Positions 1 through 64,000 of a stretch of DNA of 64,000 bases are shown piece after piece. Below the pieces are notes generated by a model, which saw only the letters and a program-made list of their open reading frames with translations, made no database searches and was not told where the DNA came from. Every line of letters starts with the position of its first letter. Position 1 is the first letter of the stretch. A program made the position numbers and the translations under genes. The stretch lies in the NCBI GenBank assembly GCA_007135125.1, contig SLJK01000032.1, positions 16,237 to 80,236 of the forward strand. The letters run 5' to 3'. This DNA is from Syntrophomonadaceae bacterium (GTDB lineage: Bacteria; Bacillota; Dethiobacteria; DTU022; UBA8154).

Positions 1-159
1 GCTCTCGATCCTGACTCCAATAAGCTAATTACTTCGCGGATCTTGATCGATGCTACCACGCCCTACGAATGGGAAAACAAGCCCCAAGAAGTAGCCATGG
101 ACAGTGAGACCATGGAGAAAGTTCACTCTCGCTGGAAAGAGTACGGTTTTGACTTTTAA
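1..159 (+). CDS. UbiD-family (de)carboxylase, C-terminal fragment (5' truncated by window edge)
   Basis: Frame 1 reads ALDPDSNKLITSRILIDATTPYEWENKPQEVAMDSETMEKVHSRWKEYGFDF*. The W-x-KYGF C-terminal motif parallels the C-terminus of the complete UbiD paralog at 2937-4370 (…LANWEKYGFTK). Confidence 0.55.
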   Translation, partial: ALDPDSNKLITSRILIDATTPYEWENKPQEVAMDSETMEKVHSRWKEYGFDF

Positions 160-229
160 CGTCTTTCAGCATATTGTGTTAAAAGCCACTTATCCCCAAA
201 AAATGTTATATGAAAGGAGTTAACATCCA

Positions 230-772
230 ATGATGCAAAAAAATGTTGCTCAAGCTGTGGAGAAAGCAAAAAAAATTAAGCTTGTTGTTTTCGATGTCCA
301 TGGAGTATTAACTGATAATACGGTTATTTACGATGATGAAGGGAGGCGCTTACGGGCTTTTTGCCATGAGGATGGTTTTGGTTGTAATGCGCTGATGCTT
401 ATGGGTGTCGAGGTGGCCGTAATCACCAGGAAGTCAAAATCAGTAGCCGCCAGGATGGAAGATATCGGGATTAAACGGTTTTACCAAACCAAGGAAAAGA
501 TTGTCCAGTATGAACAACTACTAGAAGAACTTGGCATAACTGATGAAGAAGTTTGTTATGTGGGTGATGAAATTATTGATATCGGGGTAATGAAAAGAGT
601 TGGGTTTGCCGTAGCTCCTTCCGATGCAAAAACAATGGCTATGGATGTGGCGCACTGGGTTACCGAAAAAGCGGGGGGGAAAGGTGTAGCGAGAGAACTT
701 GCAGAGTTTATCCTGGAAGCACAGGGTAAATGGGGGACTTTCTGTGAAAAGGTAATGAGTAAAGGCTGGTAA
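230..772 (+). CDS. HAD-IIIA phosphatase, KdsC/YrbI-like (candidate PpcD-like phosphatase subunit)
   Basis: 180 aa. LVVFDVHGVLTD (DxDGV-type motif I), VITRKSK, YVGDEIID and GGKGVARE match KDO-8-P phosphatase-family motifs. RBS GAAAGGAG upstream. Confidence 0.8.
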   Translation: MMQKNVAQAVEKAKKIKLVVFDVHGVLTDNTVIYDDEGRRLRAFCHEDGFGCNALMLMGVEVAVITRKSKSVAARMEDIGIKRFYQTKEKIVQYEQLLEELGITDEEVCYVGDEIIDIGVMKRVGFAVAPSDAKTMAMDVAHWVTEKAGGKGVARELAEFILEAQGKWGTFCEKVMSKGW

Positions 773-912
773 CAATTCCCTTTTATGTAGGATAGTGTTT
801 AGGGTAAAATGTTAATTCTTGGAAGGGATTTTTATTTTATTGTCTTATAATACGATTAGTACAATGTGTTTTGGTTCTGGCTGGGGCCAGTTAGAAAAGG
901 GGCTAGTAGCTT

Positions 913-2856
913 ATGGATAAAAACAATCTCTCCTTTCCGTTTTTCGAACAGTCCTCCTCAGAGGACAACTGGTACGGGCAGGATCTGAACAGAGAAACGG
1001 AAAAACATAATAGTCAGTTACTTGCTTCGGGAGAGTCGAGAAGAGAGCTTCTTAAAGAACGTAAAAGGGTGATTCAGTGGAGGATATTAAATGAAGCCAC
1101 TGCCATCTTAAATTCTCAGCTGCACTCGGAAAGCCTTCCCCTTAAATTTATTAAATGTGCAAAGAAATTAGTCTCTGCCGGAGAGGCGCTCTTGGCTTTA
1201 AAAGAAGAAAAAGATGCGAGTCTGACTATTATTAAACATTACTCCACTACCGAGGGTTCTGGGGAAAAGCTGGTTGAAGAAAAATCCCAAAACCCTCAGG
1301 GTGCCATCAAGATTATTATGGAAAACGAAGAAGTTATTAATAGGAACTCATCGCAATTTCCTTCTCATGAACTTTACGGTTTTTATTCCATAAAAAAGAG
1401 TCTTCTGGGGATCCCGATCTATGCAAGCGGGAAAGTTATAGGTGCCCTTTTGATGGCCAACAAATGGGAAGAGGATTCTTTTACCCGTGACGACCAGGAG
1501 CTGCTGCTAATTTTAGGTGCCCAGCTGGGTATAGCCCTGGAAAACTCCAGGCTTTATGAAAAAACTGATGAGAAGCTGCAGGCAAAAGTGGAAGAGTTGG
1601 AACAGGTTAACGACCTTCTGACAAAAAAACATAAAGTGCTGGCTAAATCTTTGGAAATTCACAAGCAGTTAACCGATTTAGCTCTGCGAGGGGAGGGAAT
1701 AGAAGCTATCTGTAACACCCTGGTCTCCATTATTGGTTCACCAATTCAGGTTGAAGATTGTGCCTTTAATATTAAGGCAACGACCATGGAGCACTTAACC
1801 GGGGATTTTCTTAGTGGCAGGAACCTGGTAGATGGTTGTGGATATGAGCGACACTCAAATGAGCTTTTTAAAGGAAGAAAAGCGGTGGAAATTACCCTGG
1901 ATTCTAACACTACTCAATATATGGTCCCTATTATTGCAGGTCAGCAAGTCCTGGGGATCATAACCACGGTTTATGCAGATAGGTCTCTTGGCCAGCTAGA
2001 TAGGGTGGCTATGGAACAGGGAGCAACCATTATTGCCCTGGAAATGCTGAAGGAAAAAGCTGCCGTGGAGCAAACTCGACGCTTGCGGGAACACTTTTTG
2101 GAGCAGGTGCTGGAAAAAGATTATGAAAGCGAAGAGTGGGTGCATCATCGTGCTCTGCAGCTGGGATTTAATTTGAAGCATGCCTGCCAGGTGATGACAG
2201 TGGAGATCGAGCCCGGCCCAAAAGACAGGAGCCGGCCTGAACTATACCAGGAAATAAGGGAGTTCTATATAGACTCTACTACCAATGTTATTGTTATTAT
2301 CAAACATAATAGGGCCATAGTAATGCTCTCTTTCGACCCCCTGGAAGAGAAAGACGGGGTCAAACACCTTGCCGAATTGTTAAAGAAGTGGCTGGAGCAG
2401 TCGGTACAGGACGGCACCTGGTGGATTGCCCTGGGTACTATTTGCTATCAATTAGAAGACTGCGCTATTTCCTACCGAAAGGCAATTACAACTCTTGACA
2501 TTATGAAGGCTTTAAGGCTTACCCAAAAAATAGTTTCCAACGATAACCTGGGGATCTTTTCATTGATCGAAATTAACACCCAAAACTTTGCAGAATTCAC
2601 GCAAAGAACCCTGGGAGAGCTGTTGGATTATGATCAGAAGCATAAAACGCAGCTGGTGAGCACTTTAAACCTGTACTATAGACATAATGCTAATGTCCTG
2701 AAAGCATCCCGCCAGGGCTACCTGAATCCCAGCACCATGAAATACAGGTTGCGGAGAATACAGGAGATCACTGGTTTGGACTTAAAAGATGCCGATGTAG
2801 GCTTGCAGCTGCAGTTTGCTCTGAAATTAATGGAATTTGTTTGGTCAGATAGTTGA
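913..2856 (+). CDS. GAF-domain / PucR (CdaR)-family transcriptional regulator
   Basis: 647 aa. Central GAF-like block (…GIPIYASGKVIGALLMANKWEED…LGIALENSRLYE), a coiled-coil, and a C-terminal PucR-type HTH (…STMKYRLRRIQEITGLDL…). Confidence 0.7.
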   Translation: MDKNNLSFPFFEQSSSEDNWYGQDLNRETEKHNSQLLASGESRRELLKERKRVIQWRILNEATAILNSQLHSESLPLKFIKCAKKLVSAGEALLALKEEKDASLTIIKHYSTTEGSGEKLVEEKSQNPQGAIKIIMENEEVINRNSSQFPSHELYGFYSIKKSLLGIPIYASGKVIGALLMANKWEEDSFTRDDQELLLILGAQLGIALENSRLYEKTDEKLQAKVEELEQVNDLLTKKHKVLAKSLEIHKQLTDLALRGEGIEAICNTLVSIIGSPIQVEDCAFNIKATTMEHLTGDFLSGRNLVDGCGYERHSNELFKGRKAVEITLDSNTTQYMVPIIAGQQVLGIITTVYADRSLGQLDRVAMEQGATIIALEMLKEKAAVEQTRRLREHFLEQVLEKDYESEEWVHHRALQLGFNLKHACQVMTVEIEPGPKDRSRPELYQEIREFYIDSTTNVIVIIKHNRAIVMLSFDPLEEKDGVKHLAELLKKWLEQSVQDGTWWIALGTICYQLEDCAISYRKAITTLDIMKALRLTQKIVSNDNLGIFSLIEINTQNFAEFTQRTLGELLDYDQKHKTQLVSTLNLYYRHNANVLKASRQGYLNPSTMKYRLRRIQEITGLDLKDADVGLQLQFALKLMEFVWSDS

Positions 2857-2936
2857 ACATGTGCTGTGCTTCATTTGGAAGAAGGTAGTTAGAGGTATTA
2901 AGTTGAAATTAAAATATAAAGGAGGCTGTGCAAAAG

Positions 2937-4370
2937 GTGTATAAAGACAACCGAGAATTTATGAAAGCGCTGGAGGCTGCAGGAGAACTGGTTACCATTG
3001 ATCAGGAAGTGGACTGGGACATGGAAGCGGGAGCAATAGTCCGCAAGGTTTGTGAAGACAAGGCACCTTCTCCCCTGATGAACAAAATCAAGGATTACCC
3101 CGGGCATCGATACCTGGGAGCGCCCCTGGCAAACTACCGCAAGTTGGCCATAGCTATGGGCATGGATCCGGATAGCAGTATCCCTGAGATTGCTGCAGAA
3201 TACTTGGAGCGCACCAACAGAGAACCGGTAAAACCTGTTATTGTTGAAAAAGATCAGGCACCTTGCAAGGAAAATATTATTACAGGCGATGATGTTGACC
3301 TTTTTACTCTGCCTGCTCCCATGGTCCATGAAGGTGATGGGGGACGGTACCTGGCAACCTGGCATTTTGTGGTAACCAAGGACCCTGACAAGCAGGAAGT
3401 TAACTGGGGAATGTACAGGCAGATGGTTTATAATTCCAAAATAATGACCGGACCGCTATTTCCTTTTTCCGGTGGTGGCCAGGTTTTCCACGGGAAATAT
3501 GTTCCCCGCGGTGAGGCTATGCCTTTTGCTACTGTGATTGGCCCGGATCCCCTTGGTGCTATTGCGGGTTCCGCCCCCACAGCTATCCCTGAGCCGGAAT
3601 ATACGGGGCAGCTTTTGGGGAAACCTGTGGAACTGGTGAAATGTGAAACAGTGGATTTGGAAGTCCCCGCCAATGCCGAAATAATTATTGAGGGGTATAT
3701 TCTTCCTGATGTATCGATAGAGGAGGGACCTTTCGGTGAGTACACTGGTTACCGTACTTCTCCGAGAGATACTCGCACGGTTTACCAGGTAACTGCCATC
3801 ACCCATAGAAATGATCCCATAACCACCATTTCCAATATGGGTGTTCCCACCGACGAGGGGCAGCTTTTGCGTTCTTTCACCCTGGGTTTGGAAATGGATA
3901 GGATGCTTCGCAACCAGGGTATCCCTATAACGGGAGTGTATATGCTGCCCGAATCGACTCACCACCTGGTTGTAGTTGGAGTTAAGCCGCTTTATACTAA
4001 TATAGCGGCACAAATTGCTCAAACTGTTTTTGGTAGTTCGCTGGGTATGTGGTTCCATATGGTTGTGGTAGTAGATGATAAAACAGATATTTATAATTTC
4101 AACGAAGTTTTGCATGCCCTAAGTACTCGCTGTCATCCTGTAAACGGCATACATGTCTGGCAGGGAGTGGGGACACCCCTCTATCCTTTCCTCAGCGCGG
4201 CGGAAAGGAAGAAATCAGTAGGCCCTAAAGTTCTCTTTGACTGCACCTTCCCGTTGGACTGGGATCCATTAAGCGAGGTGCCCAGACTTGTTTCTTTCAA
4301 GACAGTTTATCCCCAGGAGATCCAGGACAAGGTTCTGGCCAACTGGGAAAAATATGGCTTTACAAAATAG
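2937..4370 (+). CDS. UbiD-family prFMN-dependent (de)carboxylase (phenylphosphate carboxylase alpha/beta-like)
   Basis: The ORF track starts at GTG 2928. GTG 2937 has better AGGAGG spacing and gives MYKDNREF…, typical of a UbiD N-terminus. About 478 aa, with UbiD-like blocks throughout (…GPFGEYTGYR…, …WHFVVTKD…). Confidence 0.8.
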   Translation: MYKDNREFMKALEAAGELVTIDQEVDWDMEAGAIVRKVCEDKAPSPLMNKIKDYPGHRYLGAPLANYRKLAIAMGMDPDSSIPEIAAEYLERTNREPVKPVIVEKDQAPCKENIITGDDVDLFTLPAPMVHEGDGGRYLATWHFVVTKDPDKQEVNWGMYRQMVYNSKIMTGPLFPFSGGGQVFHGKYVPRGEAMPFATVIGPDPLGAIAGSAPTAIPEPEYTGQLLGKPVELVKCETVDLEVPANAEIIIEGYILPDVSIEEGPFGEYTGYRTSPRDTRTVYQVTAITHRNDPITTISNMGVPTDEGQLLRSFTLGLEMDRMLRNQGIPITGVYMLPESTHHLVVVGVKPLYTNIAAQIAQTVFGSSLGMWFHMVVVVDDKTDIYNFNEVLHALSTRCHPVNGIHVWQGVGTPLYPFLSAAERKKSVGPKVLFDCTFPLDWDPLSEVPRLVSFKTVYPQEIQDKVLANWEKYGFTK

Positions 4371-4386
4371 TAAAGGAGGAAATATA

Positions 4387-4641
4387 ATGGCTCGCTATGA
4401 TGTTTTTATAAACAGCTTGGCAGATCTGCCTGAAGGAAAAGAGGTTCAACTTGCGATAAGGGATCTTTCGCCGGGAATTCATAAGTACTGCTATCAGGAT
4501 GTACTGGCCATGGTCTCTCCTGACCCCGAGAAATATGATGAAAAAATGCAGGTTCGTTATGGCAGGGGACAGGCACATCCACAACTATTCTCTATCAAAA
4601 TACAGGAGAATGTTGAAAGGATTCCGGAGCGATGGAGGTAG
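4387..4641 (+). CDS. small (85 aa) protein translationally coupled between two UbiD paralogs (candidate PpcC-like small subunit)
   Basis: The ORF track lists 4288-4641. The plausible start is ATG 4387, directly after the upstream stop and with RBS AAAGGAGGAAATATA. MARYDVFINSLADLPEGKEVQLAIRDL… The 3' end overlaps the next UbiD start by 10 nt. Confidence 0.5.
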   Translation: MARYDVFINSLADLPEGKEVQLAIRDLSPGIHKYCYQDVLAMVSPDPEKYDEKMQVRYGRGQAHPQLFSIKIQENVERIPERWR

Positions 4642-5999
4642 ACTTAAGAAGTTTTCTTCATACTTTAAAAGAAAATAAAGAACTTATAGAACTTGAGGAC
4701 GAAGTCAGCCCCCGTTACGAAGTTACTTCCATTTTCAAAGAGGTGCTGGGGGAGCAGGGAGGTCCGGCTGTCCTTTTGCACAATGTGAGCGGTTATCCCG
4801 GCCGGAAGTTGGCAGGGAACCTTTTGGCCAGCCGTGAAAAGATGGCTTTAGCCCTGGGGTGCCAGGTGGAAGATTTAAGGGACGCATATCTGAAAGGGCG
4901 CTTTGCTTCCCTGGAGCCTGTGCAGGTGCAAGGTAGTGCTCCGGCACAGGAAGAAACAGTGGCAGAAGAGATAGATCTTCTATCTCTTCTGCCCGCACCT
5001 ATTTTTCATCAGGGTGATGCCGGGCCTTACCTTACAGCAGGTGTGCTTTTGGCTAAAGATCCCGATACAGGGGTAATGAACAGTGGAATTCACAGGCTGC
5101 AACTAAAAGGCAAAACTAGGCTGGGGGTGTTTCTGGCTACACCGCCTCTGTCAAATTATTTCAAGAGATCTGAAGAAGAAGGTAAACCCCTGCAGGTGGC
5201 AGTAGCATTAGGTCTGCATCCAGCCGAGCTTTTAGCAGCAGCCGTTTCTCTTAAGGAGGGCATGAAAAGCAAGATTCATCTGGCCGGAGGTTTAGCCGGA
5301 CGAGGAATGCCGCTTACTCCAGCCAAAACCCTGGATATGATGGTGCCAGCCACGGCGGAAATTATCCTAGAGGGACATTTACTTCCTGGTATAAGAGAAG
5401 CAGAAGGACCTTTTGGAGAAAGTACCGGCTATTATTTTGAGGCGGAAAGCCCCATTTTGGAGATACAAGCGGTTACGTTTCGTAAGGATCCCATTCTTAC
5501 CGTTATTCCGCCCTGGGGAATCGAAACGGATATTATACTTGCAGTTTTTAGCGGAGCTGAACTGTGGAAGGAGCTGCACAGGGTTATTCCTGAAGTAAGA
5601 GATGTTACTTTTTTACCGGGCTCCCTCACTTTTCAGGGAGTTATCCAGGTGAGTGAATCACTTTCCAGGGAAAAAATAAGGCAACTGATTTACCTGGCTT
5701 TAAATTTGGATCGACGCCTGAAACACGTGATAGTGGTCGACGATGATGTGGATATTCATAGTTCTAGAGAGGTTTTATGGGCACTGGGGACTCGTTTTCA
5801 GGGCTCTACTGACCTCATTTGCCTCCCGGGCCTGGAAGGGTATGTTATTGATCCTTCCACCCAGGAAGGAGAAACAGCGAAACTTGGTTTTGATGCAACT
5901 GCACGACCGGAGGGGCCATATAGCAAGCGTTACCGGAGTCTTTCCCTTCCCCGGGAATCAATTTTAAAGGCAAAAAACATTCTGGAACAGAGGAGATGA
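4632..5999 (+). CDS. UbiD-family (de)carboxylase paralog
   Basis: 455 aa (MEVDLRSFLHTLKENKELIELEDEV…GPFGESTGYY…). Second complete UbiD paralog. Start overlaps the small ORF and the stop overlaps ubiX (ATGA). Confidence 0.8.
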   Translation: MEVDLRSFLHTLKENKELIELEDEVSPRYEVTSIFKEVLGEQGGPAVLLHNVSGYPGRKLAGNLLASREKMALALGCQVEDLRDAYLKGRFASLEPVQVQGSAPAQEETVAEEIDLLSLLPAPIFHQGDAGPYLTAGVLLAKDPDTGVMNSGIHRLQLKGKTRLGVFLATPPLSNYFKRSEEEGKPLQVAVALGLHPAELLAAAVSLKEGMKSKIHLAGGLAGRGMPLTPAKTLDMMVPATAEIILEGHLLPGIREAEGPFGESTGYYFEAESPILEIQAVTFRKDPILTVIPPWGIETDIILAVFSGAELWKELHRVIPEVRDVTFLPGSLTFQGVIQVSESLSREKIRQLIYLALNLDRRLKHVIVVDDDVDIHSSREVLWALGTRFQGSTDLICLPGLEGYVIDPSTQEGETAKLGFDATARPEGPYSKRYRSLSLPRESILKAKNILEQRR

Positions 6000-6610
6000 T
6001 GCCCGTGCGAATCGTAGTGGGTATATCCGGTGCGACTGGAGTGATCTACGGGATTAGGATCATGGAAATACTCAAGGAGCTTGAAGTGGAAACTCACCTG
6101 ATAATATCCGATGCAGGTAAGAAAAACATTGAGCTGGAAACCGGGTACGAAGTGGCCAGAGTTGAAGCGCTGGCGACAGAAGTTCATGATATATGTAACG
6201 TAGGTGCTTCTATTTCCAGTGGTTCTTTTAAAACCCATGGTATGATTGTTGCTCCCTGTTCTATCAAGAGCCTTTCTGCTATTGCTAATTCTTTCAATAA
6301 TAACCTGCTTATCAGGTCGGCAGATGTTACTTTAAAGGAAAAAAGAAAGCTGGTTATGATAGTAAGGGAGACGCCCTTGCACGTAGGTCATTTGCGGCTT
6401 ATGACAATGGTGGCGGAGGCAGGGGGAGTGCTGCTACCTCCAATGCCTGCTTTTTATAATCACCCTGAAACATTAGAAGATATGATTGACCAGACGGCGG
6501 GAAAAGCTCTGGACCAGTTCGGCATTGAGCATAACCTCTTTAACCGTTGGTACGGTACCGATTCGGCCAGAAGAAGAAACAAAGAAGCTTTAAAAAGGGG
6601 TTTGTTGTAA
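5996..6610 (+). CDS. ubiX: flavin prenyltransferase UbiX (prFMN synthase)
   Basis: 204 aa. IVVGISGATGVIYGIRIMEIL…MIVAPCSIKSLSAIANSF…RETPL is a classic UbiX/Pad1 flavoprotein. The start may be ATG 5999. Confidence 0.85.
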   Translation: MMPVRIVVGISGATGVIYGIRIMEILKELEVETHLIISDAGKKNIELETGYEVARVEALATEVHDICNVGASISSGSFKTHGMIVAPCSIKSLSAIANSFNNNLLIRSADVTLKEKRKLVMIVRETPLHVGHLRLMTMVAEAGGVLLPPMPAFYNHPETLEDMIDQTAGKALDQFGIEHNLFNRWYGTDSARRRNKEALKRGLL

Positions 6611-6614
6611 ACTC

Positions 6615-7139
6615 ATGGAAGAAATTATCGAAAGCAAGGAAATCTTTAACGGAAAAATTATCCGTGTCCGCCTGGATAAAGTAAGACTTCCCGATGGAAA
6701 GGAAAGTCAAAGGGAAATTGTGCAGCTCGGCGGCGCTGTAGCTATGGTGCCAGTTGATGAGAAAGGAAATATTTATTTCGTTAGACAATATAGAAAGCCC
6801 ATTGAAAAAGTTTTACTTGAAATACCGGCAGGGCGACTTGAACCGCCAGAAATTCCTGAGGATTGTGCTCGCCGGGAATTAGCAGAAGAGATCGGTTTGT
6901 GGCCGGATAAAATTAATAAACTTTCAGATTTCTTTTCCTCGCCTGGTTTTTCCAACGAGAATATCACTATATTTTTGGCCAGGAATTTGAGGAAGAGCAA
7001 AATGCGTCCGGATGAAGGAGAGTTTATTGATGTGGTATTATATCCTTTCTCTAAAGCATTAGCCATGATTAGTAGTGGAGAGATTCAGGACGGTAAAACA
7101 ATTGCGGGACTCCTGTTGGCCCATTATTTTCTGCAGTAG
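6615..7139 (+). CDS. NUDIX hydrolase (ADP-ribose pyrophosphatase NudF-like)
   Basis: 174 aa. Nudix box GRLEPPEIPEDCARRELAEEIGL (Gx5Ex7REUxEExGU). Confidence 0.8.
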   Translation: MEEIIESKEIFNGKIIRVRLDKVRLPDGKESQREIVQLGGAVAMVPVDEKGNIYFVRQYRKPIEKVLLEIPAGRLEPPEIPEDCARRELAEEIGLWPDKINKLSDFFSSPGFSNENITIFLARNLRKSKMRPDEGEFIDVVLYPFSKALAMISSGEIQDGKTIAGLLLAHYFLQ

Positions 7140-7212
7140 TAGTAATAGAAGAAGGTATTTTTCAATAGCGGTATCAGGTATATTTCAATATCTAAGAGTA
7201 AGAGGACTTTGG

Positions 7213-7250
7213 GGTATCTTTGTAGAATAGATACCTCACTTATTTTTTTA
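7213..7250 (+). terminator. rho-independent terminator after NUDIX gene
   Basis: Stem GGTATCT / AGATACC with a 9-nt loop, then a TATTTTTTTA U-tract. Confidence 0.5.
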
Positions 7251-7280
7251 TACCATATTTTATGGTAAGGGAGTGAACTT

Positions 7281-8384
7281 ATGGAAAAAATTTCGAAACG
7301 CCCCTGTTTAGATCAAATTACTCCTTATGTGCCCGGAAAACCTATTGAGGAGGTGGAAAGGGAGCTGGGGATAAAAGGAGTTATTAAATTAGCTTCCAAT
7401 GAAAATCCTCTTGGCCCTTCTTCTTTGGCTCAGGAGGCTATAAAGGAGTTTGCGCCTGAGGTAGGCATGTATCCTGATGGAAATTGCTTTTATTTAAAAG
7501 GAGAATTAGCCGATTATCTTGGGGTAACAGAAAAGAACATTGTTATGGGAAATGGAGCTGATGATCTTATCACCCTGGCCGGTCTTGCTTACTTGAACCC
7601 AGGGGATGAGATTATAATGGCGCAGCCCACTTTCTCACAATACGGATTTTCTGCCAGGCTTATGGATGCTATCCCGGTCAAAGTTCCGTCCCAGGATTTC
7701 CGTCATGACTTGAATGCTATAGCTGCAGCTATTACTGACAAGACGAAGATAATTTTTATCTGTAATCCCAACAATCCTACGGGCACCATTGTTACCAGGG
7801 AAGAGATGGAGACTTTCATTAAAAAGATCCCCACGAGTGTCCTGGTGGTTATTGACGAAGCATACTATGAATATGCCAGTGACCCTAAATATCCGCAGAG
7901 CATTGAGTTATTAAAAGAGGGTTATAATGTCTTTATCCTACGTACTTTTTCTAAGATATTCGGACTGGCTGGCTTGCGAGTAGGCTATGGATTGGCCCCG
8001 GAAAATGTTGTTACTGATATCAATACGGTTCGTGAACCTTTTAACGTAAATGCCATTGCCCAGTATGCTGCCAGGGCGGCGCTGAAAGACAAAAAACATG
8101 TCGAGGAAGGGCGCAGGATTAACGAGGAGGGCAAGATATACCTGGCAGAAGAATTTGAGCGCCTAAACCTTTTCCATCTTCCCACAGAAGCAAATTTTGT
8201 TTTTGTAGATGTAGGTGTGGATTCCCGCAAGCTTTTCCCGGTAATGTTGAAAAAAGGTGTTATTGTAAGAACAGGAGATATTTTTGGATATCCTGAGTTT
8301 ATCAGGTTAACTATTGGCACCCAGGAGCAAAATCGCCGTTTTATCAAAGCTTTTGAGGAGAGCATTAAAGAACTGCAAGGTTAG
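7281..8384 (+). CDS. hisC: histidinol-phosphate aminotransferase
   Basis: 367 aa. …LASNENPLGPS…, …FSKIFGLAGLRVGY… is PLP class-II aminotransferase and HisC-like throughout. RBS GGGAG. Confidence 0.85.
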   Translation: MEKISKRPCLDQITPYVPGKPIEEVERELGIKGVIKLASNENPLGPSSLAQEAIKEFAPEVGMYPDGNCFYLKGELADYLGVTEKNIVMGNGADDLITLAGLAYLNPGDEIIMAQPTFSQYGFSARLMDAIPVKVPSQDFRHDLNAIAAAITDKTKIIFICNPNNPTGTIVTREEMETFIKKIPTSVLVVIDEAYYEYASDPKYPQSIELLKEGYNVFILRTFSKIFGLAGLRVGYGLAPENVVTDINTVREPFNVNAIAQYAARAALKDKKHVEEGRRINEEGKIYLAEEFERLNLFHLPTEANFVFVDVGVDSRKLFPVMLKKGVIVRTGDIFGYPEFIRLTIGTQEQNRRFIKAFEESIKELQG

Positions 8385-8471
8385 ATAGTGTATACACAGG
8401 ACAGGGGTGGTTTCTTTTCAAGATTTTATCCTGCTATGATTGTGTTAATACATTTAAGTGAAATATTTCTA

Positions 8472-8514
8472 AGCTTCCAGTCAAAAAGTGCTTCCTGGAG
8501 GCTTTTCTTTTTTA
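8472..8514 (+). terminator. putative intrinsic terminator downstream of hisC
   Basis: AGCTTCCAG…CTGGAGGCT stem (one G-U) followed by TTTTCTTTTTT. The loop is rather large at 14 nt. Confidence 0.35.
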
Positions 8515-8549
8515 TTACAGCGCATGTAGTAAGAGGAATGATGTTAGTG

Positions 8550-8579
8550 TTGCAGATAGTACAAAAAAAAGTATATAAT
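8550..8579 (+). promoter_or_regulatory. sigma-A-type promoter for tsaE operon
   Basis: TTGCAG, an 18-nt spacer, then TATAAT, 20-30 nt upstream of the tsaE start. Confidence 0.4.
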
Positions 8580-8600
8580 AAAAGTTGATAGCAGGGGTGA

Positions 8601-9083
8601 GTGCCAGTGATTATTTTGGAGAGTCACAGTCAGGAACAGACCAGGAAGATAGGGCGTTTTCTGGGTGAGCGCATTCTTTCCGGAACCGTAATTACCTTGA
8701 ATGGCGAGCTGGGTGCAGGCAAAACTGTGCTGGCCAAAGGGGTAGGAGAAGGCCTGGGCATTAAGAAAGCCATTACCAGCCCTTCTTTTGTATTGATGAA
8801 TATCTATCATGGACGATTTAATTTCTATCATTTTGATTTTTACCGCCTGGAGGAAGAAGAAGAATTATGGGAATTAGGGCTGGAAGAATATTTTTATGAT
8901 GAAGGAGTAGTACTGGTGGAGTGGGCAGACAAATTTATAGACAGTCTTCCTGCTACCAGGCTTGATATTTGTATTGAAAAATCTAAAGATAACCTTGAAA
9001 ACGGCCGTATTCTTTATTTTATACCTCAGGGAAAATTTGATTTAACTGTATTGGAGGAGTTGGAAAGCCAGTGTTTTTGTTAG
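8601..9083 (+). CDS. tsaE: tRNA t6A37 biosynthesis ATPase TsaE (YjeE)
   Basis: Walker A GELGAGKTVLAKG, then …FYHFDFYRL…W.LGLEEY…. GTG start (8601 or 8607). Confidence 0.8.
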   Translation: MPVIILESHSQEQTRKIGRFLGERILSGTVITLNGELGAGKTVLAKGVGEGLGIKKAITSPSFVLMNIYHGRFNFYHFDFYRLEEEEELWELGLEEYFYDEGVVLVEWADKFIDSLPATRLDICIEKSKDNLENGRILYFIPQGKFDLTVLEELESQCFC

Positions 9084-9778
9084 CCATTGATACAACTACA
9101 CCAGTTTGCTCTGTGGCTTTAGGAGACGAAGATAAGCTTTGGGGAGAATATACCCTAAATTTAAAAAACACCCATTCTCAAAAGCTAATGCCTCTTCTTG
9201 TGTCTCTCTTTCAGGAAACAAGAATAGATAAAGATATGTTACAGGGCATTGCAGTGACTACCGGCCCGGGGTCTTTTACCGGTATTCGTATAGGAATGGC
9301 CACCGCAATGGGGCTTGCACAGGGATGGGGAAAACCGCTTGTAAGTGTTATGACTCTGGATGCCCTGGCAGAAGTTGGAGCTTACTATCCCATACTTATC
9401 TGTCCGCTGCTTGATGCCCGAAAAGGCCAGGTATATACTGCTCTGTATCGAGGAGAAAAAGGAAGGGCTCGCATGCTTGAACCTGCTTCAGCCTGTTTCG
9501 CCGACGATCTTTTAGTTCATCTGGAATCATATAAAGAAAAGATTCTTTTTCCGGGCGATCCCCTGGAAAGGACCAGGGAAAAATTTAAAGCTTCCCTGGG
9601 AGAAAAGTACCTGGAGTTTCCTTTATTATTATTGTCCAACAGGGCTTCCCTGGTTCTTAAAAAAGGTATACAAAACTGGAAGGAATTGGGCCCGGAATCT
9701 CCATACGCTTTAAGGCCATATTACCTTCGGCTTCCTGAAGCAGAAAGACGTTTCAAGGAGCAAAAGAAAGGGGAGTAG
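9071..9778 (+). CDS. tsaB: tRNA t6A37 biosynthesis protein TsaB (YeaZ)
   Basis: MFLLAIDTTTPVCSVALG…GPGSFTGIRIG… is an inactive Kae1/YgjD-family paralog. Overlaps the tsaE end by 13 nt. Confidence 0.85.
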   Translation: MFLLAIDTTTPVCSVALGDEDKLWGEYTLNLKNTHSQKLMPLLVSLFQETRIDKDMLQGIAVTTGPGSFTGIRIGMATAMGLAQGWGKPLVSVMTLDALAEVGAYYPILICPLLDARKGQVYTALYRGEKGRARMLEPASACFADDLLVHLESYKEKILFPGDPLERTREKFKASLGEKYLEFPLLLLSNRASLVLKKGIQNWKELGPESPYALRPYYLRLPEAERRFKEQKKGE

Positions 9779-9784
9779 CAGTAG

Positions 9785-10228
9785 TTGCAGTTGGTGATCT
9801 GCCAAATGGAAGAGGATGATTTGGAACAGGTTATTCATATTGAGAAGGAGTCTTTCCGATGTCCATGGTCGCTAAGTTCTTTTCAGAGTGAAATGGGCGT
9901 GAACAAGTACTCCTATTATATTGTAGCCAAAAAGAAGGCAGATAATCTGGTAGTCGGATATACAGGAACGTGGATACTTTTTGAAGAAGCTCATATCACA
10001 ACCCTGGCTGTGCATCCAGATTTCCGCCAGAAAGGAATAGCAGCTATTTTGCTGGAGCATTTGTTAAGTAAATTTAGAAACGTGGGGGTCACCTATATAT
10101 TTTTGGAAGTGAGGAGCTCCAATTATTCCGCCCAAAAGCTTTATGAAAAGTATAGTTTTGCCATAGCCGGGAAACGAAAAAGGTACTATGATGATGAGGA
10201 CGCCATTATAATGGTAAAGCATTTTTAG
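9785..10228 (+). CDS. rimI: ribosomal-protein-alanine N-acetyltransferase RimI (GNAT)
   Basis: 147 aa GNAT (…AVHPDFRQKGIAAILLEHL…) in the canonical tsaB-rimI-tsaD position. TTG start with RBS AAAGGGGAG. Confidence 0.8.
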   Translation: MQLVICQMEEDDLEQVIHIEKESFRCPWSLSSFQSEMGVNKYSYYIVAKKKADNLVVGYTGTWILFEEAHITTLAVHPDFRQKGIAAILLEHLLSKFRNVGVTYIFLEVRSSNYSAQKLYEKYSFAIAGKRKRYYDDEDAIIMVKHF

Positions 10229-10244
10229 GAAGAGGTGCTGTTAA

Positions 10245-11267
10245 ATGTTAAGCAAAACTGTTATCCTGGGCCTGGAAACAAGTTGCGATGACACAGCTGC
10301 AGCGGTAGTTGCTAACGGGCGGAATATTTTAAGTAACGTGGTCTCGTCCCAGGACAGTTTGCATCATCGTTTTGGAGGAGTGGTGCCGGAGGTAGCCTCA
10401 AGGCGCCACCTGGAAATTATTAACCCTCTTATAGACGAAGCCATGAGTAAAGCAGGTATTAGCCTCCAGGAAATAGATGGAATAGCGGTATCTTATGGAC
10501 CAGGCCTGGTTGGTTCTCTTCTGGTAGGGGTATCAATAGCTAAAGCTCTATCTTATGCCCTGGATATTCCATTGATACCTGTTAATCACCTGGAAGGACA
10601 TATTTATGCAAATTTTTTAACCGGGTCCATCATTACTTTTCCTCTTGTCTGCCTGGTAGTTTCCGGGGGGCATACTTCACTTCTTTATGTGGAAGGTCAT
10701 GGCAAAATTGAAGTACTTGGAAAGACACGGGATGATGCAGCAGGAGAAGTCTTCGATAAAATTGCCAGGGCTCTGGACCTGGGATTTCCCGGAGGACCAG
10801 TTATCGAGCGTCACGCCCAGCAGGGGGATTCGTCTGTTCTTTCTTTTCCGCGGGCCTTGATGGGAGAAGATGGAAAGATGGATTTTAGTTTCAGCGGAGT
10901 TAAGACTGCTGTATTGAATTACATTCGCATGGAGCAAGAGAAGGGTTCCAGGACAGACATTTATGCCCTCTCCGCTGCTTTTCAGGATGCAGTGGTGGAG
11001 GTGCTGGTGGATAAATCTTTTATGGCTGCCCGGCAAAAGGAGGCCAAACAATTCTTGCTGGCCGGCGGGGTTGCTGCCAACGGTGAGCTTAGAAGAAGAC
11101 TGCGCGTTAAACTGGAAGCGGAAGGGATAGAGGTTGTTGCACCTCCTGTGGAGCTGTGTACCGATAATGGAGCTATGGTTGCTGCTGCCGGGTATTATTA
11201 CCTGAGAAGAGGTATTCGGGCCAATTGGGATTTAAACGCAGTGCCCAGCCTGGAAGTTGGCCAATAA
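10245..11267 (+). CDS. tsaD: tRNA N6-adenosine threonylcarbamoyltransferase TsaD (Gcp/Kae1/YgjD)
   Basis: MLSKTVILGLETSCDDTAAAVV…NHLEGHIYANFL…VSGGHTS…GVAANGELR is the universal Kae1/TsaD signature. Confidence 0.9.
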   Translation: MLSKTVILGLETSCDDTAAAVVANGRNILSNVVSSQDSLHHRFGGVVPEVASRRHLEIINPLIDEAMSKAGISLQEIDGIAVSYGPGLVGSLLVGVSIAKALSYALDIPLIPVNHLEGHIYANFLTGSIITFPLVCLVVSGGHTSLLYVEGHGKIEVLGKTRDDAAGEVFDKIARALDLGFPGGPVIERHAQQGDSSVLSFPRALMGEDGKMDFSFSGVKTAVLNYIRMEQEKGSRTDIYALSAAFQDAVVEVLVDKSFMAARQKEAKQFLLAGGVAANGELRRRLRVKLEAEGIEVVAPPVELCTDNGAMVAAAGYYYLRRGIRANWDLNAVPSLEVGQ

Positions 11268-11296
11268 TATTTTTTTATGTTACCTGATGTAAAAAC

Positions 11297-11381
11297 TGTG
11301 GATAGAATACTTAGAGGCGCTTAAAATGAGGGTTTTTCTGTGGATAAACCTGTGGATACTGTGAATACTTTTTGTGGAAAA
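11297..11381 (+). promoter_or_regulatory. cluster of four co-oriented DnaA boxes (TGTGGATAA-type)
   Basis: TGTGGATAg (11297-11305), TGTGGATAA (11339-11347, perfect reverse complement of TTATCCACA), TGTGGATAc (11351-11359) and TGTGGAaAA (11373-11381). Confidence 0.5.
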
Positions 11382-11561
11382 TAGTTGTCTCGTGTTGAAA
11401 CATATTATAGGCAGGGATAATATCAGCTTCAGTAATGTGACATAATTCTTTTTTTGTTAGTTGCGGAACGTACCCTCAGGGTGCCGGTATTTTTGCTATA
11501 ATTATTTATGACAACCGGTGGCGCAGTATTTATCTTAGTGTTACGAAAGGAAGGAGATTGT

Positions 11562-12965
11562 TTGCTGCATACTTTTCAGACGGTTCATTTCATAGGTATC
11601 GGTGGCTACGGAATGAGTGCCCTTGCTTATATCTTACTTCGCTCTGGATATGTGGTGCAGGGTTCTGATATAAAGATGTCTACACTGGTTAAGTCTCTGG
11701 AAAATTCAGGAGCAAAGATCTTTAGAGGTCATAGCCCGGCCCATATAGACGGTGCAGATCTTGTAGTTTATTCCACTGCTATTCCTGCAGATAACTCTGA
11801 ACTGGCTGCTGCCAGGGGAAAGAGCCTTACGGTTTGGCATCGATCAGAACTTTTAGCTGCTTTGCTGAATACAGGTTGTGGAATAGCGGTCGCTGGTGCC
11901 CACGGAAAAACTACAACTTCTGCTATGCTCTCCTTGATTTTGGAAAAAGGAGGGTTAGATCCTACCGCTCTTGTTGGCGGCGAAGTGCCTTCTTTTAATG
12001 GGAATGCGCGTTTAGGGAGCAGTAATATTATTGTAGCGGAGGCATGTGAAAGCGATCATTCTTTTTTACGATATAAGCCTTATCTGGCGTTGATAACTAA
12101 CATTGAAGCTGACCACCTGGAACATTATGAAGGTAATTTTCAATATCTTTTGGAAGGTTACCGGCAATTTATTAATAATGTTAAAAGAGAGGGTACTCTT
12201 ATTTATTGTGGTGATGATCCTTTTTTAATGGAGATGCAGGCATTATTGCCCCCTAACTCCCTTTCGTACGGTCTGTCTCAAAGTGTAGATTTTAGAGGAG
12301 AGCTGTTGGAGTTGCAAGAAATGGGTTCACGCTTCGCTGTTTCTTGCAAGGGCGAACATAAAGGAAATCTGGTTTTGAATATACCAGGTTCTCATAATGT
12401 TCTTAACGCTCTTGGGGCTGCAGCAGCAGCCTTTGTTCTCGGTGTGGACTTCAAAGCTGTACAGGAGGCGCTGTATACTTTTACAGGTGCGCGAAGAAGG
12501 TTTGAAAAAATTGGTGAAGAAAATGATATCCTGGTAATAGACGATTATGCCCATCATTCCACAGAAGTCAGGGTTACCCTGGAAGCTGCGAGACGCAGCG
12601 GCAGAAGAGTGATCTGCGTTTTTCAACCGCATCGTTATACGCGTACCAGCTTTCTATGGAATGAGTTTGTCGAAGCTTTTAATGATGCTGATATACTTAT
12701 GCTGTCGGAGATCTACGGTGCAGGCGAAGAACCTCTGGAAGGGGTTAACTCCGGTGAGCTCGGCCTGCAGATCAGCGAAAGAACGCAGAAAAACGTTTAT
12801 GTGGCGAAGACAGGTGAAGAGCTGCTGCAGCGCCTCATAAAGGTTGCTGTGAAAGGAGATATTGTTTTAACAATGGGCGCAGGAGATATCTGGCAGGTTG
12901 GTAGGAATTATTACCAGTATTTGCTAAGAAATAGCAGTATTCATGCCATGGAGGACCAGGGTTAA
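11562..12965 (+). CDS. murC: UDP-N-acetylmuramate--L-alanine ligase
   Basis: HFIGIGGYGMSALA, …AGAHGKTTTSAML… and a Mur ligase C-domain. The ORF opens at 11508. In-frame TTG 11562 with AAGGAG 6 nt upstream is the likely start (about 467 aa). Confidence 0.8.
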   Translation: MLHTFQTVHFIGIGGYGMSALAYILLRSGYVVQGSDIKMSTLVKSLENSGAKIFRGHSPAHIDGADLVVYSTAIPADNSELAAARGKSLTVWHRSELLAALLNTGCGIAVAGAHGKTTTSAMLSLILEKGGLDPTALVGGEVPSFNGNARLGSSNIIVAEACESDHSFLRYKPYLALITNIEADHLEHYEGNFQYLLEGYRQFINNVKREGTLIYCGDDPFLMEMQALLPPNSLSYGLSQSVDFRGELLELQEMGSRFAVSCKGEHKGNLVLNIPGSHNVLNALGAAAAAFVLGVDFKAVQEALYTFTGARRRFEKIGEENDILVIDDYAHHSTEVRVTLEAARRSGRRVICVFQPHRYTRTSFLWNEFVEAFNDADILMLSEIYGAGEEPLEGVNSGELGLQISERTQKNVYVAKTGEELLQRLIKVAVKGDIVLTMGAGDIWQVGRNYYQYLLRNSSIHAMEDQG

Positions 12966-13011
12966 AAGGCTTGAAAATGAAAACTATGTCGGTAAGGCAA
13001 GTATATAATGG

Positions 13012-13869
13012 GTGGGGAAAAGGGGTCCGAAAAGTTTGTTAAACAATAGTTTTATACATTTTAGCGGGATAGGCACAAAAACAGAGACAAAGCTGTGGGA
13101 ACAAGGAATTTATGATTGGGATGGTCTGGAGGGTGCTGTACGAAAAAACAGGTGGAAGGGCAGGAATTCACCCAGCTTGTTGGGGGAGGTTGAAGAGTCG
13201 CGGAAGAGGCTCGAGGAGGGGAACGCTGTTTTTTTTGCCCAACGGACACCTGGCAGGGAGCACTGGCGACTATTGGGGGAGTTTCGTGAACAGACGGCTT
13301 TTTTAGATATCGAAACAACTGGGCTGGGTTTTTCCCAGGATTATATAACGACCATTGCGCTGTATGACGGTAGGAATATTTATTATTACGTTTGGGGTGA
13401 AAACCTGTACCAGTTTGCAGAAGATATAAAAAATTACGGCCTTGTGGTAACTTATAACGGCAAGCTTTTTGATGTACCTTTTATTGAGAGGTATTTAAAT
13501 ATACACCTGGAGCTTGCCCATATCGATTTGCGTTATATTCTCCATGCATTGGGGTACAGGGGAGGCCTTAAAGGGTGTGAACGGCAGATGGGTATTGGGC
13601 GTGGTGACCTTGATGGTGTGGATGGTTATATGGCTGTACTTCTCTGGCGGGAATACCGAAAGAAAAAGGATGTTCGCGCCCTGGAAACGCTGCTTTCCTA
13701 TAATATAGAAGATGCGGTTAATTTGGAAAAATTAGCCTGCTGTGCTTACAATATGCTGCTTGAAGCTACCCCTTTTAAAGAGAAAACGTTGGCCCCTCCC
13801 GGGGGATGTACTGTTCCATTCAGCCCCTCCAGGGAAATTATTTCCAGGCTTTCCCGCCAGTTGAGGTGA
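13012..13869 (+). CDS. RNase H-like-fold predicted exonuclease (YprB/COG3359-like) with N-terminal HhH-like motif
   Basis: FSGIGTKTETKLWEQG (HhH-like), then FLDIETTGL…YNGKLFDVPF…YNIEDAVNLEKL (DEDD/RNaseH-like acidic motifs). The start could be TTG 13036. Confidence 0.5.
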   Translation: MGKRGPKSLLNNSFIHFSGIGTKTETKLWEQGIYDWDGLEGAVRKNRWKGRNSPSLLGEVEESRKRLEEGNAVFFAQRTPGREHWRLLGEFREQTAFLDIETTGLGFSQDYITTIALYDGRNIYYYVWGENLYQFAEDIKNYGLVVTYNGKLFDVPFIERYLNIHLELAHIDLRYILHALGYRGGLKGCERQMGIGRGDLDGVDGYMAVLLWREYRKKKDVRALETLLSYNIEDAVNLEKLACCAYNMLLEATPFKEKTLAPPGGCTVPFSPSREIISRLSRQLR

Positions 13870-13932
13870 GGTTCAGCTTGAGGACTAATACATATAAGTC
13901 AGGTTTTTGGGGAGCTGGTTTAATAAGTAGTA

Positions 13933-15177
13933 TCAAGTAGTTTTAAAAATTGCCTCTGGCTCTGTATAATCCCTGGGGGAGGTGAAAAATTTTTTGTGTA
14001 GGCAGATACACTTTAGTTTTTTTCCCCTGGTAATAGTTCCGTTGTTACTCCCCAGCCCCAATATGCGGGTTCCGTTTTGTACCGCGATTCGCAGGATTTC
14101 CAGGGGGGAAAGCCCGGCCTGGTGAAAGAAAAGCAGTTCCTGATGATATCCAGCTTCCCATGTTACGCCGGGGGATCCCGTATCTGTTCCAATCCCCAGT
14201 GATACCCCCAGTTGTTGCGCTTTTTTTATGGCAGCGAGCTGTTCCTGCATAATATCTTGCAGCAATTCTCTTTCCGGTGATTTTTGTTCTTTTTTGTATA
14301 ATTTAAGTGCCGCTCCCACCGGCGCGACCGTGGGGACCCATGAGACTTTTCTTTCAGCCATTAATTCCAGGGTCTTTTCTTGAAGGAAATAGCCATGTTC
14401 TACTGAATGAACTCCTGCTTCCACCGCCATACGTACAGCATTATCCGAACTGGCATGGACCATTACCGGCAACCCTTTTTTTTCTGCTTTTTGTACGATT
14501 GCTCGCATTTCTTCAGCGGAGAATTGCAAAGCTCCTACTTTGCCTTTGCGGTGAAAACTAACCAGACCGGTTAGTACTACTTTTAATTGTGAGGCGCCCT
14601 CATCTTTGAGGCTGTTGATTAATTCTTCTGCCTCGTGCAGGTTATTAACTCCTTCGCCCCCCAGACCACTGCCGTAGCAACCCCGGCGGTACAGGGCTTT
14701 TCCGCAGCCAATTACCTGGGGATAGGCTGCTTTTTGGGGAACACTATAGTTTGGCAAGCTGTCCCCGGTTACCCGGAGGGAAGTGCCCCGATAATCACCT
14801 CCGTCCCGCAGGGCAACTAAACCGTTATTTGCAGCGATGCGGAGCCGTTTTTCCAGCACCTCTGCCGGAACCGGAGCAGTGAGACTTTTAAAACCATTTA
14901 TACCGTCCAGGGCCAGGTGGACATGGCAGTCCACAAAGCCGGGTATCAACAACCATTCGGAAGGCAGGGAAATGACTCTCCAGTCGGTGGGAGACCTGAA
15001 CTGTTCTCCTCTTTTCAGTACGCTGACCTGCTGTATCCTGTTGTTGCGCAAGTAAATGGCTACCCGGGCGCTTTTTTCACCCGCAGAGGGGCGAACCTCT
15101 TTGTCCAAGAAGAAGGTTACTGCTTCGGTCTCTATGATGACTTTCTCTTTTGCGGGTAAAATATACTGTTCCATCAA
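13933..15177 (-). CDS. amidohydrolase-family metal-dependent hydrolase
   Basis: 414 aa. LIPGFVDCHVHLALDG (HxH metal motif), …VHSVEHG…, GTDTG is a TIM-barrel amidohydrolase (imidazolonepropionase/chlorohydrolase-like). Confidence 0.7.
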   Translation of the reverse strand: MMEQYILPAKEKVIIETEAVTFFLDKEVRPSAGEKSARVAIYLRNNRIQQVSVLKRGEQFRSPTDWRVISLPSEWLLIPGFVDCHVHLALDGINGFKSLTAPVPAEVLEKRLRIAANNGLVALRDGGDYRGTSLRVTGDSLPNYSVPQKAAYPQVIGCGKALYRRGCYGSGLGGEGVNNLHEAEELINSLKDEGASQLKVVLTGLVSFHRKGKVGALQFSAEEMRAIVQKAEKKGLPVMVHASSDNAVRMAVEAGVHSVEHGYFLQEKTLELMAERKVSWVPTVAPVGAALKLYKKEQKSPERELLQDIMQEQLAAIKKAQQLGVSLGIGTDTGSPGVTWEAGYHQELLFFHQAGLSPLEILRIAVQNGTRILGLGSNNGTITRGKKLKCICLHKKFFTSPRDYTEPEAIFKTT

Positions 15178-15238
15178 TGCCTCCAGAGTGCTTAGATCTG
15201 CAGTGATTCTGCATAGAATTTCTGGTATTAATATCCTT

Positions 15239-16921
15239 TTAGGGTAGGGGCTTGAAGGTAGATATGTGTCCTCCCAGGGACTCTACTGTTTCTCCTTCAA
15301 CCAATATTTGCACGGCGTTTATCTCTTGCAATTGTGTCAGGGTTTGCACGATAGAATTCACCAGTACACTTTCTGCTTCACTGCCATAGCTTGCCTCAGC
15401 TATCGCTGAGGAAAAGTCCACGTAAGCTACGGCGTTTTCCACGTGTACTCCCAGCAATTCTGTATCTTCCGGGATAATCCTGCTGAGCTCCGGTTTCTCC
15501 GGGCCTTGAAGAAGTGCCTTTACAAGCTCTTGTGGTTCGGGCGGGGATTCAAAGCTTCTCTTTTCTTTTTCTAACCGGAAGCTGGTGTCCGTAATCTCCA
15601 TGTAGTACAGGGTATATTCCCCTGCCTCGGTTTGTGCAGTTTTAGCGGAAACCGCTTCCCAATTTATCTTGCTGCCGGCCACTTCTTCTAGAGTTTTTTC
15701 CAGTTGAAACGTTTCCCTGGTACTAACAATGAATATTTCGGCGTCGCTTTTAATCCACCTGGCGACATTACTTTCCCCGCTATATAGTTCAAACACGTTT
15801 TGAACGCCTTCGTCCACTTCCACCCTATCATTATCCAGTGTCCCTTGTTCACCACCAGCCATAAAATGGGGCTCATTGGGGGTAGTTGTATAATAGATGT
15901 CCAAAAAGTCTTTTCCACTTTCTCCCCTAAAGCGGAGCACATAGTCAAAAAAAGGCTCGTCCAAAAGACCTGCTTGTATCAATTCCATATCCGCAGGAGC
16001 AGCTGCAAGTGCTTGCCCAACTTCAGGCCATCCGTCTTTCACCTCTTCTAAAGAGATGGCCTGGTTTAGCTCTTCGACCTCTATTCCCGCTGGGAGTTCC
16101 CAGGCAAAACTATCTTCTTCCAGGGCAGGGTTAATCTCCAGCTCTTTGAACTCTACGGTCAAACTGGAGCCGTCCGGGTGGTTTAGAACTTTGCGCAAAG
16201 GCAGGTTAACAGATTCGTCTATCCACATCTGGTGAAAATCTTCGTCCCCGGGGAAGCGGTATTCCAGAACGGTTGTGTTACGCTCGAAAATTTTTTCTTT
16301 ACCCAGCACATTAATTTCTGCGGCTTCTTCTAATTCCCATACAGCAGTGCCGATATGGTAGCGCCACAGTTCTCTCTCCGGAAAAAGGTTATCTACCGTA
16401 ATTTTTGTGGGCCCGATAATTGCCAGTTTTTCTCCGTCGCTCAGATAATGTCTCTCCGAATTATTCCAGATGTGAAAGGCAGAATATTGTAGTGGTTTTT
16501 GATATTTTATCTCTATTGTTTCTAAAAACTCTGTTTCTCCTTCTCGTTCTGATCTTATCTCCACCACTCCCTTGTAACTATGCAGCTCTTCGTAAGCCTC
16601 TACAACGGCATGAACAATGTTCCCGTCGTTTATACCGGTTAGGTTGAACAGGTTCAGCCCCAATACCAGGAGGATAGCTGCCGCTGCGGCTACTGCTCCT
16701 TTAAAGGAGCGTGAACGAAAAAATGCAGCTGTGGTGTTGTATTTCCACGCTTTTTTTATTCTTTTTACAGCCCTTACAGTTTCAAACATTTTTTCCAGTT
16801 CTGCATCTTTTTCTGTTTCTTTTCCTTGCTCCTGGCGACGATAAAAAGCAGGTTTCTGCTCGTTTCGCAGATTATCTATGAATTCATCGATATATTCTTC
16901 ATGTCGATTCTCATTCATCAA
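15239..16921 (-). CDS. membrane-spanning anti-sigma factor with extracytoplasmic GerMN-like domain
   Basis: 560 aa. Short cytoplasmic N-terminus, one TM helix (AAAAAILLVLGLNLFNL), a large extracellular region, and a C-terminal block LVKALLQGPE…LGVHVENAVAYVDFS…QILVEGETVESLGGH (GerMN-type). Start overlaps the sigma gene stop. Confidence 0.55.
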   Translation of the reverse strand: MMNENRHEEYIDEFIDNLRNEQKPAFYRRQEQGKETEKDAELEKMFETVRAVKRIKKAWKYNTTAAFFRSRSFKGAVAAAAAILLVLGLNLFNLTGINDGNIVHAVVEAYEELHSYKGVVEIRSEREGETEFLETIEIKYQKPLQYSAFHIWNNSERHYLSDGEKLAIIGPTKITVDNLFPERELWRYHIGTAVWELEEAAEINVLGKEKIFERNTTVLEYRFPGDEDFHQMWIDESVNLPLRKVLNHPDGSSLTVEFKELEINPALEEDSFAWELPAGIEVEELNQAISLEEVKDGWPEVGQALAAAPADMELIQAGLLDEPFFDYVLRFRGESGKDFLDIYYTTTPNEPHFMAGGEQGTLDNDRVEVDEGVQNVFELYSGESNVARWIKSDAEIFIVSTRETFQLEKTLEEVAGSKINWEAVSAKTAQTEAGEYTLYYMEITDTSFRLEKEKRSFESPPEPQELVKALLQGPEKPELSRIIPEDTELLGVHVENAVAYVDFSSAIAEASYGSEAESVLVNSIVQTLTQLQEINAVQILVEGETVESLGGHISTFKPLP

Positions 16922-17444
16922 AATAACCCCCTTCTTGCAGTTTAGTTTTTAATGCCTGCACTGCTCTAAACTGCAGGCTTCTTACAGCGCCGGGTTTACG
17001 TCCCATTTTCATTGCCACTTCTTCCACTGACCATCCTTCTATAATTCGATAGGTTAAAACTTTTTTGTAGTCATGGCTAAGCTCCTGCAATGCTTGTTGA
17101 ACCATCAGTCTTTCTTCCACCTCCTGGCGCTGTTGAGGAATGTCCCACCCTTTTTCCCGGAGCTCTTCGACCGAAAGAGAACCAGGCCTTCTTCCCCTTT
17201 TTCGCCAGAGGTCGGTAAGCAGGTTGCGGGCAGAAGTAAAAAGGTATGCTTCTATCTTATCGTGTTCTATGTTATCATTACCTGTCTGGCGAAAGACTTT
17301 ATGAAAAGTTTCCTGGGTCAGTTCTTCAGCTTCTTCCTTGTTTTGTACTTTGTAATAAAAAAAACGGTACAGTCGTGGCCAGAACTCTTTTGCTCGCAAA
17401 TTTAATTCTTCCTGAATACTTGCAGCAGCTTGCTTCATCGACAA
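16911..17444 (-). CDS. ECF (group IV sigma-70) RNA polymerase sigma factor
   Basis: 177 aa with sigma-70 region 2 (…FWPRLYRFFYYKV…EAEELTQETFHKV…) and region 4 (…EGWSVEEVAMKMGRKPGAVRSLQFRA…). Confidence 0.8.
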   Translation of the reverse strand: MSMKQAAASIQEELNLRAKEFWPRLYRFFYYKVQNKEEAEELTQETFHKVFRQTGNDNIEHDKIEAYLFTSARNLLTDLWRKRGRRPGSLSVEELREKGWDIPQQRQEVEERLMVQQALQELSHDYKKVLTYRIIEGWSVEEVAMKMGRKPGAVRSLQFRAVQALKTKLQEGGYFDE

Positions 17445-17490
17445 TTCACCTCGATACCGCGCGATATCGTATTATTCATTCTAATATAAA

Positions 17491-17516
17491 AGACGATCAA
17501 GTTGCCTTTTCGTTAC
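17491..17516 (-). promoter_or_regulatory. candidate autoregulated ECF-type promoter (AAC-N16-CGTC)
   Basis: Minus strand reads GTAACG, 15-16 nt, then CGTCT, about 40 nt upstream of the sigma start. Confidence 0.3.
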
Positions 17517-17671
17517 GAACACGGGTAGATTTATCGAAACAAGTACAGTTTTTACTTGAATTAAGGGGTAATATTATGTAGACTGGATTAATAAAGGCCA
17601 GAGAATGCCTTTAGTTTGCTTAAAGAAGTTATTCATGTCTATGAAATGGTTTTGAGGGGTTGAGTTAATGT

Positions 17672-18529
17672 ATGCCAAAAAAAGATGATGGTTTTATCTC
17701 AGAAAGTGAATATCCAGACGAAGAAACTTTGCGGGAGCTAAATGAGCTGTATCATGACGAAAAACTACCTGGGGATGATTCCAATCTTCGCAAGGGCAGA
17801 TCCCTTCTTATAAAACTTGCAGCTGTGATTATTGCGCTTGGTGTTATGGCTTTTTTCCTGGGCGGGACTTTAAGAGTTTTGCAGATGCCTTCCCTGGAAT
17901 TTTTGGAGAGCTCCAGGAAGCTAAGTCAAGATCCGGCGATCAGTGAATGGCAGGAGGCCGTGGTGCAGGTGCGAACCGCAGCCGGAATCGAGATTGTTAC
18001 TGCTGGACGAAGCGGGCGAAAGGGAAGCGGTTTTAATATCAGCGAAAGCGGCCATATTATAACCAACTGTCATCTGTTGGAAGGTGCTGACTCTGTAAGT
18101 GTCTTTTTCCCTGAGCAAGGAAGCCGCCGCGCTGTCAACTGGTTTTGTGCCGAAGATGATGATCTGGCAATAATCTCACTGGAGGGAGAGGGACTGCCTT
18201 ATGTGGATCTTAGCCGGGGTCCACAACCGGAGATCGGTGACCGGCTGATCATTATCGGGAACCCTTTGGGTTTTTCGGGAACGGTGATGCAAGGTGAGCT
18301 CTCCGGCTACGGCAGATTTTCTGCCTCTGGAGAGGCAGTGTTAGAGATCAAAGCGCCTATTCAGGCGGGTAGTAGTGGAAGCCCGGTTTTTGATGGGGAA
18401 GGAAAAGTTGTGGGAGTGGTTTTCGCGTCCCTGGCAGGTACTGAAGAAGGCGAAAGTAAGGGCCTGGCAGTACCTGTTTCCAGAGTTCATTCCCTTTTGG
18501 AGGAAAACTATGAAAATGTTTTTAAATAA
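17672..18529 (+). CDS. membrane-anchored trypsin-like (S1) serine protease, no PDZ
   Basis: N-terminal TM, then catalytic triad context …ITNCHLL… (His), …DDDLAIISL… (Asp), …GSSGSPVFDGEGKVVGV… (Ser). Confidence 0.75.
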   Translation: MPKKDDGFISESEYPDEETLRELNELYHDEKLPGDDSNLRKGRSLLIKLAAVIIALGVMAFFLGGTLRVLQMPSLEFLESSRKLSQDPAISEWQEAVVQVRTAAGIEIVTAGRSGRKGSGFNISESGHIITNCHLLEGADSVSVFFPEQGSRRAVNWFCAEDDDLAIISLEGEGLPYVDLSRGPQPEIGDRLIIIGNPLGFSGTVMQGELSGYGRFSASGEAVLEIKAPIQAGSSGSPVFDGEGKVVGVVFASLAGTEEGESKGLAVPVSRVHSLLEENYENVFK

Positions 18530-19554
18530 GCCGAGACGGTATTTAGCACATAATTGATATCGCGGTCATTTATATCTTTATGTATAACCATGCGAATAAG
18601 GTCTTTGCCGAAAGGAATAGCTTGTATGCCATGAGACTCCAGATGCTGCAGAAAATCTTCCGTATCTGCCTTTCCTTCTTTTAAGCTGAGTAGGATGATG
18701 TTTGTAGGAGGAGGAAAAGGGTCTACTTTCAGGTGATTTAGGTTGGCAAGGCCCTGGGCCAGTGTAAGAGCGCGACGGTGGTCTTCTTTTAAAAGGGGGA
18801 TATTTTGCAGAGAAGCAAAGCCGGCGGCGGCCAGGATCCCTGCCTGGCGCATACCTCCCCCCAGTAGTTTTCTGTATCTCCTGGCTGATTCTATAAAAGG
18901 AGCAGGCCCGGCCAAAATAGAACCTATTGGGGCACCAAGTCCCTTGGATAAGCAGAACATCACAGAATCACAGCAGCGAGTAAACTCTGTAACAGGGCGA
19001 TCTAGGGCGATTGAGGCATTGAATATTCGTGCTCCGTCCAGGTGAACATGCAGCCTGGTTTCTTGTGCAGCCTGGTAATAGCTTTGTAGTTCATCCGGCC
19101 TTAATACGGTTCCACCCTGGCGGTTATGTGAGTTTTCAAGGCAGAGTAGCCTTGCCGGCGCAAAATGTTGGTCAGGCGGCCTTACAGCTTGTAGCACTTT
19201 TTCCGGTCCTCCGGAGCAGTGCAGATCAGCTACTGGCCAAAACTGCACCCCTCCAACCACGGAACTTCCCCCAGCTTCGTAATAAAAAATATGTGATTCT
19301 GCATCAAGGATCACCGCATCTCCCCTGGAGGTATGAGCCAGCACGGCGGCCAGGTTTCCCATGGTCCCCGAGGGCATAAAGACTGCCAAGTCTTTTTCGA
19401 CCAGTTCCGCGGCATTTTTCTCCAAGAGCTTAACAGTTGGATCATCCCCAAACACATCGTCTCCCAAAGGAGCCTCAACCATAGCTTTTTTCATTGCTGC
19501 ATCTGGAAGCGTAACCGTGTCGCTTCGCAGATCAATTTTTTGAGCAGGCGTCAT
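18508..19554 (-). CDS. ltaE: low-specificity L-threonine aldolase
   Basis: MTPAQKIDLRSDTVTLP…SGTMGNLAAVLAH…FCLSKGLGAPIGS… The track start (19578, MEYKE…) lies on the RBS AAGGAGAG itself, so the second ATG is used. Confidence 0.8.
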   Translation of the reverse strand: MTPAQKIDLRSDTVTLPDAAMKKAMVEAPLGDDVFGDDPTVKLLEKNAAELVEKDLAVFMPSGTMGNLAAVLAHTSRGDAVILDAESHIFYYEAGGSSVVGGVQFWPVADLHCSGGPEKVLQAVRPPDQHFAPARLLCLENSHNRQGGTVLRPDELQSYYQAAQETRLHVHLDGARIFNASIALDRPVTEFTRCCDSVMFCLSKGLGAPIGSILAGPAPFIESARRYRKLLGGGMRQAGILAAAGFASLQNIPLLKEDHRRALTLAQGLANLNHLKVDPFPPPTNIILLSLKEGKADTEDFLQHLESHGIQAIPFGKDLIRMVIHKDINDRDINYVLNTVSAYLKTFS

Positions 19555-19756
19555 AATTAAGCTCTCCTTATATTCCAACTAAAATTAGCAAACAAACATG
19601 GAAGATTTACTCATCTGTTCTATTCAATTTGCGTTGTTCAAAATCCTGCCACGCTCTAGTATCCTTCCATAGTATTACAGGAAACATTCTCATTATTAAA
19701 ATGTTTAATAACCTTTAATAATAAGGACATTTTGGGAAAATATTCTTTTTTCCAGG

Positions 19757-19785
19757 TTGACTTATGGGCTCCCTTTGGGTAAAAT
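19757..19785 (+). promoter_or_regulatory. sigma-A-type promoter upstream of cysK
   Basis: TTGACT, a 17-nt spacer, then TAAAAT. Confidence 0.35.
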
Positions 19786-19850
19786 AAACTTATTCTAACT
19801 AATTCTATTAAATTAATAGGAATTACAAAGACAACTACAGGAAGCGGGGT

Positions 19851-20783
19851 ATGAAAATGAATATTGCTCGCAACGTTTCACAGTTGGTAGGTGGTACACC
19901 TCTGGTATATTTGAATCGTGTAACAGAAGAGGGTGCAGCAGCGGTAGCGGCCAAGCTAGAATCTTTTAATCCCGGCGGGAGCGTAAAGGACCGTATCGGT
20001 TTAAGCATGATTGAAGCTGCGGAGCGGGACGGCTTGATTAAGAAAGATACGATAATCCTGGAACCAACCAGCGGCAATACAGGCATTGCCCTGGCCATGC
20101 TTGCGGCGGCTAAAGGTTACCACTGTGTGTTAGTTATGCCCGATACCATGAGCCAGGAGCGCAGAAGCCTTCTTAAAGCCCTGGGAGCGGAACTGGTTTT
20201 AACACCTGGAGCGGAGGGTATGAAAGGGGCTATTAAAAAAACTGAAGAGATGGCGGCTGCTGATGACAGGCACTTTATTCCGCAGCAGTTTTCCAATCCT
20301 GCTAACCCGGAGGTACACCGCCAAACCACAGCAGAAGAGATCTGGAAAGATACTGATGGAACTGTTGATATTTTTGTTGCTGGAGTAGGTACAGGGGGCA
20401 CAGTAACTGGTGTGGGAGAGGTACTTAAGAAACGCAAGCCTGATTTGAAGGTCGTTGCCGTGGAGCCGGCAGAATCTCCGGTCTTGGGGGGAGGCAAACC
20501 CGGACCTCATCGTATTCAGGGCATCGGAGCGGGTTTTATTCCGGAAGTGCTTGACATTTCCGTGATCGACGAGGTGATACAGGTGCCTGATAAACTTGCT
20601 CTCGAAACTTCCCGGAGACTTCACGGGGAAGAAGGGCTGCTGGTTGGTATTTCATCAGGTGCCGCTTGTCAAGCAGCCTTGCAGGTTGTTGCCCGTCCTG
20701 AGAACAAGGGTAAGCTGGTAGTTGTAGTTTTTCCGGACCTGGCCGAAAGGTATATCTCTACGGCTCTTTTTAGTGTGGATTAA
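19851..20783 (+). CDS. cysK: cysteine synthase A (O-acetylserine sulfhydrylase)
   Basis: …[15 protein letters not shown]…, …[12 protein letters not shown]…, GTGGT is the PLP fold-II CysK signature. Confidence 0.9.
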
Positions 20784-20829
20784 AAATAGTGAACCAACAT
20801 TTTATAATCGGTTTTATGAAGGATAGAAG

Positions 20830-21879
20830 GTGATGATTGTGGTACCTCTGGAGGAGGGCAGCTGGGAACGCTATTCGCGGCAGATACTTTTTAGCCCTAT
20901 TGGTAGGGAAGGGCAAAAAAGTTTTCTTAAGAGCAGGGTGGCTATTATAGGTTTAGGAGCACTGGGCACTGTTTCTGCAGGCAGCCTTGCCAGGGCGGGA
21001 ATTGGATTCTTAAAGCTGGTCGATAGAGATTTTGTAGAAGAATCCAATTTGCAGAGACAGATGCTTTTTGATGAAGAAGATGCCAGGAATGCTTTGCCCA
21101 AAGCGCTAGCGGCTCAGCAAAAGATAAGTAAAATAAATTCTGAAATAAGCTGCCAGGCCCTGATAGAAGATGTTAATTATGGAAATGTGGAAGGAATAAT
21201 TAAAGATGTTGATCTTGTTCTGGATGCCACAGATAACTTCGAAATCAGGTATTTGATAAATGAAGCGTGTGTGAAGCATAATATTCCCTGGATTTATGGA
21301 GCTTGCCTGGCCAGTTCGGGTTATACTTTTACTATATTACCGGAAGAGACAGCCTGTCTGGCCTGTTTTATTGGCAAAGTACCTCCTCCACCCGGCTCAG
21401 GTTTAACTTGCGATACAGCAGGTATTATTAGCCCTGCTGTTAATATTGTAGCTTCCTTGCAGGTTGCCGAGGCCATGAAATTGCTCAGTGGGAATAAGGA
21501 GGCCCTGCAAAAGAACGCCCAATTTTTCGACCTGTGGGAGAATCATTTTATGGAATTGGAAATACAAAGGAACGAAGAATGTGCTGTATGTGCGAAAAGG
21601 GAGTTTCACCTGCTCTCCGGCAAGAACCAACAGGGCACTACTTACCTTTGTGGACGTGATGCTGTGCAGCTACTCCCTTCAGCGCCTCAAAAGCTTTCTT
21701 TGAAAACCATGGAAAAGAAATTGGCACCTTTAGGCGACGTATTTGCCACCGATTTTTTATTGAAATTTAACGATGGAAAGCATGAGATGGTTATTTTTCC
21801 TGACGGGCGTGCTATGATTAAAGGCACCTCAGATCTTAAATTGGCGCGCACCCTTTATGCACGTTATTTGGGCAACTGA
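20830..21879 (+). CDS. ThiF/MoeB/HesA-family E1-like adenylyltransferase with extra ~100-aa C-terminal domain
   Basis: YSRQILF…VAIIGLGALGT…LVDRDFVEESNLQRQ and the CxxC…CxxC pair (ACLAC, CAVC). C-terminal domain of unknown type (…DFLLKFNDGKHEMVIFPDGRAMIKG…). Confidence 0.7.
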   Translation: MMIVVPLEEGSWERYSRQILFSPIGREGQKSFLKSRVAIIGLGALGTVSAGSLARAGIGFLKLVDRDFVEESNLQRQMLFDEEDARNALPKALAAQQKISKINSEISCQALIEDVNYGNVEGIIKDVDLVLDATDNFEIRYLINEACVKHNIPWIYGACLASSGYTFTILPEETACLACFIGKVPPPPGSGLTCDTAGIISPAVNIVASLQVAEAMKLLSGNKEALQKNAQFFDLWENHFMELEIQRNEECAVCAKREFHLLSGKNQQGTTYLCGRDAVQLLPSAPQKLSLKTMEKKLAPLGDVFATDFLLKFNDGKHEMVIFPDGRAMIKGTSDLKLARTLYARYLGN

Positions 21880-21925
21880 TATCTAGTGTAAATTATTTCG
21901 GTTGCCTGTTTTGGAGGGAAGAGTA

Positions 21926-23071
21926 GTGCTTTATCTTGACAATGCAGCGACTTCTTATCCCAAACCTGAAGAAGTTTACCGAGCAATGGATTATTTTTTG
22001 CGTAATCAGGCAGCTAATCCCGGGCGTGCAGCTTTCAGGATGGCGGTAGAGGCTGAAAGGCTTATAACCGATACCAGGTTACTGCTAAAGGATTTTTTTA
22101 ACCTTCCCAGGCCCGAACAGGTAGTATTCACCCTGAATTGTACTGAAGCATTAAATATAGTTCTTAAAGGGCTTCTTAACCCTGGGGCCCATGTTATAAC
22201 CAGCGGTTTAGAGCATAATTCGGTTAGCAGGCCTCTTAACAGGCTCAAAGTAGATGGAGTAGACTTTTCCATTGTTAATGCTGCTCCTGACGGATTAATT
22301 AACCCGGAAGAAATTGCCAAATTAATTCGTCACGACACACAGCTTATTGTGCTTACACATGCTTCCAATGTACTGGGAACTATTGAACCTGTGAAAGAGA
22401 TTGGAGAAATTGCTGCCGAAAAGGGAGTATTGTTTCTCCTCGATGCGGCTCAAACTGCAGGAGCGATTCCTCTAGATATGCAGGATTTGAAGATAAGTAT
22501 TCTGGCTTGTTCCGGACATAAAGGGTTAATGGGGCCTCCGGGAACCGGTGTTCTGGCTATTAGGGATGATGATCTAGAGATTGCTTCATTAAAGGAGGGT
22601 GGGACGGGTAGTTTTTCCGAAGAACCCTTTCAACCTTCATATTACCCTGACCGTTTGGAAGCGGGAACTCCTAATACAGTGGGAATAGCGGGTCTAAAGG
22701 CCGGTGTAGAGTTTATAAAAAAGGAAGGGTTAGAAAGCATAAGAGAACACGAAGTAAATTTATTGAAGCTGCTCCTGGAAGAGCTTTCCAATATTCCTAA
22801 TGTTACTCTTTACGGCACAACAGAGGCAGATAAACGGACAGGGTTAGTATCTTTTAATATTGAAGGTTGGGACCCACAGGATGCAGCGGCGGTGCTGGAG
22901 ACACGGTTTGAGGTAGCCTGCAGAGCGGGATTGCATTGTGCCCCGTGGGCTCATCGTTTCAACGAGACTTATCCTGACGGGGCTATACGTTTTGGTATAA
23001 GTTATTTTAATACTGAAAGCGAAATTAGAACAGCACTGGATGCTGTGGGCACGTTAGCAAAGGCTTTTTAA
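21926..23071 (+). CDS. cysteine desulfurase (class V aminotransferase, NifS/IscS-like)
   Basis: VLYLDNAATSYPKP…, …SGHKGLMGPPGTG… (Lys-PLP), …GLHCAPWAH… GTG 21926 with GGAGGG RBS preferred over the track start 21902. Confidence 0.8.
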   Translation: MLYLDNAATSYPKPEEVYRAMDYFLRNQAANPGRAAFRMAVEAERLITDTRLLLKDFFNLPRPEQVVFTLNCTEALNIVLKGLLNPGAHVITSGLEHNSVSRPLNRLKVDGVDFSIVNAAPDGLINPEEIAKLIRHDTQLIVLTHASNVLGTIEPVKEIGEIAAEKGVLFLLDAAQTAGAIPLDMQDLKISILACSGHKGLMGPPGTGVLAIRDDDLEIASLKEGGTGSFSEEPFQPSYYPDRLEAGTPNTVGIAGLKAGVEFIKKEGLESIREHEVNLLKLLLEELSNIPNVTLYGTTEADKRTGLVSFNIEGWDPQDAAAVLETRFEVACRAGLHCAPWAHRFNETYPDGAIRFGISYFNTESEIRTALDAVGTLAKAF

Positions 23072-23100
23072 CAATACTATTAGAAAGGGGAAAATTAATT

Positions 23101-23550
23101 ATGCAGCTTTCTACAAAGGCACGTTATGCGACAAGGGCCATGATTGAGCTGGCCCTGGAGTTTGGAACAAATCCTCTTCAATTAAAGGAAATTGCCAGGA
23201 GGCAGGATATTTCTGAAAAGTACCTGGAACAAGTGCTTTTACCTTTGCGGACCAGAGGATTTATTTACACTCTTAAGGGAAGCAAAGGGGGTTATTGTTT
23301 GGCGGTTACTCCCCAGGACGTCACTCTCTATGATATTATTCAGACGGTAGAAGGTTCTATTGCGCCAGTTCACTGTGTTGAAAACAAAGAAATATGTGCA
23401 AGGATTGACAAATGTGCCATGCGAAACTACTGGAGCAGGTTAAAGGATAAAATCACTGAAGAGCTTCAGAAAACAACTCTTGCCGATTTGGCACAAGAGC
23501 AAAAAGAAAAAGAAGGGGAAGTAGGAGAAAAACTAGATTACCAGATTTAA
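23101..23550 (+). CDS. Rrf2-family transcriptional regulator with 3-Cys motif (IscR-like)
   Basis: MQLSTKARYATRAMIELAL… (Rrf2 wHTH) and C-x6-C-x5-C (HCVENKEICARIDKC), consistent with an Fe-S-ligating Rrf2. Confidence 0.8.
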   Translation: MQLSTKARYATRAMIELALEFGTNPLQLKEIARRQDISEKYLEQVLLPLRTRGFIYTLKGSKGGYCLAVTPQDVTLYDIIQTVEGSIAPVHCVENKEICARIDKCAMRNYWSRLKDKITEELQKTTLADLAQEQKEKEGEVGEKLDYQI

Positions 23551-23562
23551 ATTGTGGTAATG

Positions 23563-23608
23563 AAAAGGCTTTTACCTGCCAAATTGTTTTTAGCAGTAAA
23601 AGCCTTTT
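23563..23608. terminator. bidirectional terminator between convergent Rrf2 and dctP genes
   Basis: Perfect 13-bp stem AAAAGGCTTTTAC / GTAAAAGCCTTTT with a 20-nt loop. U-tracts are available on both strands. Confidence 0.45.
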
Positions 23609-23679
23609 TAAGTCAGCTGTTTATTATTTGGAAATTACTGGACTAACTAAGCAGTTTCAAAGCGCGTTTATTAACAGCT

Positions 23680-24765
23680 TTATCCTTCATAATCGCCGTA
23701 TTCTTCTGAGAATCTTGCGTCCAGTTCACGTACGGTGTTAATAATTTCTTCGCCGTGCAGCCCCCTTGCTTCGGCGTCTCCGATCCAGTTTTCAACAATG
23801 GGTTCGATGCGTCCTCTCCATCGTTCTTCTTCGCCGGGGTCGAGTTCAAAAACTTCAATTCCATGTTCTTCGATACCAAACTCCAGTCCTCGTTCAGTAT
23901 GCTCTGTTCTCAGCTTACCATATTCGTACGCATATTCTTTGCTCATTTCCTCGATGGTTTCTTGAATATCCGTGGGAAGTGCATTCCAGGTCTCCAGATT
24001 CATCACTTTCATGAAAACGATGTTGTAGAGAAAGGGAGTTTTGGTGACATAGTCCAGGACTTCAGCCAACCTGAATCCTTTAAGAGTGTCAGTGGGAGCA
24101 AGAATGCCATCCAGTAGTGCAGAATCAAGTGCCAGATATGATTCGGACATGGGCATTGATACCGGTGTTACGCCAAGTGCCTGCATGGGTGCAACCGTTC
24201 CTCCTACAACCCTCATTTCTTTTTCTTCAATAGCTTCCAGGGTGTTGCCGGGCTCCTCCCTGGTCATAATGTCACCGGGACCTGTAGCCCAGAAAAAAAG
24301 CACCTTAACATCGTCATATTCGTCTATAAGCTCTTTCTCCTTCAATGTCTTATAACCCTCGTTCACAGTGAGGGAGGCCACCAGGGCGTTATCATTTTGA
24401 TAGCCGGGCAGCTCAAAGGCTTCGGTTACCGGGAATATTCCCGGTGTATAGGCCGGGCATGTTGTCCCGATATCTGCCGAGCCATCTACAACACCTTCAT
24501 AGATTTCAGTAGCTCCCAGGAGAGCTTCACCGGGCTGTATGGTTATTTTTACTTTTCCGTCGGTTCGCTCTTCCAGGTCCCTTGCCCATACCTCGTGTCC
24601 TTCAGTTACCTGGAAATCTGTCCCTGGCCAAAAAGTGGCAAATTGCAACTCAATTACTTCATCCGGATCGGTTGCCGGTGGCTCATCAGCAGCACAACCA
24701 GTGAAAACAGGCAAAGTTGACATTATTGCTGTGACTAGTATAAAACCAAGAAGCTTGCTTTTCAT
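23680..24765 (-). CDS. TRAP transporter substrate-binding protein (DctP family), lipoprotein
   Basis: Signal peptide plus lipobox (…VFTGC). The DctP-like fold is highly similar (~60% by eye) to the paralog at 26801-27940. Confidence 0.75.
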   Translation of the reverse strand: MKSKLLGFILVTAIMSTLPVFTGCAADEPPATDPDEVIELQFATFWPGTDFQVTEGHEVWARDLEERTDGKVKITIQPGEALLGATEIYEGVVDGSADIGTTCPAYTPGIFPVTEAFELPGYQNDNALVASLTVNEGYKTLKEKELIDEYDDVKVLFFWATGPGDIMTREEPGNTLEAIEEKEMRVVGGTVAPMQALGVTPVSMPMSESYLALDSALLDGILAPTDTLKGFRLAEVLDYVTKTPFLYNIVFMKVMNLETWNALPTDIQETIEEMSKEYAYEYGKLRTEHTERGLEFGIEEHGIEVFELDPGEEERWRGRIEPIVENWIGDAEARGLHGEEIINTVRELDARFSEEYGDYEG

Positions 24766-24831
24766 CCACTATACCCTCCTTGCAAGATCTTCAGCTAGGA
24801 TTGCTGAAAATACAATGTTTTTATGATTATT

Positions 24832-26139
24832 TTATATCCTTGCCATTTCAGGTAGAAAGAGTGCAATTTGCGGAAAAGCAAACAATAGTGCAATACACAC
24901 TACAATGGCAATAAGGAACGGCCAGGTACCTTTAAAAATCTCCATGACATCTATATCTCTGGCTACCCCCGCCACTACATATACATTAGCTCCTACCGGG
25001 GGTGTAATAACTCCCATGCCAAGTGCTAAAACGACAATAACCCCAAACCAAATAGGGTCATACCCCAGGGTAACAGCAACAGGGTAAAAGATAGGTGTGG
25101 TCATTAGAATAAGGGCCAGGGCATCGATGAAAAGCCCTAAAATAAGGTAAACCACTAAAACAAGAATCAGAACAAAAGTGGGAGAAAAGGGAGCTTCTAC
25201 AGCCATAGTAGCAACAAAGGCAGGGAGCCCGGTAATACCCAGGAAGCGTCCGTAAATAAAGGCAGCTCCCGTGAGAAAAAGGACCATGGCCGATAAGCGT
25301 ACCGCGTCAGCCGTTGAGCTGATAAAACCTTGCCAGGATAGTGTCCTTCGGACCAGCGATACTATAAGAGTTGCAAAAGCGCCTATACCTCCGGCTTCGG
25401 TAGGAGTAAAATATCCTAAAAATAGCCCACCCATTACGGCGATAAAAATTACAACAACTTCCATTCCTCCTGAAAAAAGTGCCTTAAGTTTATCAATTGA
25501 GGAAATTTTAGGTCCGGCAGGGGCGGCGGAAGGATCACGCAAAGCTATAAAATAAACCGTTAGCATGAATAAGAACATTAACAGGAGACCGGGGAAGATA
25601 CCGGCCAGAAAAAGCTGGGAGATGGAGGTCCCCGTTGAAACACCGTAAAGGATAAAAATGACGCTGGGAGGGATCATTACTCCAAGAATGGCTGCTGCGG
25701 CAATGGTGGCGGTAGAGAGAGTGCGTCTGTACTCAAACTTGGTCATTTCCGGGAGGGCCACGGCGGTCATGGTAGCAGCGGTAGCCGTGGTAGAGCCGCA
25801 GATAGCACCAAAAGCTGTACAGGCTGCTATGGTGGCCATGGACAAACCGGCCGGAAAGCCACCGATTACTTTATAAGTGGCATCATATATCCTACTGCTG
25901 AGCCCGGAGTAAAAAGCTATAAAACCCATCCACATAAAGAGAGGAACTACAATAAGCGAATAAGAAGCAAAATTGGAGTACATGGTCTGGGCCGAGATAG
26001 ACAGGGCAGCTGTAATATTAGTAAGGTAGGCATAGCCAGCCATTCCAATTACCAGCATTACAAAGGCGATTGGCAGGCGGAGAAAAAGCAGCACGAATAG
26101 AATTATTATGGAAATAAATGCTACATACAATGGATCCAT
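24832..26139 (-). CDS. TRAP transporter large permease DctM
   Basis: 435 aa, about 12 TM, with a typical DctM composition. Confidence 0.85.
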   Translation of the reverse strand: MDPLYVAFISIIILFVLLFLRLPIAFVMLVIGMAGYAYLTNITAALSISAQTMYSNFASYSLIVVPLFMWMGFIAFYSGLSSRIYDATYKVIGGFPAGLSMATIAACTAFGAICGSTTATAATMTAVALPEMTKFEYRRTLSTATIAAAAILGVMIPPSVIFILYGVSTGTSISQLFLAGIFPGLLLMFLFMLTVYFIALRDPSAAPAGPKISSIDKLKALFSGGMEVVVIFIAVMGGLFLGYFTPTEAGGIGAFATLIVSLVRRTLSWQGFISSTADAVRLSAMVLFLTGAAFIYGRFLGITGLPAFVATMAVEAPFSPTFVLILVLVVYLILGLFIDALALILMTTPIFYPVAVTLGYDPIWFGVIVVLALGMGVITPPVGANVYVVAGVARDIDVMEIFKGTWPFLIAIVVCIALLFAFPQIALFLPEMARI

Positions 26140-26633
26140 TATTGCTCACTCCCCTTTACAGCTAAATTAATTGCTTTAAGAAAATCTCTAAGCAGAACGA
26201 TGGCGAGAATAATAAAACCGATACCGACCAGAAAAATAATGGGGTAAATAGGAATCTGCAGATGACCGGTGTAATAACCTCTTTCCATCATCCTCAAGGC
26301 ATAAATAATTGTCCGCCAGGCTAATAAAGAGGAGAAAAAAACGGCTAAGAGCATGGTAAAGGTATCTATAATGCCCTGTACACGTAAAGGAAACTTCCTC
26401 ACCAGTACGCTCACGAAGATATGCCCTTTCATATGCTGGCAGTAAGCTACAGCCATACCGATGAGGACAGCTCCCAAAATTTCTGTCATTTCCACGGTGC
26501 CAGGAATGGGCCTCCAAAATGCGCGTATGATTACGTTGCCTGAAATGAGAAGCATTACCGCTACCAGTGCAATTTGGCTTATATGAGATATTTGCCAGGA
26601 AACAGTGCCCACAAATTTGTCCAAAAACCTCAT
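26139..26633 (-). CDS. TRAP transporter small permease DctQ
   Basis: 164 aa, 4 TM, immediately upstream of and overlapping dctM. Confidence 0.7.
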   Translation of the reverse strand: MRFLDKFVGTVSWQISHISQIALVAVMLLISGNVIIRAFWRPIPGTVEMTEILGAVLIGMAVAYCQHMKGHIFVSVLVRKFPLRVQGIIDTFTMLLAVFFSSLLAWRTIIYALRMMERGYYTGHLQIPIYPIIFLVGIGFIILAIVLLRDFLKAINLAVKGSEQ

Positions 26634-26800
26634 TTATTTCTGCCTCCTTGTAACATATGTATGGACAGCAAGAGTGTTTATAGAGAAGGCACCGCTGTCT
26701 CATGTCTTAAACTAAGACAGCAGATGCCTTCTCTTCAAGCTCTGGTTAAACAAGGAGCAGCAATTATTAATATATCAATTGCACTCTTGTTAGTTTAAAA

Positions 26801-27940
26801 TCAGTTAAAATAGTCGCCATACTCAGCAGAGTATTTTTCCTGGAGGTCCTTAACTGTTTGCAGGATTTCCTCGCCGGGCAGGCCTTGATCATTAAGACCC
26901 TCCACGTAGCCGTCCTGGACTGGCTCGATCGCTTCCATCCATCTTTCTACTTCATTAGCGTCGAGTTCGATTATTTCATGACCGAATTCATCCACGGCAA
27001 ATTCCTGACCAAACAATGTATGCTCGGTTCTTAGCACTCCATATTCATAGACGTACTTTTCGTTCACTTCGTCAAAAATCTGTTGTACTTCGGCGGGGAA
27101 AGAGTTCCATGTGTCCTGGTTCATGACTTTTATAAACGTAATGTTGTAGAGGAAAGGTGTCTTGGTGATGTAGTTGGTTACCTCGGCCAGCATAAATCCT
27201 TGAAGGGTATCGGTAGGGGCAAGGATTGCCTCCACGATTCCCTGGTCCAGGGCCAGGTATGATTCGGACATGGGCATGGTAGTGGGGGTTCCTCCCAGCG
27301 CCTCTATCACGGGGACCGAACCGCCGGCTGCCCTTGTTTCCATGCCCTGGTAATCGTCCAGCGTGTGGACAGGAGACTGCGAAATGATATCCCCGGGTCC
27401 CGTGCTCCAGAAATGCATGACCTTTACATCTTCATATTCCTGCGTAACCAGGTCATAAGTTTCAAAAGCATCCTGAATAACCATGGAGGAAACCAGGGCG
27501 TTGTCGTTAGGGAAGCCAGGGAGCTCAAAGGTTTCTGTGACAGGGAATACCCCCGGAGTGTAAGAAGGGCAGGTAGAGCCCAGATCGGCAGCTCCGTCGG
27601 CTACACCTTCATATATTTCCGTTGCTCCCAGCAAAGCGCCCGCGGGGTGCCAGTTGAAGTCGATGGTGTGGTTGGTTTCCGATTCTACACGATCTTTTAT
27701 CTCCTGTGCCCAGACTTGGTGTCCATCTGCAACCTGAAAGTCTTCACCAGGCCAGAAAGTAGCAAATTCCATGGTAAAATGTTCTCCTTCTGCATCAGGA
27801 TCTGCAGGCTCGGCAGGTTCATCCGGCTCATCTACGTCAGGATCCGGAGCGGGTGCAGGTTCATCAGGAGCACAACCCACAAATGCAAACATGGATACCA
27901 TCGCTATGGCTAATAACAGAATAAACAACTTTCTTTTCAT
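26801..27940 (-). CDS. TRAP transporter substrate-binding protein (DctP family) paralog, lipoprotein with P/D/E-rich linker
   Basis: Lipobox …FVGC, then APDEPAPAPDPDVDEPDEPAEPADPDAEGE linker, then a DctP fold. Confidence 0.75.
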   Translation of the reverse strand: MKRKLFILLLAIAMVSMFAFVGCAPDEPAPAPDPDVDEPDEPAEPADPDAEGEHFTMEFATFWPGEDFQVADGHQVWAQEIKDRVESETNHTIDFNWHPAGALLGATEIYEGVADGAADLGSTCPSYTPGVFPVTETFELPGFPNDNALVSSMVIQDAFETYDLVTQEYEDVKVMHFWSTGPGDIISQSPVHTLDDYQGMETRAAGGSVPVIEALGGTPTTMPMSESYLALDQGIVEAILAPTDTLQGFMLAEVTNYITKTPFLYNITFIKVMNQDTWNSFPAEVQQIFDEVNEKYVYEYGVLRTEHTLFGQEFAVDEFGHEIIELDANEVERWMEAIEPVQDGYVEGLNDQGLPGEEILQTVKDLQEKYSAEYGDYFN

Positions 27941-28284
27941 TCAATTGACCCTCCTTCAAAGTTTTAAAAAAATAAACAACCCCTCTTGTAATACCCGACG
28001 CCGACTTTTTATCACCACCTTTCTTATGAATACGTTACTAAAATAGTTACAGTGAAAATCACTACAGTCAACTATCCCTTGGAACATTCTGAAAATAATC
28101 TATGTTAACTCTATCACAAATAATTTATGGAATCAAGCCATTTTTCATGTACTAAAAATGGACAAATGAAAAATTCCAGGAAATTAAGTGGGATACGAAA
28201 AAATATTTCGCCTACTGTAGTTATTTATAACAAATATTGCAAATATATAACTATCCCTAATACTTGCCAGCTGTGGCTTGATCT

Positions 28285-28428
28285 TTAAAGTAAGTATCGA
28301 GAAACCAGGAAAAGGATTATTCCAATTAGAAGAAGGGTAAGCCCCAGCCTGACGATGAGCATGACTCCTTTAATAAACAATATTAGAATAATCAAGGCTG
28401 CCAGTATTAGTAACGGTACGTAAAGCAT
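28285..28428 (-). CDS. hypothetical 47-aa two-helix hydrophobic peptide (not in ORF track)
   Basis: MLYVPLLILAALIILILFIKGVMLIVRLGLTLLLIGIILFLVSRYLL*. RBS GGGGAGGAA overlaps the SDR stop. Confidence 0.25.
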   Translation of the reverse strand: MLYVPLLILAALIILILFIKGVMLIVRLGLTLLLIGIILFLVSRYLL

Positions 28429-28442
28429 CACCGGTTCCTCCC

Positions 28443-29210
28443 CTATACCGTCATTGAGCCTCCATCTACCATAATAGTTTCTCCTGTAATATAACTGGAT
28501 GCCTCCGAGGATAAAAATAATACCGGATGAACGATTTCAGACGGTTCGGCAATTCTGCCCAGGGGAATATTGTTGATTATATTATCGTAGTTTTCTTGGT
28601 TGGACCAGAAAGGTTTGCTGAAATGGGTTTTTACCATGGCCGGCGCCACAGCATTAACCTGGATATTATACGGAGCTAGTTCTGAGGCCAGCACTTTGGT
28701 AAGCATTTCTAAACCGGCTTTTGCTATACCGTAAATTCCCATTCCGGCAGAAGCTTTTCGTGATGCTATGGAAGAGATATTAATAATTTTGCCGCTTTGT
28801 TGTTCTTTCATGATCTCGGCAGCTTTTTTTGAACAGAGAAACGTTCCTCCCAGGTTTGTCTCTACGATTTTTTGCCACAGGGAATAGTCAGTTTCTAATG
28901 TAGATGGAGTAACCAGATTCATACCCACATTATTGACAAGGACGTCAAGACGTCCAAACTTTTCCAGGGTAGCCCTGAAAAGTTTGGCTACATCTTCTTC
29001 CCTGGCAATATGTGCGGTCATCGCCAGTACATTATCTTTATTGTCAAGGCCTTCCAGGACAGCCTCTATTCCTTCTTTCTTTCTGCCGCAGAAAGCCACC
29101 TTTGCTTTTTGTTCTAACAGCGTCTTTACCATCTCCAGGCCAATACCCCTGGTTCCCCCGGTTACTAAAAACACTTTATTTTCCAGGCCATACCAACAAT
29201 TAGAAGGCAT
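28443..29210 (-). CDS. short-chain dehydrogenase/reductase (FabG-like)
   Basis: TGGTRGIG Rossmann motif, NNVG, S…YxxxK (IYGIAKAG) catalytic motif. Confidence 0.8.
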   Translation of the reverse strand: MPSNCWYGLENKVFLVTGGTRGIGLEMVKTLLEQKAKVAFCGRKKEGIEAVLEGLDNKDNVLAMTAHIAREEDVAKLFRATLEKFGRLDVLVNNVGMNLVTPSTLETDYSLWQKIVETNLGGTFLCSKKAAEIMKEQQSGKIINISSIASRKASAGMGIYGIAKAGLEMLTKVLASELAPYNIQVNAVAPAMVKTHFSKPFWSNQENYDNIINNIPLGRIAEPSEIVHPVLFLSSEASSYITGETIMVDGGSMTV

Positions 29211-29403
29211 CCAAAACTCCTTTCGTTAACCGCATCTTCTCAAAACATTTTGTCTTTTTTATAAAGATTCTCTTAAGTAATAAAAATTCCTTCCCTTGCG
29301 AAAATATTTATAAGGGAAAATATGTCAAGGTTAACAAATATTTTTAGACACAAAAATTGAAACGATCCTTGTCGGGTTAGTTACATCCTTGGGCGAGTTA
29401 GGG

Positions 29404-29432
29404 TTGATTTTTTTACAAAAAAATAATATAAT
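29404..29432 (+). promoter_or_regulatory. sigma-A promoter for tRNA-Arg(CCT)
   Basis: TTGATT, a 17-nt spacer, then TATAAT, about 30 nt upstream of the tRNA 5' end. Confidence 0.4.
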
Positions 29433-29467
29433 ACCTGCAGCGTTGATAGGCTTCTTTACACAGGTGA

Positions 29468-29543
29468 GCACCTGTAGCTCAGGGGATAGAGCACCGGATT
29501 CCTAATCCGGGTGTCGGAGGTTCGATCCCTCCCAGGTGCACCA
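29468..29543 (+). tRNA. tRNA-Arg (anticodon CCT), CCA encoded
   Basis: 76-nt cloverleaf folded by hand: acceptor GCACCTG/CAGGTGC, anticodon stem CCGGA/TCCGG, loop TTCCTAA, T-loop TTCGATC. Confidence 0.8.
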
Positions 29544-29585
29544 TTTTTATGGCTAAACTTTTTTGCTTGGCAGCTAAATTAATAA

Positions 29586-29621
29586 AAGGATGCTTCCTAA
29601 GAAAGGAAGCATCCTTTTATT
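29586..29621. terminator. intrinsic terminator between tRNA and thiolase (bidirectional)
   Basis: 12-bp stem AAGGATGCTTCC / GGAAGCATCCTT, a 7-nt loop, flanked by A-run and T-run. Confidence 0.5.
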
Positions 29622-29681
29622 AAAAAGAGTTATTTTTCGAAAACCCGGTTAAATACAAATTGATTGTTTACTGCATAATGA

Positions 29682-30878
29682 TTAACCGGTTACCTTAACA
29701 ATGAGGCTGGCACCTGTGTCGCCGGCGGCACATCCGGTAAAGAGCCCGTAACCACCGCCCACTATGACTAATTCTTCGATCATTTCAGCAATACATCGAC
29801 CGGCAGTAGGTCCCTGCGGGTGCCCGAATATCATAGAGCTGCCATAGTTATTGAAGCTCATGGGGTCTAATCCCATTTTTTTGGACATATATACATCATT
29901 AGCAGCAAAAGGGTTGTGTGTTTTTATAACTTTTATATCTTTCAGGGCAAGCCCAGCATTTTTCAGTGCATTTTCCGCTGCCGGCACAGGGGCAGCAGCC
30001 ATAAACCCTTTATCTACCCTGGTGAATCCATAGGAGACAACCTGTATCTCTACGTTTTTGTCCGCACTTAATTCCTGTGCTTTTTCTTTGGTGGTAACGA
30101 TAAAACCACAGTTGCCATCGGCAGGATGGGTTTGGACTCCAGAACTGTGCACGCCGTCTGGTAGGAACGCTTTAAGGGAAGCAAGCCCTTCTTTAGTTCT
30201 TGGTGTGACTCCTTCGTCGGCTTCCAGGGTGCCCCTTTTCTTCCTGCTGATCTTATATTCCACGGGAAACATATAACGTTTCTGGAATTCGCGGTCGTTA
30301 GCGAGAGATTCCTGGTACTGCTCGTAACGACGAAGGGCAACTTCATCACAGAGTTCCTTGGTAATTCCTTCAATTGAGCAAGCAGTATTCTCCGCTGTTT
30401 TGATCATGGGGAGTCCTACCCAGGGGTCGGCATTGAAGTTATCCATCATCCAGTTTTCAGAGATTACTTCGCCACCCGGGCCCAACGGGTTAGGCCAAAC
30501 CGTATGAGGTCCGTTGGAGCAACGGTCTGTCATAAGACAGAAAGCCAGGTTAAGGTTTCCTGTTTCCACGTTCATGGCTGCATAATTGAGACATGTGGTA
30601 GATGTGGAGCAAGCTTGAGAAATATGCAAAGCAGGAACCTGTTCTGCCCCCAGCATGCCGCCGGCCCAGGTGGATGCATAAAATGTGTGCAGCTGCCCTA
30701 TTGTTTTTCCAAAAACAACGTAATCGATCATTGCCGGATCAAAACTCTTTGAGTCAAGCCACCGCTTGGCAGTGACTGCCCCCAGCTCGATAGCATTGTC
30801 ATTTTGCAGGCTGCCCTGCCAGCGTGCGAATGGTGAGCTGAAGTAGCCACGGAATGGAATAAACGCTTTTTCATACAT
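29682..30878 (-). CDS. thiolase-family acyl-CoA acetyl/acyltransferase
   Basis: …QACSTSTTCLNYAA… (active-site Cys), C-terminal …GCAAGDTGASLIV… The track ORF extends to 30995. ATG 30878 with RBS AAGGAGG is the likely start (MYEKAF…). Confidence 0.8.
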   Translation of the reverse strand: MYEKAFIPFRGYFSSPFARWQGSLQNDNAIELGAVTAKRWLDSKSFDPAMIDYVVFGKTIGQLHTFYASTWAGGMLGAEQVPALHISQACSTSTTCLNYAAMNVETGNLNLAFCLMTDRCSNGPHTVWPNPLGPGGEVISENWMMDNFNADPWVGLPMIKTAENTACSIEGITKELCDEVALRRYEQYQESLANDREFQKRYMFPVEYKISRKKRGTLEADEGVTPRTKEGLASLKAFLPDGVHSSGVQTHPADGNCGFIVTTKEKAQELSADKNVEIQVVSYGFTRVDKGFMAAAPVPAAENALKNAGLALKDIKVIKTHNPFAANDVYMSKKMGLDPMSFNNYGSSMIFGHPQGPTAGRCIAEMIEELVIVGGGYGLFTGCAAGDTGASLIVKVTG

Positions 30879-30931
30879 TGAATGAAACCTCCTTGATAAT
30901 AATTCAACTACTCCCGAATTTAGTCGGTGGT

Positions 30932-30945
30932 AGTTTGATTTGCTG
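30932..30945. promoter_or_regulatory. perfect 14-bp palindrome GCTGCTTAAGCAGC (candidate operator) upstream of thiolase
   Basis: Self-complementary 14-mer 54-67 nt upstream of the thiolase start codon. Confidence 0.25.
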
Positions 30946-31282
30946 CTTAAGCAGCCCCAAATTATGCAACCGCAAAAATATCTAACCTCATACAAACAAA
31001 AAATGATACAGCTTATCCGCGCATGTTGTCCCCGCTATGGATTGTACACCTCCTTTTTGTGCATGATTGGAAAAAGTGATGCCGGTATCCGATAAACAGC
31101 TATTCAATGAATATTTCAACTTCCTCTTTGTATATTCGCCATAAATAATGCTTTCCCTGCCAGCTGCACTTCAAAAAGGTTTATCAATAATTAACGGTCT
31201 GCTACAAAAAAAATCAAAGATAAGAGGAATGGGGTCGACAGGTGCAGAAAAATAGATAAAGCAAAGAAAGGGGGATTGGTTA

Positions 31283-32941
31283 ATGATAACAATGAAAGCT
31301 GAAGAAGGCAGGCAGTTATGTGAAGAAAAAATATTTCCGCGAAACTTTACCAGGTTTGGTTTAGATGTGAACCCTATTGTGTCTTTTGCAAGTGGCTTTT
31401 TTGTAGTAGTCTTTTCCTTGTTTGCACTTTTAAATTTAGATCTGGCAAGCAGGTTGTTTGAAGCCATGAATGAAGCCATTGTAACGAATTTTGACTGGGT
31501 TTTCATTTTATCCAGTAATTTTTTTATCATAGTTTGCCTGTTCCTGGCCTTATCCAGGTTGGGCACGGTTAGAATTGGAGGTGTTCATGCCCAGGTAGAG
31601 TTTACCAATTTTGCCTGGTATTCGATGCTGCTTTCTGCCGGTATGGGCATAGGCTTGATGTTTTGGGCAGTGGGTGAACCCCTGCATCATTTTGCTAATA
31701 CTCCTCCTATCTTTGGCAGCCCTGAGGCAGCCCACACCTCTTTGGCGACCACTTTTTTCCACTGGGGATTACATCCCTGGGGGATATATGCTTTAATGTC
31801 TCTGGGACTGGCATTTTTTGCCTTTAATAAACAGTTACCCTTATCTTTGCGGTCTGTTTTTTATCCTTTGCTGAAAGATAAAATTTGCGGCCCTCTGGGG
31901 GACTTAATTGATACTTTTGCGGTGTTGTCGGTACTGTTTGGGCTGGCTACCTCCTTGGGACTTGGCATTCAGCAGATCAACAGTGGACTGGATTACATGA
32001 CTGGAGTCGGCTTCTCGGTAAGCATACAGATAATTTTAATAGCTTTAATAACTTTGATTGCTATTATTTCTGTTTTGGCAGGTATTGATAAAGGTATTAA
32101 GTTTTTGGCTACCCTTAATATGAAAATTGCCCTTGTTTTTATGGTAATTATTTTCCTTTTGGGTCCGACAGGTTATATACTGCGTCTTTTTTCCAATTCT
32201 CTGGGCTTATACATTGGCAATATTGTGGCAGACTCGTTTTATATAGCTGTGGGTGATGGTTCGTGGCAGGGTAGTTGGTCAATTTTTTATTTGGCCTGGT
32301 GGATTTCCTGGTCACCTTTTGTGGGGATGTTTATTGCCCGGATTTCCAAAGGGAGAACAGTGCGGGAGTTAATTCTGGGGGTCCTAATTGTTCCTTCATT
32401 GCTCTCCTTTTTTTGGCTCTCTGTGTTTGGAGGAACGGCTATATCAATAGATCAGGCTATGGGTGGCTCCCTTTTTGAGGTGGTCCGGGATGATCTTCCC
32501 GTGGCGCTCTTTGAGATGATTAGCTTTTTAAGTGTGCCGGTGTTGGCGGATCTGGCGAGGATGGCCATGTTTATTCTGGCTACAGTTCTTGTAATCGTCT
32601 ATTTTATAACCTCTTCCGATTCAGGTTCTCTGGTGGTAGATAAGATGACTTCTGGCGGGAAGATCAATACCCCGGCCAAACAGCGGGTTTTCTGGTGTTC
32701 CCTGGAAGGATTGATTGCCGCAGTGCTGCTTATAATCGGCGGGGAACAGGCCCTGGAAGCTTTGCAAACCGCGGTAATAAGTGCAGGACTTCCTCTCTCT
32801 ATTATACTGGTTGTTATGACCATTTCGCTTGTAAAAGGGCTGGAAGCTGCACATACTAAACAAATGTGGGTTTTAGATGCTAAAAGGTTTGAAAGGTTTA
32901 TTCATGCACGTTCCGAGGAGGAGGAAACGGAAGGTGAATAA
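31283..32941 (+). CDS. BCCT-family (betaine/carnitine/choline) transporter
   Basis: 552 aa, 12 TM, with the BCCT signature …WGLHPWGIYALMSLGLAFFAFNK…. Confidence 0.85.
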   Translation: MITMKAEEGRQLCEEKIFPRNFTRFGLDVNPIVSFASGFFVVVFSLFALLNLDLASRLFEAMNEAIVTNFDWVFILSSNFFIIVCLFLALSRLGTVRIGGVHAQVEFTNFAWYSMLLSAGMGIGLMFWAVGEPLHHFANTPPIFGSPEAAHTSLATTFFHWGLHPWGIYALMSLGLAFFAFNKQLPLSLRSVFYPLLKDKICGPLGDLIDTFAVLSVLFGLATSLGLGIQQINSGLDYMTGVGFSVSIQIILIALITLIAIISVLAGIDKGIKFLATLNMKIALVFMVIIFLLGPTGYILRLFSNSLGLYIGNIVADSFYIAVGDGSWQGSWSIFYLAWWISWSPFVGMFIARISKGRTVRELILGVLIVPSLLSFFWLSVFGGTAISIDQAMGGSLFEVVRDDLPVALFEMISFLSVPVLADLARMAMFILATVLVIVYFITSSDSGSLVVDKMTSGGKINTPAKQRVFWCSLEGLIAAVLLIIGGEQALEALQTAVISAGLPLSIILVVMTISLVKGLEAAHTKQMWVLDAKRFERFIHARSEEEETEGE

Positions 32942-33004
32942 GACAGGGTTATTTGTTTCCAGGACTTATATTACTATAAAAATTAATTGGGAGGTTTGGA
33001 TAAA

Positions 33005-33778
33005 ATGCCTAGTTGCCAGGTAAAAGGAGTAGAAATAAGCTATCTGGAAGTTGGCCAGAAGTCAAGTTCGCTTAAAAACCTCATTTTTATCCACGGAGCC
33101 GGGGGAAATTCGGGGCGCTGGATAAACCAAATTGAACAACTTGGGAAACAGCACCCTGAACGATATTATGCTATTGCACCAGATCTACCCGGTCATGGTC
33201 AGTCTGGCGGGGAGGCTTGCGGGCAGATTTTTCTTTACCGGGAATGGATAAAGGAAATTGCTGAGGCTGTGGGAATGGGCAGGATAGTAGTTGTGGGACA
33301 TTCTATGGGCGGAGCTGTTGCGCTGGACTTTGCCTTGAAATACCCTCAGTTTGCTGCAGGGCTAATTATTATCGGTTCCGGAACCCACTTTGAAATTGGC
33401 CAAACCCAGCTGGAAGCTTATAGAAGGGGAGAATATACCATGGAACAGGTACGTGCCAGTTTTGCCTCATCTTCACCAACACACCTTGTGCAGAAAATAT
33501 TTCAAGACGCCCGGCAGAGTGATCCCTGGGCGCGCTATCTGGATTTTTTGGCCTGCGACCGCTTTCAGGTGGAAGATCTTCAAAATATTGTTGTTAAAAC
33601 ACTTATCATCTGTGGTGCTGAAGATATTAATACCCCGCCAATACTTTCTGAGCAACTGGCGGATAAGATAAACGGTGCTGAATTGCGTATAATTGACAAT
33701 GCAGCTCACCAGGTTATGCTGGAACAGCCGGAGATTGTTAATAAGCATATCATCCACTTTTTAGAAGAAAAACAGTAG
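33005..33778 (+). CDS. alpha/beta-fold hydrolase
   Basis: …VGHSMGGAVAL… (GxSxG nucleophile elbow) and HG oxyanion motif (FIHGAGGN). Start at ATG 33005 with GGGAGG RBS. The track opens at TTG 32987. Confidence 0.75.
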   Translation: MPSCQVKGVEISYLEVGQKSSSLKNLIFIHGAGGNSGRWINQIEQLGKQHPERYYAIAPDLPGHGQSGGEACGQIFLYREWIKEIAEAVGMGRIVVVGHSMGGAVALDFALKYPQFAAGLIIIGSGTHFEIGQTQLEAYRRGEYTMEQVRASFASSSPTHLVQKIFQDARQSDPWARYLDFLACDRFQVEDLQNIVVKTLIICGAEDINTPPILSEQLADKINGAELRIIDNAAHQVMLEQPEIVNKHIIHFLEEKQ

Positions 33779-33810
33779 CATCCTTATCAGCTTTTTGCTG
33801 AGGGGAAAGA

Positions 33811-35184
33811 TCAGCGCTGCTCTAAAGGGATATAGCTGCTCTTGGGCATAACGTTTTTATAGGCGGGGCGGATGATTTTTCCGCCACTTACTATTTCTTC
33901 TATCCTGTGGGCCGACCATCCGGGAATTCTGGACATGGCAAAAATTGGCGTAAATAACTCCACGGGGATGTTTAACATTTGATAAACAAATCCGGAAAAA
34001 AAGTCTACATTTACAGGAATAGGTTTATCAATGTTCAGTTCTTCAGCAATTACCCGGGGAGCTATTTTCTCGATAACACTGTATAACATGTATTCCTCGT
34101 CCATACCTTTTTCATGCGAAAGTTCCCTGGCTTTTTCTTTTAATAGAAGTGCCCGCGGATCGGAGAGGGTATAAACAGCATGTCCTATACCGTATATTAA
34201 CCCTTTTCCATCAAAAGCCTTTTTCCGAATAATTTTAACCAGGTAATCTTCAATCTCTTTTTCATTGTTCCAGCTATGGACATGCTTTTTAATATCTTCA
34301 ATCATATTGATTACCTTAATATTTGCTCCGCCGTGTTTGGAACCTTTTAGAGCTCCTATAGCTGCCGCAATTACCGAGTATGTGTCCGTATCTGTCGAGG
34401 AAATTACATGGGTTGTAAAAGCCGAGTTGTTTCCCCCGCCGTGCTCGGCATGTAGAATCAGGGTGAGGTCAAGTATTTCTGCTTCCAGTTTGCTATATTG
34501 GTTGTCAGGTCTGATCATGTGCAAAAAATTTTCAGAGGGACTCAAGTCTTTTTGAGGTTTATGAATATATAAGCTCTTGTCACCAAAGAAGTGTGCCCTG
34601 GCTTGGTACCCGTAAGCAGCCATTGTCGGGAAACGCGCAATAAGTTCAATGGACTGCCTGAGAACGTTTGCAACACTGGTTTCTTCCGCTTCTTCGTCAT
34701 AGGAATAGGCGACCAATACACTTCTGGCAAGCTTGTTCATGATATCTTTGCTGGGCGCTTTTAAAATCATATCTTCGTTGAAACCGGCGGGAAGAGTTCT
34801 GCTTTCTCCCAGTAATTCTCTAAAATGTTTGAGCTCTGTGGCATTCGGCAATTTACCAAATAACAGCAGAAAGCAAATATCATCAAAGCCGTGCCTCTGC
34901 TCTTCCTGGAAACCTCTTACCATGTCCTTAATCTCAACACCACGGTAGTACAGCTTTCCTTCCTGGGGTACTATTTCCCCTTCGTCCAGAATGTAGGCGC
35001 GTACTTCTCCGATTTCTGTGAGACCTATTAAAACTCCGGTGCCGTCGCTGTTTCTTAAGCCCCGCTTGGTATTATATTTTTCGTATAATTGCGGGTTAAT
35101 ATAGCTGTTTCTTTCCGCTGTGCTGGCTAATTCGGTAAATAGATCATGCTTGAAAAGGTCAGTATTGGGCTGGTTGGTTTCCAT
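33811..35184 (-). CDS. citrate synthase-family enzyme
   Basis: …LHAEHGGGN… and …GIGHAVY… are citrate/2-methylcitrate synthase signature histidines. RBS AAGGAGAAAAATAAA. Confidence 0.8.
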   Translation of the reverse strand: METNQPNTDLFKHDLFTELASTAERNSYINPQLYEKYNTKRGLRNSDGTGVLIGLTEIGEVRAYILDEGEIVPQEGKLYYRGVEIKDMVRGFQEEQRHGFDDICFLLLFGKLPNATELKHFRELLGESRTLPAGFNEDMILKAPSKDIMNKLARSVLVAYSYDEEAEETSVANVLRQSIELIARFPTMAAYGYQARAHFFGDKSLYIHKPQKDLSPSENFLHMIRPDNQYSKLEAEILDLTLILHAEHGGGNNSAFTTHVISSTDTDTYSVIAAAIGALKGSKHGGANIKVINMIEDIKKHVHSWNNEKEIEDYLVKIIRKKAFDGKGLIYGIGHAVYTLSDPRALLLKEKARELSHEKGMDEEYMLYSVIEKIAPRVIAEELNIDKPIPVNVDFFSGFVYQMLNIPVELFTPIFAMSRIPGWSAHRIEEIVSGGKIIRPAYKNVMPKSSYIPLEQR

Positions 35185-35215
35185 TTTATTTTTCTCCTTG
35201 GCATACAGAAATATA

Positions 35216-35243
35216 CCAAGCCTGTAAATATTTACAGGCTTGG
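35216..35243 (-). terminator. hairpin (13-bp perfect stem) downstream of the acidic SurA-N-like gene
   Basis: CCAAGCCTGTAAA / TTTACAGGCTTGG. Weak U-tract. Confidence 0.35.
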
Positions 35244-35298
35244 TAGTTAGCCCCGGTTATGTTTTTACAAAAAACGAATCCCCATAAGCAAATTGGTC

Positions 35299-36177
35299 TT
35301 ATTGCACTGGCATTTGCATCTGCTGCTGCATTTGTTGTAATTCGTACATCTCTCGTAACTCTTCTTCGGAAAAAATCAGTTCTTCGGGATCAAGATTTTC
35401 ATCTAAATAATTTTCCAGGTAGGTCTGGGTAGGCAGATGTTTGACAATCTCTTCTTCCAATTCCTCCCTGGTTATACCTCTTGCTTCCATCTGGTGCTCC
35501 AGCATCTCTTCTCCACCGAATTGTTGGGCAATTTGCTGATACTGTTCCTCAATGTCTGCATCACTTACAGTGATATCCTCTTTTTCTACTCTTTGCTTTA
35601 ATACAACCTGGGTAATAAGGTTTTCCAGAATTTGTTCTCTTTGCTGTTCTATCATAGCAGAGATTTCATCGCTTTCAGTATCCATTCCTTGCATTTCCAT
35701 CTGCTGTATTTGTTCTTGTTCTATTTCCAACAATTCCTCTTTTTTGATCTCTTCGCCGTTAACTGTTGCTATAGCGGCTTCTTCATCACCCTGGCCGATT
35801 ACTTCCAGGAATTTTTCAATTTCACTCTCTGCTTTAAGCTCTTCCAGGTGCTGCAGCAGTAGTTCTTGTTCTTTCTGCTGTGTTAACTGTTCCTCCAGGT
35901 AAGGCCTGGCTTCTTCAAAACCATCTACCTCTTCCTCGCCGTTCAAGGCAATTTCTTCTTCATCGTTTACTACAATTTCTTCTTCACCATTTCCTGCCAT
36001 TCCGAATATATCAGGCGTATAGTTAATGAAATATGCGCCAAATGCTAATCCTACCGCTAGAGCAATAGCAGCGATAATGATTGCTTTTTTATTCGATGAG
36101 TTTTCCTTTTTCTCCTCACTTGGTTTGTCGCTATCTTCATTATCGGTTATGCCATTATTTTCATTTTCAGTATCCAT
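35299..36177 (-). CDS. membrane-anchored, highly acidic E/Q-rich protein with SurA-N-terminal-like chaperone domain
   Basis: ATG 36177 has RBS GGGAGG; the track opens at 36258. One TM (AIIIAAIALAVGLAFGAYFI), then a long E/Q/D-rich coiled region. C-terminal …TVSDADIEEQYQQIAQQFGG…RGITREELEEEIVKHL… resembles the SurA/PrsA N-domain. Confidence 0.45.
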   Translation of the reverse strand: MDTENENNGITDNEDSDKPSEEKKENSSNKKAIIIAAIALAVGLAFGAYFINYTPDIFGMAGNGEEEIVVNDEEEIALNGEEEVDGFEEARPYLEEQLTQQKEQELLLQHLEELKAESEIEKFLEVIGQGDEEAAIATVNGEEIKKEELLEIEQEQIQQMEMQGMDTESDEISAMIEQQREQILENLITQVVLKQRVEKEDITVSDADIEEQYQQIAQQFGGEEMLEHQMEARGITREELEEEIVKHLPTQTYLENYLDENLDPEELIFSEEELREMYELQQMQQQMQMPVQ

Positions 36178-36443
36178 GATGACCTCCCACCCTGATTTTA
36201 TAACCAACTTGATTAACCATTGGATACCCATTGTAACAGAGTTTATTTTGTTAATCAATAGGCCTAATTGCCTCAGAAAAAAAGTACTCGAAATTACTTC
36301 GTTGCCTTATAATTAAAAAGTACTCCGAAAAAGTGGCGTATTGTCTCATGCCAAAACTTATCTTTTCATTGACAGTAAACAGGGGCTGTGTTAACTTATG
36401 CACAAATCTAGCAAAGCGAACTTTGTAAAGAAGGGAATAACTG

Positions 36444-38264
36444 GTGCCTAAATATTTCAAAATTATCTTTTTATTACTGGTTTTTATAATTGCGTTGGCA
36501 GTTTTTTGCTTATTACTTTTCTCTCCTGAGTTTTTGAAAAAAACTTTTTTTGAAGGACAGCCGCAAACATACACCGAAGAGGATATTGATAAAAGGCGTT
36601 ACCCCGAGTCCTCTGAAATAGTGCAGGAGCTATTTAAGCTGGAAAAACTTCTCGAAAAACCTATTCCCGAAAACGAAGAAAGCCTGCTTGCTTTTGCAGA
36701 TCGGGAAGATGCTATCGGTTACACTGCAGCACTGGCGTTGGCCCGTTTTTATGCTGAGGACGGGCGGGATGCCAGGCCACTTTTCCTAAAAGCCCTTAAT
36801 CTGTACAAGACTACCAATGTAGAAAAAGAATTGGCTGCCTATCTTAAAGAAATGGGTTATGAGGAAGAGGCCAGGGCAAAATATTATCAACTGCTGCCTG
36901 ATAGTGATGCTAAGGACAATCTGCTTAAACTTGGCGTTACTCCTTTAGATATTAGCTACTCACTATATGATGGTGCGCATTTTAGGGAACTGGCAAGCTT
37001 TTTGGAGCCTTATCTGGACGATTTTGAGATTGAAGAACTGCGTTATTTGCTTGCAGCTGCTCTTGTCAATACAGGAGAATATGCAAAAGCGCTCCCCCTA
37101 TTAGAAGATTTAATGCAGGCAGATGCATTGTTTCTGGAGACAGACAATGAAGCAGATAGGCGCAGTATCGAATGGTATTATGCTCGCACTCTGGAAGCGG
37201 TAGGGGAAACTGCAAAGGCACTTTCCTTGTATGAAGAAATTGGCCGGGAAGGCAGCTACCGTAAGGGAATAATCTATAATGCTAGAGATAATAAAGCGGA
37301 TGCAGCGGAAGCTTTTAGTACTTCTCCAGAACAAGCGGGACGGTGGTGGGGCGCAAGGTTGTGGGAAGAATTGGGGCAAACTCAACAGGCACTCCCTATT
37401 TACATGCAGCTGGCCCGCGAAGAAGGTTATGTGCAAGATGATGCTGCTTATAGGGCTTATCTGCTTCTTTCCAGGGACGAAGACCCCCGGGCCGATGAGT
37501 TTTTAGAATATCTTGCTGCAGAGCCGGCATGGCTGACCAGATTAGGTAAAGAGCCCCTTTGGGAGACAAAGGAACCTTTGCCACCGGTAAATCCTTCTTT
37601 TATTAGTAGAGCAGAAGCATACCGGGAACATGGAAGAGACGAAATGGCTGCTTTGGAATTGGCTATTGGGGAAGCACTTGCTTCACCGAAAGAGTTTCTG
37701 GCTCTTGGAAATTGGCATCTGCAGCAGGAAAATTATTTTAAAGCGGTGAGATTAGGAATAGAGTTATTAGAGGAGCATCCCTGCCCTGAGAGTTATCGGC
37801 TCGCTTTCCCCAGACCTTATAAGGAAGAGGTGGAAAAAGCAGCGGAAGAATACCGACTTGCTCCCCATCTTATTTGGGCGGTAATGCGTGAAGAAAGCCA
37901 TTTTCGGCCTGCCGTAATTTCGCCGGCAGATGCAAGAGGTTTAATGCAGGTGATGCCTTCCACTGGTCAGGATATTGCCGAGCGTGAGGGAATGGAAATA
38001 AGCTTGACAGACCTTTTTGATCCGGAACTGAACATCAAGTTCGGGGCTTGGTACCTTCGTGCTATGCTGGACAGTTTCGATGAAGACTATGATAGAGCTT
38101 TAGCGGCTTATAATGCCGGGCCCAGTAATGTACGGCGGTGGGGCAGTAGTCCTTTGGGGGAGGAGGATGGCGGTTTTCCTACAGCTATAACTTATAGAGA
38201 AACGAGGCAGTATGTTACCAGGGTAATGAATACTTTCCTGACCTACGACTGGCTTTATAATTGA
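36444..38264 (+). CDS. lytic transglycosylase (SLT domain) with N-terminal TPR-like repeats, membrane-anchored
   Basis: C-terminal …ESHFRPAVISPADARGLMQVMPSTG…AYNAGPSNVRRW is the SLT family-1 catalytic Glu context. N-terminal TM. Confidence 0.8.
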   Translation: MPKYFKIIFLLLVFIIALAVFCLLLFSPEFLKKTFFEGQPQTYTEEDIDKRRYPESSEIVQELFKLEKLLEKPIPENEESLLAFADREDAIGYTAALALARFYAEDGRDARPLFLKALNLYKTTNVEKELAAYLKEMGYEEEARAKYYQLLPDSDAKDNLLKLGVTPLDISYSLYDGAHFRELASFLEPYLDDFEIEELRYLLAAALVNTGEYAKALPLLEDLMQADALFLETDNEADRRSIEWYYARTLEAVGETAKALSLYEEIGREGSYRKGIIYNARDNKADAAEAFSTSPEQAGRWWGARLWEELGQTQQALPIYMQLAREEGYVQDDAAYRAYLLLSRDEDPRADEFLEYLAAEPAWLTRLGKEPLWETKEPLPPVNPSFISRAEAYREHGRDEMAALELAIGEALASPKEFLALGNWHLQQENYFKAVRLGIELLEEHPCPESYRLAFPRPYKEEVEKAAEEYRLAPHLIWAVMREESHFRPAVISPADARGLMQVMPSTGQDIAEREGMEISLTDLFDPELNIKFGAWYLRAMLDSFDEDYDRALAAYNAGPSNVRRWGSSPLGEEDGGFPTAITYRETRQYVTRVMNTFLTYDWLYN

Positions 38265-38833
38265 GGGTTTTTTATCTTTTGAAGTTCTTTGGCGGCAATC
38301 TCCTTTGCCAGATCCGTAAAAAACCAATGCTTGATAAATTGTTGCAGCATTTTCCGGTATTCTACCCGCTCTATTGCGAAACGTTCAGCATCAATGGAAA
38401 AGCCTTCTGGAGAAAAACGGAAAAGCTTGTCGGCATCTTTAACGATTTTCTCCTCCAGGGAGATTGCCTTTTCGCTGGAATCATGGCTTTCGATAATCCG
38501 GCATATTTCCAATCTGTTCTCTTCTTTTACAGAGGTTTGTTTCAATAGCCTGGCGGCAATTTTTGCACCTTCCACTTCGTGAATACGCCGGATATTTTCA
38601 TCAATTTTTCTTGGTCCGAACGCTAACAAGTGTTGTTCTGTGGGAACGGCACTCCAGCCCACATCGTGCAGGATGATAGCAGGCATAACAATTTCTGGAT
38701 CTCCGCCCAGTTTTTCCAATAATTGCTGGGCAAAATTATAGCAGATTTCTGTATGCACCTGGTTGTGCCTGACAGTTAAATAAGGTTTTGCCAGCTCGAA
38801 GAGTTCATTCCATTTATCATCATCATAGGACAT
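38255..38833 (-). CDS. HD-domain metal-dependent phosphohydrolase
   Basis: …ILHDVGW… (HD motif) with additional H…D residues. It follows the CoA ligase gene 18 nt downstream and is likely co-transcribed. Confidence 0.7.
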   Translation of the reverse strand: MSYDDDKWNELFELAKPYLTVRHNQVHTEICYNFAQQLLEKLGGDPEIVMPAIILHDVGWSAVPTEQHLLAFGPRKIDENIRRIHEVEGAKIAARLLKQTSVKEENRLEICRIIESHDSSEKAISLEEKIVKDADKLFRFSPEGFSIDAERFAIERVEYRKMLQQFIKHWFFTDLAKEIAAKELQKIKNPQL

Positions 38834-38850
38834 AGTTTTTCTCCTTTATT

Positions 38851-40431
38851 TCATAAGGAGCGGAGCTTGAAGCGCTGTATTTTGCCGGTGGTGCTTTTCG
38901 GCAATTCGGCAGCTATTTCGATCCAACGTGGATACTTGTACTTGGCCAGCCTTTCCAGAACCCAGTTTTTTAGCTCCTCCTCCAGATTTTCCACCCTCTC
39001 ATGACTTTCGCGGAGTACTACAAAGGCTTTCGGCTTTATCAGGTTGTTTTCGTCAGCTTGCCCTATTACAGCAGACTCAAAGACAGCTGGGTGACTGTTA
39101 AGGCAATTTTCAATTTCCACCGGAGATACCCAAATCCCGCCGACTTTTAACATATCGTCAGACCTTCCTGCACACCAGTAGTATCCATCTTCATCCACGT
39201 AAAATTTGTCTCCCGTATTTATCCATTCCCCCTGCATGGTTATGCGTGTTTTTTCGCGTTTACGCCAGTATTGCTGAGCTGCGCTGTCACCTTTAACCAG
39301 CAGTGTCCCTATTTCACCCTGGGGCACTTCGTCTCCCTGGTCATCTACCAACTTCAATTCATATCCCGGAACCGGTTTGCCGGTGGAACCTGGTTTTATT
39401 TCGCCGGGACGGTTGGAGAGGAAGATATGAAGCATTTCACTCGACCCCATGCCGTCTAAAATATCTATCCCAAAACGTTTTTTCCAGCGGTGGTAGAGAT
39501 CCTCCGGCAGCGCTTCCCCTGCTGATACACATATTCTTACAGAAGATAATTCGTGGTTTCCGTTAGGGTCAGGGGTTGTTCCTGTTTCCTGATCTTGATG
39601 TTCTTTATACTTCAACATCTGCCCATAAAGGGTGGGAACACCGAAAAACACCGTGGGGCGGTAATATTCCAGGTTTTTGAAAACATTTTCCGGTGAAGGG
39701 GGACGAGAGTCCAGGACGGCGGAAGCTCCTACAGAGAGAGGGAAGTACATACCATTTCCCAAACCGTAGGCAAAAAACAGCCTGGCCGGGGAATAGCAGA
39801 TATCTTCTTCAGTCAATTCCAGCACCTCTTTTGCATAATTATTAGAGGTAACGACCATGTCATACTGGGAATGAATGGCTCCTTTTGGAGGTCCTGTAGA
39901 ACCTGAGCTGTAAAGCCAGAAACCTACATCATCTTTAGTTGTGCGTGCGGTTTTGAGCATGGTAGGGGCCTGCCTGTACTTTTGCTTGAAAGGAATATGA
40001 GCCCCATTAATCTCCGAGATGACTATTAGATCACGCAAATAATATAATTCTCCCTTAATGTTTTGTACAACGGGCTGCATTTCATCAGAAATTACGAGTG
40101 CTCGCACACGGCTGTCGTTAAGATAATATTCGTAATCTTCAGGGGTGAGCATGGTGTTAACCGGTATGGGCACCGCCCCAATTTTAATAGCCCCCCAAAA
40201 TACTGCGTAAAATTGTGGAACATCCAGCATGATAATAAGTATTTTGTCGTCGATTCTCAGGCCGAGTTCCCTAAATCCATTGGCAGTCTTATTTGCCATT
40301 TTGTGGATATCATTATAAGAATAATTGCGGTGTGCCGTATAAACGGCGACTTTATGTCCCCGACCCTGCCTGATGTTACGATCCAAAAAATAGTCAGCGG
40401 CATTAAAAAATTCCTGTTCTACCCCATGCAC
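38851..40431 (-). CDS. aromatic acid-CoA ligase of the benzoate/4-hydroxybenzoate-CoA ligase (BadA/HbaA/BclA) family
   Basis: Block-by-block match recalled from BadA: FWLYSSGSTGPPKG, RLFFAYGLGNGMYFP, SSEMLHIFLSN, DMLKVGGIWVSP, LAKYKYPRWIEIAAELPKSTTGKIQRFKLR. Confidence 0.85.
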   Translation of the reverse strand: MHGVEQEFFNAADYFLDRNIRQGRGHKVAVYTAHRNYSYNDIHKMANKTANGFRELGLRIDDKILIIMLDVPQFYAVFWGAIKIGAVPIPVNTMLTPEDYEYYLNDSRVRALVISDEMQPVVQNIKGELYYLRDLIVISEINGAHIPFKQKYRQAPTMLKTARTTKDDVGFWLYSSGSTGPPKGAIHSQYDMVVTSNNYAKEVLELTEEDICYSPARLFFAYGLGNGMYFPLSVGASAVLDSRPPSPENVFKNLEYYRPTVFFGVPTLYGQMLKYKEHQDQETGTTPDPNGNHELSSVRICVSAGEALPEDLYHRWKKRFGIDILDGMGSSEMLHIFLSNRPGEIKPGSTGKPVPGYELKLVDDQGDEVPQGEIGTLLVKGDSAAQQYWRKREKTRITMQGEWINTGDKFYVDEDGYYWCAGRSDDMLKVGGIWVSPVEIENCLNSHPAVFESAVIGQADENNLIKPKAFVVLRESHERVENLEEELKNWVLERLAKYKYPRWIEIAAELPKSTTGKIQRFKLRSL

Positions 40432-40530
40432 GGTTTAAACGCCTCCTCTTTGCGCCAAGAGAGAATATTTAGAAACTTCTGTTTGATAAAAAAGCGACTC
40501 TCCATCTAAAAGAGCCGCCTGCCTTAATGG

Positions 40531-40605
40531 TGGTACGCCCGCAGGGATTCGAACCCCGACTTCAGGCTCCGGAGGCCTGCGTGATATCCCTTTCACCACG
40601 GGCGC
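40531..40605 (-). tRNA. tRNA-Arg (anticodon CCG), CCA encoded
   Basis: 75-nt cloverleaf on the minus strand: acceptor GCGCCCG, anticodon loop CTCCGGA, T-loop TTCGAAT. Confidence 0.8.
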
Positions 40606-40616
40606 AGGGTATTTTT

Positions 40617-40645
40617 ATGATATCATCGACTTCGAAAAAAGTCAA
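40617..40645 (-). promoter_or_regulatory. sigma-A promoter for tRNA-Arg(CCG)
   Basis: Minus strand reads TTGACT, a 17-nt spacer, then TATCAT, about 10 nt upstream of the tRNA. Confidence 0.35.
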
Positions 40646-40820
40646 ACTTACGAGTTAGGGAGACAGAGTAATAAGCAAAGAAGAGCAAGATGGAGAAGGT
40701 TCGAAGATTGCTTGGCAGGGTAAGGTGATACCGTGAAAAAATATTCCATCCCCGGGCAGGAGATCCGTATTTTCACATGGAACTATTGATAATCGCCAAA
40801 AAGAAGGGAAGGCATCTTAT

Positions 40821-42116
40821 TTGTTATTTCCAGAAAGCAAAACGGTACCGATTAATATTAATACGCATATTTTGCCAACTACCAAGTTCAAGACCATTAT
40901 TATAACCGTATTTATCCAGCAAATATTGGATAAAGAGCTTGCTGCCAGAACAGCTCTTATACCGGCGGTGCTGGAAAGGGGGACCAGTGGTTGCCCAACT
41001 TACCGTGACTTGAGAAAGCGTTTGGAAGAATTGTACGGAGCTGAGCTTACCGCAGATGTTTCTAAAAAGGGCGAAAAACATGTTCTGACCTTTTCCCTGG
41101 AGGTTATTAATGACAAGTTTGTGCCGGGGGAAAAGCTGTTGCGCCGGGGATTGGAATTGTTAAAAGATGTTCTTGCTGATCCGCTGCTGGAAAATGGGAC
41201 TTTTAAAAGCAGCTATGTTGAACAGGAAAAGCGACAACTGGAAAAAGAGATCAACAGTTTGATCAATGACAAAATCAGTTATGCTTTAGAGCGCTGTATC
41301 CAGAACATGTGTTACAGTGAGAGGTTTGGGGTTTTTAAATATGGCGCTGTATCTGATTTAGAAAAGATTACACCGGAGACACTTTATCAGTACTATGTCA
41401 ATCTACTTGCTGAAAATCCTATCGATATTGTCATAGTGGGGGAGGTAGAACCAGAAAAAACTTACTCACTGGTTGAAGATATTTTTTCTTTTTCAAGGTC
41501 TTCCCGGTTAAAAGAGATACCCCCTGCAGAGGCAAAGAACGTTCCGGCAGAAATTCGCTATTTTCAGGAAAAGCTTCCGGTAAACCAGGGCAAGCTTAAC
41601 TTGGGCTATCGTACTAACTTTGCTTATAGCGACGATGAATATCTGGCCCTCTTGTTTTACAACGGTATTTTGGGAGGGTTTCCCCATTCAAAGCTGTTTC
41701 AAAATGTCAGGGAAAAAGCCAGCCTGGCTTATTATGTCTTTTCCCGTTTGGAAAAGCACAAGGGTATTCAGCTGATTGGTTCTGGCATAGATGTTGAAAA
41801 TTATGAACTAGCCTTGGAGATTATTGAAAAACAGGTGGAGCTTGTTAGGCATGGAGAGATTTCCCAAGAAGAGATGGAGAATACCAGAATAGGCCTTATT
41901 AACCAGTATAAAACAATAGGTGACAGTCCATATAATTTGGTGAATTTTTTCCTGGATGGTTTGGTAGGTGAAAGTGCAAAAGGGCTGGAATATTACATAG
42001 AGGGCTTGCAAAGTGTAAAGAAAGATGATGTAGTAGAAATAGCCCAAAAAGTATATCTGGATACCGTTTATTTTTTGCGCTCTCCGGATGGCGAAGAAAG
42101 GGGCGAAACAGTATAA
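40821..42116 (+). CDS. M16-family peptidase-like protein, non-catalytic subunit (no HxxEH)
   Basis: 431 aa with an M16 fold but lacking the zinc motif. Stop overlaps the start of the next M16 gene (TAAATG). The start (TTG 40821) is uncertain. Confidence 0.65.
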   Translation: MLFPESKTVPININTHILPTTKFKTIIITVFIQQILDKELAARTALIPAVLERGTSGCPTYRDLRKRLEELYGAELTADVSKKGEKHVLTFSLEVINDKFVPGEKLLRRGLELLKDVLADPLLENGTFKSSYVEQEKRQLEKEINSLINDKISYALERCIQNMCYSERFGVFKYGAVSDLEKITPETLYQYYVNLLAENPIDIVIVGEVEPEKTYSLVEDIFSFSRSSRLKEIPPAEAKNVPAEIRYFQEKLPVNQGKLNLGYRTNFAYSDDEYLALLFYNGILGGFPHSKLFQNVREKASLAYYVFSRLEKHKGIQLIGSGIDVENYELALEIIEKQVELVRHGEISQEEMENTRIGLINQYKTIGDSPYNLVNFFLDGLVGESAKGLEYYIEGLQSVKKDDVVEIAQKVYLDTVYFLRSPDGEERGETV

Positions 42117-43415
42117 ATGCAGTTTAAGGTTAAGGAAAATAAAGGCCTGGGGGAAAAAGTATATCATACCGTTCTAAATTCCGGGCTATCTCTCTTTGTA
42201 TTACCCAAGCAGAGTTTTAGTAAAAAATACGCCATTTTTTCTACCAGATTTGGTTCAATTGATAACAGTTTTTCCCTAGAAGGAAACGGTGAAAAACATT
42301 TGAAGGTGCCTGATGGTGTGGCTCATTTCCTGGAACACAAGCTTTTTGACCAGGAGGATGGCAACGCTTTTGATCATTTTGCTGCTTACGGAGGTTCTCC
42401 TAACGCTTATACCAGTTTTACGCAGACCACATATCTTTTTTCCTGTACAGACTTTTTCCCGGAAAACTTTAACTTGCTGCTGGATTTTGTGCAAAGCCCT
42501 TATTTTACTGAAGAAAGTGTGGCAAAAGAACAGGGAATCATTCAGCAGGAGATACGTATGTACCAGGATAATCCAGACTGGCGTGTTTTTTTCAATCTTT
42601 TAGAGTCTCTTTACAGTGAACATCCTGTCCGTAACGATATAGCCGGAAGCGTGGAAAGCATTAGTTTTATAACCAAGGATATTTTATATACCTGTTACAA
42701 CACTTTCTATCATCCTTCCAACATGGCAATTTTTGTAACAGGTGACCTTTCTCCGCAGGAGGTTCTGGCACTTGTGGAGAGGAACATGGCTGGAAAGAGC
42801 TTTTCTCAGCCTGAGAACATACAAAGAGATTATCCCATGGAACAACCGGAAGTCCAACGTAAAGAAGTCTCCCAGGAGCTTTCCGTTTCTCAACCTATTA
42901 TCAATATCGGGTTTAAGGATACATATAATTACCTGGACGGTAAAGAGCTTCTCTTCCGCGATTTGGCCTGTGAGCTGATGCTGGAATTGATCTTTGGGAA
43001 AAGTGAGTCATTTTATAACCGCCTTTACGATGAGGAAATTATTGATGATCTTTTCTCTGCTGATTATATAGCTGAGTGTACTTATGGTTATACTCTCATA
43101 AGTGCCAGGACAAATGATCCTGACAGGCTTCACCATGAAGTTCTAATGGAGATAGAGCAGGTTAGAAAAAGGGGATTAAATGAGGAAGATTTTAACAGGC
43201 ATAAACGTAAGTTAAGAGGAGAGCTACTGCGAAGCTTTAATTCTTTAGAATTTATCGCAAATAATTATCTAGCTTATAAATTCCGAGGAATAGAGTTTTT
43301 TGATATTGTTGATCTCCTCCAAGATATCACCCTTGAGGATCTGGAAAAAATGTTGGCCGAACATTTACAAGAGAAATACCATGCTATATCTGTTATCAAA
43401 CCATATTCCGGTTAA
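42117..43415 (+). CDS. M16-family zinc peptidase (insulinase-like), catalytic subunit
   Basis: HFLEH (HxxEH zinc motif) at the N-terminus, 432 aa. Forms a YmfF/YmfH-like pair with the preceding gene. Confidence 0.8.
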   Translation: MQFKVKENKGLGEKVYHTVLNSGLSLFVLPKQSFSKKYAIFSTRFGSIDNSFSLEGNGEKHLKVPDGVAHFLEHKLFDQEDGNAFDHFAAYGGSPNAYTSFTQTTYLFSCTDFFPENFNLLLDFVQSPYFTEESVAKEQGIIQQEIRMYQDNPDWRVFFNLLESLYSEHPVRNDIAGSVESISFITKDILYTCYNTFYHPSNMAIFVTGDLSPQEVLALVERNMAGKSFSQPENIQRDYPMEQPEVQRKEVSQELSVSQPIINIGFKDTYNYLDGKELLFRDLACELMLELIFGKSESFYNRLYDEEIIDDLFSADYIAECTYGYTLISARTNDPDRLHHEVLMEIEQVRKRGLNEEDFNRHKRKLRGELLRSFNSLEFIANNYLAYKFRGIEFFDIVDLLQDITLEDLEKMLAEHLQEKYHAISVIKPYSG

Positions 43416-43528
43416 AAAGTATACAAGGCACTGAAAATGCTGTATTTACAAGGTAAGCAATGTTTGCAGGGTATTAATTATTAAAGTCCAAACACTTCGT
43501 TGTACTTTGTAGGAGGAGGATGCTTTAG

Positions 43529-44383
43529 ATGAGAAAAGTTGGCATTATAACGGACAGCGCTGCGGATTTGCCACCTGAGGTTTTGCAAGAGCAGAAGATC
43601 AAGGAAATTCCTTTGAAAATTACCTTTGGAAGGGAAATTTTTCGAGACGGCATTGACCTATCTCCCGCTGAATTTTACAATAAAATGGAAGAATCAACAG
43701 AAATGCCTACTATCTCCTCTCCCAGTGCCAGGGAATTTTTGGAGGCCTTTGAACGTTTGAAGGAGGAAGGATACGATGGGGCTGTTTGTATAATTGCCAG
43801 TAATAATATCGTCAAGGTTTTTAATGCGGCCTGTGAGGCTAGAGATCTGGCCCTTCCCTTTCCTGTTATGGTTGTAGAAAGTCATGCCGCCACAATGAAC
43901 CAGGGCTTCCTGGTATTGGAAGCTGCACGAGCTGCAGACCAGGGATTTGCTATCGGAGAAATTGTAGAACGCCTGTGGCAAATTCGTCCGCACATCCGCT
44001 TCTGGGGAGTGGTTAGTGTTTTGCATTTTATGGTTCGAGCTTGTAAGATAAGCAAGGGTTCTGCTTTTATGCGAGCTTTATTCAACGTTAAACCGATCAT
44101 TACCATTGATGAGGAAGGGGCAGTTGATTCGGTGGACAAGGTGAGGTCTTTCCAGCAGGGGATGGCATATCTGCTGCGCGAGATAGAAAAGGAAACGTCA
44201 CGTGATGGCAAGCTTCACGTGGCAGTTTTACATGCGGGCGAAAAAGAAAAAGCCGAAAGCCTGCTGGAAGAGATCTCCAGCAGGCATGACTGTTTTGAAA
44301 AATATTTGTGTGATCTTACGCCAGCTATCGGTAGCTTTACTGGGCCCGGGGTCGCCGGGGTAAGCTATTATATTGAAAAGTAA
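43529..44383 (+). CDS. DegV-family fatty-acid-binding protein
   Basis: MRKVGIITDSAADLP…, …ISSPSA…, …SGS… is the DegV/EDD fold signature. Confidence 0.85.
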   Translation: MRKVGIITDSAADLPPEVLQEQKIKEIPLKITFGREIFRDGIDLSPAEFYNKMEESTEMPTISSPSAREFLEAFERLKEEGYDGAVCIIASNNIVKVFNAACEARDLALPFPVMVVESHAATMNQGFLVLEAARAADQGFAIGEIVERLWQIRPHIRFWGVVSVLHFMVRACKISKGSAFMRALFNVKPIITIDEEGAVDSVDKVRSFQQGMAYLLREIEKETSRDGKLHVAVLHAGEKEKAESLLEEISSRHDCFEKYLCDLTPAIGSFTGPGVAGVSYYIEK

Positions 44384-44399
44384 ATATGGAGCTGAGACG

Positions 44400-45794
44400 A
44401 TGAACTTAGATGCCAATCTGTTTTCAGTAGATGAAACTCTTGAATTAAGGAGAAAAGAAGTTGTAGGGCTATATAAAAAATATGTACATCATGGTAGAGC
44501 TTCTTCACAGGCGCTGCTTAATTTGGATACTAATTTTGTAAAAGCTGAAGACTGTATAGTTTGGGACGAGGATGGACGTGAGTACCTGGATTTTGTGGGA
44601 GGTTATGGTTCCTTAAATCTGGGGCACAATCACCCTGCAGTTTTAGGAGCTTTACGCAAAGTCGAAGACGCGCCTGTGATGATGCAGTCTGCTCTCTCCA
44701 AGTTTGCCGCAGTGCTTGCTCATAATCTCGCCCAGATCACACCTGGGGCCTTGCAGAATTGTTGGTTTTGCAGTACCGGAACAGAGGCAGTTGAAGGTGC
44801 TCTTAAGTTGGCCCGCCTTTATACGGGTAAAAAAAACATTATATACTGCCAGGGAGGTTTTCATGGCAAAACCCTGGGCTCTCTTTCCGTAACGGGTAAG
44901 AAAAACTACCAGCAGCCTTTTGAACCTCTGGTTCCTGGCTGCATTTCTATTCCATTTGGGGATCACGAAGTCCTTGAAAAGGTCTTACAAGAACATGAAG
45001 CTGCAGCTTTTATCGTGGAACCTATTCTTGGTGAAGGCGGTATTATTCTTCCTCCTGACGGATATTTGAAAGAGGTGCGGCGGTTATGCAGCAGGTATGA
45101 AACTCTTTTTATTCTGGATGAGATCCAAACCGGATTGGGCCGCACGGGGACACTTTTTGCCTGTGAGCATGATGAGATTGTTCCTGATGTTATGGTCTTA
45201 TCTAAGTCGCTGGGTGGTGGGGTTGTCCCCATTGGGGCTTATATTACCACAGCCCCCATCATGAAGAATGCTTATGGCAGCAGCATAGAAAAAATTACTA
45301 TGCTGACCAGCACTTTCGGCGGTAACACTCGCAGTACAGCTGCGGCCATTGCAGCCGTAGAAACTATTGTCAGAGAAAAACTCCCGCAACAGGCTGCCGA
45401 AAAAGGTTCCTACTTTTTGAATAAATTACAGGGCTTACAGGAGAAGTATGATATTATAAAAGAAGTAAGAGGCAGGGGACTTTTAATTGGGTTAGAGTTG
45501 GCCCAGGAAGGGGGTTTGCTGGATTATCTTTCTGCAGGCTCTCTTAAAAAGCTTTCCAGCGAATATCTTTCATCGATGGTTGGAGCAGAACTGCAGGCAA
45601 AGTATGGAATAATAACCTTGTTTACTACCAATAACCCTAACGTGCTCAGGTTGGAACCACCCTTAACAGTTACTTATGAACAGTTAGATCAAGCAGTAGA
45701 TGCTTTTGACAAACTTTTTTCCAGGTATAAAAGTTTCCTAAAAATTGCATTTAGAAGCAGTAGAAGTGCAATCTCTTCTTTTTTCCGGAAGTAA
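44400..45794 (+). CDS. class-III PLP aminotransferase (acetylornithine/GABA/omega-aminotransferase family)
   Basis: …STGTEAVEGALKLAR…, …FILDEIQTGLGRTGTLFACEH… (Lys in …VLSKSLGGG). ATG 44400 with GGAG RBS preferred over the track start 44373. Confidence 0.8.
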   Translation: MNLDANLFSVDETLELRRKEVVGLYKKYVHHGRASSQALLNLDTNFVKAEDCIVWDEDGREYLDFVGGYGSLNLGHNHPAVLGALRKVEDAPVMMQSALSKFAAVLAHNLAQITPGALQNCWFCSTGTEAVEGALKLARLYTGKKNIIYCQGGFHGKTLGSLSVTGKKNYQQPFEPLVPGCISIPFGDHEVLEKVLQEHEAAAFIVEPILGEGGIILPPDGYLKEVRRLCSRYETLFILDEIQTGLGRTGTLFACEHDEIVPDVMVLSKSLGGGVVPIGAYITTAPIMKNAYGSSIEKITMLTSTFGGNTRSTAAAIAAVETIVREKLPQQAAEKGSYFLNKLQGLQEKYDIIKEVRGRGLLIGLELAQEGGLLDYLSAGSLKKLSSEYLSSMVGAELQAKYGIITLFTTNNPNVLRLEPPLTVTYEQLDQAVDAFDKLFSRYKSFLKIAFRSSRSAISSFFRK

Positions 45795-45857
45795 CTCAAG
45801 CGGATTTTCCGTTGTTTTCTTCCCCTGGCATAACTTAGGAAAGGGGTTAATACAATA

Positions 45858-47315
45858 ATGGGTACAAATGAAAAAGAATTTGTTAAGGAGATTACTCCTC
45901 GCAACGAAGATTTTTCTCAATGGTACCTGGACATCGTCTTGAAGTCAGAGATGATGGATTATGCACCTGTAAAGGGTTGTATGGCTATTCGTCCCTATGG
46001 TTATGCCATCTGGGAAAATATCCAGCAACTGCTGGACAGGCGCATTAAAGCTACAGGCCATGAGAATGCATATTTCCCTCTTTTTATTCCAGAGTCACTG
46101 CTGCAGAAAGAAGCTGAGCATGTGGAAGGATTTGCTCCGGAAGTGGCCTGGGTTACTCATGGTGGAGGCGAGAAGCTAACAGAACGTCTGGTGGTAAGAC
46201 CTACCTCGGAAGCAATTATTTGTCAAATGTATTCCCGGTGGATTCAATCCTGGAGAGATCTTCCTCTGCTTATTAATCAGTGGTGCAACGTGGTGAGATG
46301 GGAAAAGAATACACGCCCCTTTTTAAGAACTTCCGAATTTTTATGGCAAGAAGGCCATACGGTGCACTGCACTGAGGTGGAAGCGGAAGAAGAAGCTCTT
46401 AAAATGCTTGGGGTTTATAAGGAGTTTGCGGAGACAGAACTGGCTATTCCTGTTATTTCAGGTCTCAAATCGGAACGGGAAAAGTTTGCCGGGGCAATGC
46501 GAACCTATACTATTGAAGCTCTTATGGCTGATGGAAGAGCCTTACAGGCAGGAACATCGCATAACCTGGGGCAGCATTTTGCAAAAGTGTTTGATATCCA
46601 GTTTCTGGATAAAGATGATGAGTTGAAGTACCCCTGGCAAACTTCATGGGGAGTTTCAACCAGGCTTATAGGAGCACTTATTATGGTTCATGGGGATGAC
46701 CGTGGACTGAAACTCCCCCCCCGCGTGGCTCCTTTGCAAATAGTGGTAGTACCAATTTTTACTAAAAAAGGTCGAGAAGAAGTACTGCAAAAGGCGAAAG
46801 AAATTACAGCTTTACTGGGGGAGAACTTTCGCGTTAAGCTTGACGAACGCGAAGGCTATTCTCCCGGGTGGAAATTCAATGAGTGGGAGATGAAAGGTGT
46901 TCCGCTTCGTTTAGAAATAGGCCCTAAAGATCTACAGAACGACGGAGTAACAGCGGTGAGAAGAGAGACAGGTGAGAAAAGCTTTATACCGGAAAAAGTG
47001 CTTGCGGAGAGGATTCCCGAGCTGTTGGAAGAGATTCAGGGGGAGCTTTTACGGCAGGCCCAGCAGTTTCGAGAAGAAAAGACGCATTTGGTTTCCGATT
47101 ATACAGAATTTAAAAGGATTCTGGAAGAAGAACGGGGTTTTCTGCTGACACACTGGTGTGGGGATCCTTCTTGTGAGGAAAATATAAAGGAAGAAACAAA
47201 ATCCACGATTAGGTGTTTGCCCTTTGAGGTAAGCGGCAAGATTAGTAAAACGGGGCCCTGTGTCAGGTGTGGGAAAGAAGAAGGAGCCCCTGTTTATTTT
47301 GCCCGGGCCTACTGA
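45858..47315 (+). CDS. proS: proline--tRNA ligase, archaeal/eukaryotic-type (class II, type III ProRS)
   Basis: …MAIRPYGYAIWENIQ… (motif 1), …NQWCNVVRWE…, …FLRTSEFLWQEGH… (motif 2), …GTSHNLGQ… (motif 3), C-terminal Zn ribbon …CVRCGKEE…. Confidence 0.9.
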   Translation: MGTNEKEFVKEITPRNEDFSQWYLDIVLKSEMMDYAPVKGCMAIRPYGYAIWENIQQLLDRRIKATGHENAYFPLFIPESLLQKEAEHVEGFAPEVAWVTHGGGEKLTERLVVRPTSEAIICQMYSRWIQSWRDLPLLINQWCNVVRWEKNTRPFLRTSEFLWQEGHTVHCTEVEAEEEALKMLGVYKEFAETELAIPVISGLKSEREKFAGAMRTYTIEALMADGRALQAGTSHNLGQHFAKVFDIQFLDKDDELKYPWQTSWGVSTRLIGALIMVHGDDRGLKLPPRVAPLQIVVVPIFTKKGREEVLQKAKEITALLGENFRVKLDEREGYSPGWKFNEWEMKGVPLRLEIGPKDLQNDGVTAVRRETGEKSFIPEKVLAERIPELLEEIQGELLRQAQQFREEKTHLVSDYTEFKRILEEERGFLLTHWCGDPSCEENIKEETKSTIRCLPFEVSGKISKTGPCVRCGKEEGAPVYFARAY

Positions 47316-47332
47316 TCGATTAATTATCAAAA

Positions 47333-48493
47333 TTGCTTTATAGGAGGTGTTTTCGGCCTGTTTTTGCAGGTCGCGCTTTTATGAAAAGCAAAGTTTATTT
47401 TTCAGAAAGAAGGTCGACGTCCGGTCGCAAAAGTTTGGCTGTAAAATTGGGCAAGCTGTTTGACCGTTTGGGTTATAAAGATGTGATGGAAAAAGGTGAA
47501 TTGGTGGCGGTTAAGCTCCATTTTGGCGAACGAGGTTTGACTACGTTTATTAATCCGGTCTTTGTCCGTGTTGTTGTAGAGCGGCTCCTTAAAAAAGGCC
47601 TAAAACCTTTCCTGACCGATACAAACACTCTTTATATTGAAAGCAGGCACAATGCTGTTGACCATCTGCAAACAGCTGTGCGTCATGGCTTTGGTTTTGC
47701 CACAACAGAGGCCCCAATTATTATTGCCGATGGGCTAAGAGGCCTTGATTCTAAAGACGTTTCTCTTTCAGGAAAGCACTTTGAGACGGTAAAGATAGCT
47801 CAGGCCATCCTGGATGCTGATAGTATGGTAGTTCTTTCCCATGTAAAGGGTCATGTCATAAGTGGGTTTGGAGGGGCCCTTAAAAATTTAAGCATGGGCT
47901 GCAGCAGCAGGGCCGGCAAACATATGATGCATGCTGATATGGTGCCGGAAGTGCAGGAGGATAAGTGCAGGGGAGATGCTGTCTGTGTACACCACTGCCC
48001 TGCTCACTGCATAACTATGGTAAACAAAAAGGCTGTGATAGATAAGGAACTGTGTATCGGTTGCGGAGAATGCGTAGCAGCATGTCCTCATGAAGCTATT
48101 AAAGTCGATTGGACTGAAGATGGAAATCTCATGCAGGAGAGAATGGCTGAGTTTGCCTTAGGAGCAGTGCAGGATAAAAGAGATAAGTGCTGTTTCATTA
48201 ATTTTTTAATGGATATTACTCCCCACTGTGATTGTCACGATTGGAGTGACAGCCCTTTTGTTCCCGATATCGGTATTTTAGCTTCTTGTGACCCTGTAGC
48301 CATTGATCAGGCTTCAGTGGACATGATAAATGACCAACATGGCCTTGCCAATTCCAAGTTGAGCGGAAGTTACTTGCAGGGAGAAGATAAGTTTGCCAAC
48401 CTGTTTCCAGGATGTGACTATACCAGGCAGCTGGCGCATGCCGAAAATATGGGGCTTGGTAGCAGGGAATACGAACTCATAAAGGTCGGATGA
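47333..48493 (+). CDS. DUF362-domain protein with two 4Fe-4S ferredoxin motifs
   Basis: CVHHCPAHC… and CIGCGECVAACP are CxxCxxCxxxCP clusters embedded in a DUF362-like scaffold. The start may be ATG 47381. Confidence 0.65.
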   Translation: MLYRRCFRPVFAGRAFMKSKVYFSERRSTSGRKSLAVKLGKLFDRLGYKDVMEKGELVAVKLHFGERGLTTFINPVFVRVVVERLLKKGLKPFLTDTNTLYIESRHNAVDHLQTAVRHGFGFATTEAPIIIADGLRGLDSKDVSLSGKHFETVKIAQAILDADSMVVLSHVKGHVISGFGGALKNLSMGCSSRAGKHMMHADMVPEVQEDKCRGDAVCVHHCPAHCITMVNKKAVIDKELCIGCGECVAACPHEAIKVDWTEDGNLMQERMAEFALGAVQDKRDKCCFINFLMDITPHCDCHDWSDSPFVPDIGILASCDPVAIDQASVDMINDQHGLANSKLSGSYLQGEDKFANLFPGCDYTRQLAHAENMGLGSREYELIKVG

Positions 48494-48496
48494 TAG

Positions 48497-49423
48497 TTGA
48501 ATAATGAGCTGCAGTCAAACGCAGTGCAGCGATACCGCCAGGGGAAAAAGGCCCTCATTTTAAATATCTTGATAAATTTATCACTTGCTCTTTTTAAAGG
48601 CATTATTGGGTTTTTTGCCCGCAGTCAGGCCATGATCGCTGATGCTTTTCATTCCTTTGGGGATCTTTTGGTAAACCTGGTGGTGTTGGCCGGGCTAAAG
48701 ACTGCGTACAAACCGGCTGACGAGGGCCACCCATATGGGCATGGTAAAGCAGAGACTTTGGCCCAAAACGTTGTCGGACTGTTAATCATTGCTACCGGCG
48801 GATATCTTATTGTTAGTTCTTTTCTTTCTTTAAGGGATGAACTGTTGGAACCTCCAGCGTCTTTTGCCCTGGTAGCTGCTGTTGTCTCCATCGTGGTGAA
48901 AGAATTTCTTTTTCGTTATATGTGGAAGTTGGGCAAAAGGGTTAATTCTCGGGCGTTGTTGGCTAATGCCTGGGATCATCGAAGTGACGTGCTTTCGTCA
49001 ACCGCCGCCCTGGTCGGAATCGGTGGAGCACGGGCGGGTGCTTATATGGGTTACCCCCCCTTATATTACCTGGACCCCTTGGCCGGCGTTATTGTATCAG
49101 TCCTGATCGTATATATGGGAGTTGGGATTATGCGTGATGCCGGCAACGAGCTGATGGATGCGATGTGCTCACCGGAAACAATGGAGGAGATTTGTGCTGC
49201 GGCCATGGAAGTTCCACGCGTAAACGAAATACACCAAATTCGCGCCAGGAGCAGCGGTCCCTGTCTTCTGGTGGAGATGGATATAGGTATTGATGGAGGC
49301 CTTAGTGTGGAAGAAGGCCATAAGGTTGCCCATGAAGTGGAAAATAAATTGTTTCAAGTGAGAAATGATATTCTTACCCTTACAGTTCATATTGGGCCCA
49401 GCAAAAGAACGGAGAACAGATAA
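48497..49423 (+). CDS. cation diffusion facilitator (CDF) family metal efflux transporter
   Basis: …ADAFHSFGDLL…, …NAWDHRSDVLSS…, 6 TM plus a C-terminal cytoplasmic domain are CzcD/FieF-like. Confidence 0.8.
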   Translation: MNNELQSNAVQRYRQGKKALILNILINLSLALFKGIIGFFARSQAMIADAFHSFGDLLVNLVVLAGLKTAYKPADEGHPYGHGKAETLAQNVVGLLIIATGGYLIVSSFLSLRDELLEPPASFALVAAVVSIVVKEFLFRYMWKLGKRVNSRALLANAWDHRSDVLSSTAALVGIGGARAGAYMGYPPLYYLDPLAGVIVSVLIVYMGVGIMRDAGNELMDAMCSPETMEEICAAAMEVPRVNEIHQIRARSSGPCLLVEMDIGIDGGLSVEEGHKVAHEVENKLFQVRNDILTLTVHIGPSKRTENR

Positions 49424-49577
49424 GTATTATTTCTGAATTTTTGCGAAAAGGCTGCAGCTCATGACTTTTTTCCAAATTATGCTTTTGGTAGCAGGATTAT
49501 TATTCTTGGAAGGAGAATATTTTTTTGTAGTTTTTGTATAAGGTGCTAACAGATAGAAAAGGTTTAAAAAGGAGGTT

Positions 49578-50075
49578 ATGGTTTTGTGCCAGTGCCAGGA
49601 AGCGGCAACTTCTGTGGAAGAGAACTTTGAGTATGAGAAAGTAGAAAGTCTGTTGCAGGATTACCTGGATAAGAAGGGGGTCATGGTCCCCATTTTACAG
49701 GCAATCCAGGAAGAATTTGGCTACCTCCCACGACCAGCCCTGGAATATGTGGCAAAAAGACTGCGTATACCGGTGAGCAAGGTTTTTGGGGTAGCCACTT
49801 TTTATGCGCAATTTCATCTTGAACCCAGGGGTGAAAATATTATCCGGCTTTGTCGTGGAACTGCTTGTCACGTCAGGGGAGTAGCTAAAGTAGCTGACAA
49901 GATGCAGGAGCATCTTGGTGTCGATGTGGGTGGTACTACGCCAGATATGAAATTTACTTATGAAGAGGTGGCTTGTATTGGTGCGTGTGGCTTAGCGCCG
50001 GTAATGATGATCAACGACCGGACCTTTGGAAAGTTGGAGCCGGATAAATTAAAGGGTATCCTGGAGCAGTTTTAA
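49578..50075 (+). CDS. NuoE/FdsG-like [2Fe-2S] thioredoxin-fold subunit of NAD-linked formate dehydrogenase
   Basis: …LCRGTACHVRG… …ACIGACGLAPVM… carries the four-Cys 2Fe-2S motif of NuoE/HndA. Confidence 0.85.
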   Translation: MVLCQCQEAATSVEENFEYEKVESLLQDYLDKKGVMVPILQAIQEEFGYLPRPALEYVAKRLRIPVSKVFGVATFYAQFHLEPRGENIIRLCRGTACHVRGVAKVADKMQEHLGVDVGGTTPDMKFTYEEVACIGACGLAPVMMINDRTFGKLEPDKLKGILEQF

Positions 50076-50123
50076 TTTGCCCGGCAGAGATTGAAATGTA
50101 TGCAATAAGGGGAGGGACGTTAG

Positions 50124-50303
50124 ATGGAAAGGTTTATAGATCCTTGCTGTAAGGAATGTTTTAATAGCAAAGATAATCGCTGCGACCAGTTTGTTGAATG
50201 CTGTCTAACAGGACCCCTTTGCCATGATAGCGAAGAATGTGCGGCAAAGAGAAGGGCCATAGTCGAAAAACTTGCTCATAGTCCGGGCTACCTGGAGCAA
50301 TAA
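50124..50303 (+). CDS. hypothetical Cys-rich 59-aa protein (8 Cys) between nuoE- and nuoF-like genes (not in ORF track)
   Basis: MERFIDPCCKECFNSKDNRCDQFVECCLTGPLCHDSEECAAKRRAIVEKLAHSPGYLEQ*. Strong RBS AAGGGGAGGG 6 nt upstream. It ends 28 nt before the GTG start of the NuoF-like gene. Confidence 0.3.
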   Translation: MERFIDPCCKECFNSKDNRCDQFVECCLTGPLCHDSEECAAKRRAIVEKLAHSPGYLEQ

Positions 50304-50331
50304 TCCAAGGCAGGTGGAAGGAGGGAAACAA

Positions 50332-52116
50332 GTGTACGAAAAACAAATTTTAATCTGTGCCGGGACAGGATGTATATCTTCCGGTGCCTACGAGGTCAAA
50401 GAAGCGCTGGATAATGAGCTGCAAAAGAATAATATGGAAGACAAAGTGCGTGTTATTCTTTCGGGATGTCACGGGTTTTGTGAAAAAGGTCCCCTGCTTA
50501 TCGTCTATCCGGAAGATATTTTCTATTGTGAAGTTACCGGGGAGGATATGCCTGAACTGGTAGAACAACATTTGGTTAATGGCAACATAGTGGAAAGGCT
50601 GCTTTATAAAGATCCCAATACGGAGCAAATTGTCAGCAATCACGAAGAGATTCTTTTTTACAGCAAGCAAAAAAGATTGGTGCTGCGCAACTGTGGGGTT
50701 ATAGATCCGGAGAATATTGACGAATATATCATTCGCGGCGGGTATCAAGGACTGAAAAATGCCCTGGATAAGGATCCTTCAGAGGTGGTGGAGATGATAA
50801 AAAACTCTGGCCTCAGGGGGCGCGGTGGGGCAGGCTTCCCCGCCGGCATGAAGTGGGAATTTGCTTATCGCAGCCAGGGCGATAAAAAGTATGTGGTCTG
50901 TAATGCTGACGAAGGTGATCCCGGAGCTTTTATGGACCGCAGTACGCTGGAAGGTGACCCCCATGCAGTACTGGAGGGCATTATGATTGCCGGTAAGGCC
51001 ATTGGTAGTGATGAGGCTTATATTTACGTTCGGGCCGAGTATCCGCTGGCTATTAAGCGCTTAAGAACTGCCATTGCCCAGGCAGAGGAATATGGGCTTA
51101 TTGGGGAAAATATTTTGAATAGCGGTTTCAACTACAAGGTTAATATAAAAGAGGGAGCCGGAGCCTTCGTTTGTGGGGAAGAAACGGCTCTATTAGCTTC
51201 CATTGAGGGAGAACGCGGGATGCCACGTCCCCGTCCCCCTTTTCCAGCTGTAAAGGGACTTTGGGGTAAACCTACCTGTATTAATAATGTCGAAACCCTG
51301 GCCAACGTGCCTCTCATTATGCGCAAAGGAGTGAAATGGTTTACTTCTGTCGGCACCGAAGGAAGCAAGGGAACTAAAATTTTTGCTCTCACCGGTAAGG
51401 TTAACAATACCGGGCTTTGTGAGGTGCCCATGGGTATAACGTTGCGTGAAGTTGTCTTTGATATTGGCGGAGGTATCCGCGGGGGCAAGAAATACAAGGC
51501 TGTTCAGATAGGTGGTCCTTCAGGAGGTTGTATACCGGAGTCACTTTTGGATCTGCCTATTGATTTTGATTCTCTTACCCAGGCAGGAGCTATGATGGGT
51601 TCTGGTGGCCTGGTGGCCATGGACGAGGAAACCTGTATGGTAGATCTTGCCCGATATTTCCTATCTTTTACCCAAAATGAATCTTGCGGTAAATGCACTC
51701 CGTGCCGTGAAGGCACCAAGCGCATGCTGGAGATTTTAGAGCGTATTACTGAGGGAAAAGGGGAGGCTGAAGATATCTCTCGCCTCGAGAAAATCGCTGT
51801 AACTGTTAAAGACAGTTCTCTTTGTGGATTGGGACAGACGGCGCCAAATCCTATACTTACCACGCTGAGGTATTTCCGGGATGAATACGAAGCACATATC
51901 TATGACCGCAGATGTCCGGCCGGGATGTGCAAGGAACTGCTCAGTTACTATATAGACCCAGAAATCTGTAACGGGTGCCGTGCCTGTACCAAGGTCTGCC
52001 CCGTTGAGGCTATAACGGGCGAAAAAAAGGAACCTCACGTAATTGATGAGGAAAAATGTATTGCGTGCGGTGCCTGCCTGGATCGTTGTAAATTTGGAGC
52101 TGTAAAGACAAAGTAA
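50332..52116 (+). CDS. NuoF/FdsB-like NAD(H)-binding FMN/Fe-S subunit with N-terminal 2Fe-2S domain and C-terminal 2x[4Fe-4S]
   Basis: GTG 50332 with AGGAGGG RBS; the track opens at 50272. …GRGGAGFPAGMKWEF… (NADH/FMN site), …ESCGKCTPCREG… (N3 cluster), C-terminal CNGCRAC…CIACGAC. Confidence 0.85.
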   Translation: MYEKQILICAGTGCISSGAYEVKEALDNELQKNNMEDKVRVILSGCHGFCEKGPLLIVYPEDIFYCEVTGEDMPELVEQHLVNGNIVERLLYKDPNTEQIVSNHEEILFYSKQKRLVLRNCGVIDPENIDEYIIRGGYQGLKNALDKDPSEVVEMIKNSGLRGRGGAGFPAGMKWEFAYRSQGDKKYVVCNADEGDPGAFMDRSTLEGDPHAVLEGIMIAGKAIGSDEAYIYVRAEYPLAIKRLRTAIAQAEEYGLIGENILNSGFNYKVNIKEGAGAFVCGEETALLASIEGERGMPRPRPPFPAVKGLWGKPTCINNVETLANVPLIMRKGVKWFTSVGTEGSKGTKIFALTGKVNNTGLCEVPMGITLREVVFDIGGGIRGGKKYKAVQIGGPSGGCIPESLLDLPIDFDSLTQAGAMMGSGGLVAMDEETCMVDLARYFLSFTQNESCGKCTPCREGTKRMLEILERITEGKGEAEDISRLEKIAVTVKDSSLCGLGQTAPNPILTTLRYFRDEYEAHIYDRRCPAGMCKELLSYYIDPEICNGCRACTKVCPVEAITGEKKEPHVIDEEKCIACGACLDRCKFGAVKTK

Positions 52117-52136
52117 CCGGTAAAGGAGGGACTGAA

Positions 52137-54812
52137 ATGCTTTCATTAACAATAAATGGTCATGAAGTAAAAGTGGAACCGGGTAGTACCATCCTGCAGG
52201 CAGCTGAAAAGCTGGGTATATTTATACCGACTTTTTGTTATGATCCGCAGCTTGCCCAGGTGGGTGCTTGTCGTATCTGCGTAGTAGAAGTGGAGAAGGC
52301 CCGTGCTTTGGTGGCTTCTTGTTGCACTCCTGCTGCAGATGGCATGATTGTGCATACGGATAGCGAGCGTGTTTTAGCTGCCCGCCAGGCTAACTTGAGC
52401 CTGCTGTTGGCCAATCACCCCCTGGACTGTCTTACCTGTGAAAAAACTGGCGAGTGTAAGCTGCAGGATTACTGTTACCTCTACGGGGTAGACGAAAGTG
52501 ATTTTGTCGGTGCGCAGAAAGACTATGATCTGGATGATACCAATCCTTTTTATATAAGGGACATGAATAAGTGCATCCTGTGCGGTCTCTGTGTGCGTAT
52601 CTGTTATGATGTTAATGGAGCTGGTGCTATTGAATTTATAAACAGGGGTTTTGACTCTAAGGTTACTCCTGCTTTTGACGATCCGATGGAGTATTCTTCC
52701 TGTGTTTTTTGCGGAATGTGTGTGGATTCCTGTCCTGTAGGTGCTCTTATTCCGAAGGAGAGTATTCGACAGGCCCGTCCCTGGGAACTGAAAAGCGTAA
52801 AAACCATCTGTCCGTACTGTGGCACCGGTTGTGGTTTAGAGCTTTTGGTAAAAGACAACAAAGTAGTTAAGGTTAGGGGAGATTTATCTAATCCTGTTAG
52901 CCGGGGACAGACCTGTGTTAAAGGTCATTTCGGGATCGATTTTCTGGACAGTCCGGACCGTTTAAAGACACCCCTGGTTAAAAAGAACGGTGAATTTAGG
53001 GAGACTACCTGGGAGGATGCCTTGGAGCTGGTAGCTGCCAAACTCAAGGAGGTAAAGCCCACAGAAGTGGCAGGCTTGGCGTCGGCAAGGGCTACCAATG
53101 AAGAAAACTATCTTTTCCAGAAGCTTATCCGGTCACTAGGCAGTAATAGTGTAGACCATTGTGCCCGGCTTTGACATGCACCTACTGTAGCCGGTCTGGC
53201 TACATCTTTTGGCAGCGGTGCTATGACCAACAGTATTAGTGAGATAGAAGATGCTCAAGCGCTTTTTGTCATTGGCTCGAATACTACCGAGACCCATCCC
53301 GTTATCGGTTACAGGATTAAGATGGCAAAAAATAAAGGTGCTTCACTTATCGTAGCCGATCCCAGGCATATTGATTTAGCCGACTATGCTGATGTTTTTT
53401 TGCAGATGCGCCCGGGAACCGACGGGGCACTTCTTAACGGACTATTGAACGTAATTGTAGACGAAAGTCTGATTGACAAGGCTTTTATCGAGAAGAGAAC
53501 AGAGGGTTTCGAGGAGTTAGTGGCAGCTGTTAAAAAGTATACTCCAGAATACGTGGAAGGGATTACGGGCGTGCCTGCCGCTGATATTCGCAAGGCTGCA
53601 AGGTTATATGGCACTGCGGAAAATGCTGCTATCTGTTATACCATGGGTATTACCCAGCATGTGGAAGGGACAAATAATGTGTTGGCTATAGCTAACCTGG
53701 CCATGGCCTCAGGTAACCTGGGCAAACCTCACAGCGGTGTGAATCCTTTAAGGGGACAGAATAATGTCCAGGGGGCCTGTGACATGGGAGCGTTACCTAA
53801 TGTTTTTACCGGTTATCAGCGGGTTGATATGGATGCCCAACGAGAGAAATTTGAGAAGGCTTGGGGAGTCGCTCTTAACTCAACTCCCGGCTATACTGTA
53901 ACCGAGGTTATGGATGCTGTTTTGGATGGGAAGGTTAAATTTATGTATGTTATGGGCGAAAATCCTTCTCTAAGCGATCCTAACCTTCATCATGTGGACG
54001 AAGCTCTGACTGAGGTAGATTTTTTAGTAGTCCAGGATATTTTCTTGACAGAGACAGCACAAAAAGCCGACGTGGTATTACCGGCAGCTGCTTTTGCCGA
54101 AAAAGAAGGCACTTTTGTAAATACTGAACGGCGTGTACAGCTTATCCGCCAGGCGGTTACAGCTCCAGGAGAAGCCAAACCTGACTGGGTAATTCTGACG
54201 GAATTGGCCCAAAGACTTGGATTGCCCTGGAAATATGAAAGCGCAGAAGATGTCTTCCGTGAAATAACGGATCTGACCCCCAGTTATGCCGGGATTAGTT
54301 ATCAGCGCCTGGAAAATGAAGGTGGGCTGCAGTGGCCCTGTCCGGAAGAGGGACACCCCGGTACATCCATCTTGCACAAGGATGTTTTTGCAAAAGGTAA
54401 GGGTGTATTTACGCCGGTAGAGTATTCTCCACCGGCAGAAGAACCATGCCAGGAGTACCCCCTTATTCTCACTACGGGGAGGGACCTTTACCATTATCAC
54501 ACTGGTTCTATGACCAGACAAAGCAAAGGACTTGCCGCGTTCAGGCCGATGGAGAAAGCCCAGGTAAATCCTGAAGATGCGAAAGCATTGGGGCTGGAGG
54601 AAGGTGACGCTATCAAGATTACTTCCAGAAGAGGAGAAGTAACGGCCAGATCTACTATAACAGAAATTGTACCTCCTGGTGTGGTTTTCATGACTTTTCA
54701 CTTTCATGAATCTGCGGTAAACCTTTTAACCTGCTGCGAAGCGATAGATCCCGTGGCCAAGATTCCCGAGCTTAAAACATGTGCTATCAAACTGGAAAAA
54801 GCAGCTTTGTAA
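52137..54812 (+). CDS. fdhA: formate dehydrogenase catalytic subunit, molybdo/tungstopterin, selenocysteine-containing (in-frame UGA at 53172-53174)
   Basis: Track ORFs 52137-53174 and 53223-54812 are in the same frame and bridged by …VDHCARL-U-HAPTVAGLA… This is the canonical Sec position of formate dehydrogenase. The N-terminus has 2Fe-2S and 4Fe-4S motifs; the C-terminus has MopB domains. Confidence 0.85.
53176..53221 (+). promoter_or_regulatory. SECIS-like hairpin immediately 3' of the Sec UGA
   Basis: TGTAGCC-GGTCT-GGCTACA (7-bp stem, GGUCU apical loop), nested in outer GCACC…GGTGC pairing. It begins 12 nt after the UGA. Confidence 0.5.
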
Positions 54813-54840
54813 CAGTAATTGAAGCATTGGTAAGTTTATT

Positions 54841-54876
54841 AAGGCCCCCTTCAGTTTAGCAGAGGGGGCCTTTTAG
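54841..54876 (+). terminator. intrinsic terminator after fdhA
   Basis: AAGGCCCCC / GGGGGCCTT stem with a 14-nt loop, then TTTT. Confidence 0.55.
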
Positions 54877-54929
54877 TAACCTGGGTTCAAAGGATTCTTT
54901 ATGTTTTAAAAAGAGAGGGGTTTTTAAGA

Positions 54930-55712
54930 ATGAAATACAAGAAAATATCAGTAGTAGATAATCAAGGTATAGTAACCTTAACCCTGGAACGTCCGGAAGT
55001 ATTTAATGCCCTGGATGAACTTTCGGTACAGGAAATCAAGGAAGCTGTTTACCGCAGCGCTGAAAAAAGTGATTTAAGAGGTTTAATCATCACGGGCAGG
55101 GGGGAAAAGGCTTTCTCGGCGGGGGCAGACCTAAAGAGCCTCAGCTCCTTGAGTGCTGTAGAGTATTATAATTCCCTGGAGGATGCTCTGGAGGTACTTG
55201 AAAAAATATGGACTATGAAGGTGCCTACTGTTGCAGCTATTAATGGCCTGGCTTTGGGTGGAGGGTGTGAGCTTGCACTGGCCTGTGATTTTAGAATTGC
55301 TGTTCCAGAAGCGCGTATTGGTCTTCCCGAACTTAATCATGCTCTTTTACCCGGGTGGGGTGGAGTACACTTAATGTCACGCATTCTGGGCAGGGCCAAA
55401 ACTTTGGAACTGGTTTTAACCGGTGAACCTGTAAAGGGTGATAAAGCCTTGGAAATAGGGTTGGTGACAAAGATCGCTCCCAGGGAGCGGTTGCTTGAAG
55501 AAGCAGAGACTCTTATCAATAAAGTTGGCGAAAAGGGTCCTATTGCCATCAAACTGGTGAAGGAGATAGTGAATAATTACCAGGACACCGATATCAAAAA
55601 AGCTTTTTTCCACGAAGCTTTATGCAGCATGGCAGCTTTTGTCTCTGAGGATGCCCGCGAGGGTATAAAGGCATTTTCCAGCAACGAAAAACCGTTCTTT
55701 AAAGGTAAGTAA
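54930..55712 (+). CDS. enoyl-CoA hydratase/isomerase (crotonase) family
   Basis: …FSAGADLK…, …AAINGLALGGGCELALACDFRIA… is the crotonase oxyanion-hole signature. Confidence 0.85.
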   Translation: MKYKKISVVDNQGIVTLTLERPEVFNALDELSVQEIKEAVYRSAEKSDLRGLIITGRGEKAFSAGADLKSLSSLSAVEYYNSLEDALEVLEKIWTMKVPTVAAINGLALGGGCELALACDFRIAVPEARIGLPELNHALLPGWGGVHLMSRILGRAKTLELVLTGEPVKGDKALEIGLVTKIAPRERLLEEAETLINKVGEKGPIAIKLVKEIVNNYQDTDIKKAFFHEALCSMAAFVSEDAREGIKAFSSNEKPFFKGK

Positions 55713-55791
55713 AAAATGTCAGGAACCCGGCAGTGGGATTGCCATTTTTAGCCGAATCATACTCTGGGGATAAAAAACATTTAAGCTTAAC

Positions 55792-56100
55792 TTATTCTCC
55801 TTCTTTCTGTAAGCGTTGGTTTTGATCCTTCAGCCGTTCTATTTCTTCTAACAACTCCAGAATAACGGCGGCACCGGTCAGATTTATTCCCAGTGTCCGC
55901 CGCAGTCGCAGCACCTTAAAGATACGGTGGACCTGATCTGAGCGTATTTGGGTTCCCCGGGCCTCAATAATCCCTGTTTCTACAAGTTTTTGAAACAGGT
56001 CTAATGGAATACTCAGCCTATTAATATCTATCCAGCGATATTCTTCTTCGGAGATTTCTGCGTCGAAACAGAAAAGCTCAATGCTGTATCTTCTCATCAC
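55792..56100 (-). CDS. MerR-like chaperone-modulator protein (CbpM-like)
   Basis: 102 aa immediately downstream of the DnaJ-homolog gene. Size and arrangement match cbpA-cbpM. Confidence 0.55.
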   Translation of the reverse strand: MMRRYSIELFCFDAEISEEEYRWIDINRLSIPLDLFQKLVETGIIEARGTQIRSDQVHRIFKVLRLRRTLGINLTGAAVILELLEEIERLKDQNQRLQKEGE

Positions 56101-56112
56101 TTACACCCCCAC

Positions 56113-57159
56113 TTAACGATGAACTTGGGCCAGTTTCTGATAGAGTTCTTCTTCCTCGGGACTTATTTCTTGAGGCAGATCTACCACAATCCGTAAATAC
56201 AGGTCTCCCCTGCTTCCATCTTTTTTGGGAAGGCCTTTATCGCGCAGCCTTAGTTTCTGCCCTGTATGACTGCGAGGTGGAATATTGACACGCATAGTTC
56301 CGTCTAATGTGTTAAAGGGCACTTTTTCTCCCAGCGCTGCTTGCCAGGGGTAAACTTTTAGGTCTGCTTCCAGGTCATCTCCTTTTACATTGTAGACTTT
56401 ATGGGGAAGTATTTTTATCTTTAGGTAGAGATCTCCCTGTTCTCCACCGGGCTCGGATTCTCCACCTTGACCTTTAAGGCGAATTTTCTTGCCGTCCCTC
56501 GCATCACGCGGAACTTTCAGCTTGATATTTTTCATCTTGGGGACCTGGCCAGTTCCTCCACAGTAGTTACAGAAGTTTCTTCCTATATGGCCGGCTCCGC
56601 TACATTTATCACAAAGGTCCTGCATGGAAAACTGGATTTGCTTTTCACGCCCATGGTATATTTCCTCCAAAGTAACCTGCAGCTCAGCTTCTACATCTAA
56701 ACCTCGTTGGGGGCGGCGTGTTCTTCCTGCGCCAGTCATGTCTTCTGCATTGAAGCCCGCACCTCCAAAAAAAGCCTCGAAAAAGTCACTGAAACTGCTG
56801 GCTCCGCCACGATCTCCTCCAAAGCTAAAGGTATAATCCTCAAAACCACCTTGCTGGCTTCTTCTTCTGCTATCCGAGGCGCGGAAACCGGAAGAGTCCC
56901 GATAAGCGTTAAAGTCATCACCGTGTTCCCAGTTGGCACCCAGGCGGTTGTATTTTTCTCGTTTTTCCGGGTCGCTGAGCACTTCGTACGCTTCGTTGAT
57001 TGATTTGAATTGCTCTTCCGCTTCCTCTTTTTTCTCGGGTGGCTGGAGATCGGGGTGATGTTTGCGTGCCAGTTTGCGGTAAGCGTTTCGTATATCTTTT
57101 TCAGTTGCGTTACGGTCCAGTCCCAAAACTTTGTAATAATCTTGGTATTTCACTGCCAT
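56113..57159 (-). CDS. cbpA: DnaJ-family co-chaperone (CbpA-like), J-domain plus G/F-rich region plus partial Zn-finger
   Basis: MAVKYQDYYKVLGL…KDIRNAYRKLARKHHPDL (J-domain, HPD), G/F-rich tract, CxxCxGxG x2. ATG 57159 with GGGGTG RBS; the track opens at 57282. Confidence 0.8.
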   Translation of the reverse strand: MAVKYQDYYKVLGLDRNATEKDIRNAYRKLARKHHPDLQPPEKKEEAEEQFKSINEAYEVLSDPEKREKYNRLGANWEHGDDFNAYRDSSGFRASDSRRRSQQGGFEDYTFSFGGDRGGASSFSDFFEAFFGGAGFNAEDMTGAGRTRRPQRGLDVEAELQVTLEEIYHGREKQIQFSMQDLCDKCSGAGHIGRNFCNYCGGTGQVPKMKNIKLKVPRDARDGKKIRLKGQGGESEPGGEQGDLYLKIKILPHKVYNVKGDDLEADLKVYPWQAALGEKVPFNTLDGTMRVNIPPRSHTGQKLRLRDKGLPKKDGSRGDLYLRIVVDLPQEISPEEEELYQKLAQVHR

Positions 57160-57318
57160 TTTATTCACCCCACTTACTATATCCTTTTTGACAGACCCCA
57201 CGATATTATGATTATATAAAAATTGTGCTTCAAAAACAATACTTGCCAGTTTTAGTAAAAATATGCGGGCAACCCTTAGCACATTCCGTTAGTATTCTTT
57301 ATTTACCATCGCAAGCTG

Positions 57319-58671
57319 TTAAAGAGCATATTTTTGTCCCAAGCGTCCGGCCAGAACAACAGGATGCAAGACTGGCCAGAAGGGGGGAGCATAAGAAAGG
57401 TCCATGGTAAAAGCATCTTTAACCGTTTTCTCGTAGGAGATAAGTGCTGCATAAGTGTCTATAGTTTTCACAGCTTCCAGCGGCCCTGCCAGTTGGGCTC
57501 CCAGTATGCGACCGTCCCCACGGTTAACGATCAAGACTGAATACAAGTCTTCAGTTCCAGGGTAGTAGCGTACTTTGGTGCCTGAAGTAAACTCATAGCG
57601 AACAGGGTCAAATCCGCTTTCCCGTGCATCTTCCAGGATGAGGCCTGTGCGGGCGATCCCCAGGTCAAAAAATTTGGTTATGGCGGTTCCTATAATTCCG
57701 GGAAATTGTTCCCTGTTTCCGCAGATATTTAGACCGGATATAAAGCCCTCTTTGTTGGCTTTTGGTGCCAGAGGTACATAAGTAGGCTTACCCGTGATGA
57801 GGTTTGTTCCCTCGGCACAGTCACCTGCTGCATAAATATAATCAAAGTTCGTTTGTAGATAGCGGTTTACTTTTACAGCGCCCTTTATGCCTAGTTCAAT
57901 GGAAGTGTTTTTTAAGAAGTCAGTGTTGGGTTTTACACCGGTAGCTACCAGCACGAAATCATAAAGCAGCTCGTCTGTTTCAGTTGTTACAACTACCCCT
58001 GAATTTACTTCTTCAACTTTTTTTACAGAACTGTTTAAATTAAGCACAATCCCTTTTTGCTGCATTTTGTCCTTGATGAGGTCGGAGATTTTTTGATCAA
58101 AGGTTTTGGCCAGATCTTTTCGCCTGTGAATCAAGTGTGTTTCCAGACCACGCTCTTGGAAAGCTTCCAGCATTTCGACAGCGATATATCCTCCTCCGAT
58201 AACGGCACATTTCCGCGGCTTATTCTTTTCTAGAAAAGCGTTTATCTTCTGCATATCATAAAGGTTTCTAATGGTGAAAACTTTTTTTGAACTAAAAATG
58301 TTTAACCCTTCTGTAATGGGAAGAGTGCCTGTTGCCAGCAGAAGGTACTCAAAAGTTTCTTTTATTTCACCTGTGCTTGATCTTATATGAAGTTCCTTTT
58401 GCACAGGGTCAACACTTATAACCTCATGGTCAAGCCTCAGGTCAATTTTTCTTTCCCGGACAGCCTTTTCCGGACTTAGTTCCAGCAGATCTTCAAAGCG
58501 GGGAACAGTTCCCGCAATATGATACGGCATACCGCATCCTGCAAAGGAGATATACTCTCCTTTTTCCAGCACAATTGCTTCCCACTCCGGTTTTTGCCTT
58601 TTTATCTGGCTGGCAGCAGTCATACCTGCTGCATTTCCTCCCACAATGACTACTTTACTCATATTATCCAC
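57319..58671 (-). CDS. CoA-disulfide reductase / NADH oxidase-family FAD-dependent pyridine nucleotide-disulfide oxidoreductase
   Basis: VVIVGGNAAGMTAA (FAD), …SFAGCGMPY… (single redox-active Cys typical of CoADR/Nox), second Rossmann …AVIGGGYIAVE…. Confidence 0.8.
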   Translation of the reverse strand: MDNMSKVVIVGGNAAGMTAASQIKRQKPEWEAIVLEKGEYISFAGCGMPYHIAGTVPRFEDLLELSPEKAVRERKIDLRLDHEVISVDPVQKELHIRSSTGEIKETFEYLLLATGTLPITEGLNIFSSKKVFTIRNLYDMQKINAFLEKNKPRKCAVIGGGYIAVEMLEAFQERGLETHLIHRRKDLAKTFDQKISDLIKDKMQQKGIVLNLNSSVKKVEEVNSGVVVTTETDELLYDFVLVATGVKPNTDFLKNTSIELGIKGAVKVNRYLQTNFDYIYAAGDCAEGTNLITGKPTYVPLAPKANKEGFISGLNICGNREQFPGIIGTAITKFFDLGIARTGLILEDARESGFDPVRYEFTSGTKVRYYPGTEDLYSVLIVNRGDGRILGAQLAGPLEAVKTIDTYAALISYEKTVKDAFTMDLSYAPPFWPVLHPVVLAGRLGQKYAL

Positions 58672-58807
58672 CTCGGTTTTTGAGATTCAACGGTTTTAAT
58701 TAAAGGAGCAATGTGCTATTTGTGAATATTATATTGTAAAGTATAGCAGTAATTACCATTGAGTTCAACCTGCTTAATAGAGTTTCTCCACCTTGAGTTG
58801 GAAATCG

Positions 58808-58836
58808 TTGACACTTATAAGTGAGTAGGATAAGAT
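58808..58836 (+). promoter_or_regulatory. sigma-A promoter upstream of ferritin
   Basis: TTGACA, a 17-nt spacer, then TAAGAT. Confidence 0.4.
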
Positions 58837-58866
58837 AAACACAACAAATTCTAAGGGGGTAGTGAC

Positions 58867-59376
58867 ATGTTATCTGATAAGCTGCAAAGCGAATTAAATG
58901 AACAGATCAAGTATGAATTTTTTTCAGCTAATTATTACCTGGCTATGGCTGCGTATTGTGCAGCAGAAGGATTTAACGGGTTTGCCAATTTTTTTATAGT
59001 CCAGGCAGAAGAGGAGCGCTTTCATGCCATGAAATTTTTTAATTTTATTAATGAAATGGATGGAAGAGCCCTTATGAAAGCTATGGATGAGCCCAAAAAT
59101 GAATATAGCTCCTTGGAAGAGATCTTTACACTGGCATTTAAGCATGAAAAATTTGTTACAGGCAGGATTTACTCCTTGATGGACCTGGCCATCGAAGAGA
59201 AAGAGCATGCAACTATCAGCTTTTTGAGATGGTTTGTTGATGAGCAAGTAGAAGAGGAGGCCTCCATGAGCGATCTTTTAAATAAAGTAAAACGGTTAGG
59301 TGAAAAAGGAGAAGGTATCTATATGCTTGACAAAGAGCTTTCACAAAGGACTTTTACGGCTCCCTCCGCAGAATAA
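58867..59376 (+). CDS. ftn: non-heme ferritin
   Basis: …EQIKYEFFSANYYLAMAAY…QAEEERFHAMKF… carries the ferroxidase-centre Glu/His ligands of bacterial Ftn. Confidence 0.9.
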   Translation: MLSDKLQSELNEQIKYEFFSANYYLAMAAYCAAEGFNGFANFFIVQAEEERFHAMKFFNFINEMDGRALMKAMDEPKNEYSSLEEIFTLAFKHEKFVTGRIYSLMDLAIEEKEHATISFLRWFVDEQVEEEASMSDLLNKVKRLGEKGEGIYMLDKELSQRTFTAPSAE

Positions 59377-59429
59377 TAGAGTTTATAATGTTAAGCATTC
59401 CACATTATAAAATTATATTCCATAATATA

Positions 59430-59459
59430 TTGACAGGTTTAATTTCTGTTGCTATAATA
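59430..59459 (+). promoter_or_regulatory. sigma-A promoter of the glutamate-synthase-like operon leader
   Basis: TTGACA, an 18-nt spacer, then TATAAT. Confidence 0.4.
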
Positions 59460-59567
59460 ATGATTACAGATTACAAAAGTACTGCTTTTTTCTTAAATTT
59501 CGGGCAGTTACGTTAATTTTAGATGGTGGAATGTAACTTTTCAGTTATAAAGTGATGCGGGCAAAGG

Positions 59568-59612
59568 CGCCCAACAGAGGCTGTTACTTGTGGCCCTGGT
59601 GGGCGTTTTTTT
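59568..59612 (+). terminator. intrinsic terminator inside the 5' leader (candidate attenuator)
   Basis: CGCCCAACAG / CTGGTGGGCG (9/10 bp) with an 18-nt loop, followed by T7. It lies about 110 nt downstream of the promoter -10 and 45 nt upstream of the ATG at 59657. Confidence 0.5.
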
Positions 59613-59656
59613 ATATACTCTTATTGATCAAATAATTGCGCAAGGGGTGATGGGGG

Positions 59657-60796
59657 ATGTGTGGAATCGCCGGGCTTATCAGCCGAAAAAAAGTAAAAGA
59701 AAACGGAAACCGCATCAGAAAAGCTATCGTGCTGCAGAACGACCGGGGAAATGGGCTGGGGGCCGGTTATGCAGCGTACGGCATTTATCCTGAATATGCC
59801 GAGCTTTATGCACTGCATGTTATGGCGGATAACTATTCCTCCATACTGGAAGTAAAGGAGTATTTGCAGCGTTACTTTGAAGTGCATATTATGGAAGATA
59901 TTCCCCTATGGAACAAGAAAATTGTCAACCATCCGTTGTGTAAACGTTTCTTTGTTAAGCCCCAAAGTTCACTTTTAACAGAATCTGTTGAAGAAATAAA
60001 TGAAGATGGCTTTACCATCGAGAAGGTTATGGAATTAAATGGTTCTTTTGATAACGCTTTTATTTTTTCTAGCGGGAAGAATATGGGGGTTTTCAAGGGA
60101 GTGGGAACTCCTGCAGATATTTATGATTTTTTCTGCCTGGATGATTACGAGGGCTATATTTGGTTGGCTCATAATCGCTTTCCTACTAATACTCCAGGTT
60201 GGTGGGGAGGGGCCCACCCTTTCAATTTGTTGAGATATTCCATAGTCCATAATGGAGAAATTTCTTCTTATGGGATTAACAAGCGCTATCTGGAAAGTTT
60301 CGGGTATGTATGCCGTATGCAGACAGACAGCGAAGTAGTTGCCTATCTATTGGACCTGCTGATTAGACGTCATGGCCTATCTGTTCACGAGGCAGCCACG
60401 GTTTTGGCGCCACCTTATTGGACAAGTATAGGGAGATTGGAAGATGAAGAGTCGCGTGACCGTAGGTTGGCTTTAAAGGTTGTCTATGAATCCGCTATGC
60501 TTAATGGACCTTTTGCTATATTAGCAGCTTTTGACAACGGCATGATAAGCTTGACAGATAACACCAAACTGCGCCCCATGACGGTAGCTGCAGAAGGAGA
60601 ATACAGTTATTATGCAAGCGAGGTTTCAGCTCTTTATGAGATGGAAGAAAATCCTACCCATGTTTATACCCCCCGGGCAGGCCAATCCCATGCGGTTTTT
60701 TTAGATGAAGCCAGTGGAAACGGGGGCAAGAAATCTTATCCTAACGAAAACGAAAATTTTTCGGCATCACCAGCAAAAGGAGGTAGCAAGGGATGA
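59657..60796 (+). CDS. class-II (Ntn) glutamine amidotransferase domain protein, archaeal-type GltB N-domain
   Basis: MCGIAGL… (Cys1 nucleophile directly after Met), …AHNRFPTNT…, …HNGEI… are GATase-2 hallmarks. Confidence 0.85.
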   Translation: MCGIAGLISRKKVKENGNRIRKAIVLQNDRGNGLGAGYAAYGIYPEYAELYALHVMADNYSSILEVKEYLQRYFEVHIMEDIPLWNKKIVNHPLCKRFFVKPQSSLLTESVEEINEDGFTIEKVMELNGSFDNAFIFSSGKNMGVFKGVGTPADIYDFFCLDDYEGYIWLAHNRFPTNTPGWWGGAHPFNLLRYSIVHNGEISSYGINKRYLESFGYVCRMQTDSEVVAYLLDLLIRRHGLSVHEAATVLAPPYWTSIGRLEDEESRDRRLALKVVYESAMLNGPFAILAAFDNGMISLTDNTKLRPMTVAAEGEYSYYASEVSALYEMEENPTHVYTPRAGQSHAVFLDEASGNGGKKSYPNENENFSASPAKGGSKG

Positions 60797-62313
60797 ACAA
60801 TTCAGGTAGCATTCCATCTCCAGGCTTGCGGTCAATTTTTCGTCCCCGTTTCAACATGGACCTTTGTGATGGATGTGGTATATGTGCCCAGGAATGCTCT
60901 TTCAACGAGATACGCATGGAAACCAGGGGAGGCAAAAAAATCCCTATGGCCAACAGTTCTTCCTGTGGGGCATGTCATCGTTGTGAATATACCTGCCCAA
61001 GGAATGCTATAACTATTGAAGAGAACAATTTGCACCTCAGGTCTCACGGGGTATGGGATAGAAATGCTGTCCAGCGTGTACACCTGCAGTCTACTTCCGG
61101 GTCGGTGGTGCTTACTGGGTTGGGGGCTGATACGGATATTCCGGTTTATTTTGATCGCTTGCTTTTCAACGCTTGCCAGGTAACCAACCCTTCCATAGAT
61201 CCACAACGTGAACCTATGGAAACCGTTACCTACTTGGGACAGAAATATCAAGCTATTGGTGAGATAGATGATCTTAGAAGTTTCCATAATTCCCTGATTC
61301 GCTTGAGTTTGCCCCTGGTCTTTGCCCCCATGTCCTATGGGAGCGTTAATTTAAACCTGCAATTGGCCATGGCCCGTGTTGCGAAAAAGAAGAATATGCT
61401 TTGGTATTCCGGGGAAGGAGGCCTGCATAAGGAACTACTTCCCTATAGCGATTACGCGGTTTTGCAGGTAGCTTCGGGCCGTTTTGGAGTAAGTCCGGAA
61501 TATTTACAGGCAGGCCGGGCCTACCAGATAAAGATAGGGCAGGGAGCCAAACCGGGGATTGGAGGTCATCTGCCGGGAGAAAAGGTTTTGGAGGGTATTT
61601 CAGAAACCAGGATGATTCCTTTGGGCAGTGATGCCATATCTCCGGCTCCTCAGCATGATATCTATTCCATTGAGGATCTGCGCCTGCTGATATATGCCCT
61701 CAAGGAAGCCAGCGGCTATAAGCCGGTATGTGTAAAGATTGCTGCGGTGCACAACGTTGCTGCCATTGCAAGCGGGATCGTTAGGGCCGGGGCTGACATG
61801 GTCTACCTGGACGGCTACCGGGGTGGCAGCGGGGCTACTCCTGCGATAGTCAGAGATAATGTTGGCATTCCTATAGAGCTGGCGCTGGCTGCTGTAGACC
61901 AACGCTTAAGAGAAGAAAGGATAAGGCACCAGGCTTCCCTTGTGGTAGCCGGCGGTATTCGCAGCAGTGCAGATGTTATGAAAGCTATTGCCCTGGGGGC
62001 AGATGCGGTAGCAATTGGGACAGCCTGTTTGATAGCCTGTGGCTGTCATGTTTGCCAGAGGTGCAGCAGCGGCAAGTGTCCCTGGGGAATCACCACGAAT
62101 GATCCGGTGCTTTCTAAGCGGCTGGATGTGGACTGGGCTGAAGAGAGGCTAACCAACCTGGTAGAAGGATGGCACCACGAAATGCAAGAAATCATGGGGC
62201 TAAATGGTATTTATGATATAGGCTCTTTTAGAGGCAACAGATTGATTTTGGAGGGGGTGGATCTACATGACCGAGAACTATCTGTCCTTGGGGTCAAACA
62301 CGCCGGTGAATAA
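60793..62313 (+). CDS. glutamate-synthase central (FMN-binding) domain protein with N-terminal 2x[4Fe-4S] ferredoxin
   Basis: CDGCGICAQEC…CGACHRCEYTCP, then a GltS FMN domain (…GEGG…, …IKIGQGAKPGIGGHLPG…, …YLDGYRGGSGA…, …AGGIRSSADV…). Confidence 0.85.
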   Translation: MNNSGSIPSPGLRSIFRPRFNMDLCDGCGICAQECSFNEIRMETRGGKKIPMANSSSCGACHRCEYTCPRNAITIEENNLHLRSHGVWDRNAVQRVHLQSTSGSVVLTGLGADTDIPVYFDRLLFNACQVTNPSIDPQREPMETVTYLGQKYQAIGEIDDLRSFHNSLIRLSLPLVFAPMSYGSVNLNLQLAMARVAKKKNMLWYSGEGGLHKELLPYSDYAVLQVASGRFGVSPEYLQAGRAYQIKIGQGAKPGIGGHLPGEKVLEGISETRMIPLGSDAISPAPQHDIYSIEDLRLLIYALKEASGYKPVCVKIAAVHNVAAIASGIVRAGADMVYLDGYRGGSGATPAIVRDNVGIPIELALAAVDQRLREERIRHQASLVVAGGIRSSADVMKAIALGADAVAIGTACLIACGCHVCQRCSSGKCPWGITTNDPVLSKRLDVDWAEERLTNLVEGWHHEMQEIMGLNGIYDIGSFRGNRLILEGVDLHDRELSVLGVKHAGE

Positions 62314-64000
62314 TGAAAAACAACAAAGAAAAACAGTAGAAATAGATGCCAGGGAGCTCTACTATAAAGAACTGAACAACCAGATCCGTGAATTGGCCCG
62401 GCAGGGTGTGCGCCATATTATTTTAAAAAATGTGCGCGGTCAACGGTACCTGGGTTCCGCCCTGACTTATGAAGATCTTTACCTTGAGATCTACGGTATC
62501 CCGGGAGAGGACCTTGGTTTTAATTTAAATGGTCCGACTTTGGAGGTATACGGTCATGCCCAGAATGCTGCTGCCAATACTATGGATAGTGGCAAAATAA
62601 TTGTTCACGGGTTGGGTGGAGATGCCCTGGCCTATGGTATGAGAGGTGGCACTCTTTTTATTAGAGATGATGTGGGGTATCGGGTAGGAATTCACATGAA
62701 AGAGTATCAACACAAAATTCCCGCTGTTGTTATCGGAGGCACGGCGGGTGATTATCTGGGAGAATACATGGCCGGAGGCACGATTTTGCTGCTCAACAGA
62801 GAGAATCGTGAGGATATGATCGTTGGCAGTTCTGAGAAGACCCTGGCGACCGGTATTCATGGAGGAGCAATGTATATCTTTGCTACTAAAATACCTGAGT
62901 ACATGTTGGGTATAGGGGCCTGTTTAGTGCCGCCGGAAGAAGCAGACCGGGAAAAGGTGGAACCCCTGGTGCAGGAATATTGCAGGTATTTTCAGATAGA
63001 GCAAGATTCCCTCCTAAATAGAGAGCTGCTTAAAATTGTAGCAGTAGGAAGCCGACCTTTTGCCCGTTTTTATTTCCCCTCCTATCCTTTTAACACGGGA
63101 CAGAAGCCGGAACATTTCCAGAAAACTTCTCCCTGCGAGTATAATTGCCCTGCGGGGGTTCCCACCGGCAGATTTTTGGGTCATCTTCGCCAGGGAGAGA
63201 TAAAAGAAGCTATTAGGCTTTTAGATGAAGTTACTCCGCTTCGCTACAGCTGCTGTGGCTTTATCTGCCCCCACCTTTGCCTGGAGAGCTGTACCAGGCG
63301 CCAGGTTGATTTTCCCGTTCGTACCGCTGAGTTGGCCAGGCATTTCAAAAGTGATCTGGATGTAGAGCTGGTAAGCGCCCCAAAATCAGAAAAGATTGCA
63401 GTTATCGGTGCGGGACCGGCAGGTTTAAGCTCGGCCTACCAGTTGGCTCGCCGTGGTTATAAGGTGACAGTTTTTGATGAAGGGAAGCGTCCTGGAGGGA
63501 AACTTTTCCAGGCAATTTCTCGCACCAGGCTGCCCCTGGAAGACCTTGAACATGATTTGCAGAGGATTGCCAAGCTGGGAGTGGAATTTGTCATGAATAC
63601 CCATATAGATTTTAAAGCCATGCATAAGCTGCTGCATGACTATAACCATGTCATCGTAGCTGTAGGTGCCCATAAATCGATACTTCCTCCCATTAAGGGG
63701 AAGGAACACCTTTGGCCGGGCTTGGATTTTTTGAAAAAATTTAACTTGCGCCCTTCCGCCCAGGTGCTGGCTTTGCCGGAGAAAGGTGATAAAATAGTGG
63801 TTATAGGTGGTGGTGATGCTGCCATTGATGGACTGGAAGCTCTTTTTGAGTTAGGAGTGTTAGGAAAGGATATCACTGTTTTAGATATTCAGAAGCCTTC
63901 TGCTCACCCGGAAGAACGCCGCAAAATGGAAGCCAGAGGAGTTTCTTTTATCTATCCCCGCTTTATGCAGGAAGCCGCATCTGACGGTGCTTTGGTAAGA
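62267..64000 (+). CDS. GltB C-terminal (GXGXG) domain fused to GltD-like FAD/NAD(P)-binding oxidoreductase; 3' end beyond window (absent from ORF track)
   Basis: Frame 2 is open from 62246 to the window end: …IVHGLGGDALAYGMRGGTLFIRDDVGYRVGIHMK…VIGGTAGDYLGEYMAGG… (GXGXG), then Cys-rich linker …CPAG…CCGFICPHLC…, then …IAVIGAGPAGLSSAYQLARRGYKVTVFDEGKRPGGK… (GltD-like). The start ATG 62267 (RBS GGAGGGGG) is uncertain; GTG 62306 is an alternative. Confidence 0.7.
   Translation, partial: MTENYLSLGSNTPVNNEKQQRKTVEIDARELYYKELNNQIRELARQGVRHIILKNVRGQRYLGSALTYEDLYLEIYGIPGEDLGFNLNGPTLEVYGHAQNAAANTMDSGKIIVHGLGGDALAYGMRGGTLFIRDDVGYRVGIHMKEYQHKIPAVVIGGTAGDYLGEYMAGGTILLLNRENREDMIVGSSEKTLATGIHGGAMYIFATKIPEYMLGIGACLVPPEEADREKVEPLVQEYCRYFQIEQDSLLNRELLKIVAVGSRPFARFYFPSYPFNTGQKPEHFQKTSPCEYNCPAGVPTGRFLGHLRQGEIKEAIRLLDEVTPLRYSCCGFICPHLCLESCTRRQVDFPVRTAELARHFKSDLDVELVSAPKSEKIAVIGAGPAGLSSAYQLARRGYKVTVFDEGKRPGGKLFQAISRTRLPLEDLEHDLQRIAKLGVEFVMNTHIDFKAMHKLLHDYNHVIVAVGAHKSILPPIKGKEHLWPGLDFLKKFNLRPSAQVLALPEKGDKIVVIGGGDAAIDGLEALFELGVLGKDITVLDIQKPSAHPEERRKMEARGVSFIYPRFMQEAASDGALVR

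Follow-up and report, generated by a model that had tools for sequence, protein, structure and literature searches.

A predicted autoregulated ECF sigma/anti-sigma pair of Dethiobacteria with an RseB/MucB-like outer module fused in cis

Which part of a membrane anti-sigma factor senses the world outside the cell when its large extracytoplasmic region ends in a GerMN domain and a protease gene is transcribed divergently next to it? This question is raised by a locus in the 64-kb window (the whole stretch of DNA analysed here), for which the first-pass annotation proposed GerMN as the sensor module and the protease as either the site-1 protease of the signalling cascade or a regulon member. Our analysis favors another reading, to which we assign a probability of roughly 60%: that the locus encodes an autoregulated ECF sigma factor and a membrane anti-sigma factor in which an RseB/MucB-type outer module is fused in cis. 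Below, we provide the evidence for each part of this reading, along with the alternatives that bear on it.

The locus pairs an ECF sigma gene with an overlapping membrane protein gene

The genes and ORFs of the locus are as follows.

16911..17444, minus strand: ECF sigma ORF, opening at TTG 17444
16911..17438, minus strand: ECF (group 4) sigma gene, 175 aa from ATG 17438, identified with Pfam and TIGR02937
15239..16921, minus strand: ORF of the putative membrane anti-sigma factor
15239..16918, minus strand: putative membrane anti-sigma gene, 559 aa from ATG 16918
13933..15177, minus strand: amidohydrolase gene, 61 nt downstream of the anti-sigma gene
17672..18529, plus strand: membrane-anchored, PDZ-less S1C serine protease (Trypsin_2), divergent from the sigma gene

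The sigma, anti-sigma candidate and protease ORFs are all present where the first-pass annotation had placed them. For the sigma gene the most likely start is ATG 17438, before which lies a GAGGTGA ribosome-binding site. The anti-sigma gene most likely starts at ATG 16918, since this start yields both the length of protein P0001, a 98%-identical relative, and the type of overlap found at orthologous loci. While the gene itself stood as first described (560 aa, with an outer region of about 470 aa), its lengths are refined here to 559 aa and about 460 extracytoplasmic residues. The sigma stop codon and the anti-sigma start form an 8-nt ATGA-type overlap, and the same overlap occurs at the orthologous loci.

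The sigma protein (175-177 aa) matches Pfam Sigma70_r2 (1e-11) and Sigma70_r4_2 (3.7e-11) and scores 71.3 bits against the TIGR02937 sigma70-ECF model (cut-off 42.9); it is small and consists of sigma-2 and sigma-4 domains alone, as in group 4 ECF factors. Against NCBIfam equivalog models all of its scores fall below the cut-offs, the best being the BldN family with 99.7 bits versus 206. Together with the gene overlap and the one hydrophobic segment of the downstream product (see below), the Pfam and TIGR02937 matches bear out the initial view of an ECF sigma factor and a membrane partner that spans the membrane once, and the two genes are co-transcribed.

A search among 1.84 billion representatives placed 41 clusters in the family of the membrane protein at E<=1e-30, and the family is so far known solely from uncultured or little-studied anaerobes. 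Co-occurrence of the two genes is universal, with a sigma orthologue directly before the gene and overlapping it at all loci for which upstream DNA is available, and a sigma gene is also immediately upstream in the distant relatives from Lachnospiraceae-type Clostridia (E~1e-19 to 1e-28). Across 31 loci, no neighbor other than the sigma gene recurs beside the anti-sigma gene. The gap between the anti-sigma and amidohydrolase genes contains no terminator-like site, and the same arrangement is found at loci L007, L022 and L037 but is not kept in the rest of the family; in this sub-lineage the amidohydrolase gene is possibly co-transcribed with the pair. An Rfam scan of the window returned two tRNAs only, with no match in the sigma/anti-sigma region.

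A conserved promoter motif is consistent with autoregulation

Upstream of the sigma gene lie two sequence elements.

17492..17516, minus strand: predicted ECF-type promoter motif GTAAC-N16-CGTC (-35 AAC, -10 CGTC)
17480-17485, minus strand: conserved ATTAGA, following the promoter motif

The GTAAC-N16-CGTC motif is found at this single site in the 64-kb window, where 0.16 sites are expected and 15 of 100 shuffled sequences had at least one, while the bare AAC-N16-CGTC pattern occurs twice versus 3.0 expected, which is not above chance. The main support for the predicted promoter is instead its position-specific conservation among related loci. About 20 of 26 such loci carry the family consensus cgtAAC-N16/17-CGTC-wt.t.AtAATAGA between 50 and 90 nt upstream of the sigma start, and in 369 kb of related DNA some 19 matches are located upstream of sigma genes versus about 5 elsewhere. 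The AAC-N16-CGTC promoter motif noted in the first-pass annotation is present and conserved, and is consistent with autoregulation of the sigma gene from its own predicted promoter. When the window and the 369 kb of related loci were searched with the same motif for regulon members, no further site was convincing.

A conserved cytoplasmic segment precedes a single membrane helix

The N-terminal part of the membrane protein comprises two features.

16712..16921, minus strand: presumed sigma-binding cytoplasmic segment, residues 1-70, with conserved motifs and modelled helices
16631..16699, minus strand: single predicted transmembrane helix, residues ~75-97, with the conserved alanine run AVAAAAAILLVLGL

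The N-terminal segment is among the best-conserved parts of the protein, with the motifs FIDxL..KP..Y and E.EK.FETVRAVKR and invariant or nearly invariant columns at F14, I15, L18, K23, P24, Y27, E43, E47, R50, A51, V52 and R54. It is modelled as three helices (residues 3-19, 25-31 and 40-64) at pLDDT 52-70. Searches of the segment against PDB profiles returned noise only (a haemagglutinin at E=1.2), and neither the whole protein nor 13 N-terminal segments matched an anti-sigma domain in Pfam (noise match DUF5829, E=0.015). Specifically, the window protein has no profile match to the class I anti-sigma domains zf-HC2, RseA_N or RsgI_N, and the DUF4179 or RsgI-like region raised in the first-pass annotation was not detected in it, DUF4179 appearing weakly in distant relatives. 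Genomic context nevertheless suggests that this segment binds the sigma factor.

A Kyte-Doolittle scan identified one hydrophobic segment (~75-97), flanked N-terminally by Lys/Arg, which predicts an N-in/C-out topology with about 460 extracytoplasmic residues. Within the helix, A80 and A81 do not vary, and L85 hardly does.

The conserved outer module resembles RseB and MucB

Two domains follow the membrane helix in all family members.

16067..16624, minus strand: LolA-like domain resembling the RseB/MucB N-terminal domain, residues ~100-285
15647..16066, minus strand: domain resembling the RseB/MucB C-terminal domain, residues ~286-425

The LolA/RseB-like fold is clear in the predicted structure of the outer module, and a second RseB-type domain lies C-terminal to the LolA-like one, in the same order as in RseB and MucB; in distant relatives this second domain touches DUF4367. 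At the sequence level, the window protein reaches 14.5 bits with MucB_RseB PF03888 (gathering score 22.3) and 20.5 bits with DUF2092 (threshold 21.2), and it resembles RseB marginally (E 0.08-0.14); the Pfam model of the RseB C-terminal domain matches no family member. PF03888 is nevertheless hit at E<=1 by 24 of 25 family members (best 5.5e-7), and distant relatives exceed its threshold with 30-35 bits. As these Pfam matches are below threshold or absent for the window protein, its homology to RseB rests mainly on predicted structure. We consider the folds of all three outer domains (these two and the GerMN domain described below) to be established, as modelled. The two-domain module is present with or without GerMN and, unlike soluble periplasmic MucB and RseB, is covalently part of the membrane protein. 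Based on these models, the conserved sensor of the family would be this RseB/MucB-like module of residues ~100-425, joined in cis to the anti-sigma part of the protein.

A module of this kind does not by itself make the protein an anti-sigma factor. The 559-aa protein could instead resemble SsdC, a membrane-anchored RseB-like protein that acts on the spore cortex in monoderms (PMC7769602), and serve in envelope morphogenesis or assembly, being co-transcribed with the sigma gene and controlled by the sigma factor. The RseB-like module of SsdC in monoderm Bacillota indeed has a non-signalling role, and an SsdC homologue is reported in Dethiobacter alkaliphilus (PMC7769602). This alternative would also agree with the failure of the N-terminal segment to match any anti-sigma domain and with the existence of relatives of ~340 aa (E~1e-13) that consist of a transmembrane helix and an RseB-like region and do not have this segment. 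However, overlap with the sigma stop codon is seen at all loci, deep relatives included, no other anti-sigma candidate is conserved nearby across the 31 loci, and a sigma gene followed by a membrane-protein gene is the standard layout of ECF systems. Moreover, the cytoplasmic tail of SsdC has 6 residues (PMC7769602), as against the strongly conserved domain of ~60 residues here. We therefore find an SsdC-like role improbable; it would require another means of regulating the sigma factor.

GerMN is a lineage-specific addition

One further feature completes the extracytoplasmic region.

15242..15625, minus strand: GerMN domain at the C terminus, residues ~433-560, confined to a single clade of the family

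The first-pass annotation correctly recognized GerMN at the C terminus of the membrane partner: the profile match to PF10646 is full-length and above the gathering score, and the model shows the GerM fold. Its proposed role as the sensor module did not hold up, since GerMN is absent from 35 of 54 relatives, about two thirds, whereas the RseB/MucB-like module is universal. Forms without GerMN end in an invariant KEGH, those with it are monophyletic in the family tree, and in L037 the corresponding chromosomal locus is taken by a short form. On the basis of absence, monophyly and the short form in L037, we consider GerMN an accessory domain, gained once, in a single clade according to the tree. 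The distant Clostridia relatives of ~560 aa were considered as further carriers and rejected, as none has a Germane match.

GerMN has been proposed to bind peptidoglycan, and is found fused to an amidase or in the MtrB-associated LpqB (PMC2732212). The nearest relatives of the fused domain stand alone as proteins, and their genes have no linkage to a sigma gene. In L004, L021 and L035, a gene combining Cu_amine_oxidN1 and GerMN lies directly upstream of the sigma gene, which led us to consider whether GerMN and the pair are linked in the Rosetta-stone sense; these loci belong to one neighboring short-form clade with shared synteny, so that the arrangement represents a single event and is weak evidence.

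These associations bear on the possibility that the two proteins are a true sigma/anti-sigma pair whose outer module contacts a cell-wall hydrolase or a sporulation complex rather than a lipid ligand. GerS with CwlD and GerM in the SpoIIIA-SpoIIQ complex would be the models, and what the system reports would be the stage of sporulation or the remodelling of peptidoglycan. LolA-like GerS activates the amidase CwlD by binding it (10.1101/2025.01.13.632879), SsdC affects cortex assembly (PMC7769602), and in Halothermothrix GerMN is fused to an Amidase_3 domain (PMC2732212), to which the Cu_amine_oxidN1-GerMN neighbor may be added. On the other hand, that neighbor counts as one event in one clade, and no amidase or sporulation gene is conserved beside the pair across the 31 loci. 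We consider protein contact a possibility, albeit a rather unlikely one.

The divergent protease is not conserved with the pair

The protease (285 aa) matches Trypsin_2 (5.6e-25, 89.2 bits), has an N-terminal hydrophobic segment, and shows the catalytic His, Asp and Ser motifs TNCH, DLAII and GSSGSP in its translation. It has no PDZ match in Pfam, and it scores 82.9 bits against the DegS model TIGR02038 (cut-off 422.95), with HtrA models likewise far from their cut-offs.

A system in which GerMN is the sensor and this protease is a dedicated site-1 protease or a regulon member would be in keeping with several observations: GerMN is truly present, the protease is membrane-anchored with its catalytic domain predicted to be extracytoplasmic and has DegS/HtrA-like similarity, and the protease and sigma genes share a divergent intergenic region of 227 nt in an arrangement kept in L007, the closest relative. 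Nevertheless, co-conservation of the protease with the pair fails. L007, a 73%-identical relative, is the only other locus where they are co-located, and this match reflects synteny of the whole neighborhood. At the orthologous position in L037 the protease is absent without remnant, no protease family recurs near the pair across the 31 loci, and the orthologues of this protease lie in unrelated housekeeping contexts, beside psd/pssA-suf or codY-region genes; on this synteny we rejected the protease as a conserved partner. There is also no ECF-type motif on the protease strand of the intergenic region. Together, the synteny data and the missing motif remove the genomic evidence for a link between protease and pair, and, combined with the patchy distribution of GerMN, they make this combination quite unlikely. 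The protease may still act on the anti-sigma factor in trans; E. coli degS is likewise unlinked to rpoE-rseABC.

Proposed mechanism

Returning to the favored reading of a sigma/anti-sigma pair with a cis-fused outer module, we infer how sigma binding, a ligand, a proteolytic cascade and GerMN could operate together. The 559-aa protein would hold the sigma factor at the membrane via its short conserved N-terminal cytoplasmic domain, cross the membrane once with its alanine-rich helix, and expose the RseB/MucB-type module outside the cell. In the resting state this module would shield the juxtamembrane region, by analogy with RseA-RseB, and binding of an envelope-derived ligand or partner would lift the protection. 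As the most plausible ligand we envisage a lipid-linked intermediate of the cell envelope, bound in the cavity of the LolA-like domain, or else an enzyme of the cell wall, as in the case of GerS. Regulated proteolysis could then proceed from a site-1 cut through intramembrane cleavage to cytoplasmic degradation of the fragment exposed by its Ala-rich end, and the freed sigma factor would transcribe its own operon from cgtAAC-N16-CGTC together with a further regulon. GerMN would be an accessory specific to its lineage, recruited from a paralogue that consists of GerMN on its own; rather than being the core sensor, it most likely tethers or tunes the sensor via a protein partner or peptidoglycan.

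Relationship to known systems

The signalling design at this locus is well known, in a variant that is uncharacterised. As in E. coli sigmaE-RseA-RseB and P. aeruginosa AlgU-MucA-MucB, an ECF sigma factor is paired with a single-pass membrane protein that presumably binds it, the sigma gene comes first and the anti-sigma gene second, and a LolA-like domain followed by a small C-terminal domain lies on the outer side. The differences are that RseB and MucB are separate periplasmic proteins while the module here is fused in cis, that the cytoplasmic domain here does not match the RseA_N domain of RseA, and that only the present system has an appended GerMN. RsiW and RsiV, Bacillota ECF anti-sigma factors that are degraded by regulated intramembrane proteolysis, resemble the present protein in crossing the membrane once with the N terminus inside, in having a large sensor domain outside the cell and an Ala-rich membrane segment, and in their AAC...CGT promoter, for which autoregulation is predicted here; in contrast to them, the window protein has no zf-HC2, DUF4179 is weak and confined to distant relatives, and the sensor fold is different.

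RseB and MucB sense LPS in diderms (PMC7769602). Close relatives of the present hosts, Dethiobacter, are Gram-positive (PMC5609068), so LPS cannot be the signal here. B. subtilis SsdC (YdcC) likewise has an N-terminal transmembrane anchor and an RseB-like outer region (LolA-like plus DUF4367), but it lacks both GerMN and a sigma partner, and its role lies in the cortex and shape of the spore (PMC7769602), whereas in the present family the coupling to an ECF sigma gene is invariable. GerM of B. subtilis and LpqB of actinobacteria are lipoproteins, built from two GerMN domains or from GerMN plus a propeller, and neither belongs to a sigma regulator. The GerMN architectures described by Rigden and Galperin (amidase, GMAD1, GMAD2, LysM) include no anti-sigma fusion, and the main text of the ECF re-classification paper (PMC7826278) makes no mention of GerMN, DUF4367, DUF2092 or LolA.

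Implications

As the lipid (LPS) sensor of the envelope stress response in Gram-negative bacteria, RseB/MucB is a textbook case. Tentatively, and with more doubt than confidence, we suggest that a lineage of Gram-positive-type Bacillota (Dethiobacteria and some Clostridia) still controls an ECF sigma factor with an RseB/MucB-type envelope sensor, joined in cis to an anti-sigma domain of a new type. The practical impact is moderate, because the family is small, its hosts are uncultured or little studied, and what goes beyond the architecture we infer. An RseB-type module in such an anti-sigma factor would show that its signalling role survives without LPS, and would raise the question of what the module senses in Gram-positive-type bacteria. 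The fused protein would also offer experiments a compact, one-protein version of RseA-RseB logic, while GerMN, a widespread domain, would be connected to membrane signalling for the second time, the first being LpqB-MtrB. If true, the family would represent a living intermediate between the diderm sigmaE-RseA-RseB system and the sigma-independent SsdC of Bacillus, and would bear on whether the Firmicutes had a diderm ancestor, with the GerMN-tipped clade showing re-targeting of the sensor to peptidoglycan or the sporulation machinery.

An ECF sigma gene overlaps the gene for a putative membrane anti-sigma factor

The features considered here are the following:

16911-17444 (-): ECF sigma gene ORF; likely start ATG 17438, behind GAGGTGA
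15239-16921 (-): putative anti-sigma gene, 560-codon ORF; likely start ATG 16918, giving 559 aa
17672-18529 (+): divergent protease gene, 285-codon ORF, Trypsin_2
17492-17516 (-): ECF-type promoter motif, GTAAC-N16-CGTC, about 54 nt upstream of the sigma ATG

All three ORFs are present where a first-pass annotation, made from the sequence alone, had placed them. A start at ATG 16918 reproduces the length of a 98%-identical database protein (P0001) and makes the gene overlap the sigma stop codon by 8 nt, exactly as in orthologous loci. The sigma factor is of the ECF-type sigma-70 class, with Pfam regions r2 and r4_2 and a TIGR02937 match above cut-off, while NCBIfam offered no equivalog assignment. 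In the 560-aa protein, Pfam and NCBIfam recognize a full-length Germane/GerMN domain (residues 437-547, E=1e-24), give sub-threshold DUF2092, MucB_RseB and LolA matches around residues 195-283, and find nothing at the N-terminus. A hydropathy scan detected a single transmembrane segment (~75-97), flanked N-terminally by basic residues, and the ~70 N-terminal residues are therefore predicted to be cytoplasmic and ~460 residues external, in agreement with the size originally suggested for the external region.

A word-indexed search returned 55 relatives of this protein: 19 with a Germane match (509-562 aa), 35 without it (424-522 aa) that cover just the first ~75% of the query, and one fragment. 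All aligned short forms share an invariant KEGH C-terminus, and profile-search matches extend exactly to their final residue (L004 6300-6320; C-termini of P0020-P0054); this tail could be a protease/PDZ recognition tag or a metal ligand. The family is small: when 1.84 billion representatives were searched exhaustively with a profile, no more than 414 proteins reached E<=0.001, of which 41 reached E<=1e-30. Hosts are uncultured Dethiobacteria, 'Syntrophomonadaceae' and other Bacillota from soda-lake sediments, deep subsurface and digesters, as well as Ca. Contubernalis and, more distantly, Tindallia; Desulfovibrionaceae in some record titles is probably a binning label. The closest genomic match to the window, locus L007, is 73% identical, indicating that the window's own species is absent from the genome collection searched. 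Public records name these proteins 'LolA family', 'outer membrane lipoprotein-sorting protein', 'GerMN domain-containing' or 'MucB/RseB N-terminal domain-containing'.

Wherever a locus retains upstream sequence, the putative anti-sigma gene is immediately preceded, and overlapped, by an orthologous ECF sigma gene. In Lachnospiraceae/Mahellales-type Clostridia, more distant relatives of ~560 aa (E 1e-19 to 1e-39) likewise directly follow an ECF sigma gene. Such coupling, universal and overlapping even in deep relatives, matches the standard layout of a sigma gene followed by a membrane-protein gene. Conservation is strong in the cytoplasmic segment (FIDxL..KP..Y, then E.EK.FETVRAVKR), which AlphaFold2 models as three helices. 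The transmembrane helix contains an invariant alanine run, which resembles the alanine-rich end exposed in B. subtilis RsiW after intramembrane cleavage. On the other hand, comparison of the cytoplasmic segment with Pfam and the PDB gave no match to an anti-sigma domain. Weighing coupling, layout and conservation against this missing match, we consider it probable (roughly 80%) that the 559-aa protein is an anti-sigma factor.

The conserved external part resembles RseB and MucB

From 25 family members, AlphaFold2 yielded a model (mean pLDDT 78) with three well-folded external modules, ~100-285, ~286-425 and ~433-560. Its top Foldseek matches in the PDB are RseB (3m4w, 2v42, 2p4b) and MucB (6in9), with E~1e-11 and ~330 aligned columns that span nearly the whole RseB chain, followed by LolA proteins (~190 columns) and then GerM. 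Pfam MucB_RseB is touched by 24 of the 25 members (best 5.5e-7) and DUF2092 by 19; in distant relatives MucB_RseB rises above threshold and the second domain touches DUF4367, the domain that follows the LolA-like part of B. subtilis SsdC (10.1101/2025.01.13.632879). Together, the fold matches and family-wide Pfam contacts argue that the conserved outer part is, as modeled, a complete RseB/MucB-type module with its domain order kept, fused to a membrane anchor.

GerMN is an accessory of the family

The first-pass annotation had regarded GerMN as the sensor of the anti-sigma factor. The domain itself is genuine, but short forms lack it, and it does not qualify as the sensor of the family. A neighbor-joining tree built from the core region places the GerMN-bearing proteins in a single clade that branches from within the short forms, and in L037 a short form occupies the chromosomal locus of the window's long form. 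The fused domain is most closely related to stand-alone GerMN proteins of ~200 aa (54-56% identity over ~95% of the domain), whose genes have housekeeping and sporulation-type neighbors and no sigma gene close by. These comparisons point to GerMN as an accessory, and the simplest history would be one recruitment of a stand-alone paralog to the C-terminus, replacing the KEGH tail.

Members of the short-form clade closest to the fused one (P0021, P0024, P0030) have a Cu_amine_oxidN1+GerMN gene just before the sigma gene and in the same orientation (L004 3333-4283; L021 5942-6907; L035 2405-3343). This placement hints that GerMN and the sigma system may be functionally linked, though all three loci are syntenic and thus count as a single event. 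GerMN has been proposed to bind peptidoglycan or carbohydrate and is known in fusions with amidase, GMAD1 (LpqB), GMAD2 and LysM, with no anti-sigma fusion among the architectures described (PMC2732212); a full-text literature search for GerMN or Germane with anti-sigma returned nothing relevant.

Distant sigma-linked Clostridia relatives (P0077, P0084, P0089, P0092, P0094, P0097, P0106, P0109) carry another C-terminal extension of ~110-130 residues after the RseB-like module, which is not GerMN and has no Pfam match. The family C-terminus therefore appears to be a swappable slot.

The sigma promoter motif is conserved across loci

Within the window, bare AAC-N16-CGTC is not above chance (2 found versus 3.0 expected), and GTAAC-N16-CGTC, with the extra GT, is unique (0.16 expected). 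It is the comparison across loci, rather than these counts, that is decisive. In about 20 of 26 related loci, AAC-N15-18-CGT(C/A) precedes the sigma start by 50-130 nt (mostly 50-90), with the family consensus cgtAAC-N16/17-CGTC-wt.t.AtAATAGA. A stricter version is found about 19 times at this position, against about 5 occurrences at other places when both strands of 369 kb of related DNA are scanned. The ECF-type promoter predicted in the first-pass annotation thus has good phylogenetic-footprint support, and autoregulation, as proposed there, is probable.

A TAtAATAGA-like element is conserved 4-12 nt downstream of the -10 CGTC (17480-17491 (-) in the window; also L007, L011, L012, L014, L027 and others) and holds a perfect sigmaA-type TATAAT in many loci. 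It might be a second overlapping promoter, a start-site region or an operator.

Neighboring genes and the divergent protease

When all genes within 4 kb were clustered across 31 loci, the anti-sigma gene had no universal neighbor besides the sigma gene. The commonest ones, MurC, an RNase-H-like gene and an amidohydrolase, are ordinary synteny blocks common to sub-lineages. In the window, a gap of 61 nt, in which no terminator-like site was found, separates the anti-sigma gene from a downstream amidohydrolase gene of the same orientation (13933-15177 (-), weakly Xaa-Pro-dipeptidase-like); as the arrangement is repeated in L007, L022 and L037, the amidohydrolase gene may be co-transcribed in the window's sub-lineage.

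Lineage-specific neighbors, none recurrent across the family, encode a serpin, a rhomboid, a BON-domain protein and PspA (L002 2897-4378; L006 6551-7237; L001 6895-7794; L039 1224-1898). The serpin gene is divergent from the sigma gene, the rhomboid intramembrane protease gene lies 156 nt downstream of the pair in Ca. Contubernalis and the PspA gene is two genes upstream in Clostridia relatives; rhomboid and serpin are leads for a putative proteolytic step. L012 16486-17624 holds a second, identical sigma gene and a split anti-sigma copy near the contig end, which probably reflect a repeat in the assembly and not a genuine duplication. The only Rfam matches within the 64-kb window are tRNA genes at 29468-29540 (+) and 40534-40605 (-).

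The divergent protease, first read as a possible site-1 protease or regulon member, has a Trypsin_2 domain with motifs TNCH/DLAII/GSSGSP and an N-terminal hydrophobic segment, lacks a detectable PDZ domain and scores far below DegS/HtrA equivalog thresholds. Across loci it is not co-conserved with the pair, the outcome that the first-pass annotation itself had named as refuting the link. The protease adjoins the pair in L007 only, where the entire neighborhood is collinear with the window. L037 has the same chromosomal context (threonine-aldolase-like lyase at 60% identity, sigma, anti-sigma, amidohydrolase, RNase-H-like, MurC), and the 464 nt between lyase and sigma gene hold no protease trace. 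Its relatives form a widespread family of PDZ-less S1C proteases (~270-310 aa) in anaerobic Bacillota; one 46%-identical ortholog sits between psd/pssA and sufCD, another in a codY-region context, and one of these two contigs belongs to a sample that also yielded, on a separate contig, a short-form sigma/anti-sigma locus. No AAC...CGT motif faces the protease. The genomic argument for a link is thereby removed; action in trans is possible, and E. coli degS is also unlinked to rpoE.

In L044, from a related genome, about 2 kb separate the protease ortholog (4001-4822, 46% identity) from an amidohydrolase (7017-8252) 45% identical to the window's, and the sample's sigma/anti-sigma pair is on another contig. 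This layout hints that gene order around these loci has been reshuffled.

A proposed mechanism with an RseB-type sensor in cis

By analogy with RseA-RseB, we infer every step of the following mechanism. The RseB-like module would shield the juxtamembrane region in cis until an envelope-derived ligand or partner engages it; engagement would lead to regulated proteolysis, freeing the sigma factor, which would amplify its own operon. Candidate signals are lipid-linked envelope intermediates in the LolA-like cavity or protein partners, as for GerS-CwlD and SsdC (10.1101/2025.01.13.632879; PMC7769602); LPS is not a candidate, given the Gram-positive nature of close relatives (PMC5609068). In a single clade, GerMN would also tether the sensor to peptidoglycan or to a protein.

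The proposed working principle is that of sigmaE-RseA-RseB and AlgU-MucA-MucB. In contrast to those systems, the sensor is fused to the putative anti-sigma factor, the cytoplasmic domain is different, the host is of monoderm type and a GerMN cap is added. SsdC, a homolog of which was reported in Dethiobacter by Luhur et al. (PMC7769602), shares the layout of a transmembrane segment plus RseB-like module but, unlike the window's protein, is not wired to a sigma factor. The searchable literature yielded no description of this architecture. While the design principle itself is known, what appears to be new here is an RseB-type sensor fused to a putative anti-sigma factor and, in this lineage, capped with GerMN.

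Follow-up and report, generated by a model that had tools for sequence, protein, structure and literature searches.

The four co-directional genes described here, on the forward strand of a 64-kb stretch of DNA (the window), encode a cysteine synthase, a ThiF/MoeB-type E1 adenylyltransferase, a cysteine desulfurase and an Rrf2-family regulator, and we favour the view that they form a cysteine-regulated unit moving cysteine sulfur onto ubiquitin-like carriers encoded elsewhere in the genome. The analysis itself shows what the genes are, how the domain folds, which residues are conserved and how the neighbouring genes are arranged. The module is ordinary in kind because the C-terminal tail of its E1 is an already described TBP-like domain; it is odd in one respect, the lack of a sulfur-carrier gene in its vicinity.

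Genes and signals of the operon

The order of elements is promoter, operator-like palindrome, cysK, E1, desulfurase, Rrf2 and terminator, the four open reading frames (19851-20783, 20830-21879, 21902-23071 and 23101-23550) being separated by gaps of 46, 22 and 29 nt. The four genes and their flanking signals are one transcription unit. Using a consensus scan, we predicted a putative sigma-70-type promoter, TTGACT-17-TAAAAT (10/12 matches), 5' of cysK at 19757-19785 on the forward strand, and its -10 region, GTAAAAT, is also kept upstream of the orthologous operon of related locus L001. Just 3' of the -10 box lies a 26-bp near-palindrome, TAATTCTATTAAATTAATAGGAATTA (19800-19825), read directly and matched on both strands. 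Its core, TAACTAA..CTATTA.AT..ATAG.A.TTA, is kept in L001, where the flanks diverge and the E1 is only 69% identical, and its half-site ATAGGAATT is reminiscent of the CymR box of B. subtilis. Judged from its sequence, the palindrome is a candidate operator at which the Rrf2 protein would bind. At the other end, RNA folding gave an intrinsic-terminator-like hairpin with a U-run between convergent genes (23561-23610, forward strand; -22.8 kcal/mol, z = -4.05, with 0/200 shuffles folding as well). A simple terminator scan did not call this hairpin, probably because its apical loop is interrupted.

The first-pass annotation had read the four genes as CysK, a ThiF-family E1, a desulfurase and Rrf2, and both the coordinates and the family profiles agree. 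The cysK product (310 aa) is O-acetylserine sulfhydrylase A, with 456.3 bits against the TIGR01139 cysK profile (cut-off 350.95), 295 bits against cysM, which is below the cut-off of 394, and E = 9.8e-75 against Pfam PALP. The desulfurase (389 aa) is a class-V aminotransferase of the TIGR01977 (EF2568/SclA) family of group-II cysteine desulfurases (470.7 bits, cut-off 377), and it has both its PLP lysine (K207, in SGHK) and its catalytic cysteine (Cys346, in RAGLHCA); its top PDB match is the cysteine desulfurase 5b7s (E = 2e-59). It falls far under the cut-offs of the SufS, NifS, IscS and CsdA models, reaching 94 bits on the IscS-subfamily model NF002806 (cut-off 304) and about 150 bits on the CsdA models (cut-offs 494-607). 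A likeness to the B. subtilis yrvM...cymR-yrvO-mnmA region, suggested on first inspection, is not supported, since the desulfurase is not of the IscS/YrvO type and mnmA is absent from every gene table of the window.

The regulator (149 aa) scores 134 bits with TIGR00738 (cut-off 73.3) and stays under the curated cut-offs of both CymR (124.5 bits versus 195) and IscR (108.7 versus 207.55). Its earlier description as a three-cysteine protein stands: the putative ligands in Cys92-x6-Cys99-x5-Cys105 fall, in alignment, on the three sites of the cluster ligands in Thermincola potens IscR (4cic); the protein crystallised for that entry has serines there. The Rrf2 fold is shared with 4cic, the best PDB match (E = 9e-30), and with CymR (2y75, E = 5.5e-27), but this regulator is encoded last in its operon, not first, and no iscS-iscU follows it. 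Because it is in one operon with cysK it fits the CymR-CysK partnership of B. subtilis, where CymR, to our knowledge, has no Fe-S cluster. For CysK-CymR co-regulation there is a known precedent (PMC9338935, citing Tanous 2008).

Perhaps the Rrf2 protein is instead IscR, the E1 is an unrelated passenger, and the desulfurase supplies Fe-S assembly or, as a selenocysteine lyase, selenophosphate synthesis. This would suit the three cluster-ligand cysteines, the position of T. potens IscR as best structural relative, and the selenoprotein FdhA encoded in the window. It would also suit E. faecalis SclA (EF2568), the type and only characterised member of TIGR01977, which is reported in a preprint to be a selenocysteine lyase inhibited by cysteine and which shares with the window desulfurase the group-II RxGxHCA motif and equivalently placed PLP Lys and catalytic Cys residues (K202/C341 in SclA, K207/C346 here). 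However, the window protein reaches only 362.8 bits on the SclA model (cut-off 525), the IscR score is likewise under its cut-off, and SclA is encoded among selenium genes whereas our desulfurase is encoded between E1 and Rrf2, near cysK. Gene tables and homology searches of the window gave no IscU, SufU, SufBCD scaffold or selD, and the adjacency of E1 and desulfurase is kept across phyla even where Rrf2 is absent (for example L089, L025, L027 and L126). We consider supply of Fe-S clusters or selenium very improbable. The organism does use selenocysteine, and this, like the SclA activity, counts against the carrier-loading reading that we favour.

The E1 enzyme and its C-terminal domain

The E1 (349 aa; its start codon is placed 1-3 codons later by gene callers elsewhere) matches Pfam ThiF over residues 15-252 (E = 9.5e-72) and NF009123/PRK12475 over residues 13-348, on profile positions 3-338 of 338, at 406 bits, which is below the curated cut-off of 510. 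It scores 227 bits with ThiF, 204 with MoeB and 48.5 with TcdA (cut-off 304), and its top PDB matches are E. coli ThiF (E = 5e-42) and MoeB, with Uba4 at E = 1e-28 and TcdA at E = 2e-8. It has the GxGxxG motif, the crossover-loop Cys and both zinc CxxC pairs, and the homologue alignment shows little or no variation at GLGALG (41-46), C176/C179, C194, C251/C254 and C274. The enzyme is a canonical ThiF/MoeB adenylyltransferase and not TcdA-like. With the Firmicute-type NF009123 enzymes, for example those of Paenibacillus (thiO-thiS-thiG-thiF) and B. cereus (moaA...moeB-moeA-moaE-moaD), it shares 45-51% identity, the full-length two-domain architecture, the invariant zinc cysteines, Cys194 and the TBP-domain motifs LCGR, F.DGR and GT.D. 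It differs from them in its sub-threshold profile score and in belonging to a separate clade, which in a neighbour-joining tree stands apart from the Bacillales ThiF/MoeB enzymes and from the ThiS- and MoaD-linked clades.

These comparisons bear on the earlier suggestion that the E1 joins a TcdA/CsdL-type dehydratase, converting tRNA t6A to ct6A, to a new domain and is served by a CsdA- or YrvO-like desulfurase. E. coli TcdA/CsdL belongs to the same superfamily and also has a group-II desulfurase close in the genome; the similarity to profile NF011696 (E = 9e-13) is weak, no more than any protein of the E1 superfamily should show. Some 10 kb upstream of the operon, the window also encodes the t6A genes tsaE-tsaB-rimI-tsaD. 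However, the TcdA match is limited to the Rossmann part (residues 25-155), the zinc cysteines and crossover-loop Cys that are invariant here are absent from TcdA (PMC12596934), orthologues adjoin ThiS and MoaD genes, the desulfurase is far from CsdA in score, and no CsdE/SufE gene was found in gene tables covering most of the window. The TcdA score, the zinc-site conservation and the ThiS/MoaD context effectively refute this reading, to which we give next to no probability.

About 95 residues extend past the Pfam ThiF match. The first-pass annotation was correct that this extension is not rhodanese-like and has no GG end (it ends in YLGN), but not in calling it uncharacterised and new: NF009123 covers it end to end, and it is a standard domain, a possibility which that annotation had itself foreseen. 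The extension gave no rhodanese (PF00581), Pfam or PDB sequence matches, has no CxxGxR loop, and is common to nearly all of the best 120 of 6,705 homologues, at 96-99% query coverage. By an AlphaFold2 model (pLDDT 91.2, pTM 0.89) it is a TBP-like (helix-grip) domain of approximately residues 265-349 (21622-21876, forward strand). TBP-like domains on bacterial and archaeal ThiF/MoeB enzymes were described in 2010 (PMC2948915) and 2013 (PMC3597702), and the E1 tail is this already described domain, which thousands of enzymes of the kind carry. Experimental data on it came neither from Makarova and Koonin 2010 or Brindefalk 2013 nor from a wider literature search.

Within this domain Cys274 (codon 21649-21651) is invariant in 92/92 sequences and followed by Gly-Arg. 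The model puts it in the hairpin between beta1 and beta2, following a linker modelled at lower confidence (pLDDT 72-73 at residues 261-280, >90 elsewhere). In MoeZ, MOCS3 and Uba4 persulfide relay falls to a fused rhodanese domain, and in E. coli to ThiI or TusA; no rhodanese domain occurs in the E1 homologues listed (the best 120 of 6,705). MoeZ, MOCS3 and Uba4 likewise have a related adenylation core tethered to a C-terminal domain with a conserved Cys, but in a rhodanese fold and not a TBP-like one. By this analogy, and from its conservation, Cys274 is a probable built-in persulfide relay.

Pairing of E1 and desulfurase in related loci

Synteny was counted in 102 related loci with adequate flanks, where this type of E1 is found in three contexts: thiamin operons with ThiS, Moco operons with MoaD, or with a TIGR01977 desulfurase and cysK, metY, metX or MetM-like genes. 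A desulfurase lies within 4 kb of the E1 in 18 of the 102, and in none of the 13 ThiS-type or 9 MoaD-type loci. Wherever the E1 shares 57% identity or more with that of the window (L001-3, L087-91), a desulfurase of the same family (61-73% identical) is immediately downstream. Omnitrophota, Phycisphaerae, Deltaproteobacteria and Anaerolineae have the pair too, with desulfurases that are 45-54% identical and genes that often abut or overlap. The desulfurase is a dedicated partner of the E1 and the pair is conserved across phyla, which bears out the original description of a compact sulfur-mobilisation module.

Orthologous E1s elsewhere are encoded directly beside ThiS, MoaD or CysO-like carriers, and enzymes built as E1-TBP are activators of carriers: the E1-TBP gene is last in a ThiO-ThiS-ThiG-E1 operon in Paenibacillus (L062) and stands within MoaA-...-E1-MoeA-MoaE-MoaD in Bacillus cereus (L026). 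The E1 of the window might simply be the Moco and thiamin activating enzyme of its genome, sharing a cysteine-responsive operon with cysK and a desulfurase that supply sulfur, and be tied in no particular way to the making of methionine or cysteine. In favour of this, operon context marks family members as ThiF and MoeB, a molybdopterin enzyme is present in the organism, and the window contains no metY, metX or MetM homologues. However, in the related loci the pair is repeatedly found in metY/metX/MetM-like/cysK clusters, for example metY-E1-desulfurase-metX-cysK in L087 and metY-cysK-Rrf2-metX-E1-desulfurase in L002, and never with thiG, thiO, moaE or moeA. Together with the separate clade of the window E1, this makes such a housekeeping role rather unlikely.

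Proposed sulfur flow and the missing carrier

Searches of the 64-kb window gave no GG-terminal or ThiS/MoaD-like ORF and no IscU, TusA, DsrE or NIL homologue, in agreement with the initial remark that neither a GG-terminated carrier nor IscU is encoded nearby. Pfam gene tables of a further 17 kb of the same contig also contain no ThiS/MoaD, giving 81 kb of source contig inspected with no ThiS/MoaD or IscU homologue, and none of the 11 closest related loci has a carrier gene within about 8 kb. For these reasons the carrier is assumed, not seen. The window does encode a selenocysteine-containing, molybdopterin-dependent FdhA-like enzyme, and synthesis of its cofactor requires MoaD and a MoeB-type E1, so a carrier must exist in the genome. 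Sulfur carriers are very often encoded apart from their E1.

A different explanation would be that the E1 needs no separate ThiS/MoaD, its TBP-like domain (through Cys274 and/or a C-terminal glycine) handing desulfurase sulfur to MetY/CysK-type sulfhydrylases; if true, transsulfuration would here be bypassed by way of a protein persulfide or thiocarboxylate. Neither the window nor any of its 11 closest loci has a carrier in cis, whereas one is adjacent in more distant E1-TBP loci, the pair is set among metY, metX and cysK, and TBP-like GG proteins, often fused to E1, were proposed as functional analogues of ubiquitin-like proteins (Makarova and Koonin, PMC2948915). In nearly all family members the conserved Gly348 is the last residue or the last but one, with a GG end in 5/92; the last residue is variable, however, and mostly not glycine. 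The tails by which ThiS and MoaD enter the E1 active site are 5-6 residues long, whereas the modelled C-terminal helix reaches to within 2-3 residues of the end, leaving a tail that is too short. The same domain with its invariant residues is present in ThiF/MoeB enzymes adjoining ordinary ThiS/MoaD, and Ubl-E1-TBP fusions exist (PMC2948915); in those enzymes, therefore, it is no carrier substitute. Given also how often carriers are encoded at a distance, we think a self-carrying E1 improbable.

Returning to transfer onto carriers encoded elsewhere, we infer as follows which way the sulfur moves, what Cys274 does, what kind of carrier is used and how the operon is regulated. CysK would make cysteine, from which the desulfurase would release alanine and form an enzyme persulfide on Cys346. 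The E1 would adenylate the C-terminal glycine of a ThiS/MoaD-family carrier, and the persulfide sulfur, probably relayed by Cys274 in its flexible hairpin, would turn the acyl-adenylate into a carrier thiocarboxylate. Repression of the operon, at the promoter-overlapping palindrome and dependent on cysteine or Fe-S status, is probably the task of the Rrf2 protein. Cysteine made only to be desulfurated looks circular, unless the sulfur goes to homocysteine or cofactors.

Carrier-thiocarboxylate systems include CysO-CysM-Mec-MoeZ of M. tuberculosis and HcyS-HcyD-HcyF-MetY of W. succinogenes. As in these and in MetM-MetO-Mec-MoeZ of Streptomyces, the E1 gene is linked with that of a PLP sulfhydrylase (CysK in the window, MetY or MetM-like in the related loci) and with a source of sulfur drawn from cysteine or sulfide. 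Unlike them, the window has no carrier gene in cis, no JAMM/Mec peptidase in its gene tables, a TBP-like domain in place of rhodanese, a CysK equivalog and not CysM, and a dedicated TIGR01977 desulfurase. In L028 and L156 a MetM-like PALP, a ThiS-family carrier (...AIAGG) and a NIL protein precede the E1, followed in L028 by the desulfurase, and L101 has metY-MetM-like-NifU-ThiS-E1. By analogy, the main end use in the clade, whose E1 is tied to cysteine and methionine genes and not to ThiS/ThiG or MoaD/MoaE, is likely sulfur-amino-acid synthesis, that is, homocysteine or cysteine via carrier thiocarboxylates. For homocysteine this route is established with MetM/MetO, as cited in the GapMind preprint, and a 2006 survey lists genomic neighbourhoods that hold an E1 and a cysteine synthase (PMC1779556). 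Since the organism makes a molybdopterin enzyme, the same E1 may serve MoaD too.

The cysK operon, its regulator and its neighbours

Profile searches confirmed the families of the four co-directional genes reported in the first-pass annotation, which lie exactly where it had placed them on the + strand: cysK (19851-20783), the ThiF-family adenylyltransferase gene, here called E1 (20830-21879), a desulfurase gene of the class-V aminotransferase, TIGR01977 type (21902-23071) and an Rrf2 regulator gene (23101-23550). The intergenic gaps are 46, 22 and 29 nt. The operon has clear boundaries, with a promoter upstream of cysK (TTGACT-17-TAAAAT, 19757-19785) at one end and a strong hairpin followed by a U-run (23561-23610; RNA fold -22.8 kcal/mol, z = -4.05) at the other. 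No riboswitch or T-box was detected before cysK, and in the entire window the Rfam scan at gathering thresholds returned two tRNAs only. Upstream lie divergent genes for a threonine aldolase, for a trypsin-like protease and for an ECF sigma factor, the last with a Germane-domain gene after it, and the convergent genes downstream encode a TRAP transporter (DctP, DctM, DctQ and a second DctP). In this TRAP locus (23680-27940, - strand) dctM-dctQ is set between two paralogous genes for DctP solute-binding proteins, both with a lipoprotein-like N-terminus and then an acidic Asp/Glu/Pro-rich linker. Upstream of the cysK promoter and near the threonine aldolase gene there are also AT-rich nested inverted repeats (19682-19732), the longest with 19-nt arms that are 79% complementary, which may be mere low-complexity AT-rich sequence.

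The cysK product scored 456.3 bits against the CysK equivalog model TIGR01139 (cut-off 350.95) and 295.4 bits against the cysM model, below its cut-off of 394.2, and we therefore assign it as CysK. The desulfurase belongs to TIGR01977, the EF2568 type (470.7 bits, cut-off 377), a "cysteine desulfurase family protein" that is a hypothetical equivalog in NCBI's own classification. Its PLP lysine is K207 (SGHK) and its group-II catalytic cysteine C346 (RAGLHCA), and it falls far under the cut-offs for SufS (260.8 versus 475), NifS (161.6 versus 531), IscS (134.5 versus 643) and CsdA (154.7 versus 494). Against the model of the selenocysteine lyase SclA (NF040779) it scored 362.8 bits, short of the cut-off of 525. 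The sole characterised member of TIGR01977 that we found is Enterococcus faecalis SclA (EF2568), which is reported to be a selenocysteine lyase with cysteine as a competitive inhibitor (preprint, in which no clear determinant of selenium-versus-sulfur specificity is given), so that homology alone does not settle whether the desulfurase prefers cysteine or selenocysteine.

The regulator matched the Rrf2 superfamily model with 134 bits (cut-off 73.3) and stayed under the cut-offs of both CymR (124.5 versus 195) and IscR (108.7 versus 207.55). Its nearest relative in the PDB is T. potens IscR (4cic, E = 9e-30), followed by B. subtilis CymR, and in the alignment Cys92, Cys99 and Cys105 of the regulator fall on the three ligand positions of T. 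potens IscR. Directly downstream of the -10 box is a 26-bp near-palindrome, TAATTCTATTAAATTAATAGGAATTA (19800-19825), the core of which is kept in the promoter of the orthologous operon at the related locus L001 despite diverged flanks. A strict regular expression applied across the other loci of the clade found the palindrome in the window only. We take it as the likely operator, a claim that is weak because conservation appears solely in the alignment with L001. The known CymR-CysK regulatory complex (PMC9338935) offers a precedent for cysK travelling with an Rrf2 gene.

The adenylation core and C-terminal domain of E1

The N-terminal 255 residues of the 349-residue E1 are, judged by sequence, a textbook ThiF/MoeB domain. 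Residues 15-252 match PF00899 (ThiF) over profile positions 1-237 of 238 with 241.4 bits (cut-off 28.1; E = 9.5e-72), and the GxGxxG motif, GLGALG at 41-46, is invariant. Of 92 sequences, 91-92 keep both zinc pairs (C176/C179, C251/C254) and the crossover-loop C194 in TCDTAG; in the alignment with E. coli ThiF these residues fall in the matching region, C194 being equivalent to ThiF Cys184. Among solved structures the best matches are those of ThiF (E = 5e-42) and MoeB (E = 1e-37) from E. coli. The first-pass annotation had proposed that E1 might be a TcdA/CsdL-type tRNA ct6A dehydratase. TcdA is defined partly by the absence of zinc cysteines (PMC12596934). Against the TcdA model NF011696, E1 reached 48.5 bits with a cut-off of 304, in a match restricted to residues 25-155, and TcdA structures aligned weakly with the Rossmann core only (E = 2e-8). 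We rejected the TcdA reading because of these scores and because the zinc cysteines are present. A tRNA modification operon for t6A, tsaE-tsaB-rimI-tsaD (about 8601-11267), is situated ~9 kb upstream of the cysK operon; E1 is not TcdA-like and nothing connects the two.

The tail of ~95 residues behind the core is genuine. It is not rhodanese-like, as had been stated in the first pass: no rhodanese was found in the whole protein or in the tail alone (searched to E up to 10), and the score of E1 against MoeZ (NF005902), 144.6 bits versus a cut-off of 647, does not indicate an E1-rhodanese fusion. The proposal that the tail is a novel domain did not survive. The family model NF009123 (PRK12475, MoeB/ThiF family) spans E1 residues 13-348, which is profile 3-338 of 338, so that the tail is included; the score of 406 bits is under the curated cut-off of 510, making E1 on sequence a divergent relative of this family and not a member by NCBI's rule. 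Among the best 120 of 6,705 E1 homologues nearly all are ~340 aa long with 96-99% query coverage; some of them, from Brevibacillus, Effusibacillus, Acidobacteria and Planctomycetota, bear a ThiF or MoeB annotation, and within these 120 the proteins with the E1 tail are free of a rhodanese domain.

Searched alone, the tail gave no significant match in Pfam (best IMP2_C, E = 0.14) or among PDB sequences (best an S-layer protein, E = 0.22); it was structure prediction that revealed what the domain is. AlphaFold2 modelled full-length E1 with a pLDDT of 91.2 and a pTM of 0.89, and the tail alone with a pLDDT of 83, as a beta-beta-alpha-beta4-alpha domain. The predicted beta-alpha-beta4-alpha arrangement superposes on a repeat of the TATA-binding protein (TBP), which places the tail in the TBP-like (helix-grip) superfamily. 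Further TBP-like folds come next among the matches of the model, namely the AP2 appendage platform, phosphoglucomutase and phosphomannomutase chains and the OGG and AlkA glycosylases, and the Foldseek ranking concurs, with E-values that are not significant. The ThiF-MoeZ-MoeB group is in fact among the TBP-domain proteins listed by Brindefalk et al. 2013 (PMC3597702), where experimental information is said to be lacking, and our search of the open-access literature found no experiments that deal with the TBP-like domain or with pairs of E1 and a TIGR01977 desulfurase. The first-pass annotation had named a standard domain in the tail as one of two findings that would speak against it, and the coverage by NF009123 together with the literature on the TBP-like domain shows that this is the case. 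The domain is widespread, being present on a large share of the ThiF/MoeB enzymes of bacteria and archaea.

In an alignment of 92 sequences the conserved residues of the TBP-like domain concentrate in loops. L273-C274-G275-R276 is located in the first hairpin, and neither C274 nor G275 varies in any of the 92; F323-x-D325-G-R327, G332-T-x-D335 and A339-R340 are conserved as well, and the C-terminus is almost always G348 or one residue beyond. In the C-terminal half of the E1 model pLDDT is lowest (72-73) at residues 261-280, covering linker and first hairpin, and this would fit a mobile element.

Genomic contexts of E1 and the search for a carrier

We collected 171 related loci and scored them by tblastn with the proteins of the window and with MetY, MetX, MetM-like, NIL and NifU proteins from related loci, in addition to a scan for GG-terminal carriers. 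Contig scans by peptide pattern, in which the patterns matched conserved motifs, gave only relatives at 54% identity or less, which were used for the context statistics, and the counts come from the 102 loci that have 2 kb or more of flank on either side. E1 was seen in three contexts: a thiamin operon with ThiS (13 loci), for instance the Pfam-confirmed ThiO-ThiS-ThiG-E1 of a Paenibacillus (L062); a molybdenum cofactor operon with MoaD (9 loci), such as the Pfam-checked MoaA-...-E1-MoeA-MoaE-MoaD of Bacillus cereus (L026); and a TIGR01977-type desulfurase after E1 (18 loci), the genes often abutting or overlapping. The last group also has cysK (6 of the 18), metY (4), metX (3), a MetM-like homologue of threonine synthase (3), NIL proteins (3) and carriers of the ThiS family with ...AIAGG or ...LVAGG at the end (3). 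None of the 13 ThiS-type or 9 MoaD-type loci has the desulfurase or any Cys/Met gene. In a neighbour-joining tree the clade of the window holds desulfurase loci only, and the Bacillales ThiS and MoaD clades are apart.

The gene order of the window, cysK-E1-desulfurase-Rrf2, recurs at L001, where E1 is 69% identical. Other arrangements are metY-cysK-Rrf2-metX-E1-desulfurase (L002), metY-E1-desulfurase-metX-cysK (L087), E1-desulfurase-cysK-Rrf2 (L091) and metY-MetM-like-NifU-ThiS-E1 (L101). Two Phycisphaerae loci, L028 (7842-13367) and L156 (1955-5148), have a MetM-like protein of 464 aa with an N-terminal zinc-ribbon-like NinF match, a ThiS-family carrier of 91 aa (...AIAGG), a NIL-domain protein of 109 aa and E1 with its TBP-like domain (E1-TBP), followed by DinB, an unknown gene and, in L028, the TIGR01977 desulfurase. 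This cluster looks like a MetM/MetO-type homocysteine pathway in which E1-TBP and the desulfurase replace MoeZ. At L004, L005 and L006 (for example L005 5037-9053; E1 54% identical) there are, in this order, cysK, a 671-aa Prismane-family protein, either hybrid-cluster or CODH-like, and E1 without a desulfurase, with an ABC transporter and two Cys_Met_Meta_PP genes upstream.

As the first-pass annotation had reported, no carrier is encoded near the operon. The ORF scan of the 64-kb window gave no credible GG-terminal small ORF. Using first 24 and later 41 carriers from the related loci as phmmer queries, and a profile HMM, on every stop-to-stop ORF in the window and in the 11 closest loci (~8 kb around), we found no ThiS/MoaD-like match even at E up to 10. 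Widening the coverage of the contig through its edge genes by ~9 kb to the left and ~8 kb to the right (17 kb added) brought no ThiS-family gene. Adjacent carriers do occur beside orthologous E1s in other genomes. The absence of IscU that had been noted was likewise borne out, and the window has no TusA, DsrE or NIL homologue.

On the same contig, ~8 kb past the right end of the window (L174 21247-21521), is the start of a second Rrf2-family gene, running off the examined DNA, which could lead a canonical iscR-iscS-iscU operon. At L001 a divergent gene for a TusA-DsrE fusion of 216 aa (6191-6841, - strand) is directly upstream of the orthologous operon, and L002 has separate TusA and DsrE genes and an IscS-NifU pair ~3 kb downstream.

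Within the window there is a gene for an FdhA-like molybdopterin oxidoreductase (52137-54812), with NuoE-like and NuoF-like genes directly upstream. It appears as two in-frame ORFs divided by a TGA (53172-53174) in VDHCARL*HAPTVAGL, the classic selenocysteine site of formate dehydrogenase, and so the organism uses selenocysteine and a Mo/W-pterin cofactor. With such an enzyme the genome must hold MoaD and a MoeB-type activity, for which E1 is also a candidate. A role of the operon in Fe-S or selenium supply is weakened, given that no scaffold gene or selD was seen in the window and that the adjacency of E1 and desulfurase persists at loci without Rrf2.

A proposed route for sulfur

By sequence, one transcription unit brings together CysK, a group-II desulfurase and a carrier-type E1, both catalytically complete, and an Rrf2 protein of putative cluster type. 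In outline the first-pass reading of a sulfur-mobilisation module was right, and its novel-domain and TcdA elements were wrong. We propose that cysteine from CysK would be desulfurated by the desulfurase and that the persulfide would be passed to E1, most plausibly to Cys274, the invariant cysteine in the tethered TBP-like domain. E1 would adenylate a ThiS/MoaD-family carrier encoded elsewhere, and the persulfide would then turn the carrier adenylate into a thiocarboxylate; Cys194 would resolve the acyl-disulfide, as happens in the ThiF of E. coli. The relay role suggested for Cys274 is by analogy with the fused rhodanese of MoeZ, MOCS3 and Uba4. A reconstitution of B. subtilis thiazole synthesis has reportedly used ThiF and ThiS with a NifS-type desulfurase and no ThiI, which is consistent with a direct transfer from desulfurase to E1-TBP. 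By likeness to the CysO/CysM, HcyS/MetY and MetO/MetM systems, the end use in the clade of the window would most likely be the synthesis of homocysteine or cysteine through carrier thiocarboxylates.

Perhaps no separate carrier is required, if E1-TBP, with the TIGR01977 desulfurase dedicated to it, makes up a self-contained system that moves cysteine sulfur into homocysteine or cysteine synthesis with the TBP-like domain, through Cys274 and/or the C-terminal Gly, as a built-in carrier. This would agree with the lack of a carrier in cis across the whole clade and with the conserved C-terminal Gly, and would give a first function for the TBP-like domain of bacterial E1s and a new form of transsulfuration. 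We consider it improbable, however, because the same domain is found beside ordinary ThiS and MoaD genes, because Ubl-E1-TBP fusions exist, and because the modelled C-terminal helix would leave a tail of 2-3 residues only.

The comparison of loci leads to a testable hypothesis for two widespread components, the TBP-like domain and the TIGR01977 desulfurase, given the tight, often overlapping E1-desulfurase pairs in Cys/Met operons and the invariant Cys-Gly-Arg: the desulfurase would load a persulfide on the Cys of the TBP-like domain, and this persulfide would resolve the acyl-adenylate of the carrier to a thiocarboxylate. If true, it would explain the sulfuration of ThiS, MoaD and Cys/Met carriers where the ThiF/MoeB enzyme is without a rhodanese domain. 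Nothing in the window is categorically new; an over-reading has been corrected and the locus placed in a known framework, and the remaining interest, which is modest, is in the conserved pair of E1-TBP and TIGR01977 desulfurase inside Cys/Met operons.

Elsewhere in the window, about 2937-7139, two UbiD-family genes are found with a Phenyl_P_gamma gene, a UbiX-like flavoprotein gene and a NUDIX gene. Directly outside the left end of the window there is another UbiD gene, the third, and at 913-2856 a GAF/HTH regulator. This cluster looks like an aromatic carboxylase/decarboxylase system of the phenylphosphate-carboxylase type.

Follow-up and report, generated by a model that had tools for sequence, protein, structure and literature searches.

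A soda-lake Firmicute TRAP locus with two solute-binding lipoproteins and a conserved RNA stem-loop between dctP and dctQ

In ABC systems, a single permease may be served by paralogous binding proteins whose specificities overlap without being identical, for example HisJ and ArgT/LAO with HisQMP, or LivJ and LivK. Among DctP-type TRAP systems, the proteobacterial TarPQM of R. palustris, with one free periplasmic binding protein per operon, imports lignin-derived aromatic acids (PMC3610893). Bordetella pertussis carries two DctP-type genes, DctP6 and DctP7 (BP1887/BP1891), close together in one TRAP locus; their products share one ligand, pyroglutamate, and the membrane components at that locus are apparently mutated (PMC5812351; PMC12344293). 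At the RNA level, E. coli has an established 3' protective structure in the malE-malF stem-loop (REP), which immediately follows the cistron of the binding protein and precedes those of the membrane subunits. It makes the mRNA of the binding protein more stable and increases its proportion relative to the permease; in each of the decay-regulated ABC operons examined in E. coli, it is the binding-protein cistron that is stabilised (PMC5927463).

The locus described here lies in a 64-kb window, by which we mean the whole stretch of DNA analysed, on a contig originating from soda-lake MAGs and metagenomes. The window carries spore and germination genes, and the host, a Bacillota MAG from the sediment of a soda lake, is anaerobic and spore-forming. 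The genes dctPa, dctQ, dctM and dctPb, with a hairpin after dctPa and a terminator after dctPb, all occupy the minus strand (Table 1), and no further TRAP genes were found within the 64-kb window. A sequence-only reading had proposed the order dctP-dctQ-dctM-dctP and a DctP-type TRAP transporter with two lipoprotein binding proteins: four ORFs lie exactly where it placed them, with Pfam support for each, and both binding proteins possess a lipobox. The dctM product scores TIGR00786 at 320 bits, exceeding the model cut-off. The locus encodes an ordinary DctP-type TRAP uptake system, of the sodium type, in a soda-lake Firmicute. Shine-Dalgarno sequences precede all four genes, the dctQ stop and the dctM start overlap (ATGA), and the 66-nt gap between dctM and dctPb contains no terminator and no convincing promoter. 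The terminator has a stem of a perfect 13 bp extending to 20 bp, after which the TRAP strand reads UUUUCAUU; the intergenic region between Pb and Rrf2 folds at -30.7 kcal/mol. This hairpin likely marks the 3' end of the operon. The operon's promoter and operator presumably sit in the upstream region, where a weak promoter-like site lies at 28270-28242, an inverted repeat at 28218-28253 and a 47-aa hydrophobic ORF at 28430..28287. As a joint reading, we consider it fairly probable that this is a standard TRAP system in which a cognate Pa and a guest Pb, both functional and of the aromatic-acid branch, share one QM, with a protective hairpin between dctPa and dctQ.

Table 1. Positions in the 64-kb window of the TRAP genes, their signals and the flanking genes
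Feature	Position	Strand	Description
dctPa	26801..27940	-	379 aa, PF03480 (E = 1e-37); solute-binding lipoprotein, putative cognate
Pa signal peptide and lipobox FVGC	27940-27872	-	aa 1-23; lipobox Cys = Cys23
Pa disordered acidic Pro-rich linker	27871-27779	-	aa 24-54; AF2 pLDDT 48-59
Pa Arg203, predicted carboxylate-binding	27334-27332	-	family alignment
P-Q stem-loop	26677..26743	-	intercistronic dctPa/dctQ; folding, covariance model
dctQ	26139..26633	-	164 aa, small membrane subunit, PF04290 (E = 3e-22)
dctM	24832..26139	-	435 aa, large membrane (elevator) subunit, PF06808 (E = 1e-89)
dctPb	23680..24765	-	361 aa, PF03480 (E = 5e-40); second solute-binding lipoprotein, putative guest
Pb lipobox FTGC, Cys24	24696-24694	-	
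Pb linker	24693-24655	-	13 aa
Pb Arg185	24213-24211	-	
Operon-end terminator hairpin	23563..23608	.	inverted repeat I3; common to dctPb and the convergent Rrf2 gene
Upstream region	27941..28442	-	AT-rich, 502 nt
SDR-family oxidoreductase	28443..29210	-	PF13561, PF00106; upstream
tRNA-Arg(CCU) gene	29468-29543	+	separates thiolase from SDR and TRAP genes
Divergent thiolase	29682..30995	-	PF00108, PF02803
Generic AMP-binding enzyme	38851-40431		about 11 kb away

Related loci comprised 62 obtained by a genome scan and others retrieved by protein look-up. Nearly all have the architecture P-Q-M with a single P; the order P-Q-M-P is confined to the window and to L067/L020. A neighbour-joining tree built from 169 P proteins assigns Pa and Pb to different clades, and members of the Pb clade elsewhere head their own P-Q-M operons, usually paired with QM of a different M clade. 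The M tree clusters the window dctM with the Pa-clade loci L044, L071, L031 and L005, so that the P and M trees are concordant for dctPa. The description of the pair as tandem-duplicated and about 60% identical must therefore be revised: the genes are non-adjacent, only Pa shows co-evolution with QM, and identity is 52% by BLASTP, or 56% over aligned codons. The tree topology indicates that Pa and Pb belong to two old clades and are not a recent tandem duplicate. Because the window QM clusters with that of Pa-clade loci, phylogeny identifies Pa as the cognate of this QM and Pb as a captured guest. In this scenario, dctPa-dctQ-dctM would have evolved jointly as the native unit, while dctPb, from the sister clade, would occupy the place of its own former dctQM, most likely after loss of the second QM from two neighbouring or duplicated operons, and would be co-transcribed with the operon up to the strong terminator.

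The co-evolution of QM with Pa rather than Pb could also mean that Pb is an orphan, which rides on the operon transcript and either serves another QM elsewhere in the genome or has a signalling role towards a sensor or chemoreceptor. Its clade relatives normally use QM of another M clade, and in a convergence test Pa-like substitutions were no more frequent in Pb than in the control (7 vs 7), so that no adaptive convergence of Pb toward Pa was seen; in addition, orphan binding proteins and non-transport roles have been considered in the related TTT family (PMC5812351). Nevertheless, the short gap after dctM with its Shine-Dalgarno sequence, the retention of the P-Q-M-P order in the divergent allele L067, and the lack of a second QM or a sensor gene nearby make an orphan Pb decidedly unlikely. 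If Pb instead acts as a guest of the native QM, the arrangement would resemble HisJ/ArgT and LivJ/LivK in offering paired binding proteins to one translocator, although these are ATP-driven ABC systems whereas the window encodes an ion-driven TRAP elevator.

Neither DctP copy is a pseudogene in relatives, a check raised together with the earlier two-ligand proposal, and both are intact in L067. Between the window and L067, dN/dS is 0.10 for Pa, 0.16 for Q, 0.05 for M and 0.11 for Pb. Among the columns conserved at 95% or more, which include R203 (Pa numbering), Pb retains 65/65 and Pa 63/65; G22, C23 and R203 are invariant across the family alignment. The low dN/dS and the retained family-invariant columns indicate that Pa and Pb are both functional. 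Unlike the DctP6/DctP7 locus, the window QM is intact and, as the value for M indicates, under strong purifying selection.

Whether two functional proteins extend the range of substrates is a separate matter. Pa and Pb may be redundant, binding the same ligand(s) with differences in affinity, abundance or regulation, and so add capacity rather than range; we regard this as quite possible, if at less than an even chance. Candidate pocket positions are almost all identical between Pa and Pb and invariant in the 169 members (T123, P125, Y127, W178, T180, G181, R203, M224, Y228, P242, F249, Y265, N266 and F269), the 11 columns that discriminate the clades differ by conservative changes such as A/V, S/T, I/V, E/D and M/L, and the neighbouring Bordetella homologues provide a precedent. 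Redundancy accords less well with two clades that stay distinct over many genomes, with purifying selection on both copies in two very divergent alleles, or with the features of the window-type Pa that look like specialisation: derived residues at otherwise invariant sites (A179S/T and G238A), a change of R to M at position 250, where the family is mostly basic, and a dN 2.5 times that of Pb. In the preferred reading, Pa and Pb would both deliver aryl-carboxylates to the single QM elevator, the conserved Arg of each clamping the ligand carboxylate, and shared use of QM would widen the range of substrates or affinities.

The assignment to aryl-carboxylates derives from the closest solved structures, with which the organic or aromatic acid uptake proposed earlier agrees. 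The top PDB sequence matches of both proteins are Desulfovibrio Dde_0634 and Desal_3247 (4n6d, 4nap and 4pgn; E = 1e-44 to 1e-52), followed by TarP (E = 4e-36 and 4e-34), at an identity to the aromatic-acid structures of only 25-30%. Using the AF2 model, the leading 27 Foldseek matches are 4n6d (Desal_3247), Dde_0634, a "TRAP SBP specific for aromatic acid ligands", Rfer_2570 (5im2), a Bordetella bronchiseptica TRAP SBP (4p56) and TarP with coumarate, cinnamate, ferulate or 4-hydroxyphenylacetate; past match 27, E-values fall by about four orders of magnitude. Dde_0634 (4nap, 4pgn, 4pgp) and Desal_3247 (4n6d) share 28-30% identity with the window proteins at TM 0.88-0.93, but they are soluble periplasmic proteins of another sub-family, whereas Pa and Pb belong to a separate clade of hundreds of soda-lake and subsurface sequences. 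The TarP structures 7nr2, 7nra, 7nqg, 7nsw and 7ntd (labelled TarP_Sse and TarP_Csal), which bind coumarate, cinnamate, ferulate, caffeate or 4-hydroxyphenylacetate, match the window fold at TM ~0.88-0.90 and ~22-27% identity, a comparison of sequence and fold; in contrast to TarP, the Firmicute locus encodes two lipid-anchored P. We take the ligand of 4nap to be D-Trp and those of 4pgn and 4pgp to be indole-3-acetate and indole-3-pyruvate, indole-type compounds that fit the context of the relatives L070 and L073, which adjoin genes for indolepyruvate:ferredoxin oxidoreductase, a PaaK-like ligase and ACT. A D-amino acid is reported for 4nap, and an indole-3-acetate binder for the family (PMC10443332). 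By sequence and modelled fold, Pa and Pb thus belong with Dde_0634 and TarP to the TRAP binding proteins of the aromatic-acid branch, and the system probably imports aromatic acids.

Gene neighbourhoods across the family are heterogeneous, and those of the window could suggest another substrate. The neighbouring SDR and thiolase cited in the sequence-only reading are present, although a tRNA-Arg gene lies between them and the SDR is strain-variable, its segment being missing at this place in L067; the "aromatic CoA ligase" proved to be a generic AMP-binding enzyme, too distant to be regarded as a neighbour. Models of 3-hydroxybutyrate and 3-oxoacyl reductases match the SDR, and thiolase homologues (67-71% identity) adjoin P-Q-M in at least eight related loci, of which one also has a FadB-like gene. 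These genes would suit the uptake of a short aliphatic oxo- or hydroxy-acid, for example 3-hydroxybutyrate or acetoacetate, which the SDR and thiolase upstream would metabolise. Such an acid is an unlikely substrate, however, considering that all the aromatic-acid binders listed are among the nearest relatives in sequence and fold, that F, W and Y are unusually frequent in the invariant core, and that the SDR is absent in L067 and a tRNA gene intervenes between thiolase and operon; thiolase and dehydrogenase would equally fit the beta-oxidative shortening of phenylpropanoid side chains.

The hairpin noticed earlier at 26682-26734 is real: this core belongs to a complete helix with a basal part, a one-base bulge and a long upper part, located 57 nt past the Pa stop and 43 nt ahead of the Q start. 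Its folding energy of -38.9 kcal/mol compares with -17.3 +/- 3.6 for shuffled sequences (z = -6.0; 0/200 as good). The idea of a functional element gains weight from the related loci, since 40/53 P-Q spacers contain strong hairpins, about 30 of them sharing the window motif, and compensatory changes keep the pairing. Paired cells amount to 82%, against 47-54% for slid partners, and double changes occur in 13/16 pairs, values reached by 0/500 shuffles; the RNAalifold consensus has eight covarying pairs. Covariance model R1 gives the window hairpin 40.1 bits in the sense and 28.1 in the antisense orientation, the sense strand scoring higher in every case, and the conserved sequence is GAGGGCUUCC...GGAUGCCCUC. 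Matches in ~690 kb of related loci adjoin TRAP genes, except for one weak match (16 bits), and in the window the only matches above 15 bits are the P-Q hairpin and, weakly, the terminator (21.9 bits). The P-Q stem-loop is therefore a conserved RNA element without a matching Rfam family. It is dispensable, because 13/53 related loci have short P-Q spacers and no hairpin.

By analogy, the stem-loop most likely acts like the protective stem-loop of malE-malF. Once the transcript has been cut within its QM part, the stem-loop would stop 3'-exonucleases, the binding-protein message would thereby outlive that of the permease, and the terminator hairpin would likewise shield the Pb message. Unlike the malE-malF REP, it is not a genome-wide repeat, as judged from the window and the ~690 kb of related loci, and both its conserved sequence and its fixed distance to the dctQ start set it apart; the Firmicute host also possesses an RNase set differing from that of E. 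coli. The distance from the stem-loop to the Q start (median 43 nt) varies less than that to the P stop (13-70 nt), and in L030 the stem-loop stays upstream of Q although P has moved. Both observations hint at an involvement in QM expression, something not predicted by the malE model. The fixed distance to the Q start could also reflect a leaky terminator or attenuator lowering QM transcription, or an RNase III site splitting the P and QM messages, for which the 24-29 bp stems with a conserved internal loop would be suitable. U-tracts follow the equivalent hairpin in the Desulfonatronospira loci L045, L050, L053, L054 and L063, as well as the hairpin copy after P in L030, which resembles a true terminator. 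In the window (tail CUAUAAAC) and in most Bacillota loci, however, there is no U-tract, and a terminator scan does not call the P-Q hairpin; we judge this alternative rather unlikely. It concerns the mechanism only, P in excess of QM being expected with a protector, a terminator or an RNase III site alike.

Finally, the earlier reading had singled out the PDEP-rich tether of Pa. The 31-aa linker following Cys23 exists (APDEPAPAPDPDVDEPDEPAEPADPDAEGEH) and is poorly modelled in a protein with an AF2 pLDDT of 90. In a cell of this kind, the lipid anchor and the flexible linker tether binding proteins to the membrane. Nonetheless, the length of the Pa linker is nothing unusual: linkers in the family have a median of 19 aa and reach at least 25 aa in 28/111 proteins, and a lipid anchor with an acidic Pro-rich linker is the norm for the family.

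The four genes listed in the table below encode together the components expected of a DctP-type TRAP transporter (TC 2.A.56), a class whose uptake is powered by an ion (Na+) gradient and requires the binding protein, namely a family-7 solute-binding protein, here present twice (Pa and Pb), and a small and a large membrane subunit, Q and M, forming the permease pair QM. The NCBIfam models agreed with Pfam, TIGR00786 scoring 320 bits (cut-off 268) and NF037995 (TRAP_S1) 83-85 bits (cut-off 50). A Shine-Dalgarno sequence is found ahead of all four genes, and HMMs made from the family detected no further TRAP genes in the 64-kb window. The operon transcript would start at a promoter within the 502 nt of AT-rich sequence ahead of dctPa and end at the terminator after dctPb. 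This hairpin, at 23563-23608, has a perfect core of 13 bp followed by a U-rich tail and is common to the convergent Rrf2 gene. Between the SDR gene and dctPa lies a very hydrophobic ORF of 47 aa (MLYVPLLILAALIILILFIKGVMLIVRLGLTLLLIGIILFLVSRYLL; 28287-28430, minus strand), which is a gene call in public contigs too.

Genes of the TRAP operon and their Pfam matches
Gene	Position	Strand	Length	Pfam match
dctPa	27940..26801	-	379 aa	DctP (PF03480), 1e-37
dctQ	26633..26139	-	164 aa	DctQ (PF04290), 3e-22
dctM	26139..24832	-	435 aa	DctM (PF06808), 1e-89
dctPb	24765..23680	-	361 aa	DctP (PF03480), 5e-40

Both binding proteins are predicted lipoproteins, with a signal peptide that ends in a lipobox ([LVI][ASTVI][GAS]C), ...FAFVG-C23 in Pa and ...PVFTG-C24 in Pb. 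At position -3, both have phenylalanine, a non-canonical residue that is tolerated there. The family alignment shows no variation at G22 and C23, and a relaxed lipobox pattern was matched by 111 of the 131 family proteins. The linkers that follow are rich in E, P, A and D. Binding proteins of monoderm cells need membrane tethering (PMC5812351), with which the invariant Gly-Cys and the linkers are consistent. The PDEP linker of Pa, singled out as a notable trait in the sequence-only reading, is disordered (pLDDT 48-59 in the AF2 model) and, at 31 aa, belongs to the upper end of the normal family range (median 19 aa; at least 25 aa in 28/111 proteins). As judged from sequence, the locus qualifies in each testable respect as a DctP-type TRAP system with lipoprotein binding proteins.

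Regarding the origin of the two binding proteins, the same reading had taken them for tandem duplicates about 60% identical. The actual identity is lower (52% by BLASTP, 56% over aligned codons), and a recent tandem duplication was rejected: the copies are separated by QM, they are not each other's closest relatives, with up to 69% identity to binding proteins of other genomes, and their dS of 2.6 is saturated. In a neighbor-joining tree of 169 mature P domains, Pa and Pb fell into two well-separated clades, the former including L005/L070, L031, L044 and L071, and the latter L046, L048, L049, L051 and L058 (L-numbers denote related loci in other genomes or metagenomes, 62 of which came from a scan of one genome per species, the others being added by protein look-ups). 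In those genomes, proteins of either clade each stand at the head of their own P-Q-M operon. Because the M tree mirrors the P tree and places the M of the window with Pa-clade loci, PaQM is the co-evolving unit and Pb a guest from a sister lineage rather than a recent local duplicate. Convergence of Pb on Pa, by adaptation to Pa's QM or by gene conversion, left no signal (7 Pa-like derived columns, against 7 in a control clade).

Among the related loci, the usual order is P-Q-M with a single P, and P-Q-M-P is restricted to the lineage of the window, with L067, a divergent allele of the same locus, and L020, which is truncated upstream. L030 and L074 show the order Q-M-P. In L030, this extends to hairpin-Q-M-P-hairpin, with one stem-loop at 4955-5017, 41 nt upstream of dctQ, and another at 8103-8166, just after dctP. 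The two copies are homologous (45/64 nt identical, z = 8.9), an arrangement consistent with the Q-M-P and P-Q-M-P orders having arisen from duplicated operons that later lost genes. Independent double-P loci occur as P-P-Q-M (L023/L073) and P-P-Q (L043); in the operons of L073 (6753-10766) and L043 (1458-4367), both likewise with the P pair ahead of the permease genes (order P-P-Q-M), the two P are again anciently diverged. Two receptors per operon are thus a recurrent theme in this sub-family.

Comparison with L067 revealed that both receptors are maintained. All four genes are intact in that allele, so that the condition under which the sequence-only reading would have been refuted, decay of one dctP copy to a pseudogene in relatives, does not hold, and dN/dS between the two alleles was 0.10 for Pa, 0.16 for Q, 0.05 for M and 0.11 for Pb. 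Of the 65 columns with a family conservation of 95% or more, the consensus residue is kept at all 65 by Pb and at 63 by Pa. The dS values rose across the locus, from 0.05 in the Rrf2 flank to 0.50 in Pb, 1.25 in M, 1.14 in Q and 1.37 in Pa, which points to allele replacement or recombination; when positions 22677-29433 were aligned with L067 (1-6025), dctPb was a mosaic with blocks of 81-95% identity. Given this gradient and the absence of the SDR gene from L067, the stretch from tRNA-Arg to dctPb is strain-variable within an otherwise nearly identical genome. The tRNA-Arg(CCU) gene (29468-29543, plus strand), located between the thiolase and SDR genes on the strand opposite to them, forms one edge of this SDR and TRAP segment; a second tRNA-Arg (CCG) lies at 40531-40605 (minus strand). 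The Pa allele of L067 (P0002) recurs as an identical protein in L068 (1-2964), where BcrAD_BadFG fragments (2-hydroxyacyl-CoA dehydratase activator-like) come after it in place of dctQ; either the surroundings in the genome differ or the assembly is chimeric.

To compare the two receptors, columns conserved within each clade and differing between them were collected. These numbered only 11, all conservative, including A205/V187 and S208/T190, both beside the conserved arginine described below, as well as S151/A130 and M175/L156. In Pa proteins of the window type, two positions invariant elsewhere have changed (A179 to S/T, G238 to A), as has the mostly basic position 250 (R to M), and the non-synonymous rate of Pa is 2.5 times that of Pb. 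Together, the derived residues and the faster evolution hint that the cognate Pa may have specialised after the guest Pb arrived.

The arginine expected to pair with a substrate carboxylate is R203 in Pa (GMETRAAGG) and R185 in Pb (EKEMRVVGG), invariant in 169/169 family members. By motif position rather than structural superposition, these residues would be equivalent to R147 of SiaP, the conserved arginine pairing with the substrate carboxylate (PMC4646407). The best PDB sequence matches of both proteins were 4n6d, 4nap and 4pgn/4pgp (E = 1e-44 to 1e-52), followed by TarP (7nr2, ~1e-35), while ectoine, sialic-acid and C4-dicarboxylate binders scored 1e-15 or weaker. A Foldseek search with the AF2 model of Pa (mean pLDDT 90) gave a consistent picture: ranks 1-27, after which E-values drop by about four orders of magnitude, contained every aromatic-acid binder among the matches listed. 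They comprise Desal_3247 (4n6d), Dde_0634 (4nap), four entries titled 'TRAP solute binding protein specific for aromatic acid ligands', and TarP with coumarate, cinnamate, ferulate, caffeate or 4-hydroxyphenylacetate, together with Rfer_2570 (5im2) and a Bordetella bronchiseptica TRAP binding protein (4p56); the titles of 4n6d, 5im2 and 4p56, as listed, show no ligand. By both sequence and fold, Pa and Pb are therefore nearer to the proven aromatic-acid binders of the TarP / Dde_0634 branch than to binders of other ligand classes. 4nap has a D-amino acid bound, and one DctP-family member binds indole-3-acetate (PMC10443332). The invariant core of the family is rich in F, W and Y, which is only suggestive of an aromatic-ring pocket.

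Gene context provided partial support for an aromatic ligand. In two independent relatives, L070 and L073, the operon lies directly beside genes for indolepyruvate:ferredoxin oxidoreductase subunits, a PaaK-like ligase and an ACT protein. In L072, thiolase and FadB-like genes are upstream and divergent, and SDR, 2-hydroxyacid dehydrogenase and 2-hydroxyacyl-CoA dehydratase genes are farther downstream; L195 has corrinoid and RACo genes in its neighbourhood. The neighbourhoods of the other relatives examined were uninformative on the ligand. In the window itself, the 'aromatic CoA ligase' on which the proposal of organic or aromatic acid uptake had partly relied was discarded, being a generic AMP-binding enzyme 11 kb away, past BCCT, hydrolase, citrate synthase and SLT genes; the proposal fits the closest sequence and fold relatives, which include the aromatic-acid binders. 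Based on the PDB matches, the Foldseek ranking and this partial contextual support, aryl-carboxylates are, with reasonable though limited confidence, the most likely substrates. Pa, and probably also Pb, would deliver them to one QM elevator of an ordinary TRAP importer. Naming the family as probable aryl-carboxylate importers would aid annotation in metagenomes of soda lakes and the subsurface, where its unnamed members number in the hundreds, and would tie them to anaerobic turnover of aromatic amino acids and phenylpropanoids.

The long imperfect hairpin reported between dctPa and dctQ proved to be real. Its core (26682-26734) and whole helix (26677-26743) fold at -38.9 kcal/mol, compared with -17.3 +/- 3.6 for shuffled sequences (z = -6.0). 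A hairpin of -25 to -47 kcal/mol occupies the P-Q spacer in 40 of 53 distinct related loci; in the remaining 13, the spacer is shorter than ~75 nt or, in one case, AT-rich. In the design common to about 30 loci, GAGGGC/GCCCUC forms the basal helix and UCCACC/GGUGGA, with variants, the second one; the small internal loop has UU opposite AU, UU or AC, the apex is variable, and the conserved base is GAGGGCUUCC/GGAUGCCCUC. In their alignment, 82% of cells were paired, versus 47-54% when partners were slid by 1-3 columns, and 13 of 16 pairs showed changes on both sides; the observed values were reached by 0/500 shuffles. RNAalifold independently returned 11 pairs, 8 with compensatory changes. Likewise, the hairpins of the window and of L067 differ at many stem positions, with near-perfect helices in both.

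A covariance model built from these hairpins (R1) scored 40.1 bits on that of the window (E = 6e-8) and also matched sequences outside the model-building set (L018, L020, L030). Its sense-strand score always exceeded the antisense score, which argues for an RNA-level structure. Over ~690 kb of related loci, the matches were TRAP-adjacent, apart from one weak 16-bit match in L026, and in the 64-kb window R1 found the P-Q hairpin and a weak match to the Pb terminator; a REP-type repeat was rejected on these grounds. The Pb terminator resembles the P-Q hairpin only weakly (21.9 bits with R1, alignment z = 3.3), and its origin as a relic copy is no more than a suggestion. No Rfam family matched the hairpin at gathering score, the best being a plant miRNA model at 20 bits (gathering score 64). 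Metagenomes were also scanned with a degenerate pattern for the hairpin base, GAGGGCTTCCN{14,44}GGANGCCCTC, to see if the motif is confined to TRAP operons. This pattern was too degenerate to tell, 79 of the 80 loci being chance matches in GC-rich coding DNA and one a TRAP P-Q spacer (L116). Used as a negative control for R1, with the 20 conserved base nucleotides preselected, the pattern-scan loci scored at most 26 bits, against 25-51 bits for TRAP hairpins.

The hairpin is stable, lies just 3' of a binding-protein cistron and is conserved in orthologous operons, as are protective stem-loops of the malE-malF type, whose 3' protective structure is the precedent; in the decay-regulated E. coli ABC operons studied, the stabilised cistron is always that of the binding protein, wherever it is placed (PMC5927463). 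By analogy, the P-Q hairpin behaves like such an element and would lead to an excess of binding protein over permease: each binding-protein cistron ends in a strong hairpin, with QM in between unprotected. An intrinsic (Rho-independent) terminator was rejected, since the stem is present but the tail, CUAUAAACACUC, has no U-tract and the terminator scan made no call there. Two alternatives, a leaky terminator, favored by U-tracts in the Desulfonatronospira loci, and an RNase III site, favored by stems of 24-29 bp with an internal loop, predict the same outcome as the protective role.

Measured from the dctQ start, the 3' end of the hairpin lies at a median distance of 43 nt (36-47 nt in 24/31 loci), its distance to the dctP stop varying from 13 to 70 nt, and in L030 the copy upstream of Q has been kept, the one after dctP having gained a U-tract and resembling a true terminator. 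Neither the fixed distance nor this survival is explained by the malE model, and both suggest that the hairpin also serves the QM message. Considering also the conserved base, the lack of an Rfam family and the retention with both dctP and dctQ in L030, the stem-loop could be more than a passive barrier. We tentatively propose a reading in two separate parts, possible rather than probable. The P-Q stem-loop may be a cis-regulatory RNA that is new and particular to this TRAP sub-family, maybe a processing site (e.g. for RNase III) that determines how stable the binding-protein message is and where the QM message has its 5' end. Separately, the locus would be a binding-protein capture caught in the act, followed by faster divergence of the cognate protein, in a strain-variable segment beside tRNA-Arg. 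The conserved hairpin offers a concrete element for how TRAP operons set the binding-protein-to-permease stoichiometry.

Paralogous binding proteins with a permease in common are classical in ABC systems (HisJ and ArgT), and Pa and Pb may, by analogy, share QM in the same way. Among TRAP operons, B. pertussis DctP6/7 was the only case found in the literature searched for two P genes or a P-Q stem-loop; it is a precedent for two DctP genes at one locus, that pair binding the same ligand. The locus would work like the TarPQM and Dde_0634-type aromatic-acid importers, from which it differs as a distinct sub-family with 25-30% identity. It adds a Firmicute, lipid-anchored, two-receptor member to a class for which nearly all work concerns Proteobacteria with one soluble receptor, and constitutes a natural experiment on whether one TRAP QM elevator can take two binding proteins only 52% identical, which bears on the specificity of the P-QM docking surface. 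For a specialist, the capture history and the hairpin conservation with covariation are mildly new; the rest is of known kinds, and current understanding is not overturned.

Contigs of two NCBI MAGs (GCA_007122375.1, GCA_007126665.1) and of ENA metagenome assemblies carry the identical window sequence, which also encodes germination and sporulation functions. Named relatives are Dethiobacter, Desulfuribacillus, 'Syntrophomonadaceae' and Bacillota MAGs, many bearing soda-lake sediment isolate codes. Converging on dctPb is a sulfur/Fe-S cluster (19851-23550, plus strand) that encodes a cysK-like PALP enzyme, a ThiF-family protein, a NifS-like aminotransferase and the Rrf2 (CymR/IscR-like) regulator, which, as part of this cluster, is probably not a TRAP regulator. 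Farther away, an FdhA-like molybdopterin oxidoreductase gene (52137-54812, plus strand) is a single frame broken by a TGA at 53172-53174 (motif CARL-U-HAPTV), a probable selenocysteine codon rather than a gene split. Because it is preceded by NuoF-like (50272-52116) and Fe-S domains, the enzyme is likely an NAD-linked formate dehydrogenase.
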